Below are positions 1 to 64,000 of a stretch of 64,000 nt of DNA, in pieces; positions within the stretch are counted from its first letter, which is position 1; each line of letters starts with the position of its first letter. The position numbers and the translations under genes were made by a program. The stretch lies in contig OZ024744.1 of assembly GCA_964016885.1 (NCBI GenBank), forward strand, positions 41,974,001-42,038,000. The letters run 5' to 3'. The notes under the pieces were generated by a model. It saw nothing but the letters and a program-made list of their open reading frames with translations, was not told where the DNA came from and did no database searches. Source of the stretch: Eledone cirrhosa. Lineage: Eukaryota.

Positions 1-1
1 A

Positions 2-1330
2 GCTATCAATTTCGCTAAAACACTCACAGTGGTTAAGGATTTTGAAGTTGATGTCATCCTTAATGCCCGAAAGTCGGTGATTAATTTCGACGACTCTATT
101 TGGATTAAAAAATCCAATAGTACCCCATTCGACGTGAGTATGGGCGCCAGTGACTCTGCGGAGGTTACTGATCTTATTGGCCTTTTCCTTCTTTTCTCTA
201 TCAAGGACGAATTCCCCAACGCGGGCGGTGGTTTGTACCGTGACGATGGTCTTTTGATCATGACTAAGTGCGGACCTCGTGCTTGCGACAGGTTCAGAAA
301 AGAACTCACAGCCATCTTTAAAGGCTTCGACCTCTCTATACAGGTTGAGGCCAATCACTCGGTCGTTATTTACCTCAACGTTACCCTCAATTTATTGAAT
401 GGGTTGTATTATCCGTATAGAAAGCCGAATAATACGCTTAATTACATAAGTAGGCATTCCAACCATCCTGCCAGCATAACCAAGAACCTGGTAAGAAACG
501 TTTCGTTGAGGCTTTCCCGTCTTTCCACCAACGAGCGCATTTTCAACGACCATTCCACTTATTACAATGAAGCTCTTGCTCGAAGTGGATTTTTCGATAA
601 GGTAGCATATACAGAGTACGAAAATAGACCTAGAAGAAATAGATCCCGTCGCATTTGTTGGTTTAACCCACCATATAATATGGAGGTGGCCACACCATTA
701 GCTAAGATCTTTCTTTCCCTCATTACGAAGCATTTTCCCCCTACACATAAAGATAGTAAGATTTTTAATAGAAATACTATTAAAATTTCTTACTCTACGA
801 CTCCTAACCTTGCACATAACATCACAGCTTCAAATTTAGCTAAACTAGCTAGCCGTAGGAACACGTGCAACCCTGTAGTTAGTACTAACTGTAATTGTAG
901 GAATCGGGCTGATTGCACCCTATCCGGGAAATGCCTCTCTAGTAACATTGTCTACAAATGTAAGGTTGTAACACCCACGTCCCGTAGGGCCTACATAGGG
1001 TTAACTGCCAATAGTTTCAAGCAGCGTCTTTACATGCATACCCATTCTTTTCGTTACCCTCTAAGAAGGAATATGACGTCACTTTCAGCTTATATCTGGA
1101 GTCTAAAAGACAACCACACCCAATATAAGTTACACTGGGAGATCCTAGCTAGGGCTAGATCGTATAACGGAAATAAAAGACCATGTGACCTCTGCGCCGC
1201 TGAGGCCCTGGAAATACTCTACGCTACAGACCACATCTTAAACAAAAAATCTGAGGCAATTTCGGCTTGTAAACATAAATTGCACAAAACTTTCCTGTAT
1301 TACAACCACACGTTATACCCTAACGGATAG
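2..1330 (+). CDS. PLE reverse transcriptase C-terminal half plus GIY-YIG endonuclease (partial, open from window start)
   Basis: FDVSMGASDSAEVTDLIG, YRDDG, SNHP, WFNPP, CNCR..CTLSGKC, IVY...YIGLT, FKQR..H, CDLC, LNKKSE..CKH motifs. Confidence 0.9.
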   Translation, partial: AINFAKTLTVVKDFEVDVILNARKSVINFDDSIWIKKSNSTPFDVSMGASDSAEVTDLIGLFLLFSIKDEFPNAGGGLYRDDGLLIMTKCGPRACDRFRKELTAIFKGFDLSIQVEANHSVVIYLNVTLNLLNGLYYPYRKPNNTLNYISRHSNHPASITKNLVRNVSLRLSRLSTNERIFNDHSTYYNEALARSGFFDKVAYTEYENRPRRNRSRRICWFNPPYNMEVATPLAKIFLSLITKHFPPTHKDSKIFNRNTIKISYSTTPNLAHNITASNLAKLASRRNTCNPVVSTNCNCRNRADCTLSGKCLSSNIVYKCKVVTPTSRRAYIGLTANSFKQRLYMHTHSFRYPLRRNMTSLSAYIWSLKDNHTQYKLHWEILARARSYNGNKRPCDLCAAEALEILYATDHILNKKSEAISACKHKLHKTFLYYNHTLYPNG

Positions 1331-1911
1331 CACGATCTATACGTGGATATTTTACGTCTTGATGTGGGAGCTAAGTATATGTTTTGTTTATTCCTTTACT
1401 TATTTGCATAGGTAAGTATATATTACCCGTATGTTTTGTGAAGGTATGTATACCTTCTCGTACGTATATTTGACTGTTATAGCGTATAATTTTTACATAT
1501 TCTGGTATTTAGGATTTGGCTATGTGTATACGGGAGTTTTGCGTCCACGTGAGTGTGCAGGTTCGTACGTATGGTGGGTGTGTGTATATGTGTACTTCTT
1601 GTTTTAGTTGACTTACGTCTCCGAACATTCGTGTATTTATATGTAGGTATGCGTGTGCGCTTGTTATATACGTATTTATTTACTTATATACGTTTATATA
1701 ATTATTTATTTATTTGTACACAAGCATACACACACACACATATTTATATGTGCGTGGTTTTGTATACCCATGGTAAGGTTTTGCGTATGCTTGTGTATGT
1801 ACGTATCTGTTTGCGTGTATGTATTTATTTGTTTCTATTACTTCTGTATTGTATTTATTTACTTTGTTCTTAACTCTGTAGCGGAGATTCATTTGGTCTC
1901 CTAGTTAGAAT

Positions 1912-2170
1912 TTTAGTCTACGATTTCTGCTATACCATTTACGTGGTTTTGTCTTTGCGTGCTATTGTTCTCCACGCTCCACATATGACTTATTATCTTC
2001 GTTTTTTCGTTCATTGCCAGAGAACGTCTCTATGCACCACCTAAGAGAACATTAGTCTACGACCTCTTTTATACCATAACGTGGTTTTGTCTTTGCGCGT
2101 AATTGTTTTTCACCGCTCCTATTAATGACGTATTATTCGTTTTTTCCCGTTCTTTGCCAGCGAACGTTAT
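1912..2170 (+). repeat. Imperfect ~140-bp tandem duplication in the PLE-1 3' UTR
   Basis: ttagtctacga...acgtggttttgtctttgcg...ttgccag.gaacgt occurs twice. Confidence 0.7.
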
Positions 2171-2328
2171 CACGAACCAAAGTATCGTCTTCCTGTCTTC
2201 CTCCGGTTCCAACGTTTTTTGAAATATCCTGTTCTGCGTTTACAGATTGACTTTGTTAGTTTCAGAAGATCCCGTTAAGAGTGAAAGCAGCGATTCTTTG
2301 CTTAAACTTTAATCTCTTATTTTAATAA

Positions 2329-2420
<92 letters not shown>

Positions 2421-2477
2421 AAGCAAATTATAAACGTAAACATGTAAGTATGTTTTTGAAACGGTGCGCGAGTTTGA

Positions 2478-2848
<371 letters not shown>

Positions 2849-3082
2849 TAAAATAACAGATTAAATATATATATATATACGTATATATATATATATATAA
2901 ATAGTTTATATGTAGGAGTCCATATATATTATAGATGGAGGAGTTCAAGACCGGCTGCCCATGGTAACTTCTATACGTAGATCATCTAACGCTCATAGCC
3001 GAATCAATGGCTGAACTGGTAAGACCGACGGAAACATTGTTTCCTCGGTCCGATTTGGCGAAAGTCGATCGATCCGTGTATA

Positions 3083-3159
<77 letters not shown>

Positions 3160-3315
3160 AGGATCGATCGACTTTCGTCAAATCGGACCGAGGAAACAAT
3201 GTTTCCGTCGGTCTTACCAGTTGCTAGTACTCCAGGCAGAAGGAGCAACGTGAAATAAAGTGTCTTGCTCAAGGAGATAACGCATCGCTCGGTCCAAGAA
3301 ACGAACTCACAACCT
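3160..3315 (-). mobile_element. 5'-truncated tRNA-derived SINE; its tail is mirrored at 3015-3076 across a (TA)n tract
   Basis: Minus strand ggttgtgagttcg...ccttgagcaagacactttatttcac; same family as 23030-23252. Confidence 0.7.
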
Positions 3316-3321
3316 ATATAT

Positions 3322-3387
<66 letters not shown>

Positions 3388-3620
3388 GTATACGTTATGT
3401 ATATATATATATGTATATACATATATATAAACATACGTATATATATATATAGAGAGAGAGGATTAGTATATCTACCAACATATGTATACAGATGTGTACC
3501 CATGCTATCAAATATATGTTATGTCTTAGTACTTTTGTGGTTCTATGCAGGGGAGTGAATTATATGAAAGACGTAAAATAAGAAAATTTTAAAAATTAAA
3601 AATTACTTACTAAAATTTTC

Positions 3621-3702
3621 ACTCCTACTAATTAGTTTCTGTAAGGGAATAAATATAATTACGCAATGTATCTATAGAGAAGTCCTTACGTTATCAGTGA
3701 GT
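3621..3702 (-). ncRNA. Degenerate copy of the hammerhead at 4135-4216
   Basis: Reverse complement reads actca-CTGATAA...GAAAC-taatta-GTA-ggagt; core G8 mutated. Confidence 0.55.
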
Positions 3703-4134
3703 CTATTCTCAGCTAAGTTCCCAGGCAATGAGCGGACACTAGGAACCCATATAAAAATAATAACTCAGTGGATGGAATAAAGCTAGCGGGGACTAAATTC
3801 CAGGGCACTGAAAAAATTCACTGCCTACTTGGTCAGTGGCAAATTCTAAAGAATCAATCACGTGACACTGAGGTTAATCAGTGAGGAGTTGGGTGGTATT
3901 ATGACAAGAGCCCATCTACTAACGTGAACCATAGCAGCAAAATTTGGCAAGTTTCGCTCAACAACTAATTTGGAGATAAATATAGAGAATTAGTATATCT
4001 ACCAACATATGTATACAGATGTATACCCATGCTAGCAAATATATGTTGTGTCTTAGTACCTGTGTGGTTCTATGCAGGGGGGGTGCAGAACAATTATATG
4101 AAAGACGTAAAATAAGAAAATTTACTGAGAATAG

Positions 4135-4216
4135 ACTCCCTGATGACATAAGGACTTCTATATAGTTACATTGCGTAACTATATTTATTCCCTTACAGAA
4201 ACTAATTAGTAGGAGT
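4135..4216 (+). ncRNA. Type I hammerhead ribozyme with extended stem II
   Basis: Stem I ACTCC/GGAGT; CTGATGA core; ~50-nt stem II containing atatagttac/gtaactatat hairpin; GAAAC; palindromic ACTAATTAGT stem III; GUA site. Confidence 0.8.
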
Positions 4217-4272
4217 GAAAATTTTAGTAAGTAAGTTAATTTTTAATTTTTTAAATTTTCTTATTTTACGTC

Positions 4273-4390
<118 letters not shown>

Positions 4391-4515
4391 TAAGGGAGAG
4401 AATTGGGAGTGTGTAACACTCCACTTATCAAATAGGCAGTATATGGTTAGCTCAATGTCAGAAGACAGAGCCGTAATACAATTAACAACAAAGAGCGCTT
4501 AGAACATAGGTATAT

Positions 4516-4573
4516 CTTTAATTGCTAACAGTGTTTCGTCCACACTAGAAGTGGGACTCTTCAGAGCATAAAG
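4516..4573 (-). ncRNA. Type I hammerhead ribozyme at PLE-2 3' end
   Basis: Reverse complement of the 9794-9851 motif. Confidence 0.75.
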
Positions 4574-4690
4574 AGTAAATACATAGTATACAAGCATTGA
4601 CAAAGCCAAAACAGAGGAATATATGTGGGGATACCATAAGTTGGGAGGAGTTTAAAGAGTAAAGTAAAAGGAGTTAAATAAGAAAAGAGT

Positions 4691-4890
4691 AAAATAAAAA
4701 TAAAAATAAAAATAAAAATAAAAATAAAAATAAAAATAAAAATAAAAATAAAAATAAAAATAAAAATAAAAATAAAAATAAAAATAAAAATAAAAATAAA
4801 CAAAAATAAAAATAAAAATAAAAATAAAAATAAAAATAAAAATAAAAATAAAAATAAAAATAAAAATAAAAATAAAAATAAAAATAAAAA
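4691..4890 (+). repeat. (TAAAAA)n microsatellite inside the PLE-2 3' UTR
   Basis: Direct reading; longer complementary copy at 9349-9675. Confidence 0.95.
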
Positions 4891-6051
4891 TGAAAAATAA
4901 GAAATGTTATCACTCACAGTTGGGCAGGGTTCCGTTAACATACAGCTACATACATGTATACGCATAAGCATGAGCACCCGCATGCACCTACACACAAGCA
5001 CCCGTATGCAACACATACAGTATACACTAATACAAATAACATATCATAGACGGATGGGCACAAGTTAAGAGATAGAGATAGATACAAAATAGATAAGAGG
5101 TAGATAAAAAATAGATAAAAAATAGATAAAACATAGATAAAAAATAGATAAAAAATAGATAAAAAATAGTTAAAAAATAGATTAAAAAATAGATAAAAAA
5201 TAGATTAAAAAAAGATAAGAAATAGATAAAAAATAGATAAAAAATAGATAAAAGATAAAAAATAAAATAAAATAAAATAAAATAAGATAAAGTAAAGTAA
5301 AATATACACCAGAAGATAAATAAAACAATACACCAAAAAAAATGGAGTAAAATATACACCATAAAGGAAGGTGTGGGTAAAGATAAGACTGGCAAATGCA
5401 TAAGCTATCAAGCTATGTTCAACAAGTGATATACGTACAATATATAAAATATACAAAAATATATACAAAAATATATATAAAAAATATATATAAAAGAGAC
5501 GCATATATAAGGATATATATATACATATATATACACATATCAGTCCAAGTAATGCATATTTATAAAAATGTAACTGGGGGTAAAAAGATGTAATAAGGGT
5601 AATCAAGATGGTAATTATTAGGGCATGTAACAATAATATTATTATAGAAATCCTAAGGTGACACTAGTGTTGACTCATGGTGATATATGGAATATATCAG
5701 GAGCATACGAACGCCTTAGGTGTTGCAGTTAGCCGCAGTTCAACAATAGAGTGTTCGAATGAGATTTTTTTATGAACAGATGCTATGTCTGCACTAGATT
5801 GAGTTGACCATTACAATGCAATGGAAACATCCCAATGGACAGTCCCAAAAGTTCACACTCCACAGTTCAATCCACAGGTGTGCATTCATAGAGTTGAGCG
5901 GTTGGGCAATCCCAAAAAGTTCACACTCCAAAGTTCAATACACAGATGTGCATTCATAGAGTTGAGCACTCAGGCAAGAATTAATTGGTTAACAAGGTGT
6001 ATCCGTATAACAAGCAGGAGCATATGCTGGGAAGGTTGCAGGTAAATTCAT

Positions 6052-6252
6052 ATACAGCAGCACGAACATCCAGAGGTAAATAACTGAGGCGCATATTAGT
6101 GAGCAGAAGCAGGCAAGTGCAGGTGGTAAAACACAGTCAGGTGAAGCAGGTCATACAGCAGCACGAACATCAAGAGGCAAATAACTGAGGCGCATATTAG
6201 TGAGCAGAAGCAGGCAAGTGCAGGTGGTAAAACACAGTCAGGTGAAGCAGGT
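6052..6252 (+). repeat. ~100-bp tandem duplication in the PLE-2 3' UTR
   Basis: atacagcagcacgaacatc...gtcaggtgaagcagg occurs twice. Confidence 0.85.
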
Positions 6253-7429
6253 TATTATGCATACCATTTAATATAAGAAAACTCCACAACGTGCATAACA
6301 AATAGCTTCCAAAGCCGATAACCACAAAATCACAACATTGAGCAACAATCCGGCATCACAAGAATGTACGCAACATTAGGGTTAGTCCAGAGACAGCATA
6401 TGTATACTTATACATACACACATACACACAAACATGTATATACAGAGACAGTATACATACACATATATACAGAGACAGTATATATATATATATATACACA
6501 TACACGTATATACACATAAATATATACATACACACACACACGCACACCGCACCGGACACCCAAATCTACGCGGATATATTACACAAAATATCTTACCCAG
6601 CTAACAAAAGTTAAAAACCCATAACAGTTGCTCTCACTGTTCGCAGATAATGTAGTTTCACAGTAAATTAGCCAGAGTAATCACGATTAATATTCAAAAT
6701 AAAACCCTATGAGGAGATGCGTATTCCCACGTGTAGTCACCAGATTCAAGTATAAACAAACCGTTAATAAATACGGAAGGCTATCGGGGCCAAGACGTTA
6801 TTCTTGGGAGAATAACACAGAGCGTCAATCTATGGAAGGCCAACTATGCCAAAAATACAACACCGGGCAAAAACACCCCAAAGTCAGCATGTAGACTGTG
6901 AACCGCAGAATAGGAGGGTAACACATACATGTACTCCATATCTACTGCCCACGGCGAGATGGCACAGGTCAGCTCACAGTGACTGGCTAAATCTCCGTCC
7001 CATATGGGCACAGGCCCATTGGTTCACTCCGAGTCAACAAGGTAATTTAAATAAACTAAAATAAGATAAAATGCGAGGGGCAGGTTAAATATAATCAATT
7101 GTGCATCTTATAACGCAGTTCACACTCTACATAGATGCATTACATCACAACTCATGAGCATACAGAGGTACAAATCCATACAATACACGTTGGGATAGAC
7201 CCACCAATCCACAAACACACACACGGTGGCTGGGCAAGTATGGAAGGGTCACATCCACTGTACCGAACAAGGGTGCTTATTAACGTATGCACCAACTCAC
7301 GTATACACCTCAATATCCAAATTCCATATTCACATGCAGGCATACATATACACACAGACACATATACAAACAAAACAAACAATAGGAGACAATTACACTA
7401 GATTGCCCAACTGGAGAATTCTGAAAGTG

Positions 7430-8189
7430 CTAGCTAATAGGCTTAAAGTAAAAGAAAGAGCTTAATATCCGGTGGGGGCAAGAGGAAAATATTTCTGACT
7501 TTCTATTTAGTAGGGAGCACTTGGCAAATATAATAGAGTGGGATTCCGTAAGGCATAGGTTACATACTCTATTATGAGGAGTATATGGATGGGATTTAGC
7601 AACTTGCCGCCAAGTGAGGGTGTACTGTGTTCGTGCATTTTTTTAATTGTGGACGTGCGCTGCCAAGGAGGTAGAATTCTTCAGTTTATTATGTCTAAAT
7701 GTACACTGGTGAGAGTTAAATCTGGTTTTAAAAGGGGTGGAAGTTGATCCAATATAAGTTTTAGTGGACGCAGTAGTTACCACATCACACGCATAAACTA
7801 TGTTTCTAGTAAGGCAGAAACCATTCAAGGGGCAGCCCGAAGCCCTTCTACAGTTACAATTTCTGATGATGCTATTATCTAAATGATCACCAGCTTGCTG
7901 ACCACGGGTGTTCAGGCTACCTCTGTCGACTCCAATGTTTTCCCCTAGGCGTAATGTGTCGAGGCCTTCCTTAATTTTCTTATTATTGGTATTGGCTAGA
8001 TGAGAGGCCAGATTTTGGGTTGTAGAATACGAGAGTTTAACCACATTCTTATTGAGGATAGAATGGTACCTATTACCAGGAGGGAAGTTCCTTTCTAACA
8101 CAGAGAAGAAGGCCCTAGGAATATTCGTAGCCACTTCGGAGTTAAATGGGGGGTTAAAATATGTATTCAATCTTCTTCTATTCTTTTTA

Positions 8190-8239
<50 letters not shown>

Positions 8240-8736
8240 TCCATTGCTAAGGTTACTATGTTCACCTAATCTATGCGGGGAGCTAAGAGGCCTACCATTA
8301 CTGTTACTTAGTCCATTGGTACCCTGTTGGTGCATTTTACCGGCATTCAAAACCCTCATGTTCGAAACACCTCTATTACCAATGGACATGTTATGTGTTA
8401 TAACAACACTGGTAGAGCTACTATTTGGACTATTATTTCCCTGGGCATAATGTAATTTGTCCCTAAAGCCGGATCTAGCTAAGGCATCATTATAATAATC
8501 AGCCTGCGAGTTAAACGCCTCTTCGCTATGTGAGAGTGAACTTATTCTGTTAGAGACCCCCTTCAATATACCACTGATGACCGACTTAGGGTGGTTGGAG
8601 TTAGTATTCACATAAGTCAGCAATTCATTAGGCTTATGGTACGGTGTGTACGTATGGTTACCTAAGTCCAATGTAACATCAAGGAAGTTGACAGTCCTAT
8701 CATTTATATCCATAGTAATGGACAGATTGAAGGTTA
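7430..8736 (-). pseudogene. PLE-2 RT thumb plus GIY-YIG fragment with Asn-rich insert and one in-frame TAA
   Basis: VNFLDVTLDL, SNHP, FNPPF, CNCRR..CPLNGFC, IVY..YIGST; after TAA at 7643 the same frame continues W..CNLCLTE..LLNRKSEIFSSCPH to TAG at 7430. Confidence 0.85.
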
Positions 8737-9348
8737 TGTGTATATATATGTATATATATGTATATATATATCCTTATATATGCGTCTCTTTTATATATAT
8801 TTTTTATATATATTTTTGTATATATTTTTGTATATTTTATATATTGTACGTATATCACTTGTTGAACATAGCTTGATAGCTTATGCATTTGCCAGTCTTA
8901 TCTTTACCCACACCTTCCTTTATGGTGTATATTTTACTCCATTTTTTTTGGTGTATTGTTTTATTTATCTTCTGGTGTATATTTTACTTTACTTTATCTT
9001 ATTTTATTTTATTTTATTTTATTTTATTTTATTTTTTATCTTTTATCTATTTTTTATCTATTTTTTATCTATTTCTTATCTATTTTTTATCTATGTTTTA
9101 TCTATTTTTTATCTATTTTTTTATCTATTTTTTATCTACCTCTTATCTATTTTGTATCTATCTCTATCTCTTAACTTGTGCCCATCCGTCTATGATATGT
9201 TATTTGTATTAGTGTATACTGTATGTGTTGCATACGGGTTCTTGTGTGTAGGTGCATGCGGGTGCTCATGCTTATGCGTATACTTGTATGTAGCTGTATG
9301 TTAACGGAACCCTGCCCAACTGTGAGTGATAACATTTCTTATTTTTCA

Positions 9349-9675
9349 TTTTTATTTTTATTTTTATTTTTATTTTTATTTTTATTTTTATTTTTATTTT
9401 TATTTTTATTTTTATTTTTATTTTTATTTTTATTTTTATTTTTATTTTTATTTTTATTTTTATTTTTATTTTTATTTTTATTTTTATTTTTATTTTTATT
9501 TTTATTTTTATTTTTATTTTTATTTTTATTTTTATTTTTATTTTTATTTTTATTTTTATTTTTATTTTTATTTTTATTTTTATTTTTATTTTTATTTTTA
9601 TTTTTATTTTTATTTTTATTTTTATTTTTATTTTTATTTTTATTTTTATTTTTATTTTTATTTTTATTTTTATTT
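9349..9675 (+). repeat. (TTTTTA)n microsatellite in the inverted arm of PLE-2
   Basis: Direct reading. Confidence 0.95.
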
Positions 9676-9793
9676 TACTCTTTTCTTATTTTACTCCTTT
9701 TACTTTACTCTTTAAACTCCTCCCAACTTATGGTATCCCCACATATATTCTTCTGTTTTGGCTTTGTCAATGCTTGTATACTGTGTATTTACT

Positions 9794-9851
9794 CTTTATG
9801 CTCTGAAGAGTCCCACTTCTAGTGTGGACGAAACACTGTTAGCAATTAAAG
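9794..9851 (+). ncRNA. Type I hammerhead ribozyme in the inverted arm of PLE-2
   Basis: TGCT-CTGAAGA-GTCC(cacttctagtgt)GGAC-GAAAC-act-GT-T-AGCA; predicted GUU site. Confidence 0.75.
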
Positions 9852-9884
9852 ATATACCTATGTTCTAAGCGCTCTTTGTTGTTA

Positions 9885-9933
<49 letters not shown>

Positions 9934-9967
9934 GTATGTATATATATATATATATATGTATATATAG

Positions 9968-10157
9968 TAATAATTGTTTCTACTTTTGGCACAAGGCCAG
10001 CAAATTACCCAGTGCATTACTGGTACTTTATTTTATCGACCCCGTAAGGATGAAAGGCAAAGTTAACCTCGACGAGATTTGAACTCAGACCGTAAAGGGA
10101 CGTAACTATGGTAGAAAGCATAGCATCCAACATTCTACCGATACTGCCAATTCACCA
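9968..10157 (-). mobile_element. tRNA-derived SINE family A
   Basis: Minus strand A box tggcagtatcgg, B box gagttcaaatc, central gcctttcatccttacggggtcgataaaataaagtacc; four copies in window. Confidence 0.8.
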
Positions 10158-10239
10158 ATAATAATAAATTTGAAGAATAAAATCCAAAGGGGGCTCGAAA
10201 ATGATAAAAATATATCAAATATATAAGAACCCTAGAGCA

Positions 10240-10386
10240 AATATTTATTAAAATAACAGATTAAAGTTTAAGCAAAGAATCCCTGCTTTCACCCTTAACG
10301 GATCTTCTGAACCTCTTTCAGATGATCCCGTTAAGGGTGAAAGCAGCGATTCTTTGATTAAAATTTAATCTGTTATTTTAATAAAT
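10240..10386. repeat. Fold-back of the PLE-1-family 3' terminus carrying an HHR-like motif
   Basis: 10240-10310 is inverted relative to 10317-10386 and matches 2261-2330. Confidence 0.75.
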
Positions 10387-10562
<176 letters not shown>

Positions 10563-10690
10563 AAATTTGTGAGATCCTTGGTATAGGTATATTTGAAAAA
10601 AAGGTAAAGAATGACGTTAAAGGAAAGAATGACGTTAAAGGAAAGAATGACGCTAAGCGTTAAAACATTTTATGATTTAATGTTATAATA

Positions 10691-10868
10691 TAATTGTTTC
10701 TACTTTTGACACAAGGCCAGCAATTACTCATACTTTATTTTATCGACCCCGTAAGGATGAAAGGCAAAGTTAACCTTCCGGGATTTGAACTCAGAATGGC
10801 AAGGGTCGTAACTCTATGAGTCAAAGCATGGCGTCCTACCCGCTACCGATACTGCCAATCCACTGCCC
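10691..10868 (-). mobile_element. SINE family A with 13-bp target-site duplication, inserted in a small fold-back (10588-10955)
   Basis: taatgttataata at 10678-10690 and 10869-10881. Confidence 0.8.
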
Positions 10869-10966
10869 TAATGTTATAATATTATTTTATAACATTAAAT
10901 CATAAAAAATTTTAACACGACAAGTGAAGTCATTCTTTTCCTTTTTTCCAAATATATATATATATA

Positions 10967-11762
10967 CTAGCAGCTGAGTCCGGTTGCACCCTGGGCCACT
11001 TTTTATTAAGTTAATAATTTGAAAAATATTATTGAAAGTTTATTGTAAAGAAGCAGTTTCAGGAAAAAAAATAGGAATATGCACTTGGGGCTGGACGGCG
11101 TACAATGAGAAGTGGAGCGACGTGAAAAGCGTTGTTTATTAACAGCGAAATAGCAATGTCGATGATATGCAATTTGAAAAATACTACATACTGTTAGTGG
11201 TGGTTAACATGTATTAGAATTAAAATAAAAACACGCGTCCCTTCTTCGCAATTTAAGGGTTTTATTTCTTTTGATGGAAAACAGTGACCGTACCGCAGAA
11301 TCGATTTCATAAAACGGTACTGTATGATCGTTAAATGTAGAAGGATGATAGTTTATTAACAGCGAAATAGCAATATCGATTATATGCAAGTTTTAAAATG
11401 CATATTATGAAGGTTTGTATGATAGTTTACACTTTTTCCTGAAACTGTTTCTTTATAATAAACTTTCAATAATATTTTTCAAATTTTTGGTACTGTATGT
11501 TAACAGCGAAAGAAGGTTGATGAAATTGTAAATAAGACAAAAGTATTAGAACAGGGGGAAATAACTCACCGAACACGATAGTTTTGGGGCCCCAGGGACC
11601 ACATTTTTCAAGTTAGAAATTTGAAACCTCGTCTATTTGCTTCCTTGGCACTTTTTACATAGGTGTGTAAATTTTCATGTCAGTCCGACTACGTCTACGT
11701 CTACCATTTAACCGAGCACATTTGAATTTCAACCACCGCCCATTTCACAAATATATATTAGA
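10967..11762 (-). mobile_element. Non-autonomous Helitron-like element
   Basis: Minus strand starts A|TC and ends with a degenerate GC-rich hairpin plus CTAG|T; internal inverted repeats at ~11010-11070 and 11432-11485. Confidence 0.65.
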
Positions 11763-11763
11763 T

Positions 11764-12066
<303 letters not shown>

Positions 12067-12083
12067 ATGTATGTATATATATG

Positions 12084-12112
<29 letters not shown>

Positions 12113-12115
<3 letters not shown>

Positions 12116-12386
12116 ATTTAGTATATCTACTAACATATGCGTACAGATGTACGCTAATGCCAGCAAATACACAGGTTATATCATAGTACCTAGGTGGTTC
12201 AATGCAGGAGGATGCAGAACAATAATATATAAGACGTAAAATAAGAAAATAAAAAAATTAAAAAATTAAAATTTTTTTAAAAAATTAACCTACTTACTAA
12301 AATTTTACTAAAATTTTAGTAAGTTAATTTTTTAAAAAATTTTAATTTTTTTTTTTTTTTTTAATTTTCTTATTTTACGTCTTATA
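12113..12386. mobile_element. Short fold-back remnant of the 3455-4280 family
   Basis: Shares ttagtatatctac...aagacgtaaaataagaaaa; 12228-12300 is inverted at 12310-12386. Confidence 0.6.
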
Positions 12387-12396
12387 TATATATATA

Positions 12397-13210
12397 TCCC
12401 ACATCTCTCCTCTTCCGACCACCGCTTCTTGGATTACCCACACGCGTTTTGACTTCCAACCAAAATCTCCATACATCCGTGTAACTTACCACTTTCAACC
12501 ATCCTCTAACACCATCACCTATATAACTCACCCACACACACATCCCAAAACAAATTTTTTTATCCACACGCCACCCACACCCACAACACGCTTAAACCAC
12601 ACACACGTGCTTCCCACCACATATTTACACCCTCAGCCCCCTGATTCCTCTCCCCCCACCCCCTATCCACACACGCACAGACCCTCCGACACACAAAAAC
12701 ACCCCCCACACACACCTTCCTGAACATGCAACCCCGTTCTTCCCCCAACCCTCACTTTCACATACACACACACACACACACACGCACACCTAACCACACA
12801 CACCACCTTCAGCCCTCCCCGCTCGGACACCCCGTCTCCCTCTCCCCACTCCACCCGCCTCCACCTCTACTCACCCCACACCCTTCCACCACCTGTTTAC
12901 CCCCCTTTTAATTTCAGTATATTTTGATCATGCCTTTACTTTTAAATGTTCTCATTCCTTGTATTTTGATCATGCTTTATTTTTATTTATTATTTATTAT
13001 ATTTTTGTCTTTATTTGTTAATTTTTCATTCGCACCGTTTCCTTTCGCTATATGTCTCTCCACCACTCCCCTACACACCTTTTGAACTCTTACCTGAAGA
13101 AGGGCTTATGCCCGAAACGTCGTCCTCCACCTACCCCCCACTCTCCCGAGCGTGAATCTAATAAACAGTTGTCGTACTGCCTCTCTGTTCTGTCCCTGTT
13201 CAATTTTTTA
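12397..13210 (+). mobile_element. C-rich PLE-like 3' remnant between (TA)n tracts
   Basis: Ends with a minimal HHR and gcgtgaa.ctaataa; related sequence at 28430-28680. Confidence 0.5.
13092..13123 (+). ncRNA. Minimal type I hammerhead
   Basis: AC-CTGAAGA-a-GGGC(ttat)GCCC-GAAACGTC-GT; palindromic ACGT stem III; stem I only 2 bp. Confidence 0.6.
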
Positions 13211-13249
13211 TTATATATATATATATATATATATATAAAGAATGAATAA

Positions 13250-13438
13250 TTGTTTCTACGTTAGGCACAAGGCCAGCAATTACCCAGTGTATTACTGGCA
13301 CTTTATTTTATCGACCCCGTAAGGATGAAAGGCAAAGTTACCCTCGGCAGGATTTGAACTCAGAATAGCAAGGGCCGTAACTCTATGCGTCAAAGCATGG
13401 CGTCCGACCCTCTACCGATACTGCCAATCCACCGCGCT
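13250..13438 (-). mobile_element. SINE family A nested in the inverted terminus of PLE-3
   Basis: Target-site duplication gaatgaataa on both sides, duplicating PLE-3 sequence. Confidence 0.8.
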
Positions 13439-13483
13439 GAATGAATAACAGGTAGACATCATAAAAAGGTAATTTATTCCGTG

Positions 13484-13595
13484 TGCTTACAGGTGTTTCT
13501 ACGGTGGTGCTGCAGCCTAGTTATGCTATGTGCAAATTCACAAGTACTTGCAGAACTCAAATATCCAATGCTGTGACCACTGTTTCCTCAGAGCA
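13484..13595 (-). ncRNA. Long-stem-II hammerhead, inverted PLE-3 arm
   Basis: Reverse complement of 15354-15465 with two substitutions. Confidence 0.65.
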
Positions 13596-14090
13596 GAATG
13601 GTAAAATGTACAATGTAAATACCCTTAAGTGGGGTTGTTGGGGAAGATAGAGTAGAAAAGGAAGAGAGAAAAAAGTAGGGAAGAGGGAGAGAGAAAGAAA
13701 GATATGCAGGGGTTGGAGAAGTAGGAGAGAGTGGTTTGTAGATATCTTAATCAGAATGTTATGGTAGGGGTTTTATTATACTGGTTACTTTTGGAGAGAT
13801 GCGTTGATAGTTAAGGTCAGAATTATTTATTGCCCCAGAGGGCAGGTTCATAGATGTTGAGAGGGAGGTAGGCCAAAGGCGAGAGAGAGAGAGTGTAATG
13901 GATGTAGAGAGAGAGAGGTAGAGAGGGGACAGACGAAGTTTGTGTGGTGAGTGAACCTTGGGTTTGTAGTAGTAATCTAGGAATTGCACTGAGTTACCAT
14001 GTATAGTGATAAGCAGTGTATTGTCTTGTAGTGTGGGGGGAAGAGAAGGTTGTTAGCTAGAAAGCGGTGTTATAGTTACGGGTTCGAATG

Positions 14091-14795
14091 TTAAGTTATT
14101 TTATAGTGAGAGAATTTAGCTTTTAGTTTGTGGTTGCAGTATAATGATCGTTCAATTCTATCGTTAAGTAGTTTGTTTTTGGATTTTAATATGTAAAAGA
14201 GCTCAAGGTTACATAACCTGCAGTACTTCAATCCACTCCGATATGCACTTGCGCTGGAAAGTATATCCCATTTTAAGGTGAGCTGTTGGTTGTGTTCACG
14301 GAGTTGCCAGGCCTTGTTGGCGAGCGTGGTCACAAAACGGTGATTCGAATGTTTGATTGAGAATCGATGACGGTACCAGCGAGATTTAAACGATGTGGTG
14401 GTAGATCCGATATAATACCATTTATCGTCCTTCGATTCAACCGTGCATTGGTAAACAATGTTGGACTTTAGGCATTCATTCTTCAATAGACATCTTACAG
14501 GTAGATGGCAGTTACATGCTTTGTTGTGGGTAGCGGGTATACCATGGATAGGTTGTGATAGCGGTACAGGTGGGTTGTGCAATACCCGTCTCCCATTTAG
14601 TGGTTGGGAGGCAGATATTGCGTTCTGCCCATCTGTTACTAAAATATTTTGTTTTGTAGAGTTGTTTAATTGCCTTAAGTTAAGTTTTTTTATGTATGCT
14701 TCAAGGTTTGGTGCCGTGGAGTATGATAGTCTAATAGTTTTAGAATTCAGAATTTTGCTGTATTTACGGGAACTAGGGAAATGTTTGTTGATTAA
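14091..14795 (-). pseudogene. Inverted 5'-truncated PLE-3 GIY-YIG fragment
   Basis: Near-identical to the C-terminus of ORF 16783-18042. Confidence 0.9.
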
Positions 14796-15353
14796 AAAAA
14801 CAAACTACTTAACGATAGAATTGAACGATCATTATACTGCAACCACAAACTAAAAGCTAAATTCTCTCACTATAAAATAGCTTAACATTCGAACCCGTAA
14901 CTATAACACCGCTTTCTAGCTAACAACCTTCTCTTCCCCCCACACTACAAGACAATACACTGCTTATCACTATACATGGTAACTCAGTGCAATTCCTAGA
15001 TTACTACTACAAACCCAAAGTTCGCTCACCCCACAAACTTCGTCTGTCCCCTCTCTACCTCTCTCTCTACATCCATTACACTCTCTCTCTCTCGCCTTTG
15101 GCCTACCTCCCTCTCAACATCTATGAACCTGCCCTCTGGGGCAATAAATAATTCTGACCTTAACTATCAACGAATCTCTCCAAAAGTAACCAGTATATTA
15201 AAACCCCTACCATAACATTCTGATTAAGATATCTCCAACCCCTGCATATCTTTCTTTCTCTCTCCCTCTTCCCTACTTTTCTCTCTTCCTTTTCTACTCT
15301 ATCTTCCCCAACAATCCCACTTAAGGGTATTTACATTGTACATTTTACCATTC

Positions 15354-15465
15354 TGCTCTGAGGAAACAGTGGTCACAGCATTGGATATTTGAGTTCTGCA
15401 AGTACTTGTGAATTTGCACATAGCATAACTAGGCTGCAGCACCACCGTGGAAACACTTGTAAGCA
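15354..15465 (+). ncRNA. Type I hammerhead with ~85-nt stem II insertion (PLE-3 5' pLTR)
   Basis: TGCT-CTGAGGA-a-acagtggt...accaccgt-g-GAAAC-actt-GTA-AGCA. Confidence 0.65.
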
Positions 15466-15709
15466 CACGAAATAAATTACCTTTTTATGATGTCTACCTG
15501 TTATTATTCATTCTTTATATACACTCCGGAATACAGAGGATCAGGAACTAAGTTTCTTCAACAATTCTTCCATAACTCGTAGAGTAACCTCTTACCGTAC
15601 GTCAACCATATCCAGTGTAGTAATTAACCATTACTACATCTTGGATAATCCTATACCTAATAATCGCCTCCTACACAGTTGAGCAACCACACCGACACAT
15701 GGCATTAAT

Positions 15710-18042
15710 ATGGAAAGGCATCATATAGGTATGTCTCTTAAAAACATACCTATACCTAACAAAATGGAATATATTCTTAGTATGATTCAACGCAATAACA
15801 ACTTCATTCGGCGTGTACGATGGAAAGCTTTCCATTTCGATAAAGGACGCGCCAATCACTAGTCTGAATCATATGGTTTTAAATCATGTAAAAACTCACC
15901 TACAAACCCTCATATCGATGCTTTCGAACAGGATCTAATGAAAACGACCATGAACATTAAGTTCAACAAACATAGAAATAATGAGCTGCAGAACAACATG
16001 AAAACACTACTCCGAAGATTGCAAAATACCAATGGAATTGTTGTGAAAGCTGACAAGACTTCTAACGTGTATACCATGGATATCGATACGTACAATAACT
16101 TCATACGCAACGAACTACACAAAAAATATAGAAAAACAAATGAAATTACGCTAGCAAATATTAACAACGAGGCATATAAAGTGGTGAAGAATCTCAAAAT
16201 AGACGATAGAACCGAGCCGATTATACCCGCTACCCCCACCTTCAACCTGAAGGACCATAAGGTAAATTTTGACTCTAACCCTAAGATCAGACTTATATGC
16301 CCTTCTAAATCAGACATAGGGAAAATTAGCAAACATATACTTGACAGAGTAATAACTCAAGTGAAAAAGAAAATTGAAATTAAACTATGGGGCAACACTA
16401 GCGAAGCAATTCGCTGGTTTAATAATGTTAAGAATAAGAATAAATCTAAGTTTATACAATTTGACATAGACGAATACTACTCTTCCATCTCACCAAGCAC
16501 TTTACGTAAGGCCCTATCGTTTGCTAAGGCCAATTCCGACCTAACGGAGGACGAAATTAATATTATTCTCGAGGCTAGAAAAACCATTATTAAGTTCGAT
16601 AACTGCTACTGGGAACGTAAGGACAGACCCACAAATTTCGATATTACCATGGGTTCCAACGACTCGGTGGAGGTCACAGATCTCGTGGGAATTTACATAG
16701 CCCACATATTACATAGTAAATTTAGTAATCTACAGGGGGGGGGGGGATATACAGAGATGACAGGCTCTTATTAGTTAATAACTTGAGTAACCAAAATCTT
16801 GAAAGCCTACGGAAAAATATTAGAAAATCTTTTAGTGAACTGGGTCTAAAAATAACATACGAATACAATCTTAAAGTAGTAAACTTTCTGGACGTAACTC
16901 TTAATTTAAATACCGGACAGATACGACCCTTCCACAAGGTAAATGAGAACCTTACGTATATTAACTTTAACTCTAACCACCCAGTCTCCATGCTCAAATC
17001 AGTTCCCCGGAGTATTTCTCTTAGAATCTCTCGCCTATCGTCTAACTCTGATATTTTTAGTGAACACGCTGAATACTACAATAATGCATTAAGGAATGCT
17101 GACCACCCGGATACAATAGAATACATTGATAGGAATTTCCATAACACACATAGCTCTACACGAAATCAAGGAATGCGTAACCGGGGGATTAAAATACAAG
17201 CACACACACACAGTACTACCAGACATACTAATAATAGAAGATCACCACCAAATAAATCACGTTGTAGAAAGTATATCTGGTACAATCCTATTTTTAATGC
17301 CTCGATTAGTACAAAACTATCTCTTTCATTCTTTAAGTTAATCAACAAACATTTCTCTAGTTCCCATAAATACAGCAAAATTCTGAATTCTAAAACTATT
17401 AGACTATCATACTCCACGGCACCAAACCTTGAAGCATACATAAAAAAACTTAACTTAAGGCAATTAAACAACTCTACAAAACAAAATATTTTAGTAACAG
17501 ATGGGCAGAACGCAATATCTGCCTCCCAACCACTAAATGGGAGACGGGTATTACACAACCCACCTGTACCGCTATCACAACCGATCCATGGTATACCCGC
17601 TACCCACAACAAAGAATGTAACTGCCATCTACCTGAAAGATGTCCATTGAAGAATGAATGCCTAAAGTCCAACATTGTTTACCAATGCACGGTTGAATCG
17701 AAGGACCAGAAATGGTATTATATCGGATCTACCACCACATCGTTTAAATCTTGCTGGTACCGTCATCGATTCTCAATCAAACATTCGAATCACCGTTTTG
17801 TGACCACGCTCGCCAACAAGGCCTGGCAACTCCGTGAACACAACCAACAGTTCACCTTAAAATGGGATATACTTTCCAGCGCAAGTGCATATCGGAGTGG
17901 ATTGAAGTACTGCAGGTTATGTAACCTTGAGTTCTTTTACATATTAAAATCCAAAAACAAACTACTTAACGATAGAATTGAACGATCATTATACTCCAAC
18001 CACAAACTAAAAGCTAAATTCTCTCACTATAAAATAACTTAA
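15710..18042 (+). pseudogene. Full-length Naiad-type RT-GIY-YIG ORF with TAG at 15860 and frameshift in a poly-G run near 16740
   Basis: MERHHIGMSLKNIPIP..FIRRVRWKA..*..YGFKS..FEQDL; ADKT; LKDHK; FDIDEYY; FDITMGS; YRDD; CNC..CPLKNEC; IVY..YIGST; CRLC. Confidence 0.9.
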
Positions 18043-18536
18043 CATTCGAACCCGTAACTATAACACCGCTTTCTAGCTAACAACCTTCTCTTCCCCCCAC
18101 ACTACAATACAATACACTGCTTATCACTATACATGGTAACTCAGTGCAATTCCTAGATTACTACTACAAACCCAAAGTTCACTCACCGCACAAACTTCGT
18201 CTGTCCCCTCTCTACCTCTCTCTCTATACATCCATTACACTCTCTCTCTCTCTCGCCTTTGGCCTACCCCCCTCTCAACATCTATGAACCTGCCTCTGGG
18301 GCAATAAATAATTCTGACCTTAACTATCAACGAATCTCTCCAAAAGTAACCAGTATAATAAAACCCCTACCATAACATTCTGATTAAGATATCTACAAAC
18401 CACTCTCTCCTACTTTTCCAACCCCTGCATATCTTTCTTTCTCTCTCCCTCTTCCCTACTTTTCTCTCTTCCTTTTCTACTCTATCTTCCGCAACAACCC
18501 CACTTAAGGGTATTTACATTGTACATTTTACCATTC

Positions 18537-18648
18537 TGCTCTGAGGAAACAGTGGTCACAGCATTGGATATTTGAGTTCTGCAAGTACTTGTGAATTTGC
18601 ACATAGCATAACTAGGCTGCAGCACCACCGTGGAAACACTTGTAAGCA
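18537..18648 (+). ncRNA. Long-stem-II hammerhead (PLE-3 3' pLTR)
   Basis: Same architecture as 15354-15465. Confidence 0.65.
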
Positions 18649-18868
18649 CACGGAATAAATTACCTTTTTATGATGTCTACCTGTTATTATTCATTCTTTA
18701 TATACACTCCGGAATACAGAGGATCAGGAACTAAGTTTCTTCAACAATTCTTCCATAACTCGTAGAGTAACCTCTTACCGTACGTCAACCATATCCAGTG
18801 TAGTAATTAATCATTACTACATCTTGGATAATCCTATATATATATATATGTGTATATATATATATATA

Positions 18869-18939
<71 letters not shown>

Positions 18940-19589
18940 CAAGGAAACAACAAACGGAGGTACAAACAAGTCTCATTAGTTTCATGCTTTATATGGAAAA
19001 GGGGAAAGAAAGTTCGACTTGTTGGGCTTTAGCCCTTCTTAAGGAGTACTGAAATAGAGTCAGGATCACAATATATATATTACATGGATCGGCGAAACTG
19101 CAGTCGGGACTTTGAAGAAAAAAATAGGTATATCATTTTCTCATATTTTGTATATATATGCTAGCATGGAAGATGAACATAAAATGATGATGCAAAATAT
19201 AAAAGAGCGATCTTTGTTGTTTGGTTGTTTGGTTCCTTCGCATATCACACAAAAAACAAAACTGACAATCGAGAAGTAAGTACAGAAATGAAACAAGCAT
19301 ATACCCAGGAAGGTTTATTAATACTAATTTTATAACAAAGAAGAAAAACGTCCCGGGTATGCTAACCAACATGACTGCTATTTCTAGCAGGCTGGGGGGG
19401 GCAACCATAACTGATTCTTTTTGCCTAGTCAGAGAAGCTCGTGTTTCGTGACCAGCAACTCCAACTCAAACGTTGGTTTACACACACACATACACACACT
19501 CACATGCACACACACACACACATGTACACACACACACACAGACAATCACACACTGACACACATTTATAAACAATTATCTGCATCTATAT

Positions 19590-19928
19590 ATCATCATCAT
19601 CAGCATTTTATGTTCGCTTTTCCCTGCTTGCAAGGGTGGGACGGGAACTGATGCTGGCCTGCTTTCTACAGCTGGATGCCCTTCCTAACACCAACCTCAT
19701 TTACAGTGAGTGCTGGGTGCTTTTTTGCCGTGGCACCTCCACGACCACTTTGCAGTGGAATGATATGGACCCCAGTCCCTATCATCTCATTTCTACAGCT
19801 GAGTAAACTAGAGCAATGTGAAATAAAGTGTCTTGCTCAAGGAAACAACACATCACTCGGTCCGAGAATTGAACTCACAACCTTTCGATTGCAAGCCCAA
19901 TGCTCTAACCACTAAGCATGTGCCTCCA
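19590..19928 (-). mobile_element. tRNA-derived SINE with bipartite RTE-derived tail
   Basis: tRNA-like head, ccttgagcaagacactttatttcac, then ggtgttaggaagggcatcc and cccttgcaagcagggaaaagcg..(GAT)n matching the RTE at 27258-27320. Confidence 0.8.
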
Positions 19929-19942
19929 TATATATATAATTA

Positions 19943-20295
19943 TCTATATATATTTATAATATAAAAGATTGAAACCTCCATCATCTTTTGAGAAACCTGG
20001 ACCAGCCACATCTATGCATACGCTTAACAATCCGGCAGATGGTGAACTATCTCCTAGAGGTCACTATCAAGGAGAAAATGCATTTATTCCCAAGATTCCT
20101 CTCATCCCTTTCTCTACTGATCTGCTGTTCTAATTATCAAGACTTCAGTTCCCTGTTAGAGCCAGTTTTGCGATGACCATAAATAAAGCCCAGCTTCAGA
20201 GTCTCAAAGTTGTAGAATTGAATACAAGAGAATCGCTTTTTAGCCATGGGCAGTTATATGTAGGTTGTTCACGAGTAGGAACACATAGAAATCTT
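19943..20295 (+). mobile_element. Deleted Helitron fragment (Pif1-like helicase C-terminus)
   Basis: LRNLDQPHLC, IPKIPLIP, RLQFPVRASFAMTINKAQ.QSL, FSHGQLYVGCSRVG; probable A|TC 5' end. Confidence 0.8.
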
Positions 20296-20744
20296 CATAT
20301 ATTATGTGTAGCGCTCTCTAGACGGGAAGTAGCTGGAGTTACTTCCCGTTGAAATTTCCAGAACCTTCTTTGTGACTTCCGTCCAGGGAACTGTAAGGGA
20401 GAGAGCTGAAAGCTATCTTCCTCTCTTTTCACTTTTTGGCTGCCTGGCCTTCGGCTAGGCACGTTACGCCGAAGGTATACTCTCTCTTTGGCTCTTACCT
20501 TCGAACCGACAACACTGGAGATGAACATGTTAAACACGAGCTTGGATTAAACCTAAATATGCGTGAGGATATTTTGTGTACCACGATTATGACGGAGTTA
20601 AAATAAAATGAAGACTTGTATTCGATATGGTGTTTTGTAAATATATCTTATCCTTTTCTGTATAAAAATTAATAGTTATATTCTGGTGATATTTACTCAA
20701 GTAAATAATCCTGGGTCTGACAGAACACAAAAATGGTGGTGATG

Positions 20745-20908
20745 CTAGTCGTATGGATGTGATGAGCACCCAAGAGTCCTGATATTTCACGAAATAAGGA
20801 AGCCTCAAATTGGCGTCCACTATCCGTAGTTATTTTAGTAGGAACACCGAAACGAGCAATCCAATTGGAAATGAAAGCTCGGGCAACGGACTCTGCTGTT
20901 ATGTCCAT
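20745..20908 (-). pseudogene. Gypsy-type integrase core fragment
   Basis: DITAESVARAFISNWIARFGVPTKITTDSGRQFEASLF..HIHTT. Confidence 0.85.
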
Positions 20909-22587
20909 GAGTGTATGGCTTTAGGCTACCGAGAAAAAAATAATAGGATCTGGTGTTGTGTGAATATGGATAAAAGAAAATTAATTAGCAGTATTTAAAA
21001 AATATATATATTTAGAACAACGAACACGAGGTAATTTCAGAATGGCTACCGACAAATCCTGTCTACAATCAACTATCAACAAGATCAGCAGCAGCAACAC
21101 ATGGCTAAATACTAACCAACAACAGGGAATAGCGATGTCGCAGCTTTGTAACTTTACCGACGTACAGAAACACCAACTACTAAAAAGAAGGAAAAATTAT
21201 CTGCGATATCTCTACTGGCTCACCCAGACCACTTGTTCCAGATTGCCAGCTAAAGTAGAGGCGATTCAGCAATTAGCACCACCGACATCCTTGAAATCGT
21301 TGGACATGAACAGCATCATCATCAGCAGCAGCTACTGGTAAAACATTTACCACAACACCAACGGATTTCACAGCAACATAACAGAAGTGGTAGTTTCATA
21401 CCTTTACCGCCACCGCCAACAACAACTTTTATAACAATTAATGCAGGAACCGCAACTTTGAAAACATTTTGCTCATTTTCGCCCATGTCAGACTTTATTC
21501 GTTTTCTATTAGACCCCGAGTGGTCACGTTATGAATAGCAAACAGCTAGTCAATTGACACAGCGGCTTACATAACAAGCTCCTTAGCGCCTCATTCATAA
21601 TTTTCTTCTTGCATTCATTCATTCATCCTTTTGGTTGATGTGCTCTTTTTCAGTGTTTTCACACTGGTGACGTGTCCGAATTCACTTTTTGTTATTTTCA
21701 CCCTTCTGGTCTAAACAGGGGGTATTGTAGAAAAAGCTACTTGCCAGTAGACCGTACATTCCTCTGCTTAAAACTCTTAATTTTGTTTGTTACTGTTTGT
21801 TTGACATGTTATCTCAACTCAACTCAACTCTTTGTATTTGCTGATTTTAAACCTTCACACGTTCATTGCAAAAAGTTTTCACAATCTAAACAAAATAAAT
21901 TCAAGATGGCCGCCTTTTTCCCGCTTTTTGACTTTTTGATTTCATTATCGGCACCGCCATCTTTGCTTCTTCTTCAAATGCAGCCATCTGATTGGCTTAG
22001 CCTCGTCACACGACCATATCCTTGTTTTGGAAAAGAAATGCGATGCCATCTTGTTTCATAATGACTATCTCGAATCACAGATATTACCCTTCGGACTTTC
22101 GCTGCTATTCTTTGTACTGTAACTGAATTTCTTTTGCTTGCGGCAAATTTTGAGATGACATTTTTTTCTCTCTCCGCGAGACAGTAGCAACACCAACAAC
22201 GACAACACAGCTTCACCTTTGCTTTGTCAACAACCAAAACCAGCAGAAGAAACACAGAGAATTTATTTTTGCAGCACTCTTCCTGTGAGAAAATCCCACC
22301 GCCTTCGGAGGTTGGGAATTTCACGTTGTACTACAGTCCAGAAACCACCTGCATACATTCTCCGGAGGACACACTCTCTTTCCTGCTGTCATGTGCTTGC
22401 ATACCTGTGAACTTTATTCTGAACATTTGAACTTTTTTTTAATAACTATGTTCGAGCACGTTTCTTTGCTCCTTTGACCTCTTCTTTTAAGTTGATTACA
22501 TTGTATCTTTGTGTGATGGATAGATAGATGTCCAGTCGTTCTCTGGCCAAGAGCGGTTGGCTACCTTGATATCTATCATTAATTTTT

Positions 22588-22758
22588 GCGGTGGATTGGC
22601 AGTATCGGTAGAGAGTCGGACGCCATGCTTTCCAGCATAGTTACGTCCCTTTACGATCTGAGTTCAAATCCCGCCGAGGTTAACTTTGCCTTTCATCCTT
22701 ACGGCGTCGATAAAATAAAGTACCAGTAATGCACTTGTGCCTAAAGTAGAAACAATTA
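22588..22758 (+). mobile_element. SINE family A
   Basis: tggcagtatcgg A box, gagttcaaatccc B box, gcctttcatcctt central domain. Confidence 0.8.
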
Positions 22759-23029
22759 ATTTTTGCATGCTCATTTTGCTATTTGCTTGCTCATGTTTTA
22801 TTCATTCATGTTCTTGTACCTTTTGCCTTGCTCCTCGTGTTCTCGCTACAATGATTTCATTTGGTCATTCGACTTCTCGTCTGAGAGGGGAGTCTTGTAG
22901 CGCTCTGGAGTTACTTCCCGTTGAAATTTCCAGAACCTTCTTTGTGACTTCCGTCCAGGGAACTATAAGGGAGAGAGCTGATAGCTATCTTCCTCTCTTT
23001 TCACCTTTTGCATATATACATATATATAT

Positions 23030-23252
23030 ATCGACTGTCGATCGATTTTCGTCAAATTGGACCGAGGAAACAATGTTTCCATTGGTCTTTCCAATTGCTA
23101 ATACTCTCTATTGGTCACAACTCCAGGTAGAAGGAGCAACGTGAAATAGAGTGTTTTGCTCAAGGACATAACACATCGCCCTGTCCAGGAATCAAACTCA
23201 CAACCTCACGATTGCGAATCCTATTCTCTAACCACTCAGCCACGCACCTTCA
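23030..23252 (-). mobile_element. tRNA-derived SINE with hairpin-rich non-RTE tail
   Basis: A box tggctgagtgg, B box gtttgattcc, ccttgagcaaaacact; tail ggaaacattgtttcc...tcgatcga; (TA)n flanks. Confidence 0.75.
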
Positions 23253-23276
23253 CTGTTGATATATATATATATATAC

Positions 23277-23432
<156 letters not shown>

Positions 23433-23799
23433 TATGTATCAGCCATTATGTATCACGAGATTTCCGTTATATCTCTAGACGTGCTGAATGCTATCGATCA
23501 TTACTCTGTATGGATTTTATAAAGATATGTGTCATTTCTTCGTATCTACAAAATTATGTTCAAATGGTATGTGTAACAACAGTTTGTACGAAAAGTGGAA
23601 GCTGTTACGGCTCTCACCTTTCGTAAAGATGGCTGTATATTTGTTATTTATATTTGTGTGTATGTGACTTGCAACTGTGTTAAAAATTCTATGTATCAGC
23701 CATCACAGTTCTCACTTCCCACCCACTGCACCTCCAACACATTCGGTATACATGTCCGACGCTGTATGATAACCATTCCCTCGTGAATTCATCATAGAA

Positions 23800-26700
23800 C
23801 AGACAATGGATGGACGGAGGCTCCATAAGCTGCAATGTAGGCAACTCGTCTAGGAGAGCTACCACTCCGAATAAATTGGTGCGGGGTAGAGAAGTCCCTA
23901 AGTCCAGTAAGACAACTTCCCTAGGGCTGGTGGCGCGAATAAAAACACCCAGCCCATGCTGTAATATGGAGGGGAGGATAGAGCCCCTGAGTCCAGTAAG
24001 ACAACCTCTCTAATGCTGGTGGCACGAATCAAAGCACCCAGTCCATGCTGTAAAATGGTGCTGGTGTTAGGAAGGGCATCCAACCAGTATAATAGATGCC
24101 AAAATTATGAGCACAACAAATAAGAATTGCAACAACTGTGTCAACAGCAACAACACTAACCATGTTAGGGCTGCGCATGGTAGTAGGGTGGCTGGTGCCG
24201 CCATGTGCGAGAACCCCACAACCGTCATCAAGCAATCGCACAACAGGAAAAAGAAGGGGACGTCGCATCTCAGAGTTGCCACACTTAATGTTGGCACTCT
24301 AACAGGTAGATCTGGTGAGATAGCGGAGATGCTGGAGAGAAGGCATGTGGATGTGTGCTGTATGCAAGAGGTGAGATGGAGAGGTGCCTCTGCAAGACTA
24401 ATCGCCGGCAAACATCGTAGTTATAAGCTTTTCAGGATGGGTAATGATGGGTTAGGTGGGGTGGGCATATTACTGGCTGAGAGATGGATCAATAAGACAA
24501 TAGAAGTAGTTAGAGTTAGTGATAGAATAATTAAGCTTAGATTAGTTGTAGGCAAGAGACTACTGACAATCATCTCTGCCTATGTTCCCCAGGTAGGCCT
24601 AGGTAAAGAAGAGAAAGACGGCATTTACGAGCAAAATTTACAGACAGCCTCAATGACAGAGGACAGAGACATCGTTATGCTAGCGGGGGACTTCAATGGA
24701 CATGTTGGACAGCTCCAGGATGGATACATTCGGGTACATTGTGTGCACGGTTACGGCTCAAAAAATGAAGGAGTGAGGTTTCTTGAATTTTGTGATGCAA
24801 ATGCACTAACCATTTGCAACACTAACTTCCAGAAGCCTACCAACCACCTAATAACCTGCAAATCAGGCGAGCGCGTAAGTCAGATTGACTTCTTGCTAGT
24901 TAGACAGCAAGACAGACGGATGGTGTCAAATAGTAAAGCATACCCTGGGGAAGAATGTACCCCACAGCATAGGTTAGTCGTTAGTGACATCTCAGTAAGC
25001 AAGAGAAAGAATGAGACATACAGGAAGGTGTGGAAAAGAAAGGTCTGGAAGCTAAAAGACCTTTCATTAAAATATAAATTTAACAAAGCCCTTCAAGGTG
25101 TGTATGACAAAAAAGAAGACGATTTAGAGTTGTATGACATAGATGATAAGTGGAATTTCTTGCGTGACAATTTCCTGCAGGCTACTGAAGAAACTTGTGG
25201 TTGGGGCAGAGCTTCAACCAGACAGAGAGTGACCTGGTGGTGGAACAGCATGGTAGATAGGGCCATTAGAGACAAAAGACTGGCTTGGAAACCTTGGAAA
25301 AATGGTGGGAAAAGAGACAGATACACATCCGCTAAGAGAGAAGCAAGATGTTAGGTGTACTTAGCATGCAGGGAGGCTGAGAGCAGGAGGTTTGCCAATG
25401 TTCTGCGACGGGAAGATCAGAGACGTTCCACATTGCAAGGCAGTGTGTCAGTGCAAATTAGAATGTTGTTGGAGATAAGTGTGTCCGGAATGATGCTGGT
25501 GTACTTAGTGTCACGAATGATCAAAAGAACGAGGCCTGGAAATGTAATTATGCAAGACTGATGAATGTGGAGAACGAATGGGACAGAGAGGAATTACCCC
25601 CAGTAGTCCCGACAGAGGGACCAGCTATTGAGATTGACGAATATAGGGTACAAGAGGCAATTAAGGAAATGAAGAATGGTAAGGCTGCTGGACCGTCGGG
25701 GATAGTTGCTGAGATGCTGAAGGCATCAGGTGAAGTAGGCACTAAACTAGTTACACGCATCATTAATCAAGCTATATATGGTAGTGTCATGCCCAAAGAC
25801 TGGTGCAGCAGTATTCTCATAAATTGCTACAAAGGTAAAGGGGATGCACTGGAGAGGAGCAATTATAGGGGTATAAAACTGATGGATCAGATTATGAAAG
25901 TGGCAGAAAGGATATTAGCACAACTAATTAGAGAAAGGGTCAAACTAGATAAGATGCAGTTTGGTTTTGTGCCTGAGAAGAGTACAACAGATGCCCTCTT
26001 CTTGGTGAGACAATTGCAAGAGAGGTTCTTAGAGAAAAATAAGCCACTATACTTAGCCTTTGTTGACCTAGAGAAGGCCTTTGATAGGGTACCCCAATCT
26101 GTCATCTGGTGGTCCCTAAAGAAACTAGGTGTTGAGGAATGGCTTGTGAGGACAGTGCAAGCTATATACAGGGGTGCTGTCAGTAAAGTGAGAATAGGAA
26201 TGGAGTTTAGTGAGGAATTCCAGAAACAAGTAGGTGTACATCAAGGTTCGGTCTTCAGCCCACTCTTGTTCATTATAGTCCTCCAAGCCATAACAGAGGA
26301 GTTTAAGACTGGATGCCCATGGGAACTTCTCTAAGCTGATGGTCTGGTTCTTATAGCAGAATCAGTAGAGGAGCTAGAGAATAAATTCTGGCTATGGAAA
26401 CAGCAGTTGGAATCAAGAGGCCTGAAAGTGAACATAGTGTTGATAAGTAGAAGAGAGGACAATACTCTGATTCCATCAGGGAAATGGCCATGTTCGATAT
26501 GTAGGAAAGGAACTGGCATAAACTCCATAAAATGTACGCAATGCAGAGCTTAGGTACACAAAAGATGTAGTGGGATAGCAGGCAAAATAACAGTTAGGGA
26601 AAACTACGTATGCAGTAGATGTACAGGGAAAGTTGGCAGTATTAATCGCAGTGATAGACACATTTTTCCAATGCAGGTAGGTTCTATAGAAGTGGTTGAT

Positions 26701-27320
26701 AGCTTCCGGTACCTAGGTGGTTAGATTACCATGGGAGGGGGTGTTCCGAGGCCATAGTATCTAGAATAAGGACGAGTTAGAAGAAGTTTAGGGAGCTGCT
26801 TCCTCTGTTGACAAAGAAGGGTTTCTCCCTGCGTCCGAAAGGACAGTTATATGATGCCTGTGTGAGATGCGCGATGCTGCATGGTAGTGAGACATGGGCA
26901 TCAACTGCAGAAGATCTGCAACAGCTGGAGAGAAATGAAGCAAATATGCGCCATTGGATGTGAAATGTCAATGTGCGTGAACCACCAAGCATAGACGAGT
27001 TGAGAAAGAAACTGGGTATAGGAGGGATAAGTTGTGGTGTGCAGGAGAGAAGACTAAGATGGTATGGACATGTGATGCGCATAGAGGTTGACCGATGGGT
27101 GAAGAAGTGCCAGGAAGTCTCAGTGGAGGGAAGACGCCGTAGAGGTAGACCACGAAAAACATGGGCGGAGGTGGTGAGAGCAGACCTCAGATCTCTGAAA
27201 CTCACTGGGGAGATGACAAAGACCATGACAAGTGGAGAGATGCTGTGCTGAATATGACCCGTCCAACCCTTGCAAGCAGGGAAAAGCGGGCGTAAAATCA
27301 TGATGATGATGATCATCATC
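23800..27320 (+). mobile_element. Decayed RTE-clade LINE
   Basis: APE endonuclease plus RT in one disrupted reading frame; short 3' UTR with (GAT)n/(CAT)n tail. Confidence 0.9.
24107..27251 (+). pseudogene. RTE APE endonuclease-reverse transcriptase with multiple stops and frameshifts
   Basis: ATLNVGTL, QEVRW, GDFNGHVG, QIDF, HRLV; KAAGPSG, NYRGIKL, QFGF, FVDLEKAFD, GVHQGS; YADD mutated to *ADG; RLRWYGHV, RGRPRKTW. Confidence 0.9.
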
Positions 27321-27864
27321 ATATATATATATAGAAATATATATATATACACACACATACAAATATAATTTCAGAGTGTATTTCAGAGGGGCCAAAAGCA
27401 AAACGAAACGCAATCTTCGAGATATGCGTTCAATGGACTAAAAGAAGACCAGAGCAATTAATATACGTTATAAAGGCCAGATAAAATGAAAACAGTGGTC
27501 GTGAAGCCATCAGCCACCGGAGCCAAAAAAAAGAAGCAAGCTAAACAGGTTAACAAAAGAATTTACCTGGACCTCCTGGAAAGTGTTGGTAAAATCTAGT
27601 GGGAGGTTTCTGTGATTTCTAAATCAATTATACTGCCTGCTTTCGTAGTAAGCTTTTGGTATAACGATCGAACAAGGTAGCCATTTCGTCAACGGGTATT
27701 TCGTTCTCAGCCAGCTACCGGGTTGCAATGCAGTAGTAGTGAAGTAACTACCCCACGTATTTACCCTGCAAGTGAGGCAACCCCAGTTTTTGGCAGGTCC
27801 CATTCAAAATATGTAAATGTATTGCAAAATGTATGTTTGTACATATGCATATATGTATGTATGT

Positions 27865-28323
27865 ATTCAAAATGGGGGTGTGCAGGACAAAGATAATGGA
27901 TAAAATAACAAAAGGATGGCTAGACCCAACCCCTTAATCAATCTCTGGAAATCACTATGGTTTTGGTACATTAAGGTTAATACTGTTCATTCCAGTACAC
28001 AATTGGACATAACAAAACAGCTAGAGACAAGTTGTGTCTTTAGGCAAATTATACAAATACAGAAAAAAAAGAGAGCTTAGTCAGGGAGGGGGGTTATAGA
28101 AAGGAGATAATAGTAAAATAAAAGAGATTAATAAAGACTGTAGTCCAACGTGCAGACAAAGAAGAATGTCACTGAGGCGTAGAAAAAGTAAGAAGGGAGA
28201 ATATAGAAAGACAGACAATCCCATCTCCTCAGTCAACCTCTGGAAATCACTACGGTTTCAGTACATTGAGATGTGACTGTCTGTCTTTCCATTGTCTTTG
28301 TCTTGTGCATCCTCTATTTTGAA
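27865..28323. mobile_element. Small element with ~35-bp inverted ends and an internal duplicated motif
   Basis: ttcaaaatgggggtgtgcaggacaaagataatgga vs tccattgtctttgtcttgtgcatcctctattttgaa; ctctggaaatcacta.ggttt occurs twice. Confidence 0.45.
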
Positions 28324-28366
28324 TTTATATTCTAAAGACTTAGTCATTTGGGCTTTTTTTTAAACT

Positions 28367-28431
<65 letters not shown>

Positions 28432-28593
28432 ACTTGCCTCTAAAAAACTTTTCTTTTTGTTTCCGATTTTTTTTCCACTTCTGATTTTTCCGATTTTTCT
28501 GATGTTCCATTTTCAATTTAATTTTATTTCTATTTTTCTCACTAACTCCCACTTGACTCCTTCTCGGAGTTTCTCCCCCCCCCCTCGCCACTC

Positions 28594-28625
28594 TCCTGAA
28601 TAAGAGCTTATGCCCGAAACGTCGC
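28594..28625 (+). ncRNA. Degenerate minimal hammerhead (13092 family)
   Basis: CTGAATA-agagcttatgccc-GAAACGTC; core and stem II mutated. Confidence 0.45.
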
Positions 28626-28684
28626 AATCATACACCCCACTCTCACCAAGCGTGAAACTAATAATATTTGTAAAAAAAACATTA

Positions 28685-28793
28685 GCTGCTGCTACTCCAC
28701 GTCATCTTAAGTTCTGGTTACTATTTGCTGGTACACGACCCGTGTAGCAGTAAATAGTGACCAGAACTTAAGATGACGTGGTGTAGCAGCAGC
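28685..28793. repeat. ~109-bp near-perfect hairpin
   Basis: gctgctgctactccacgtcatcttaagttctggttactatttgctg pairs with cagtaaatagtgaccagaacttaagatgacgtggtgtagcagcagc. Confidence 0.85.
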
Positions 28794-29203
28794 CAATGGC
28801 ATGACAAGAGTGGAAGAGGTTTTTTGAAGGTGTTTTTTTTTTATGATAACACCCCAGTGATAAAATTTGCTCCGAACGAACTACCCGTGTCCGAAGGAAA
28901 CTGCAGCCGTAGAATCAGCCAGATCGATACAGGGACCATGACTCGAGCTACCTGCCAGCGAAACAATTGTAACACGCAATAAACTGAGTCCAGATGCATC
29001 ACTGATTTTTTCGTTTTTTTATACTATCCACACTCTACTCTGTTGAATATTGAGTGGTAATTTTGGCATACCGCCTATGGAAGCAGCATAGCTACCATTA
29101 TACACAAGTATATATATATACGTTATTCCGGGTTGAATCTGAGGTAACCACAGTAAGTAAGGTACTCAATACATAGCAGAGTATAAAAGTTTTAATATAG
29201 ATG

Positions 29204-29254
29204 AGATTCTACAGGACTAGAACTGTTTCATTCTTTAGAAATCATCAGGAATCT
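29204..29254 (-). ncRNA. Type I hammerhead in a PLE-like remnant (~29120-29685)
   Basis: AGATTC-CTGATGA-tTTC(taaa)GAAt-GAAACAG(ttctagtc)CTGTA-GAATCT; GUA site. Confidence 0.75.
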
Positions 29255-29747
29255 GGGTATCAAAAAATAAATATGGTATTTATAGGCCTCTTCAGGTGGT
29301 AGGAGAGGGTAGGGAGTGGGATGGGTAGAGGTCATTGGTTGAAAGAAAAGGGAATTCATTAAAAGCTAATTCTTTAAAGCTATAATTTATATTTAGAGTA
29401 ACAAAGACAGAAAGAATTCTACAAACAAGTTCAGAATGTGGTGCCACTCCTTATTTTGAAGTTTCTCTTAAGCTAACAATGCCTATATTTCAAGTGACTA
29501 TAAGATCGTTGGGGTCAGTCATGGTTGATGGATTTAAAGAAAAGGGAAATACTTTAAAAGGTAATTCTTTAAGGTTCTACTAAGAGTGACAAAGGCCTTG
29601 AGAATTCTATAGACCAGTTCAAAATATTGAGTGCCTATCATACCATTATCTTCAAGTTTCTCTTAAGCTATATTCCAAATGTCAACAGACACATTCACAA
29701 ACACACACACATACATATATACATGTATATATATATATACATACTAG

Positions 29748-29836
<89 letters not shown>

Positions 29837-29852
29837 ATATATGCACACATGC

Positions 29853-29934
<82 letters not shown>

Positions 29935-30464
29935 ATATTTGGGGAGGGTCATATTTGCGTAATATTGCCAGAATTAATAACAGAACACACTCACTGTTTG
30001 GTTGGTTTTCGCTTCTCGCTGTCTTTTATATATATATATCTGCGATCTAACTTACTCGGTCCTCAATGTTGCCATTGACTGACCGGCGGTCAAAAATAAT
30101 ACAGATACAATATAGACAAACACATATATATATAGTTTACATAATTTACATAAATCTTTCGTTGCACATCTGCAACATCGTCAGTGGTGTTATATTCATT
30201 GTTCCTCCTGTTGTGTTGTATGTCTACGCCATTTTTTTTTTGTTCAGTCTGTCTATATATTTATTTATTTATTTGCTTGTTTGTTTATCTTATTTTATTT
30301 TGTCTTCTTTGCGCATGCGTTTGCGTGTGTGTATAGTGTTATGTGTGACTAGTGTGACTAGTGTGTATAGTGTTGTGTCTGCTGGGTGACTAGTGTGTGT
30401 TTATGTGCTTGTGTATGTATTTATTTATCTTATTTTATTTATTTTATTTAATTTACTTATTTAT

Positions 30465-33400
30465 TTATACTTCTCTTAGGTCAGTGTTGTTTGTTTGGGT
30501 GTTGTTGTTGTTCCACTCATTCTTTCTGTTTAGCTTTGGTCTTCTAATTTCTATTTCACTGGCCTCTCTGATTTGCCTATCTGCTGGGTCATTCCTATGT
30601 TTAGATATTATTCTAATTTCTATGTTGTCTATGTTACCGTCATGTTGTTGTCTAGCATGTTCGTATAGTACTGACCCGTTTTTTCGTCCTTTTAGTTCCC
30701 CCCAGTGTTGGTCTATCCTTTCACCTATGCTACGAGCTGTCTCACCTATGTATGTTGTTGTCGTGTTTCTGCAAGTACCCTCTGTACATCTTATGCTATA
30801 GACTACGTTTCTAGTTTTACAGTTTATCCGGGGGTTCACCTTACATATGATACATTTCCTATTGGTACAGTGGGTTTTCTTAAAAGGGTAGGTTTTGCTG
30901 ATCAGGGATTTTATGGTGGTTCCTGGCTTTTCTACCACCTTTATTTTTAAGTGGGTCTTTCTCAGGGCCTTTCTACACTGGTTAGCTAATTTCCCTCCAG
31001 GGGTGGCGTCCACAAACATGACACTCTGATATCTCTGGTTGTCGTACCATGATGTGGCCTTCCCTATCTTATGTCTAGCCCTATCTAAGCTATTCCATGA
31101 TTTGCTCCTGTATAGTGGGCAAATTCCTTTCATGTCCAGTTCTATGAGGGTCTTATACTTTTCCATGGCTCCTTCGTATACTCTGACTCTGTCTCTTTGG
31201 TTGTAGCCAGAGAACTGCATGCGGTTGATGAAGTGTTGGATGTGTCCTTCCATTTCTGTTGGGTCGCACATGCTGGACACATTCTTCATCACTCGTACCA
31301 AATCTGCGATCAGAATATTAAACTTAGCACTACTGGACATTGCTGAGTTTTTGAGTATCAGGTATTTGGAGGCCATGGGTTTAGCATAGTGTGAGTGGAG
31401 AATTTGGGCTCTCTCGTCTATAGTGTTAATCCAGAGTTCTGTGTCTAATACAGGTAGTCTATTGTTAGGGTGTTTGGAAGGGAAGTCTATAGTTACAGTT
31501 ATACTCTGGTGTATGGAATTAGCTATCTGCTGGATGCTTTCCATCGTGCTACGTTCTAAATCAAACTTGTTAGTGCTCTCTAGTGGGGGTGTTCTTATAA
31601 CTATATTGATATCGTCTACATAACGAGAGTACATGATGAGGTCTATGGAGCTTTCATTAAGGAGGAGATCTTTAAGTCTCCTTTCCCACCATACCATGAA
31701 AAGGTTGGCAACATCACCAGCTATGCTGACGCCGATGGCTGCTCCCTCATTTTGGGTGTAGATTTTCTCATTGAACTTAAATATGTGGCCCTTTAGGGTA
31801 GTTTTGATACTAGCCCCTATTGCATGTGCGACCATTTTTCTTACCTGATCAGTGTTTTGGGGGGTCCGTATAGCTTTGGTCCACCCAATCCACCTTCCTA
31901 TGGGAGTCTTTTTAGCCATTGAGGTTATGGTGGGGGGTCTACCTCTTATAGGTCTACTAGGGCAGAAACATCTAAGGTCATGGCTGTCTAGGTAGTCAGT
32001 GTCGTAGGTAAGTCTAAGTAGGAGGCCCAGTTCGTCTGTGTCGACGTCGCAGAACTCCACCTCACTCTCAATGATCATCTCCACACATCTTTTCACAGCA
32101 AAATCAATGTTAATGGATGGGTACAGTGACACCACATCCATGCTGCCTATTATGCAGTTGGATAGGCTCCTGTTTTTGTTGCACTCACTGATTCTGCTGA
32201 GGAGGTCCTCTGTACTTTCACATACATCTGGGGACATCTTGATTATGGGGCGTATAACCATTGAGAGGAAGTAGGAGATCCTGTAGTTGCTAGCTATATT
32301 AGCTCCGCATACGGGTCTTGTTGGTGGTCCTGTTGTCGGGTCGTCGACTGTCTTGTGGTCTTTGCGGAGCCCATACAAGGGTGGTATGCCATTGTTAGAC
32401 GCCTGGAAGTTGTTGGCAGTGCGTCTGCTTGGCTTTAGGATGTCAGTCCACATCATCATGTGAGCGTTGAGGATTTTTTCTCTCCCATCGTGTGTTAGTT
32501 GTGCAACTTCGCTCGTGTTGGTGATGTGGGGTTGCATTGCCTCGATGTAGTTCGGCATGCTATCTATTGACATCCTACCAGACTTATCTGTGGGTAGACA
32601 CACTACCTCACCATCCCTTGTGCGCTGCTTGAGGCTAACCAAGCCTTCTACAGGTTTTATCCCAAGTTGTTGGGCCTCTGGTCTGCTCTGTCTCATAGTG
32701 TACCTGTCTACTACTTGTCTAATCTTATTTCTAGCTATGGTGAACTGTGCCTCCGTCTCGTCATCTATTTGCTGTGGTATGCAAACTCTTTTATTAAAGG
32801 GTAACCTCGTAGGATAGATATTACCCATCTTATATGTTTTGTCAGCTGGGTTGAAAAATAGTTTCTCTAAGGGGTTGTCGTTATTTCTATCGTCATAGTT
32901 GTGTGTGTTGCTATTATTGTTATCATGGTGGTTGTTGTTGTTTCTATCATTAGCATTAATATTATTATTGTTATGATTGCTAGATGTATTGTTGTTTACT
33001 TCACCGTTATTGTTGTTGTTGTTACTGCTATTTCTACCATTGTGGTTGTTACTATTATTATGTTTCTTGTTTTTGTTGATGTTGCTACATGTACTATTTC
33101 CATTATTACCACTGTGGTTATTGTTGTTGTTGTTGTTCGTATTGTTACCGTTATTACTACTGTGGTCACTGTTGCTGTGTCTGTGGTTAACGTTTCTATT
33201 ATTATTATTATTGTGGTTGTTGTTGTTCTGTCTATCGCTAGTATTATTACTATTATCACTATTTCTCACTTTCCTGCCATTGTTATGGTTATGGCTGTTA
33301 TTTCTATACCCAGAGTTATTGTTTATATTACTACTACCGTTATTATTGTTGTTGTTGTTTACCTTTGCATTCCAACGTATTTTTGTGAAACACTTTTCCA

Positions 33401-34100
33401 GCTCCGTTTTGCATTCCATAGGGTTAATCTTTTTGTAGATGGCAAATTTTGGTGGGAACTTTAGGATTTGTTGTTCTTGTTCACTGATTAAAGTGTTCCC
33501 ATAGATATTTACTGTGTGGTCATTGGTAAATTCTTCCGGTAGTTTTACATCACTCATACGGATGTTGTCGATGTTATCTGGGTATTTTTGAGAATATTCG
33601 ATTTTCCTTTCTTGTAGTTTTTTCTTATTCATCCATTCTAATTTCTTCTTGAAATGCCTACAGCATTCGTTTTGAGCATATTTCGTTTCGCGTCGGATGA
33701 CGCTCATGAAGTCATCTCTCTCGTTTGCTGTGATGAGATTTCGGATTTCCTTACCGTTGATGCGTTTTTGTCTGTAGAGTGCGTTGACTTTTGTGTATGT
33801 TGTTCTTTTCATATTAACTGTTATTGTGTGTTTTAGCCGTTCAGCTTGTGTTTTGTTCAATAATAAATTATTTACTTGTTTTGATATGTTTGTTGTGTAT
33901 GTTTTGGAGGAAACACAGTGTTTTAAGAAGCGGATTTGTTCTGTTGTTATTGTAGTTTTTATATAACAGAAAACAGTGTCTTTCAATAACCTTTCAGCTT
34001 GGCACAAGCTAATGCCATAGCGGCGATGAATTAGTTTTGCGAGGTTTTTTATATGAAATCGTGTGTCGAAACAGATATTGTTATATTTGGAGAGGGTCAT
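30465..34100 (-). CDS. Neptune-like PLE RT-GIY-YIG protein, 1211 aa, intact
   Basis: DKSG, LYGLRKDHK, SMDVVSLYPSI, GAAIG..ANLFM, RYVDD, LPVLD, Cys linker C..KCIIC..NC, VVY..YIGET, R..QH, RQIREA, LN. Confidence 0.92.
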   Translation of the reverse strand: MTLSKYNNICFDTRFHIKNLAKLIHRRYGISLCQAERLLKDTVFCYIKTTITTEQIRFLKHCVSSKTYTTNISKQVNNLLLNKTQAERLKHTITVNMKRTTYTKVNALYRQKRINGKEIRNLITANERDDFMSVIRRETKYAQNECCRHFKKKLEWMNKKKLQERKIEYSQKYPDNIDNIRMSDVKLPEEFTNDHTVNIYGNTLISEQEQQILKFPPKFAIYKKINPMECKTELEKCFTKIRWNAKVNNNNNNNGSSNINNNSGYRNNSHNHNNGRKVRNSDNSNNTSDRQNNNNHNNNNNRNVNHRHSNSDHSSNNGNNTNNNNNNNHSGNNGNSTCSNINKNKKHNNSNNHNGRNSSNNNNNNGEVNNNTSSNHNNNNINANDRNNNNHHDNNNSNTHNYDDRNNDNPLEKLFFNPADKTYKMGNIYPTRLPFNKRVCIPQQIDDETEAQFTIARNKIRQVVDRYTMRQSRPEAQQLGIKPVEGLVSLKQRTRDGEVVCLPTDKSGRMSIDSMPNYIEAMQPHITNTSEVAQLTHDGREKILNAHMMMWTDILKPSRRTANNFQASNNGIPPLYGLRKDHKTVDDPTTGPPTRPVCGANIASNYRISYFLSMVIRPIIKMSPDVCESTEDLLSRISECNKNRSLSNCIIGSMDVVSLYPSINIDFAVKRCVEMIIESEVEFCDVDTDELGLLLRLTYDTDYLDSHDLRCFCPSRPIRGRPPTITSMAKKTPIGRWIGWTKAIRTPQNTDQVRKMVAHAIGASIKTTLKGHIFKFNEKIYTQNEGAAIGVSIAGDVANLFMVWWERRLKDLLLNESSIDLIMYSRYVDDINIVIRTPPLESTNKFDLERSTMESIQQIANSIHQSITVTIDFPSKHPNNRLPVLDTELWINTIDERAQILHSHYAKPMASKYLILKNSAMSSSAKFNILIADLVRVMKNVSSMCDPTEMEGHIQHFINRMQFSGYNQRDRVRVYEGAMEKYKTLIELDMKGICPLYRSKSWNSLDRARHKIGKATSWYDNQRYQSVMFVDATPGGKLANQCRKALRKTHLKIKVVEKPGTTIKSLISKTYPFKKTHCTNRKCIICKVNPRINCKTRNVVYSIRCTEGTCRNTTTTYIGETARSIGERIDQHWGELKGRKNGSVLYEHARQQHDGNIDNIEIRIISKHRNDPADRQIREASEIEIRRPKLNRKNEWNNNNTQTNNTDLREV

Positions 34101-34612
34101 ATTTGCGTAATATTGCCAGAATTAATAACAGAACACACTCACTGTTTGGTTGGTTTTCGCTTCTCGCTGTCTTTTATATATATATATCTGCGATCTAACT
34201 TACTCGGTCCTCAATGTTGCCATTGACTGACCGGCGGTCAAAAATAATACAGATACAATATAGACAAACACATATATATATAGTTTACATAATTTACATA
34301 AATCTTTCGTTGCACATCTGCAACATCGTCAGTGGTGTTATATTCATTGTTCCTCCTGTTGTGTTGTATGTCTACGCCATTTTTTTTTTGTTCAGTCTGT
34401 CTATATATTTATTTATTTATTTGCTTGTTTGTTTATCTTATTTTATTTTGTCTTCTTTGCGCATGCGTTTGCGTGTGTGTATAGTGTTATGTGTGACTAG
34501 TGTGACTAGTGTGTATAGTGTTGTGTCTGCTGGGTGACTAGTGTGTGTTTATGTGCTTGTGTATGTATTTATTTATCTTATTTTATTTATTTTATTTAAT
34601 TTACTTATTTAT

Positions 34613-37360
34613 TTATACTTCTCTTAGGTCAGTGTTGTTTGTTTGGGTGTTGTTGTTGTTCCACTCATTCTTTCTGTTTAGCTTTGGTCTTCTAATTTCT
34701 ATTTCACTGGCCTCTCTGATTTGCCTATCTGCTGGGTCATTCCTATGTTTAGATATTATTCTAATTTCTATGTTGTCTATGTTACCGTCATGTTGTTGTC
34801 TAGCATGTTCGTATAGTACTGACCCGTTTTTTCGTCCTTTTAGTTCCCCCCAGTGTTGGTCTATCCTTTCACCTATGCTACGAGCTGTCTCACCTATGTA
34901 TGTTGTTGTCGTGTTTCTGCAAGTACCCTCTGTACATCTTATGCTATAGACTACGTTTCTAGTTTTACAGTTTATCCGGGGGTTCACCTTACATATGATA
35001 CATTTCCTATTGGTACAGTGGGTTTTCTTAAAAGGGTAGGTTTTGCTGATCAGGGATTTTATGGTGGTTCCTGGCTTTTCTACCACCTTTATTTTTAAGT
35101 GGGTCTTTCTCAGGGCCTTTCTACACTGGTTAGCTAATTTCCCTCCAGGGGTGGCGTCCACAAACATGACACTCTGATATCTCTGGTTGTCGTACCATGA
35201 TGTGGCCTTCCCTATCTTATGTCTAGCCCTATCTAAGCTATTCCATGATTTGCTCCTGTATAGTGGGCAAATTCCTTTCATGTCCAGTTCTATGAGGGTC
35301 TTATACTTTTCCATGGCTCCTTCGTATACTCTGACTCTGTCTCTTTGGTTGTAGCCAGAGAACTGCATGCGGTTGATGAAGTGTTGGATGTGTCCTTCCA
35401 TTTCTGTTGGGTCGCACATGCTGGACACATTCTTCATCACTCGTACCAAATCTGCGATCAGAATATTAAACTTAGCACTACTGGACATTGCTGAGTTTTT
35501 GAGTATCAGGTATTTGGAGGCCATGGGTTTAGCATAGTGTGAGTGGAGAATTTGGGCTCTCTCGTCTATAGTGTTAATCCAGAGTTCTGTGTCTAATACA
35601 GGTAGTCTATTGTTAGGGTGTTTGGAAGGGAAGTCTATAGTTACAGTTATACTCTGGTGTATGGAATTAGCTATCTGCTGGATGCTTTCCATCGTGCTAC
35701 GTTCTAAATCAAACTTGTTAGTGCTCTCTAGTGGGGGTGTTCTTATAACTATATTGATATCGTCTACATAACGAGAGTACATGATGAGGTCTATGGAGCT
35801 TTCATTAAGGAGGAGATCTTTAAGTCTCCTTTCCCACCATACCATGAAAAGGTTGGCAACATCACCAGCTATGCTGACGCCGATGGCTGCTCCCTCATTT
35901 TGGGTGTAGATTTTCTCATTGAACTTAAATATGTGGCCCTTTAGGGTAGTTTTGATACTAGCCCCTATTGCATGTGCGACCATTTTTCTTACCTGATCAG
36001 TGTTTTGGGGGGTCCGTATAGCTTTGGTCCACCCAATCCACCTTCCTATGGGAGTCTTTTTAGCCATTGAGGTTATGGTGGGGGGTCTACCTCTTATAGG
36101 TCTACTAGGGCAGAAACATCTAAGGTCATGGCTGTCTAGGTAGTCAGTGTCGTAGGTAAGTCTAAGTAGGAGGCCCAGTTCGTCTGTGTCGACGTCGCAG
36201 AACTCCACCTCACTCTCAATGATCATCTCCACACATCTTTTCACAGCAAAATCAATGTTAATGGATGGGTACAGTGACACCACATCCATGCTGCCTATTA
36301 TGCAGTTGGATAGGCTCCTGTTTTTGTTGCACTCACTGATTCTGCTGAGGAGGTCCTCTGTACTTTCACATACATCTGGGGACATCTTGATTATGGGGCG
36401 TATAACCATTGAGAGGAAGTAGGAGATCCTGTAGTTGCTAGCTATATTAGCTCCGCATACGGGTCTTGTTGGTGGTCCTGTTGTCGGGTCGTCGACTGTC
36501 TTGTGGTCTTTGCGGAGCCCATACAAGGGTGGTATGCCATTGTTAGACGCCTGGAAGTTGTTGGCAGTGCGTCTGCTTGGCTTTAGGATGTCAGTCCACA
36601 TCATCATGTGAGCGTTGAGGATTTTTTCTCTCCCATCGTGTGTTAGTTGTGCAACTTCGCTCGTGTTGGTGATGTGGGGTTGCATTGCCTCGATGTAGTT
36701 CGGCATGCTATCTATTGACATCCTACCAGACTTATCTGTGGGTAGACACACTACCTCACCATCCCTTGTGCGCTGCTTGAGGCTAACCAAGCCTTCTACA
36801 GGTTTTATCCCAAGTTGTTGGGCCTCTGGTCTGCTCTGTCTCATAGTGTACCTGTCTACTACTTGTCTAATCTTATTTCTAGCTATGGTGAACTGTGCCT
36901 CCGTCTCGTCATCTATTTGCTGTGGTATGCAAACTCTTTTATTAAAGGGTAACCTCGTAGGATAGATATTACCCATCTTATATGTTTTGTCAGCTGGGTT
37001 GAAAAATAGTTTCTCTAAGGGGTTGTCGTTATTTCTATCGTCATAGTTGTGTGTGTTGCTATTATTGTTATCATGGTGGTTGTTGTTGTTTCTATCATTA
37101 GCATTAATATTATTATTGTTATGATTGCTAGATGTATTGTTGTTTACTTCACCGTTATTGTTGTTGTTGTTACTGCTATTTCTACCATTGTGGTTGTTAC
37201 TATTATTATGTTTCTTGTTTTTGTTGATGTTGCTACATGTACTATTTCCATTATTACCACTGTGGTTATTGTTGTTGTTGTTGTTCGTATTGTTACCGTT
37301 ATTACTACTGTGGTCACTGTTGCTGTGTCTGTGGTTAACGTTTCTATTATTATTATTATT
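34613..37360 (-). pseudogene. 5'-truncated array unit (RT and EN intact, cut inside the Asn-rich region)
   Basis: Matches the full protein from NNNNNRNVNHRH onward. Confidence 0.9.
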
Positions 37361-37422
37361 AGAAACGTTTCTATTATTATTATTATTAGAAACGTTTCTA
37401 TTATTATTATTATTAGAAACGT
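37337..37422. repeat. Inversion junction: three copies of 27-bp aacgtttctattattattattattaga
   Basis: Direct reading; the first two unit boundaries form palindrome TAGAAACGTTTCTA. Confidence 0.95.
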
Positions 37423-37762
37423 AGTCTATAGCATAAGATGTACAGAGGGTACTTGCAGAAACACGACAACAACATACATAGGTGAGACAGCTCGTAGCAT
37501 AGGTGAAAGGATAGACCAACACTGGGGGGAACTAAAAGGACGAAAAAACGGGTCAGTACTATACGAACATGCTAGACACCAACATGACGGTAACATAGAC
37601 AACATAGAAATTAGAATAATATCTAAACATAGGAATGACCCAGCAGATAGGCAAATCAGAGAGGCCAGTGAAATAGAAATTAGAAGACCAAAGCTAAACA
37701 GAAAGAATGAGTGGAACAACAACAACACCCAAACAAACAACACTGACCTAAGAGAAGTATAA
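37414..37762 (+). pseudogene. 5'-truncated unit retaining only the GIY-YIG domain, followed by the 3' UTR
   Basis: Begins at RNVVYSIRC; matches the unit C-terminus with one Q>H change. Confidence 0.9.
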
Positions 37763-38274
37763 ATAAATAAGTAAATTAAATTAAATAAATAAAATAAGAT
37801 AAATAAATACATACACAAGCACATAAACACACACTAGTCACCCAGCAGACACAACACTATACACACTAGTCACACATCACACATAACACTATACACACAC
37901 GCAAACGCATGCGCAAAGAAGACAAAATAAAATAAGATAAACAAACAAGCAAATAAATAAATAAATATATAGACAGACTGAACAAAAAAAAAATGGCGCA
38001 GACATACAACACAACAGGAGGAACAATGAATATAACACCACTGACGATGTTGCAGATGTGCAACGAAAGATTTATGTAAATTATGTAAACTATATATATA
38101 TGTGTTTGTCTATATTGTATCTGTATTATTTTTGACCGCCGGTCAGTCAATGGCAACATTGAGGACCGAGTAAGTTAGATCGCAGATATATATATATATA
38201 AAAGACAGCGAGAAGCGAAAACCAACCAAACAGTGAGTGTGTTCTGTTATTAATTCTGGCAATATTACGCAAAT

Positions 38275-41200
38275 ATGACCCTCTCCAAATATAACAATAT
38301 CTGTTTCGACACACGATTTCATATAAAAAACCTCGCAAAACTAATTCATCGCCGCTATGGCATTAGCTTGTGCCAAGCTGAAAGGTTATTGAAAGACACT
38401 GTTTTCTGTTATATAAAAACTACAATAACAACAGAACAAATCCGCTTCTTAAAACACTGTGTTTCCTCCAAAACATACACAACAAACATATCAAAACAAG
38501 TAAATAATTTATTATTGAACAAAACACAAGCTGAACGGCTAAAACACACAATAACAGTTAATATGAAAAGAACAACATACACAAAAGTCAACGCACTCTA
38601 CAGACAAAAACGCATCAACGGTAAGGAAATCCGAAATCTCATCACAGCAAACGAGAGAGATGACTTCATGAGCGTCATCCGACGCGAAACGAAATATGCT
38701 CAAAACGAATGCTGTAGGCATTTCAAGAAGAAATTAGAATGGATGAATAAGAAAAAACTACAAGAAAGGAAAATCGAATATTCTCAAAAATACCCAGATA
38801 ACATCGACAACATCCGTATGAGTGATGTAAAACTACCGGAAGAATTTACCAATGACCACACAGTAAATATCTATGGGAACACTTTAATCAGTGAACAAGA
38901 ACAACAAATCCTAAAGTTACCACCAAAATTTGCCATCTACAAAAAGATTAACCCTATGGAATGCAAAACGGAGCTGGAAAAGTGTTTCACAAAAATACGT
39001 TGGAATGCAAAGGTAAACAACAACAACAATAATAACGGTAGTAGTAATATAAACAATAACTCTGGGTATAGAAATAACAGCCATAACCATAACAATGGCA
39101 GGAAAGTGAGAAATAGTGATAATAGTAATAATACTAGCGATAGACAGAACAACAACAACCACAATAATAATAATAATAGAAACGTTAACCACAGACACAG
39201 CAACAGTGACCACAGTGGTAATAATGGAAATAGTACATGTAGCAACATCAACAAAAACAAGAAACATAATAATAGTAACAACCACAATGGTAGAAATAGC
39301 AGTAACAACAACAACAATAACGGTGAAGTAAACAACAATACATCTAGCAATCATAACAATAATAATATTAATGCTAATGATAGAAACAACAACAACCACC
39401 ATGATAACAATAATAGCAACACACACAACTATGACGATAGAAATAACGACAACCCCTTAGAGAAACTATTTTTCAACCCAGCTGACAAAACATATAAGAT
39501 GGGTAATATCTATCCTACGAGGTTACCCTTTAATAAAAGAGTTTGCATACCACAGCAAATAGATGACGAGACGGAGGCACAGTTCACCATAGCTAGAAAT
39601 AAGATTAGACAAGTAGTAGACAGGTACACTATGAGACAGAGCAGACCAGAGGCCCAACAACTTGGGATAAAACCTGTAGAAGGCTTGGTTAGCCTCAAGC
39701 AGCGCACAAGGGATGGTGAGGTAGTGTGTCTACCCACAGATAAGTCTGGTAGGATGTCAATAGATAGCATGCCGAACTACATCGAGGCAATGCAACCCCA
39801 CATCACCAACACGAGCGAAGTTGCACAACTAACACACGATGGGAGAGAAAAAATCCTCAACGCTCACATGATGATGTGGACTGACATCCTAAAGCCAAGC
39901 AGACGCACTGCCAACAACTTCCAGGCGTCTAACAATGGCATACCACCCTTGTATGGGCTCCGCAAAGACCACAAGACAGTCGACGACCCGACAACAGGAC
40001 CACCAACAAGACCCGTATGCGGAGCTAATATAGCTAGCAACTACAGGATCTCCTACTTCCTCTCAATGGTTATACGCCCCATAATCAAGATGTCCCCAGA
40101 TGTATGTGAAAGTACAGAGGACCTCCTCAGCAGAATCAGTGAGTGCAACAAAAACAGGAGCCTATCCAACTGCATAATAGGCAGCATGGATGTGGTGTCA
40201 CTGTACCCATCCATTAACATTGATTTTGCTGTGAAAAGATGTGTGGAGATGATCATTGAGAGTGAGGTGGAGTTCTGCGACGTCGACACAGACGAACTGG
40301 GCCTCCTACTTAGACTTACCTACGACACTGACTACCTAGACAGCCATGACCTTAGATGTTTCTGCCCTAGTAGACCTATAAGAGGTAGACCCTCCACCAT
40401 AACCTCAATGGCTAAAAAGACTCCCATAGGAAGGTGGATTGGGTGGACCAAAGCTATACGGACCCCCCAAAACACTGATCAGGTAAGAAAAATGGTCGCA
40501 CATGCAATAGGGGCTAGTATCAAAACTACCCTAAAGGGCCACATATTTAAGTTCAATGAGAAAATCTACACCCAAAATGAGGGAGCAGCCATCGGCGTCA
40601 GCATAGCTGGTGATGTTGCCAACCTTTTCATGGTATGGTGGGAAAGGAGACTTAAAGATCTCCTCCTTAATGAAAGCTCCATAGACCTCATCATGTACTC
40701 TCGTTATGTAGACGATATCAATATAGTTATAAGAACACCCCCACTAGAGAGCACTAACAAGTTTGATTTAGAACGTAGCACGATGGAAAGCATCCAGCAG
40801 ATAGCTAATTCCATACACCAGAGTATAACTGTAACTATAGACTTCCCTTCCAAACACCCTAACAATAGACTACCTGTATTAGACACAGAACTCTGGATTA
40901 ACACTATAGACGAGAGAGCCCAAATTCTCCACTCACACTATGCTAAACCCATGGCCTCCAAATACCTGATACTCAAAAACTCAGCAATGTCCAGTAGTGC
41001 TAAGTTTAATATTCTGATCGCAGATTTGGTACGAGTGATGAAGAATGTGTCCAGCATGTGCGACCCAACAGAAATGGAAGGACACATCCAACACTTCATC
41101 AACCGCATGCAGTTCTCTGGCTACAACCAAAGAGACAGAGTCAGAGTATACGAAGGAGCCATGGAAAAGTATAAGACCCTCATAGAACTGGACATGAAAG

Positions 41201-41853
41201 GAATTTGCCCACTATACAGGAGCAAATCATGGAATAGCTTAGATAGGGCTAGACATAAGATAGGGAAGGCCACATCATGGTACGACAACCAGAGATATCA
41301 GAGTGTCATGTTTGTGGACGCCACCCCTGGAGGGAAATTAGCTAACCAGTGTAGAAAGGCCCTGAGAAAGACCCACTTAAAAATAAAGGTGGTAGAAAAG
41401 CCAGGAACCACCATAAAATCCCTGATCAGCAAAACCTACCCTTTTAAGAAAACCCACTGTACCAATAGGAAATGTATCATATGTAAGGTGAACCCCCGGA
41501 TAAACTGTAAAACTAGAAACGTAGTCTATAGCATAAGATGTACAGAGGGTACTTGCAGAAACACGACAACAACATACATAGGTGAGACAGCTCGTAGCAT
41601 AGGTGAAAGGATAGACCAACACTGGGGGGAACTAAAAGGACGAAAAAACGGGTCAGTACTATACGAACATGCTAGACAACAACATGACGGTAACATAGAC
41701 AACATAGAAATTAGAATAATATCTAAACATAGGAATGACCCAGCAGATAGGCAAATCAGAGAGGCCAGTGAAATAGAAATTAGAAGACCAAAGCTAAACA
41801 GAAAGAATGAGTGGAACAACAACAACACCCAAACAAACAACACTGACCTATGA
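38275..41853 (+). CDS. PLE RT-EN, 1192-aa variant (48-bp in-frame deletion; AGA>TGA three codons early)
   Basis: Comparison with neighbouring units. Confidence 0.9.
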   Translation: MTLSKYNNICFDTRFHIKNLAKLIHRRYGISLCQAERLLKDTVFCYIKTTITTEQIRFLKHCVSSKTYTTNISKQVNNLLLNKTQAERLKHTITVNMKRTTYTKVNALYRQKRINGKEIRNLITANERDDFMSVIRRETKYAQNECCRHFKKKLEWMNKKKLQERKIEYSQKYPDNIDNIRMSDVKLPEEFTNDHTVNIYGNTLISEQEQQILKLPPKFAIYKKINPMECKTELEKCFTKIRWNAKVNNNNNNNGSSNINNNSGYRNNSHNHNNGRKVRNSDNSNNTSDRQNNNNHNNNNNRNVNHRHSNSDHSGNNGNSTCSNINKNKKHNNSNNHNGRNSSNNNNNNGEVNNNTSSNHNNNNINANDRNNNNHHDNNNSNTHNYDDRNNDNPLEKLFFNPADKTYKMGNIYPTRLPFNKRVCIPQQIDDETEAQFTIARNKIRQVVDRYTMRQSRPEAQQLGIKPVEGLVSLKQRTRDGEVVCLPTDKSGRMSIDSMPNYIEAMQPHITNTSEVAQLTHDGREKILNAHMMMWTDILKPSRRTANNFQASNNGIPPLYGLRKDHKTVDDPTTGPPTRPVCGANIASNYRISYFLSMVIRPIIKMSPDVCESTEDLLSRISECNKNRSLSNCIIGSMDVVSLYPSINIDFAVKRCVEMIIESEVEFCDVDTDELGLLLRLTYDTDYLDSHDLRCFCPSRPIRGRPSTITSMAKKTPIGRWIGWTKAIRTPQNTDQVRKMVAHAIGASIKTTLKGHIFKFNEKIYTQNEGAAIGVSIAGDVANLFMVWWERRLKDLLLNESSIDLIMYSRYVDDINIVIRTPPLESTNKFDLERSTMESIQQIANSIHQSITVTIDFPSKHPNNRLPVLDTELWINTIDERAQILHSHYAKPMASKYLILKNSAMSSSAKFNILIADLVRVMKNVSSMCDPTEMEGHIQHFINRMQFSGYNQRDRVRVYEGAMEKYKTLIELDMKGICPLYRSKSWNSLDRARHKIGKATSWYDNQRYQSVMFVDATPGGKLANQCRKALRKTHLKIKVVEKPGTTIKSLISKTYPFKKTHCTNRKCIICKVNPRINCKTRNVVYSIRCTEGTCRNTTTTYIGETARSIGERIDQHWGELKGRKNGSVLYEHARQQHDGNIDNIEIRIISKHRNDPADRQIREASEIEIRRPKLNRKNEWNNNNTQTNNTDL

Positions 41854-42372
41854 GAAGTATAAATAAATAAGTAAATTAAATTAAATAAATAAAATAAGAT
41901 AAATAAATACATACACAAGCACATAAACACACACTAGTCACCCAGCAGACACAACACTATACACACTAGTCACACATCACACATAACACTATACACACAC
42001 GCAAACGCATGCGCAAAGAAGACAAAATAAAATAAGATAAACAAACAAGCAAATAAATAAATAAATATATAGACAGACTGAACAAAAAAAAAATGGCGTA
42101 GACATACAACACAACAGGAGGAACAATGAATATAACACCACTGACGATGTTGCAGATGTGCAACGAAAGATTTATGTAAATTATGTAAACTATATATATA
42201 TGTGTTTGTCTATATTGTATCTGTATTATTTTTGACCGCCGGTCAGTCAATGGCAACATTGAGGACCGAGTAAGTTAGATCGCAGATATATATATATAAA
42301 AGACAGCGAGAAGCGAAAACCAACCAAACAGTGAGTGTGTTCTGTTATTAATTCTGGCAATATTACGCAAAT

Positions 42373-45300
42373 ATGACCCTCCCCAAATATAACAATATCT
42401 GTTTCGACACACGATTTCATATAAAAAACCTCGCAAAACTAATTCATCGCCGCTATGGCATTAGCTTGTGCCAAGCTGAAAGGTTATTGAAAGACACTGT
42501 TTTCTGTTATATAAAAACTACAATAACAACAGAACAAATCCGCTTCTTAAAACACTGTGTTTCCTCCAAAACATACACAACAAACATATCAAAACAAGTA
42601 AATAATTTATTATTGAACAAAACACAAGCTGAACGGCTAAAACACACAATAACAGTTAATATGAAAAGAACAACATACACAAAAGTCAACGCACTCTACA
42701 GACAAAAACGCATCAACGGTAAGGAAATCCGAAATCTCATCACAGCAAACGAGAGAGATGACTTCATGAGCGTCATCCGACGCGAAACGAAATATGCTCA
42801 AAACGAATGCTGTAGGCATTTCAAGAAGAAATTAGAATGGATGAATAAGAAAAAACTACAAGAAAGGAAAATCGAATATTCTCAAAAATACCCAGATAAC
42901 ATCGACAACATCCGTATGAGTGATGTAAAACTACCGGAAGAATTTACCAATGACCACACAGTAAATATCTATGGGAACACTTTAATCAGTGAACAAGAAC
43001 AACAAATCCTAAAGTTCCCACCAAAATTTGCCATCTACAAAAAGATTAACCCTATGGAATGCAAAACGGAGCTGGAAAAGTGTTTCACAAAAATACGTTG
43101 GAATGCAAAGGTAAACAACAACAACAATAATAACGGTAGTAGTAATATAAACAATAACTCTGGGTATAGAAATAACAGCCATAACCATAACAATGGCAGG
43201 AAAGTGAGAAATAGTGATAATAGTAATAATACTAGCGATAGACAGAACAACAACAACCACAATAATAATAATAATAGAAACGTTAACCACAGACACAGCA
43301 ACAGTGACCACAGTAGTAATAACGGTAACAATACGAACAACAACAACAACAATAACCACAGTGGTAATAATGGAAATAGTACATGTAGCAACATCAACAA
43401 AAACAAGAAACATAATAATAGTAACAACCACAATGGTAGAAATAGCAGTAACAACAACAACAATAACGGTGAAGTAAACAACAATACATCTAGCAATCAT
43501 AACAATAATAATATTAATGCTAATGATAGAAACAACAACAACCACCATGATAACAATAATAGCAACACACACAACTATGACGATAGAAATAACGACAACC
43601 CCTTAGAGAAACTATTTTTCAACCCAGCTGACAAAACATATAAGATGGGTAATATCTATCCTACGAGGTTACCCTTTAATAAAAGAGTTTGCATACCACA
43701 GCAAATAGATGACGAGACGGAGGCACAGTTCACCATAGCTAGAAATAAGATTAGACAAGTAGTAGACAGGTACACTATGAGACAGAGCAGACCAGAGGCC
43801 CAACAACTTGGGATAAAACCTGTAGAAGGCTTGGTTAGCCTCAAGCAGCGCACAAGGGATGGTGAGGTAGTGTGTCTACCCACAGATAAGTCTGGTAGGA
43901 TGTCAATAGATAGCATGCCGAACTACATCGAGGCAATGCAACCCCACATCACCAACACGAGCGAAGTTGCACAACTAACACACGATGGGAGAGAAAAAAT
44001 CCTCAACGCTCACATGATGATGTGGACTGACATCCTAAAGCCAAGCAGACGCACTGCCAACAACTTCCAGGCGTCTAACAATGGCATACCACCCTTGTAT
44101 GGGCTCCGCAAAGACCACAAGACAGTCGACGACCCGACAACAGGACCACCAACAAGACCCGTATGCGGAGCTAATATAGCTAGCAACTACAGGATCTCCT
44201 ACTTCCTCTCAATGGTTATACGCCCCATAATCAAGATGTCCCCAGATGTATGTGAAAGTACAGAGGACCTCCTCAGCAGAATCAGTGAGTGCAACAAAAA
44301 CAGGAGCCTATCCAACTGCATAATAGGCAGCATGGATGTGGTGTCACTGTACCCATCCATTAACATTGATTTTGCTGTGAAAAGATGTGTGGAGATGATC
44401 ATTGAGAGTGAGGTGGAGTTCTGCGACGTCGACACAGACGAACTGGGCCTCCTACTTAGACTTACCTACGACACTGACTACCTAGACAGCCATGACCTTA
44501 GATGTTTCTGCCCTAGTAGACCTATAAGAGGTAGACCCCCCACCATAACCTCAATGGCTAAAAAGACTCCCATAGGAAGGTGGATTGGGTGGACCAAAGC
44601 TATACGGACCCCCCAAAACACTGATCAGGTAAGAAAAATGGTCGCACATGCAATAGGGGCTAGTATCAAAACTACCCTAAAGGGCCACATATTTAAGTTC
44701 AATGAGAAAATCTACACCCAAAATGAGGGAGCAGCCATCGGCGTCAGCATAGCTGGTGATGTTGCCAACCTTTTCATGGTATGGTGGGAAAGGAGACTTA
44801 AAGATCTCCTCCTTAATGAAAGCTCCATAGACCTCATCATGTACTCTCGTTATGTAGACGATATCAATATAGTTATAAGAACACCCCCACTAGAGAGCAC
44901 TAACAAGTTTGATTTAGAACGTAGCACGATGGAAAGCATCCAGCAGATAGCTAATTCCATACACCAGAGTATAACTGTAACTATAGACTTCCCTTCCAAA
45001 CACCCTAACAATAGACTACCTGTATTAGACACAGAACTCTGGATTAACACTATAGACGAGAGAGCCCAAATTCTCCACTCACACTATGCTAAACCCATGG
45101 CCTCCAAATACCTGATACTCAAAAACTCAGCAATGTCCAGTAGTGCTAAGTTTAATATTCTGATCGCAGATTTGGTACGAGTGATGAAGAATGTGTCCAG
45201 CATGTGCGACCCAACAGAAATGGAAGGACACATCCAACACTTCATCAACCGCATGCAGTTCTCTGGCTACAACCAAAGAGACAGAGTCAGAGTATACGAA

Positions 45301-46008
45301 GGAGCCATGGAAAAGTATAAGACCCTCATAGAACTGGACATGAAAGGAATTTGCCCACTATACAGGAGCAAATCATGGAATAGCTTAGATAGGGCTAGAC
45401 ATAAGATAGGGAAGGCCACATCATGGTACGACAACCAGAGATATCAGAGTGTCATGTTTGTGGACGCCACCCCTGGAGGGAAATTAGCTAACCAGTGTAG
45501 AAAGGCCCTGAGAAAGACCCACTTAAAAATAAAGGTGGTAGAAAAGCCAGGAACCACCATAAAATCCCTGATCAGCAAAACCTACCCTTTTAAGAAAACC
45601 CACTGTACCAATAGGAAATGTATCATATGTAAGGTGAACCCCCGGATAAACTGTAAAACTAGAAACGTAGTCTATAGCATAAGATGTACAGAGGGTACTT
45701 GCAGAAACACGACAACAACATACATAGGTGAGACAGCTCGTAGCATAGGTGAAAGGATAGACCAACACTGGGGGGAACTAAAAGGACGAAAAAACGGGTC
45801 AGTACTATACGAACATGCTAGACAACAACATGACGGTAACATAGACAACATAGAAATTAGAATAATATCTAAACATAGGAATGACCCAGCAGATAGGCAA
45901 ATCAGAGAGGCCAGTGAAATAGAAATTAGAAGACCAAAGCTAAACAGAAAGAATGAGTGGAACAACAACAACACCCAAACAAACAACACTGACCTAAGAG
46001 AAGTATAA
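42373..46008 (+). CDS. PLE RT-EN, 1211 aa, intact
   Basis: Same motifs as 30465-34100. Confidence 0.92.
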   Translation: MTLPKYNNICFDTRFHIKNLAKLIHRRYGISLCQAERLLKDTVFCYIKTTITTEQIRFLKHCVSSKTYTTNISKQVNNLLLNKTQAERLKHTITVNMKRTTYTKVNALYRQKRINGKEIRNLITANERDDFMSVIRRETKYAQNECCRHFKKKLEWMNKKKLQERKIEYSQKYPDNIDNIRMSDVKLPEEFTNDHTVNIYGNTLISEQEQQILKFPPKFAIYKKINPMECKTELEKCFTKIRWNAKVNNNNNNNGSSNINNNSGYRNNSHNHNNGRKVRNSDNSNNTSDRQNNNNHNNNNNRNVNHRHSNSDHSSNNGNNTNNNNNNNHSGNNGNSTCSNINKNKKHNNSNNHNGRNSSNNNNNNGEVNNNTSSNHNNNNINANDRNNNNHHDNNNSNTHNYDDRNNDNPLEKLFFNPADKTYKMGNIYPTRLPFNKRVCIPQQIDDETEAQFTIARNKIRQVVDRYTMRQSRPEAQQLGIKPVEGLVSLKQRTRDGEVVCLPTDKSGRMSIDSMPNYIEAMQPHITNTSEVAQLTHDGREKILNAHMMMWTDILKPSRRTANNFQASNNGIPPLYGLRKDHKTVDDPTTGPPTRPVCGANIASNYRISYFLSMVIRPIIKMSPDVCESTEDLLSRISECNKNRSLSNCIIGSMDVVSLYPSINIDFAVKRCVEMIIESEVEFCDVDTDELGLLLRLTYDTDYLDSHDLRCFCPSRPIRGRPPTITSMAKKTPIGRWIGWTKAIRTPQNTDQVRKMVAHAIGASIKTTLKGHIFKFNEKIYTQNEGAAIGVSIAGDVANLFMVWWERRLKDLLLNESSIDLIMYSRYVDDINIVIRTPPLESTNKFDLERSTMESIQQIANSIHQSITVTIDFPSKHPNNRLPVLDTELWINTIDERAQILHSHYAKPMASKYLILKNSAMSSSAKFNILIADLVRVMKNVSSMCDPTEMEGHIQHFINRMQFSGYNQRDRVRVYEGAMEKYKTLIELDMKGICPLYRSKSWNSLDRARHKIGKATSWYDNQRYQSVMFVDATPGGKLANQCRKALRKTHLKIKVVEKPGTTIKSLISKTYPFKKTHCTNRKCIICKVNPRINCKTRNVVYSIRCTEGTCRNTTTTYIGETARSIGERIDQHWGELKGRKNGSVLYEHARQQHDGNIDNIEIRIISKHRNDPADRQIREASEIEIRRPKLNRKNEWNNNNTQTNNTDLREV

Positions 46009-46280
46009 ATAAATAAGTAAATTAAATTAAATAAATAAAATAAGATAAATAAATACATACACAAGCACATAAACACACACTAGTCACCCAGCAGACACAA
46101 CACTATACACACTAGTCACACATCACACATAACACTATACACACACGCAAACGCATGCGCAAAGAAGACAAAATAAAATAAGATAAACAAACAAGCAAAT
46201 AAATAAATAAATATATAGACAGACTGAACAAAAAAAAAATGGCGTAGACATACAACACAACAGGAGGAACAATGAATATA

Positions 46281-46325
46281 ACACCACTGACGATGTTGCA
46301 GATGTGCAACGAAAGATTTATGTAA
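46281..46325 (+). ncRNA. Hammerhead-like motif in each inter-ORF segment (cores at 38041, 42141, 46287, 50433, 54579, 58725, 62877 on +; 30184, 34332 on -)
   Basis: CTGACGA-t-GTTGCA(gatg)TGCAAC-GAAA-gattta; AGAUUU self-pairs with wobbles; stem I is weak. Confidence 0.5.
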
Positions 46326-46436
46326 ATTATGTAAACTATATATATATGTGTTTGTCTATATTGTATCTGTATTATTTTTGACCGCCGGTCAGTCAATGGC
46401 AACATTGAGGACCGAGTAAGTTAGATCGCAGATATA

Positions 46437-46482
46437 TATATATAAAAGACAGCGAGAAGCGAAAACCAACCAAACAGTGAGT
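46437..46482 (+). promoter_or_regulatory. Possible TATA box plus initiator-like element, repeated in every unit
   Basis: TATATAAAAG ~75 bp upstream of ATG with ACAGT ~35 bp downstream; motif match only. Confidence 0.3.
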
Positions 46483-46518
46483 GTGTTCTGTTATTAATTC
46501 TGGCAATATTACGCAAAT

Positions 46519-49500
46519 ATGACCCTCCCCAAATATAACAATATCTGTTTCGACACACGATTTCATATAAAAAACCTCGCAAAACTAATTCATCGCCGCT
46601 ATGGCATTAGCTTGTGCCAAGCTGAAAGGTTATTGAAAGACACTGTTTTCTGTTATATAAAAACTACAATAACAACAGAACAAATCCGCTTCTTAAAACA
46701 CTGTGTTTCCTCCAAAACATACACAACAAACATATCAAAACAAGTAAATAATTTATTATTGAACAAAACACAAGCTGAACGGCTAAAACACACAATAACA
46801 GTTAATATGAAAAGAACAACATACACAAAAGTCAACGCACTCTACAGACAAAAACGCATCAACGGTAAGGAAATCCGAAATCTCATCACAGCAAACGAGA
46901 GAGATGACTTCATGAGCGTCATCCGACGCGAAACGAAATATGCTCAAAACGAATGCTGTAGGCATTTCAAGAAGAAATTAGAATGGATGAATAAGAAAAA
47001 ACTACAAGAAAGGAAAATCGAATATTCTCAAAAATACCCAGATAACATCGACAACATCCGTATGAGTGATGTAAAACTACCGGAAGAATTTACCAATGAC
47101 CACACAGTAAATATCTATGGGAACACTTTAATCAGTGAACAAGAACAACAAATCCTAAAGTTCCCACCAAAATTTGCCATCTACAAAAAGATTAACCCTA
47201 TGGAATGCAAAACGGAGCTGGAAAAGTGTTTCACAAAAATACGTTGGAATGCAAAGGTAAACAACAACAACAATAATAACGGTAGTAGTAATATAAACAA
47301 TAACTCTGGGTATAGAAATAACAGCCATAACCATAACAATGGCAGGAAAGTGAGAAATAGTGATAATAGTAATAATACTAGCGATAGACAGAACAACAAC
47401 AACCACAATAATAATAATAATAGAAACGTTAACCACAGACACAGCAACAGTGACCACAGTAGTAATAACGGTAACAATACGAACAACAACAACAACAATA
47501 ACCACAGTGGTAATAATGGAAATAGTACATGTAGCAACATCAACAAAAACAAGAAACATAATAATAGTAACAACCACAATGGTAGAAATAGCAGTAACAA
47601 CAACAACAATAACGGTGAAGTAAACAACAATACATCTAGCAATCATAACAATAATAATATTAATGCTAATGATAGAAACAACAACAACCACCATGATAAC
47701 AATAATAGCAACACACACAACTATGACGATAGAAATAACGACAACCCCTTAGAGAAACTATTTTTCAACCCAGCTGACAAAACATATAAGATGGGTAATA
47801 TCTATCCTACGAGGTTACCCTTTAATAAAAGAGTTTGCATACCACAGCAAATAGATGACGAGACGGAGGCACAGTTCACCATAGCTAGAAATAAGATTAG
47901 ACAAGTAGTAGACAGGTACACTATGAGACAGAGCAGACCAGAGGCCCAACAACTTGGGATAAAACCTGTAGAAGGCTTGGTTAGCCTCAAGCAGCGCACA
48001 AGGGATGGTGAGGTAGTGTGTCTACCCACAGATAAGTCTGGTAGGATGTCAATAGATAGCATGCCGAACTACATCGAGGCAATGCAACCCCACATCACCA
48101 ACACGAGCGAAGTTGCACAACTAACACACGATGGGAGAGAAAAAATCCTCAACGCTCACATGATGATGTGGACTGACATCCTAAAGCCAAGCAGACGCAC
48201 TGCCAACAACTTCCAGGCGTCTAACAATGGCATACCACCCTTGTATGGGCTCCGCAAAGACCACAAGACAGTCGACGACCCGACAACAGGACCACCAACA
48301 AGACCCGTATGCGGAGCTAATATAGCTAGCAATTACAGGATCTCCTACTTCCTCTCAATGGTTATACGCCCCATAATCAAGATGTCCCCAGATGTATGTG
48401 AAAGTACAGAGGACCTCCTCAGCAGAATCAGTGAGTGCAACAAAAACAGGAGCCTATCCAACTGCATAATAGGCAGCATGGATGTGGTGTCACTGTACCC
48501 ATCCATTAACATTGATTTTGCTGTGAAAAGATGTGTGGAGATGATCATTGAGAGTGAGGTGGAGTTCTGCGACGTCGACACAGACGAACTGGGCCTCCTA
48601 CTTAGACTTACCTACGACACTGACTACCTAGACAGCCATGACCTTAGATGTTTCTGCCCTAGTAGACCTATAAGAGGTAGACCCCCCACCATAACCTCAA
48701 TGGCTAAAAAGACTCCCATAGGAAGGTGGATTGGGTGGACCAAAGCTATACGGACCCCCCAAAACACTGATCAGGTAAGAAAAATGGTCGCACATGCAAT
48801 AGGGGCTAGTATCAAAACTACCCTAAAGGGCCACATATTTAAGTTCAATGAGAAAATCTACACCCAAAATGAGGGAGCAGCCATCGGCGTCAGCATAGCT
48901 GGTGATGTTGCCAACCTTTTCATGGTATGGTGGGAAAGGAGACTTAAAGATCTCCTCCTTAATGAAAGCTCCATAGACCTCATCATGTACTCTCGTTATG
49001 TAGACGATATCAATATAGTTATAAGAACACCCCCACTAGAGAGCACTAACAAGTTTGATTTAGAACGTAGCACGATGGAAAGCATCCAGCAGATAGCTAA
49101 TTCCATACACCAGAGTATAACTGTAACTATAGACTTCCCTTCCAAACACCCTAACAATAGACTACCTGTATTAGACACAGAACTCTGGATTAACACTATA
49201 GACGAGAGAGCCCAAATTCTCCACTCACACTATGCTAAACCCATGGCCTCCAAATACCTGATACTCAAAAACTCAGCAATGTCCAGTAGTGCTAAGTTTA
49301 ATATTCTGATCGCAGATTTGGTACGAGTGATGAAGAATGTGTCCAGCATGTGCGACCCAACAGAAATGGAAGGACACATCCAACACTTCATCAACCGCAT
49401 GCAGTTCTCTGGCTACAACCAAAGAGACAGAGTCAGAGTATACGAAGGAGCCATGGAAAAGTATAAGACCCTCATAGAACTGGACATGAAAGGAATTTGC

Positions 49501-50154
49501 CCACTATACAGGAGCAAATCATGGAATAGCTTAGATAGGGCTAGACATAAGATAGGGAAGGCCACATCATGGTACGACAACCAGAGATATCAGAGTGTCA
49601 TGTTTGTGGACGCCACCCCTGGAGGGAAATTAGCTAACCAGTGTAGAAAGGCCCTGAGAAAGACCCACTTAAAAATAAAGGTGGTAGAAAAGCCAGGAAC
49701 CACCATAAAATCCCTGATCAGCAAAACCTACCCTTTTAAGAAAACCCACTGTACCAATAGGAAATGTATCATATGTAAGGTGAACCCCCGGATAAACTGT
49801 AAAACTAGAAACGTAGTCTATAGCATAAGATGTACAGAGGGTACTTGCAGAAACACGACAACAACATACATAGGTGAGACAGCTCGTAGCATAGGTGAAA
49901 GGATAGACCAACACTGGGGGGAACTAAAAGGACGAAAAAACGGGTCAGTACTATACGAACATGCTAGACAACAACATGACGGTAACATAGACAACATAGA
50001 AATTAGAATAATATCTAAACATAGGAATGACCCAGCAGATAGGCAAATCAGAGAGGCCAGTGAAATAGAAATTAGAAGACCAAAGCTAAACAGAAAGAAT
50101 GAGTGGAACAACAACAACACCCAAACAAACAACACTGACCTAAGAGAAGTATAA
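46519..50154 (+). CDS. PLE RT-EN, 1211 aa, intact
   Basis: Same protein as 42373-46008. Confidence 0.92.
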   Translation: MTLPKYNNICFDTRFHIKNLAKLIHRRYGISLCQAERLLKDTVFCYIKTTITTEQIRFLKHCVSSKTYTTNISKQVNNLLLNKTQAERLKHTITVNMKRTTYTKVNALYRQKRINGKEIRNLITANERDDFMSVIRRETKYAQNECCRHFKKKLEWMNKKKLQERKIEYSQKYPDNIDNIRMSDVKLPEEFTNDHTVNIYGNTLISEQEQQILKFPPKFAIYKKINPMECKTELEKCFTKIRWNAKVNNNNNNNGSSNINNNSGYRNNSHNHNNGRKVRNSDNSNNTSDRQNNNNHNNNNNRNVNHRHSNSDHSSNNGNNTNNNNNNNHSGNNGNSTCSNINKNKKHNNSNNHNGRNSSNNNNNNGEVNNNTSSNHNNNNINANDRNNNNHHDNNNSNTHNYDDRNNDNPLEKLFFNPADKTYKMGNIYPTRLPFNKRVCIPQQIDDETEAQFTIARNKIRQVVDRYTMRQSRPEAQQLGIKPVEGLVSLKQRTRDGEVVCLPTDKSGRMSIDSMPNYIEAMQPHITNTSEVAQLTHDGREKILNAHMMMWTDILKPSRRTANNFQASNNGIPPLYGLRKDHKTVDDPTTGPPTRPVCGANIASNYRISYFLSMVIRPIIKMSPDVCESTEDLLSRISECNKNRSLSNCIIGSMDVVSLYPSINIDFAVKRCVEMIIESEVEFCDVDTDELGLLLRLTYDTDYLDSHDLRCFCPSRPIRGRPPTITSMAKKTPIGRWIGWTKAIRTPQNTDQVRKMVAHAIGASIKTTLKGHIFKFNEKIYTQNEGAAIGVSIAGDVANLFMVWWERRLKDLLLNESSIDLIMYSRYVDDINIVIRTPPLESTNKFDLERSTMESIQQIANSIHQSITVTIDFPSKHPNNRLPVLDTELWINTIDERAQILHSHYAKPMASKYLILKNSAMSSSAKFNILIADLVRVMKNVSSMCDPTEMEGHIQHFINRMQFSGYNQRDRVRVYEGAMEKYKTLIELDMKGICPLYRSKSWNSLDRARHKIGKATSWYDNQRYQSVMFVDATPGGKLANQCRKALRKTHLKIKVVEKPGTTIKSLISKTYPFKKTHCTNRKCIICKVNPRINCKTRNVVYSIRCTEGTCRNTTTTYIGETARSIGERIDQHWGELKGRKNGSVLYEHARQQHDGNIDNIEIRIISKHRNDPADRQIREASEIEIRRPKLNRKNEWNNNNTQTNNTDLREV

Positions 50155-50664
50155 ATAAATAAGTAAATTAAATTAAATAAATAAAATAAGATAAATAAAT
50201 ACATACACAAGCACATAAACACACACTAGTCACCCAGCAGACACAACACTATACACACTAGTCACACATCACACATAACACTATACACACACGCAAACGC
50301 ATGCGCAAAGAAGACAAAATAAAATAAGATAAACAAACAAGCAAATAAATAAATAAATATATAGACAGACTGAACAAAAAAAAAATGGCGTAGACATACA
50401 ACACAACAGGAGGAACAATGAATATAACACCACTGACGATGTTGCAGATGTGCAACGAAAGATTTATGTAAATTATGTAAACTATATATATATGTGTTTG
50501 TCTATATTGTATCTGTATTATTTTTGACCGCCGGTCAGTCAATGGCAACATTGAGGACCGAGTAAGTTAGATCGCAGATATATATATATAAAAGACAGCG
50601 AGAAGCGAAAACCAACCAAACAGTGAGTGTGTTCTGTTATTAATTCTGGCAATATTACGCAAAT

Positions 50665-53600
50665 ATGACCCTCCCCAAATATAACAATATCTGTTTCGAC
50701 ACACGATTTCATATAAAAAACCTCGCAAAACTAATTCATCGCCGCTATGGCATTAGCTTGTGCCAAGCTGAAAGGTTATTGAAAGACACTGTTTTCTGTT
50801 ATATAAAAACTACAATAACAACAGAACAAATCCGCTTCTTAAAACACTGTGTTTCCTCCAAAACATACACAACAAACATATCAAAACAAGTAAATAATTT
50901 ATTATTGAACAAAACACAAGCTGAACGGCTAAAACACACAATAACAGTTAATATGAAAAGAACAACATACACAAAAGTCAACGCACTCTACAGACAAAAA
51001 CGCATCAACGGTAAGGAAATCCGAAATCTCATCACAGCAAACGAGAGAGATGACTTCATGAGCGTCATCCGACGCGAAACGAAATATGCTCAAAACGAAT
51101 GCTGTAGGCATTTCAAGAAGAAATTAGAATGGATGAATAAGAAAAAACTACAAGAAAGGAAAATCGAATATTCTCAAAAATACCCAGATAACATCGACAA
51201 CATCCGTATGAGTGATGTAAAACTACCGGAAGAATTTACCAATGACCACACAGTAAATATCTATGGGAACACTTTAATCAGTGAACAAGAACAACAAATC
51301 CTAAAGTTCCCACCAAAATTTGCCATCTACAAAAAGATTAACCCTATGGAATGCAAAACGGAGCTGGAAAAGTGTTTCACAAAAATACGTTGGAATGCAA
51401 AGGTAAACAACAACAACAATAATAACGGTAGTAGTAATATAAACAATAACTCTGGGTATAGAAATAACAGCCATAACCATAACAATGGCAGGAAAGTGAG
51501 AAATAGTGATAATAGTAATAATACTAGCGATAGACAGAACAACAACAACCACAATAATAATAATAATAGAAACGTTAACCACAGACACAGCAACAGTGAC
51601 CACAGTAGTAATAACGGTAACAATACGAACAACAACAACAACAATAACCACAGTGGTAATAATGGAAATAGTACATGTAGCAACATCAACAAAAACAAGA
51701 AACATAATAATAGTAACAACCACAATGGTAGAAATAGCAGTAACAACAACAACAATAACGGTGAAGTAAACAACAATACATCTAGCAATCATAACAATAA
51801 TAATATTAATGCTAATGATAGAAACAACAACAACCACCATGATAACAATAATAGCAACACACACAACTATGACGATAGAAATAACGACAACCCCTTAGAG
51901 AAACTATTTTTCAACCCAGCTGACAAAACATATAAGATGGGTAATATCTATCCTACGAGGTTACCCTTTAATAAAAGAGTTTGCATACCACAGCAAATAG
52001 ATGACGAGACGGAGGCACAGTTCACCATAGCTAGAAATAAGATTAGACAAGTAGTAGACAGGTACACTATGAGACAGAGCAGACCAGAGGCCCAACAACT
52101 TGGGATAAAACCTGTAGAAGGCTTGGTTAGCCTCAAGCAGCGCACAAGGGATGGTGAGGTAGTGTGTCTACCCACAGATAAGTCTGGTAGGATGTCAATA
52201 GATAGCATGCCGAACTACATCGAGGCAATGCAACCCCACATCACCAACACGAGCGAAGTTGCACAACTAACACACGATGGGAGAGAAAAAATCCTCAACG
52301 CTCACATGATGATGTGGACTGACATCCTAAAGCCAAGCAGACGCACTGCCAACAACTTCCAGGCGTCTAACAATGGCATACCACCCTTGTATGGGCTCCG
52401 CAAAGACCACAAGACAGTCGACGACCCGACAACAGGACCACCAACAAGACCCGTATGCGGAGCTAATATAGCTAGCAACTACAGGATCTCCTACTTCCTC
52501 TCAATGGTTATACGCCCCATAATCAAGATGTCCCCAGATGTATGTGAAAGTACAGAGGACCTCCTCAGCAGAATCAGTGAGTGCAACAAAAACAGGAGCC
52601 TATCCAACTGCATAATAGGCAGCATGGATGTGGTGTCACTGTACCCATCCATTAACATTGATTTTGCTGTGAAAAGATGTGTGGAGATGATCATTGAGAG
52701 TGAGGTGGAGTTCTGCGACGTCGACACAGACGAACTGGGCCTCCTACTTAGACTTACCTACGACACTGACTACCTAGACAGCCATGACCTTAGATGTTTC
52801 TGCCCTAGTAGACCTATAAGAGGTAGACCCCCCACCATAACCTCAATGGCTAAAAAGACTCCCATAGGAAGGTGGATTGGGTGGACCAAAGCTATACGGA
52901 CCCCCCAAAACACTGATCAGGTAAGAAAAATGGTCGCACATGCAATAGGGGCTAGTATCAAAACTACCCTAAAGGGCCACATATTTAAGTTCAATGAGAA
53001 AATCTACACCCAAAATGAGGGAGCAGCCATCGGCGTCAGCATAGCTGGTGATGTTGCCAACCTTTTCATGGTATGGTGGGAAAGGAGACTTAAAGATCTC
53101 CTCCTTAATGAAAGCTCCATAGACCTCATCATGTACTCTCGTTATGTAGACGATATCAATATAGTTATAAGAACACCCCCACTAGAGAGCACTAACAAGT
53201 TTGATTTAGAACGTAGCACGATGGAAAGCATCCAGCAGATAGCTAATTCCATACACCAGAGTATAACTGTAACTATAGACTTCCCTTCCAAACACCCTAA
53301 CAATAGACTACCTGTATTAGACACAGAACTCTGGATTAACACTATAGACGAGAGAGCCCAAATTCTCCACTCACACTATGCTAAACCCATGGCCTCCAAA
53401 TACCTGATACTCAAAAACTCAGCAATGTCCAGTAGTGCTAAGTTTAATATTCTGATCGCAGATTTGGTACGAGTGATGAAGAATGTGTCCAGCATGTGCG
53501 ACCCAACAGAAATGGAAGGACACATCCAACACTTCATCAACCGCATGCAGTTCTCTGGCTACAACCAAAGAGACAGAGTCAGAGTATACGAAGGAGCCAT

Positions 53601-54300
53601 GGAAAAGTATAAGACCCTCATAGAACTGGACATGAAAGGAATTTGCCCACTATACAGGAGCAAATCATGGAATAGCTTAGATAGGGCTAGACATAAGATA
53701 GGGAAGGCCACATCATGGTACGACAACCAGAGATATCAGAGTGTCATGTTTGTGGACGCCACCCCTGGAGGGAAATTAGCTAACCAGTGTAGAAAGGCCC
53801 TGAGAAAGACCCACTTAAAAATAAAGGTGGTAGAAAAGCCAGGAACCACCATAAAATCCCTGATCAGCAAAACCTACCCTTTTAAGAAAACCCACTGTAC
53901 CAATAGGAAATGTATCATATGTAAGGTGAACCCCCGGATAAACTGTAAAACTAGAAACGTAGTCTATAGCATAAGATGTACAGAGGGTACTTGCAGAAAC
54001 ACGACAACAACATACATAGGTGAGACAGCTCGTAGCATAGGTGAAAGGATAGACCAACACTGGGGGGAACTAAAAGGACGAAAAAACGGGTCAGTACTAT
54101 ACGAACATGCTAGACAACAACATGACGGTAACATAGACAACATAGAAATTAGAATAATATCTAAACATAGGAATGACCCAGCAGATAGGCAAATCAGAGA
54201 GGCCAGTGAAATAGAAATTAGAAGACCAAAGCTAAACAGAAAGAATGAGTGGAACAACAACAACACCCAAACAAACAACACTGACCTAAGAGAAGTATAA
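50665..54300 (+). CDS. PLE RT-EN, 1211 aa, intact
   Basis: Same protein as 42373-46008. Confidence 0.92.
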   Translation: MTLPKYNNICFDTRFHIKNLAKLIHRRYGISLCQAERLLKDTVFCYIKTTITTEQIRFLKHCVSSKTYTTNISKQVNNLLLNKTQAERLKHTITVNMKRTTYTKVNALYRQKRINGKEIRNLITANERDDFMSVIRRETKYAQNECCRHFKKKLEWMNKKKLQERKIEYSQKYPDNIDNIRMSDVKLPEEFTNDHTVNIYGNTLISEQEQQILKFPPKFAIYKKINPMECKTELEKCFTKIRWNAKVNNNNNNNGSSNINNNSGYRNNSHNHNNGRKVRNSDNSNNTSDRQNNNNHNNNNNRNVNHRHSNSDHSSNNGNNTNNNNNNNHSGNNGNSTCSNINKNKKHNNSNNHNGRNSSNNNNNNGEVNNNTSSNHNNNNINANDRNNNNHHDNNNSNTHNYDDRNNDNPLEKLFFNPADKTYKMGNIYPTRLPFNKRVCIPQQIDDETEAQFTIARNKIRQVVDRYTMRQSRPEAQQLGIKPVEGLVSLKQRTRDGEVVCLPTDKSGRMSIDSMPNYIEAMQPHITNTSEVAQLTHDGREKILNAHMMMWTDILKPSRRTANNFQASNNGIPPLYGLRKDHKTVDDPTTGPPTRPVCGANIASNYRISYFLSMVIRPIIKMSPDVCESTEDLLSRISECNKNRSLSNCIIGSMDVVSLYPSINIDFAVKRCVEMIIESEVEFCDVDTDELGLLLRLTYDTDYLDSHDLRCFCPSRPIRGRPPTITSMAKKTPIGRWIGWTKAIRTPQNTDQVRKMVAHAIGASIKTTLKGHIFKFNEKIYTQNEGAAIGVSIAGDVANLFMVWWERRLKDLLLNESSIDLIMYSRYVDDINIVIRTPPLESTNKFDLERSTMESIQQIANSIHQSITVTIDFPSKHPNNRLPVLDTELWINTIDERAQILHSHYAKPMASKYLILKNSAMSSSAKFNILIADLVRVMKNVSSMCDPTEMEGHIQHFINRMQFSGYNQRDRVRVYEGAMEKYKTLIELDMKGICPLYRSKSWNSLDRARHKIGKATSWYDNQRYQSVMFVDATPGGKLANQCRKALRKTHLKIKVVEKPGTTIKSLISKTYPFKKTHCTNRKCIICKVNPRINCKTRNVVYSIRCTEGTCRNTTTTYIGETARSIGERIDQHWGELKGRKNGSVLYEHARQQHDGNIDNIEIRIISKHRNDPADRQIREASEIEIRRPKLNRKNEWNNNNTQTNNTDLREV

Positions 54301-54810
54301 ATAAATAAGTAAATTAAATTAAATAAATAAAATAAGATAAATAAATACATACACAAGCACATAAACACACACTAGTCACCCAGCAGACACAACACTATAC
54401 ACACTAGTCACACATCACACATAACACTATACACACACGCAAACGCATGCGCAAAGAAGACAAAATAAAATAAGATAAACAAACAAGCAAATAAATAAAT
54501 AAATATATAGACAGACTGAACAAAAAAAAAATGGCGTAGACATACAACACAACAGGAGGAACAATGAATATAACACCACTGACGATGTTGCAGATGTGCA
54601 ACGAAAGATTTATGTAAATTATGTAAACTATATATATGTGTGTTTGTCTATATTGTATCTGTATTATTTTTGACCGCCGGTCAGTCAATGGCAACATTGA
54701 GGACCGAGTAAGTTAGATCGCAGATATATATATATAAAAGACAGCGAGAAGCGAAAACCAACCAAACAGTGAGTGTGTTCTGTTATTAATTCTGGCAATA
54801 TTACGCAAAT

Positions 54811-57800
54811 ATGACCCTCCCCAAATATAACAATATCTGTTTCGACACACGATTTCATATAAAAAACCTCGCAAAACTAATTCATCGCCGCTATGGCATT
54901 AGCTTGTGCCAAGCTGAAAGGTTATTGAAAGACACTGTTTTCTGTTATATAAAAACTACAATAACAACAGAACAAATCCGCTTCTTAAAACACTGTGTTT
55001 CCTCCAAAACATACACAACAAACATATCAAAACAAGTAAATAATTTATTATTGAACAAAACACAAGCTGAACGGCTAAAACACACAATAACAGTTAATAT
55101 GAAAAGAACAACATACACAAAAGTCAACGCACTCTACAGACAAAAACGCATCAACGGTAAGGAAATCCGAAATCTCATCACAGCAAACGAGAGAGATGAC
55201 TTCATGAGCGTCATCCGACGCGAAACGAAATATGCTCAAAACGAATGCTGTAGGCATTTCAAGAAGAAATTAGAATGGATGAATAAGAAAAAACTACAAG
55301 AAAGGAAAATCGAATATTCTCAAAAATACCCAGATAACATCGACAACATCCGTATGAGTGATGTAAAACTACCGGAAGAATTTACCAATGACCACACAGT
55401 AAATATCTATGGGAACACTTTAATCAGTGAACAAGAACAACAAATCCTAAAGTTCCCACCAAAATTTGCCATCTACAAAAAGATTAACCCTATGGAATGC
55501 AAAACGGAGCTGGAAAAGTGTTTCACAAAAATACGTTGGAATGCAAAGGTAAACAACAACAACAATAATAACGGTAGTAGTAATATAAACAATAACTCTG
55601 GGTATAGAAATAACAGCCATAACCATAACAATGGCAGGAAAGTGAGAAATAGTGATAATAGTAATAATACTAGCGATAGACAGAACAACAACAACCACAA
55701 TAATAATAATAATAGAAACGTTAACCACAGACACAGCAACAGTGACCACAGTAGTAATAACGGTAACAATACGAACAACAACAACAACAATAACCACAGT
55801 GGTAATAATGGAAATAGTACATGTAGCAACATCAACAAAAACAAGAAACATAATAATAGTAACAACCACAATGGTAGAAATAGCAGTAACAACAACAACA
55901 ATAACGGTGAAGTAAACAACAATACATCTAGCAATCATAACAATAATAATATTAATGCTAATGATAGAAACAACAACAACCACCATGATAACAATAATAG
56001 CAACACACACAACTATGACGATAGAAATAACGACAACCCCTTAGAGAAACTATTTTTCAACCCAGCTGACAAAACATATAAGATGGGTAATATCTATCCT
56101 ACGAGGTTACCCTTTAATAAAAGAGTTTGCATACCACAGCAAATAGATGACGAGACGGAGGCACAGTTCACCATAGCTAGAAATAAGATTAGACAAGTAG
56201 TAGACAGGTACACTATGAGACAGAGCAGACCAGAGGCCCAACAACTTGGGATAAAACCTGTAGAAGGCTTGGTTAGCCTCAAGCAGCGCACAAGGGATGG
56301 TGAGGTAGTGTGTCTACCCACAGATAAGTCTGGTAGGATGTCAATAGATAGCATGCCGAACTACATCGAGGCAATGCAACCCCACATCACCAACACGAGC
56401 GAAGTTGCACAACTAACACACGATGGGAGAGAAAAAATCCTCAACGCTCACATGATGATGTGGACTGACATCCTAAAGCCAAGCAGACGCACTGCCAACA
56501 ACTTCCAGGCGTCTAACAATGGCATACCACCCTTGTATGGGCTCCGCAAAGACCACAAGACAGTCGACGACCCGACAACAGGACCACCAACAAGACCCGT
56601 ATGCGGAGCTAATATAGCTAGCAACTACAGGATCTCCTACTTCCTCTCAATGGTTATACGCCCCATAATCAAGATGTCCCCAGATGTATGTGAAAGTACA
56701 GAGGACCTCCTCAGCAGAATCAGTGAGTGCAACAAAAACAGGAGCCTATCCAACTGCATAATAGGCAGCATGGATGTGGTGTCACTGTACCCATCCATTA
56801 ACATTGATTTTGCTGTGAAAAGATGTGTGGAGATGATCATTGAGAGTGAGGTGGAGTTCTGCGACGTCGACACAGACGAACTGGGCCTCCTACTTAGACT
56901 TACCTACGACACTGACTACCTAGACAGCCATGACCTTAGATGTTTCTGCCCTAGTAGACCTATAAGAGGTAGACCCCCCACCATAACCTCAATGGCTAAA
57001 AAGACTCCCATAGGAAGGTGGATTGGGTGGACCAAAGCTATACGGACCCCCCAAAACACTGATCAGGTAAGAAAAATGGTCGCACATGCAATAGGGGCTA
57101 GTATCAAAACTACCCTAAAGGGCCACATATTTAAGTTCAATGAGAAAATCTACACCCAAAATGAGGGAGCAGCCATCGGCGTCAGCATAGCTGGTGATGT
57201 TGCCAACCTTTTCATGGTATGGTGGGAAAGGAGACTTAAAGATCTCCTCCTTAATGAAAGCTCCATAGACCTCATCATGTACTCTCGTTATGTAGACGAT
57301 ATCAATATAGTTATAAGAACACCCCCACTAGAGAGCACTAACAAGTTTGATTTAGAACGTAGCACGATGGAAAGCATCCAGCAGATAGCTAATTCCATAC
57401 ACCAGAGTATAACTGTAACTATAGACTTCCCTTCCAAACACCCTAACAATAGACTACCTGTATTAGACACAGAACTCTGGATTAACACTATAGACGAGAG
57501 AGCCCAAATTCTCCACTCACACTATGCTAAACCCATGGCCTCCAAATACCTGATACTCAAAAACTCAGCAATGTCCAGTAGTGCTAAGTTTAATATTCTG
57601 ATCGCAGATTTGGTACGAGTGATGAAGAATGTGTCCAGCATGTGCGACCCAACAGAAATGGAAGGACACATCCAACACTTCATCAACCGCATGCAGTTCT
57701 CTGGCTACAACCAAAGAGACAGAGTCAGAGTATACGAAGGAGCCATGGAAAAGTATAAGACCCTCATAGAACTGGACATGAAAGGAATTTGCCCACTATA

Positions 57801-58446
57801 CAGGAGCAAATCATGGAATAGCTTAGATAGGGCTAGACATAAGATAGGGAAGGCCACATCATGGTACGACAACCAGAGATATCAGAGTGTCATGTTTGTG
57901 GACGCCACCCCTGGAGGGAAATTAGCTAACCAGTGTAGAAAGGCCCTGAGAAAGACCCACTTAAAAATAAAGGTGGTAGAAAAGCCAGGAACCACCATAA
58001 AATCCCTGATCAGCAAAACCTACCCTTTTAAGAAAACCCACTGTACCAATAGGAAATGTATCATATGTAAGGTGAACCCCCGGATAAACTGTAAAACTAG
58101 AAACGTAGTCTATAGCATAAGATGTACAGAGGGTACTTGCAGAAACACGACAACAACATACATAGGTGAGACAGCTCGTAGCATAGGTGAAAGGATAGAC
58201 CAACACTGGGGGGAACTAAAAGGACGAAAAAACGGGTCAGTACTATACGAACATGCTAGACAACAACATGACGGTAACATAGACAACATAGAAATTAGAA
58301 TAATATCTAAACATAGGAATGACCCAGCAGATAGGCAAATCAGAGAGGCCAGTGAAATAGAAATTAGAAGACCAAAGCTAAACAGAAAGAATGAGTGGAA
58401 CAACAACAACACCCAAACAAACAACACTGACCTAAGAGAAGTATAA
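54811..58446 (+). CDS. PLE RT-EN, 1211 aa, intact
   Basis: Same protein as 42373-46008. Confidence 0.92.
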   Translation: MTLPKYNNICFDTRFHIKNLAKLIHRRYGISLCQAERLLKDTVFCYIKTTITTEQIRFLKHCVSSKTYTTNISKQVNNLLLNKTQAERLKHTITVNMKRTTYTKVNALYRQKRINGKEIRNLITANERDDFMSVIRRETKYAQNECCRHFKKKLEWMNKKKLQERKIEYSQKYPDNIDNIRMSDVKLPEEFTNDHTVNIYGNTLISEQEQQILKFPPKFAIYKKINPMECKTELEKCFTKIRWNAKVNNNNNNNGSSNINNNSGYRNNSHNHNNGRKVRNSDNSNNTSDRQNNNNHNNNNNRNVNHRHSNSDHSSNNGNNTNNNNNNNHSGNNGNSTCSNINKNKKHNNSNNHNGRNSSNNNNNNGEVNNNTSSNHNNNNINANDRNNNNHHDNNNSNTHNYDDRNNDNPLEKLFFNPADKTYKMGNIYPTRLPFNKRVCIPQQIDDETEAQFTIARNKIRQVVDRYTMRQSRPEAQQLGIKPVEGLVSLKQRTRDGEVVCLPTDKSGRMSIDSMPNYIEAMQPHITNTSEVAQLTHDGREKILNAHMMMWTDILKPSRRTANNFQASNNGIPPLYGLRKDHKTVDDPTTGPPTRPVCGANIASNYRISYFLSMVIRPIIKMSPDVCESTEDLLSRISECNKNRSLSNCIIGSMDVVSLYPSINIDFAVKRCVEMIIESEVEFCDVDTDELGLLLRLTYDTDYLDSHDLRCFCPSRPIRGRPPTITSMAKKTPIGRWIGWTKAIRTPQNTDQVRKMVAHAIGASIKTTLKGHIFKFNEKIYTQNEGAAIGVSIAGDVANLFMVWWERRLKDLLLNESSIDLIMYSRYVDDINIVIRTPPLESTNKFDLERSTMESIQQIANSIHQSITVTIDFPSKHPNNRLPVLDTELWINTIDERAQILHSHYAKPMASKYLILKNSAMSSSAKFNILIADLVRVMKNVSSMCDPTEMEGHIQHFINRMQFSGYNQRDRVRVYEGAMEKYKTLIELDMKGICPLYRSKSWNSLDRARHKIGKATSWYDNQRYQSVMFVDATPGGKLANQCRKALRKTHLKIKVVEKPGTTIKSLISKTYPFKKTHCTNRKCIICKVNPRINCKTRNVVYSIRCTEGTCRNTTTTYIGETARSIGERIDQHWGELKGRKNGSVLYEHARQQHDGNIDNIEIRIISKHRNDPADRQIREASEIEIRRPKLNRKNEWNNNNTQTNNTDLREV

Positions 58447-58956
58447 ATAAATAAGTAAATTAAATTAAATAAATAAAATAAGATAAATAAATACATACAC
58501 AAGCACATAAACACACACTAGTCACCCAGCAGACACAACACTATACACACTAGTCACACATCACACATAACACTATACACACACGCAAACGCATGCGCAA
58601 AGAAGACAAAATAAAATAAGATAAACAAACAAGCAAATAAATAAATAAATATATAGACAGACTGAACAAAAAAAAAATGGCGTAGACATACAACACAACA
58701 GGAGGAACAATGAATATAACACCACTGACGATGTTGCAGATGTGCAACGAAAGATTTATGTAAATTATGTAAACTATATATATGTGTGTTTGTCTATATT
58801 GTATCTGTATTATTTTTGACCGCCGGTCAGTCAATGGCAACATTGAGGACCGAGTAAGTTAGATCGCAGATATATATATATAAAAGACAGCGAGAAGCGA
58901 AAACCAACCAAACAGTGAGTGTGTTCTGTTATTAATTCTGGCAATATTACGCAAAT

Positions 58957-61900
58957 ATGACCCTCCCCAAATATAACAATATCTGTTTCGACACACGATT
59001 TCATATAAAAAACCTCGCAAAACTAATTCATCGCCGCTATGGCATTAGCTTGTGCCAAGCTGAAAGGTTATTGAAAGACACTGTTTTCTGTTATATAAAA
59101 ACTACAATAACAACAGAACAAATCCGCTTCTTAAAACACTGTGTTTCCTCCAAAACATACACAACAAACATATCAAAACAAGTAAATAATTTATTATTGA
59201 ACAAAACACAAGCTGAACGGCTAAAACACACAATAACAGTTAATATGAAAAGAACAACATACACAAAAGTCAACGCACTCTACAGACAAAAACGCATCAA
59301 CGGTAAGGAAATCCGAAATCTCATCACAGCAAACGAGAGAGATGACTTCATGAGCGTCATCCGACGCGAAACGAAATATGCTCAAAACGAATGCTGTAGG
59401 CATTTCAAGAAGAAATTAGAATGGATGAATAAGAAAAAACTACAAGAAAGGAAAATCGAATATTCTCAAAAATACCCAGATAACATCGACAACATCCGTA
59501 TGAGTGATGTAAAACTACCGGAAGAATTTACCAATGACCACACAGTAAATATCTATGGGAACACTTTAATCAGTGAACAAGAACAACAAATCCTAAAGTT
59601 ACCACCAAAATTTGCCATCTACAAAAAGATTAACCCTATGGAATGCAAAACGGAGCTGGAAAAGTGTTTCACAAAAATACGTTGGAATGCAAAGGTAAAC
59701 AACAACAACAATAATAACGGTAGTAGTAATATAAACAATAACTCTGGGTATAGAAATAACAGCCATAACCATAACAATGGCAGGAAAGTGAGAAATAGTG
59801 ATAATAGTAATAATACTAGCGATAGACAGAACAACAACAACCACAATAATAATAATAATAGAAACGTTAACCACAGACACAGCAACAGTGACCACAGTAG
59901 TAATAACGGTAACAATACGAACAACAACAACAACAATAACCACAGTGGTAATAATGGAAATAGTACATGTAGCAACATCAACAAAAACAAGAAACATAAT
60001 AATAGTAACAACCACAATGGTAGAAATAGCAGTAACAACAACAACAATAACGGTGAAGTAAACAACAATACATCTAGCAATCATAACAATAATAATATTA
60101 ATGCTAATGATAGAAACAACAACAACCACCATGATAACAATAATAGCAACACACACAACTATGACGATAGAAATAACGACAACCCCTTAGAGAAACTATT
60201 TTTCAACCCAGCTGACAAAACATATAAGATGGGTAATATCTATCCTACGAGGTTACCCTTTAATAAAAGAGTTTGCATACCACAGCAAATAGATGACGAG
60301 ACGGAGGCACAGTTCACCATAGCTAGAAATAAGATTAGACAAGTAGTAGACAGGTACACTATGAGACAGAGCAGACCAGAGGCCCAACAACTTGGGATAA
60401 AACCTGTAGAAGGCTTGGTTAGCCTCAAGCAGCGCACAAGGGATGGTGAGGTAGTGTGTCTACCCACAGATAAGTCTGGTAGGATGTCAATAGATAGCAT
60501 GCCGAACTACATCGAGGCAATGCAACCCCACATCACCAACACGAGCGAAGTTGCACAACTAACACACGATGGGAGAGAAAAAATCCTCAACGCTCACATG
60601 ATGATGTGGACTGACATCCTAAAGCCAAGCAGACGCACTGCCAACAACTTCCAGGCGTCTAACAATGGCATACCACCCTTGTATGGGCTCCGCAAAGACC
60701 ACAAGACAGTCGACGACCCGACAACAGGACCACCAACAAGACCCGTATGCGGAGCTAATATAGCTAGCAACTACAGGATCTCCTACTTCCTCTCAATGGT
60801 TATACGCCCCATAATCAAGATGTCCCCAGATGTATGTGAAAGTACAGAGGACCTCCTCAGCAGAATCAGTGAGTGCAACAAAAACAGGAGCCTATCCAAC
60901 TGCATAATAGGCAGCATGGATGTGGTGTCACTGTACCCATCCATTAACATTGATTTTGCTGTGAAAAGATGTGTGGAGATGATCATTGAGAGTGAGGTGG
61001 AGTTCTGCGACGTCGACACAGACGAACTGGGCCTCCTACTTAGACTTACCTACGACACTGACTACCTAGACAGCCATGACCTTAGATGTTTCTGCCCTAG
61101 TAGACCTATAAGAGGTAGACCCCCCACCATAACCTCAATGGCTAAAAAGACTCCCATAGGAAGGTGGATTGGGTGGACCAAAGCTATACGGACCCCCCAA
61201 AACACTGATCAGGTAAGAAAAATGGTCGCACATGCAATAGGGGCTAGTATCAAAACTACCCTAAAGGGCCACATATTTAAGTTCAATGAGAAAATCTACA
61301 CCCAAAATGAGGGAGCAGCCATCGGCGTCAGCATAGCTGGTGATGTTGCCAACCTTTTCATGGTATGGTGGGAAAGGAGACTTAAAGATCTCCTCCTTAA
61401 TGAAAGCTCCATAGACCTCATCATGTACTCTCGTTATGTAGACGATATCAATATAGTTATAAGAACACCCCCACTAGAGAGCACTAACAAGTTTGATTTA
61501 GAACGTAGCACGATGGAAAGCATCCAGCAGATAGCTAATTCCATACACCAGAGTATAACTGTAACTATAGACTTCCCTTCCAAACACCCTAACAATAGAC
61601 TACCTGTATTAGACACAGAACTCTGGATTAACACTATAGACGAGAGAGCCCAAATTCTCCACTCACACTATGCTAAACCCATGGCCTCCAAATACCTGAT
61701 ACTCAAAAACTCAGCAATGTCCAGTAGTGCTAAGTTTAATATTCTGATCGCAGATTTGGTACGAGTGATGAAGAATGTGTCCAGCATGTGCGACCCAACA
61801 GAAATGGAAGGACACATCCAACACTTCATCAACCGCATGCAGTTCTCTGGCTACAACCAAAGAGACAGAGTCAGAGTATACGAAGGAGCCATGGAAAAGT

Positions 61901-62596
61901 ATAAGACCCTCATAGAACTGGACATGAAAGGAATTTGCCCACTATACAGGAGCAAATCATGGAATAGCTTAGATAGGGCTAGACATAAGATAGGGAAGGC
62001 CACATCATGGTACGACAACCAGAGATATCAGAGTGTCATGTTTGTGGACGGACGCCACCCCTGGAGGGAAATTAGCTAACCAGTGTAGAAAGGCCCTGAG
62101 AAAGACCCACTTAAAAATAAAGGTGGTAGAAAAGCCAGGAACCACCATAAAATCCCTGATCAGCAAAACCTACCCTTTTAAGAAAACCCACTGTACCAAT
62201 AGGAAATGTATCATATGTAAGGTGAACCCCCGGATAAACTGTAAAACTAGAAACGTAGTCTATAGCATAAGATGTACAGAGGGTACTTGCAGAAACACGA
62301 CAACAACATACATAGGTGAGACAGCTCGTAGCATAGGTGAAAGGATAGACCAACACTGGGGGGAACTAAAAGGACGAAAAAACGGGTCAGTACTATACGA
62401 ACATGCTAGACAACAACATGACGGTAACATAGACAACATAGAAATTAGAATAATATCTAAACATAGGAATGACCCAGCAGATAGGCAAATCAGAGAGGCC
62501 AGTGAAATAGAAATTAGAAGACCAAAGCTAAACAGAAAGAATGAGTGGAACAACAACAACACCCAAACAAACAACACTGACCTAAGAGAAGTATAA
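58957..62596 (+). pseudogene. PLE unit frameshifted between RT and EN by a 4-bp duplication
   Basis: gtggacggacgcc at ~62044-62056 versus gtggacgcc in other units. Confidence 0.9.
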
Positions 62597-63108
62597 ATAA
62601 ATAAGTAAATTAAATTAAATAAATAAAATAAGATAAATAAATACATACACAAGCACATAAACACACACTAGTCACCCAGCAGACACAACACTATACACAC
62701 TAGTCACACTAGTCACACATAACACTATACACACACGCAAACGCATGCGCAAAGAAGACAAAATAAAATAAGATAAACAAACAAGCAAATAAATAAATAA
62801 ATATATAGACAGACTGAACAAAAAAAAAATGGCGTAGACATACAACACAACAGGAGGAACAATGAATATAACACCACTGACGATGTTGCAGATGTGCAAC
62901 GAAAGATTTATGTAAATTATGTAAACTATATATATGTGTGTTTGTCTATATTGTATCTGTATTATTTTTGACCGCCGGTCAGTCAATGGCAACATTGAGG
63001 ACCGAGTAAGTTAGATCGCAGATATATATATATAAAAGACAGCGAGAAGCGAAAACCAACCAAACAGTGAGTGTGTTCTGTTATTAATTCTGGCAATATT
63101 ACGCAAAT

Positions 63109-64000
63109 ATGACCCTCCCCAAATATAACAATATCTGTTTCGACACACGATTTCATATAAAAAACCTCGCAAAACTAATTCATCGCCGCTATGGCATTAG
63201 CTTGTGCCAAGCTGAAAGGTTATTGAAAGACACTGTTTTCTGTTATATAAAAACTACAATAACAACAGAACAAATCCGCTTCTTAAAACACTGTGTTTCC
63301 TCCAAAACATACACAACAAACATATCAAAACAAGTAAATAATTTATTATTGAACAAAACACAAGCTGAACGGCTAAAACACACAATAACAGTTAATATGA
63401 AAAGAACAACATACACAAAAGTCAACGCACTCTACAGACAAAAACGCATCAACGGTAAGGAAATCCGAAATCTCATCACAGCAAACGAGAGAGATGACTT
63501 CATGAGCGTCATCCGACGCGAAACGAAATATGCTCAAAACGAATGCTGTAGGCATTTCAAGAAGAAATTAGAATGGATGAATAAGAAAAAACTACAAGAA
63601 AGGAAAATCGAATATTCTCAAAAATACCCAGATAACATCGACAACATCCGTATGAGTGATGTAAAACTACCGGAAGAATTTACCAATGACCACACAGTAA
63701 ATATCTATGGGAACACTTTAATCAGTGAACAAGAACAACAAATCCTAAAGTTACCACCAAAATTTGCCATCTACAAAAAGATTAACCCTATGGAATGCAA
63801 AACGGAGCTGGAAAAGTGTTTCACAAAAATACGTTGGAATGCAAAGGTAAACAACAACAACAATAATAACGGTAGTAGTAATATAAACAATAACTCTGGG
63901 TATAGAAATAACAGCCATAACCATAACAATGGCAGGAAAGTGAGAAATAGTGATAATAGTAATAATACTAGCGATAGACAGAACAACAACAACCACAATA
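63109..64000 (+). CDS. PLE RT-EN N-terminus, truncated by the window edge
   Basis: ATGACCCTCCCCAAATAT at 63109; sequence follows the unit consensus. Confidence 0.88.
   Translation, partial: MTLPKYNNICFDTRFHIKNLAKLIHRRYGISLCQAERLLKDTVFCYIKTTITTEQIRFLKHCVSSKTYTTNISKQVNNLLLNKTQAERLKHTITVNMKRTTYTKVNALYRQKRINGKEIRNLITANERDDFMSVIRRETKYAQNECCRHFKKKLEWMNKKKLQERKIEYSQKYPDNIDNIRMSDVKLPEEFTNDHTVNIYGNTLISEQEQQILKLPPKFAIYKKINPMECKTELEKCFTKIRWNAKVNNNNNNNGSSNINNNSGYRNNSHNHNNGRKVRNSDNSNNTSDRQNNNNHN

Follow-up and report, generated by a model that had tools for sequence, protein, structure and literature searches.

Two arms of a Penelope-like element (PLE) array in Eledone cirrhosa are joined head to head by a perfect 27-bp sequence present in 3.2 tandem copies. 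The reiteration is real, non-random and tied to the junction. We tentatively read it as an iterated DNA-templated insertion that joined two cDNA ends, most likely of the polymerase theta kind (SD-MMEJ/TMEJ), and we give this reading slightly less than an even chance. All positions refer to the window, the whole 64,000-nt stretch of DNA analyzed here, and statements from the literature refer to the available portions of the cited papers.

The junction lies in a young array of ~4146-bp Penelope-like units that runs from 29927 to the window end (64000). Unit coordinates are those of a reference copy at 46059–50204. The left arm is 5'-truncated at unit 1349, the 5' edge of an (AAT)5 tract, and its far end, 26 nt into the ORF, lies at an (AT)n tract. 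The (AT)n microsatellite at the left end of the array is the likely insertion target. Tandem units, an inverted 5'-truncated copy and a microsatellite target together reproduce the layout of PLEs with a C-terminal endonuclease (EN+).

29711..29930, no strand: (AT)n microsatellite at the left end of the array, putative insertion target
29927..37360, minus strand: left arm, made up of unit 1349–4146, one full unit, then 1–486
37414..64000, plus strand: right arm, over six tandem units after a 5' truncation at unit 3748; extends beyond the window
46498..50154, plus strand: reference intact ORF, 1218 codons stop to stop

Array copies are 99.6–100% alike, and two right-arm units are identical. The exception is 37813–41912, at ~98.9% by BLAST, mostly owing to one 48-bp deletion. 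This deletion, at 39209, is in frame, falls between repeats and shortens the Asn insert of the first right-arm ORF. In the sixth right-arm ORF, a 4-bp duplication at 62046 shifts the reading frame. With copies >99.8% alike apart from the one at 98.9%, little time would remain for later change.

Sequence variants within the array bear on how its units were copied. Variants at unit 470, 1105, 288, 63–64 and 4116 are common to non-adjacent copies and to both arms, which speaks against rolling-circle copying of one monomer and argues for a mixed multimeric template or later exchange. Six of the eight copy-private differences fall in the 13% of the array that adjoins the junction in the right arm, 37414–41912 (binomial 1e-4), and one of the private differences, at 37579, is nearly absent from other family copies. 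This clustering could mean that synthesis close to the join was error-prone or that the donor copy was a different one. The two arms themselves could derive from one insertion event or from a repair join between two older arrays.

The reiteration is exact and sits at the point where the arms meet. Tandem Repeats Finder reports period 27, 3.2 copies, 100% matches and 0 indels over 37337–37422. The initial annotation had described the 27-mer as present three times at an opposite-orientation join of two sites sharing a motif, one in the Asn region and one at the endonuclease start. Both points hold. The minus arm reaches 37360, the plus arm begins at 37414 and the 27-mer spans them in 3.2 copies; the 9-mer TAGAAACGT occurs twice per ~4146-bp unit, at unit 1363 (site A) and unit 3748 (site B, the region of codon 1103, CKTRNVVY). 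A single join of A to B would hold the 27-mer once, and the observed insert exceeds that single-join model by 54 bp.

37337..37422, no strand: junction insert, perfect 27-bp unit in 3.2 copies, 85% A+T
37338..37368, plus strand: one-unit hairpin, predicted 9-bp stem (37338–46 with 37360–68) and 13-nt ATT loop
37360..37373, no strand: first 14-bp palindrome, where the sense 9-mer meets the antisense site-A copy via ACGT
37387..37400, no strand: second 14-bp palindrome, of the same origin as the first, sense 9-mer into antisense site A
47407..47430, plus strand: site A in an intact unit, (AAT)5 tract then the 9-mer TAGAAACGT; unit 1349–1372, in the Asn-rich region
49806..49814, plus strand: site B in an intact unit, the 9-mer TAGAAACGT; unit 3748–3756, at the start of the endonuclease domain

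The 27-mer is a chimera of the two strands. Base-by-base matching assigns 24 of its 27 nt to site A in antisense (unit 1372 to 1349) and the remaining 3 nt to the sense strand. The sense 9-mer bridges into the next 27-mer, with the ACGT core as the overlap; this gives the 14-bp palindrome TAGAAACGTTTCTA, of which the window has two occurrences (37360 and 37387). No rotation of the 27-mer is present on either strand of the element unit, where uninterrupted matches reach 24 nt at most. A unit built of 24 antisense nt and 3 nt from the opposite strand therefore calls for a template of DNA that already held a join. The initial annotation had proposed a telomerase-like stutter on element RNA, and this part of it finds no support, since stuttering along one RNA template cannot yield such a chimera. 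What survives of the telomerase-like reading is a formal likeness only, in that a primer would realign, and would do so on DNA.

Local sequence at the junction would permit such realignment. The arm ends overlap by 1 nt, and the self-complementary ACGT core makes re-annealing over 4–6 nt possible. The 9-mer, which the initial annotation had cast as the microhomology used for realignment, is a direct repeat within the element and so is not itself the annealing microhomology of an inverted join; the usable overlap is its ACGT core. The stretch 37338..37368 folds as DNA with a predicted –6.4 kcal/mol, and this modeled hairpin is a snap-back signature. Each 27-mer also amounts to nine codons, so the frame is kept, and on the minus strand it translates as NNNNNRNVS, three times over, leading into the left-arm ORF. 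A 972-codon open frame on the minus strand (34613–37531) passes through the junction into the intact left-arm RT-EN part; its first Met is codon 186, preceded by 185 codons without one.

Chance does not readily produce this arrangement. A flush match of at least 9 nt between the start of one arm and the first 30 nt of the other arose in 0.20% of 194,340 random truncation-point pairs, which implies that the 9-mer common to both sites was involved in the join. Across the 34 kb of array (29927–64000), a search for perfect tandems of period 10–200 with two full copies returned one hit, the junction-spanning triplet.

Iterated templated insertion could build the junction in five steps. Both arms would be primed from the target ends and stop, one at unit 1349 and the other at unit 3748, so that two antisense 3' ends face one another. 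The sense 9-mer would then be added to the left end, which would snap back on its own site A or pair by 1 nt with the right end and copy it; either route would give a 9-bp inverted repeat with a 13-nt loop. Next, the right end would copy the AT-rich left end through site A, and the product would be a short DNA template that begins and ends with ACGT(T), the two occurrences being 27 nt apart. The left primer would re-anneal by the ACGT core at the 3' end of this template and copy 27 nt, twice; each new unit could fold into a hairpin, which would aid its release from the template. Synthesis would finally continue into site B and the join would be sealed.

Simulation shows that this path is feasible. 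A realignment model with a 1-nt first pairing, 2–5-nt later pairings and 20–29-nt tracts reproduces the exact sequence in 30 parameter sets, a match that makes the path possible and does not prove that it was taken. The initial annotation's idea of repeated realignment before the template switch stands to that extent, as feasible. The 15-nt tract offers 10 T positions as possible ends, and all three units end alike, an identity that primer realignment on a short DNA template would explain.

The insert has several hallmarks of SD-MMEJ and polymerase theta repair. It is a direct and inverted copy of sequence adjoining the break, an inverted repeat crosses the junction, the unit is 85% A+T, and the 1-nt overlap is followed by 2–5 nt pairings in the model. 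In snap-back SD-MMEJ the product carries an inverted repeat that spans the junction, and several rounds of synthesis yield overlapping copies of neighboring sequence (PMC2943611). Templated insertions by theta are favored at AT-rich, microhomology-poor ends, with a first microhomology that is short and a second that is longer (PMC7165422). Theta alternates between cis and trans copying (PMC4912351, PMC5068794), and the host enzyme makes multi-round templated insertions, both direct and inverted (PMC2943611, PMC7165422, PMC4912351).

Size is where the junction departs from theta products. Its 20–29-nt tracts and 54-bp net insert exceed the sizes typical in PMC7165422, where first tracts are rarely longer than 10 bp and insertions measure 3–30 bp, with several rounds allowing longer inserts; equally long cases may appear in the supplementary figures of PMC2943611 and PMC7165422 that deal with complex multi-round insertions. 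Further points weigh against the theta reading: identical units are equally expected from slippage, and the array has other slip-type changes; the sequence does not name an enzyme; the right end of the insertion lies beyond the window, and two older arrays could have been joined by repair; no read among the matches listed supports the junction; and the case is a single junction (n = 1).

Several simpler geometries for the join were rejected. Fold-back of a single molecule in the cell would make the arms mirror copies, and they are not: the right arm and the mirrored left arm are separated by 14 events in 5035 nt, and the left arm differs from five possible right-arm registers by 9–11 events in 7434 nt, end effects included. 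The same differences argue against a fold-back read artifact. Classical twin priming of the L1 type was set aside, since priming at unit 486 and truncation at unit 3748 are not adjacent.

The element's own reverse transcriptase (RT) may have done the work instead, an alternative that we rate as unlikely. It would jump from one cDNA end to the other, re-prime twice on the short DNA template and then run on, which amounts to the initial annotation's idea with DNA rather than RNA as template. If the join formed during insertion, the RT would necessarily have been at the site, and tracts of 20–29 nt are longer than those typical of theta. Palindromes are frequent at inverted PLE junctions and have been read as self-priming followed by template jumps (PMC3846280). 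The initial annotation had also pointed to the kinship of PLE RTs with telomerase RT, and PMC8557442 indeed places the PLE RT as sister to TERT. Other junctions speak against a routine RT trait: none of the seven other head-to-head junctions has a spanning tandem, weak comparators though they are. An in vitro study of a PLE (PMC11167929) calls the second-strand and joining steps not yet validated. In the literature searched, which includes few subscription papers, nothing was listed on reiterative PLE synthesis or on short perfect reiterations at PLE inversion junctions.

These seven junctions come from the window and from metagenomes. A second PLE family at 13438–18838 encodes RT and GIY-YIG, is frameshifted near 16750, and has an inverted 5'-truncated arm, a partial tandem and (TA)n at its right end. 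Its head-to-head junction (14795/14796) is crossed by a 7-bp stem with a 9-nt loop, a stem match equaled in 2.7% of 28,845 random pairs, and has no reiteration. Related loci numbered 79, all from metagenome contigs and none from viral contigs; five of the 79 gave six head-to-head junctions, in distant RT-only PLE-like families. One of them joins two points with a 5-nt overlap; the other five fold back at a hairpin carried by the element, and two of these are the same junction in one locus. The five fold-backs are not independent, and the comparators are weak. Reiteration was absent from all six. A spanning tandem is thus present in one of eight head-to-head junctions, the window's two included, and that one is the discovery case. 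The RT-only PLE-like families at loci L050, L051, L061, L063, L065 and L075 have complex pLTR stacks and recurrent fold-back junctions at a conserved hairpin common to two families.

Other repeats share the window. A third PLE fragment, 5'-truncated and with an Asn run, occupies 7643–8773 on the minus strand, and 24071–26334 is a LINE-like remnant in which two reading frames hold APE-type endonuclease and RT domains. An A-rich element of ~1.1 kb is present twice, in opposite orientations, at 4476–5540 and 8744–9891; this pair was rejected as a third junction, each copy lying at its own (TA)n tracts.

Later slippage would dispense with reiterative synthesis altogether, and we regard it as improbable yet viable. 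A single join would have formed first (snap-back, 9-bp annealing, one 27-mer) and would then have been duplicated to three by slippage between two AACGT direct repeats 27 bp apart, followed by a second slip or unequal exchange. It stays viable because the single join has these 5-bp repeats, flanking a hairpin-forming stretch, and because the array shows slip-type changes (the 48-bp deletion and the 4-bp duplication). Slippage copies a unit exactly, and other family copies have a longer ATT tract at the site (39 reads in run X10). Against this, slippage would need two rare events at one 27-bp spot in a very young array, the rest of whose 34 kb has no tandem duplication of 10 bp or more.

The element that made the array encodes a single ORF. 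The reference copy (46498..50154) carries, in order, an Asn-rich insert, an RT with YVDD, a CX4CxxC linker and C-terminal GIY-YIG-type motifs. The RT matches Pfam RVT_1 at E=2e-4, under the curated cut-off, with YVDD present. A search with the RT-EN part returned 84 homologs; the top one, at 68%, is a protein labeled Octopus vulgaris. The endonuclease had no Pfam match to GIY-YIG, and its motifs were assigned by pattern (CX4CxxC at 1085, CX4C at 1112, YIG at 1124, a His pair); linker and endonuclease motifs are conserved across 23 aligned sequences. Judged from these motifs, the layout matches the endonuclease-containing PLEs of PMC8557442.

The pLTR holds a motif resembling a hammerhead core with stem II (46287–46314), identified by eye and repeated in each unit. 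Rfam gave no hammerhead match within 29000–47000 and otherwise returned only microsatellite-driven miRNA matches below the gathering score; the ribozyme region folds no better than shuffles. In run X10, 82,124 reads leave the window sequence just past the hammerhead-like core (38070), and the pLTR is a depth peak. This exit and depth suggest a very abundant non-autonomous or variant pLTR family.

The Asn insert of this family is unusually long. Between RW and LPFN it spans 191 residues, 45% of them Asn, vs 34–69 residues in 20 homologs (the pattern matched in 21 of 85 proteins, query included), which leaves ~140 extra Asn-rich residues relative to those homologs. Asn-rich inserts have been proposed to arise through self-priming and template jumps at (AAT)n tracts (PMC3846280), and the triplet junction fits such an origin. 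A bolder extension, which we consider doubtful, is that the Penelope RT has latent repeat-addition activity, realigning at the cDNA-to-cDNA join on a DNA template of its own making much as telomerase realigns on RNA, and that the junction, its 27-mer being nine in-frame codons, is a snapshot of Asn-rich insert growth.

An assembly or library artifact, in which the triplet or the whole inversion stems from a chimeric or fold-back read, is very improbable. Palindromes are difficult to sequence, a point in its favor. Part of the window sequence was found in eight of the 12 public runs listed, and four were compared over 34970–39150, one full unit including the junction; three of these are contigs, with rare variants dropped, and one is RAD-seq, with depth 2–14 in the neighboring bin. 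Among the matches listed, none crosses the junction in these four runs, a further point for an artifact, but the runs are not known to come from the source individual. Listed loose ends at 37360 (one contig in X1, two in X3) and the joint 34970–37414 follow the normal unit. We read an X10 match, 37360–37093, as a variant of the family whose ATT tract is longer, and not as the junction. The array's family is very abundant and 5'-truncated in runs X3 and X4. Against an artifact stand the differences between the arms (14 events in 5035 nt and 9–11 in 7434 nt, end effects included) and the two identical right-arm units. A head-to-head layout with a microsatellite end is moreover normal for PLEs (PMC8557442), and the head-to-head layout recurs in the second family at 14795.

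True telomerase-type addition, with the RT realigning on one short stretch of element RNA, is scarcely credible: it would yield a perfect short tandem and the PLE RT is related to TERT, yet neither strand offers a contiguous template (24 of 27 nt at most), passes on RNA could end at 10 T positions while three units end alike, and the idea works only if the RNA derived from an earlier copy in which a single join was already present.

Known EN+ PLEs share most of the architecture seen here. They too have tandem units, a head-to-head inverted 5'-truncated arm and a (TA)n target, and they end shortly into the ORF, with an Asn-rich insert and a junction hairpin (PMC8557442; PMC3846280). Unlike those described, both arms here are multi-unit and start at two distant internal points, and the perfect threefold reiteration has no counterpart in the available portions of PMC8557442 and PMC3846280. 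How PLE arms are joined head to head is described as open (PMC8557442, PMC11167929). At the base level, the join seen here appears to have used DNA-templated, strand-switching synthesis between separately made arms.

The junction also resembles products of other retroelements and of repair. As in L1 twin priming and R2 snap-back, two cDNA ends meet head to head (PMC11702581, PMC2912911, PMC11371274), and the priming of a cDNA 3' end on cDNA recalls R2, whose insertions include snap-back junctions (PMC11371274). L1 inversion junctions resemble NHEJ/MMEJ products; most L1 twin priming differs in that the priming point adjoins the first cDNA's end (PMC11702581), whereas here the points are unit 486 and unit 3748. 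SD-MMEJ and theta insertions share a flank-copied insert in direct and inverted forms, a junction-spanning inverted repeat, AT-richness, short then longer microhomology and several rounds (PMC2943611, PMC7165422, PMC4912351, PMC5068794). In contrast to theta insertions, the 27-nt steps and 54-bp net insert are long and the units are error-free. Scars of this class are known from L1, R2 and theta repair, and the junction, being one case, changes little alone. It is a ready substrate for the question of PLE RT versus host polymerase theta, and if the RT made it, it would inform how telomerase repeat addition and Asn-rich inserts originated.

Telomerase adds repeats by primer realignment on a fixed RNA template. 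The likeness of the junction to this process is formal, a primer that would realign on a short template with terminal direct repeats. The bacterial tandem-repeat RTs DRT2 and DRT10 are formally alike in the same way (PMC12039810, 10.1101/2025.10.16.682844). All three systems use a fixed RNA template, whereas the PLE junction would have used a one-off DNA template for only two extra rounds.
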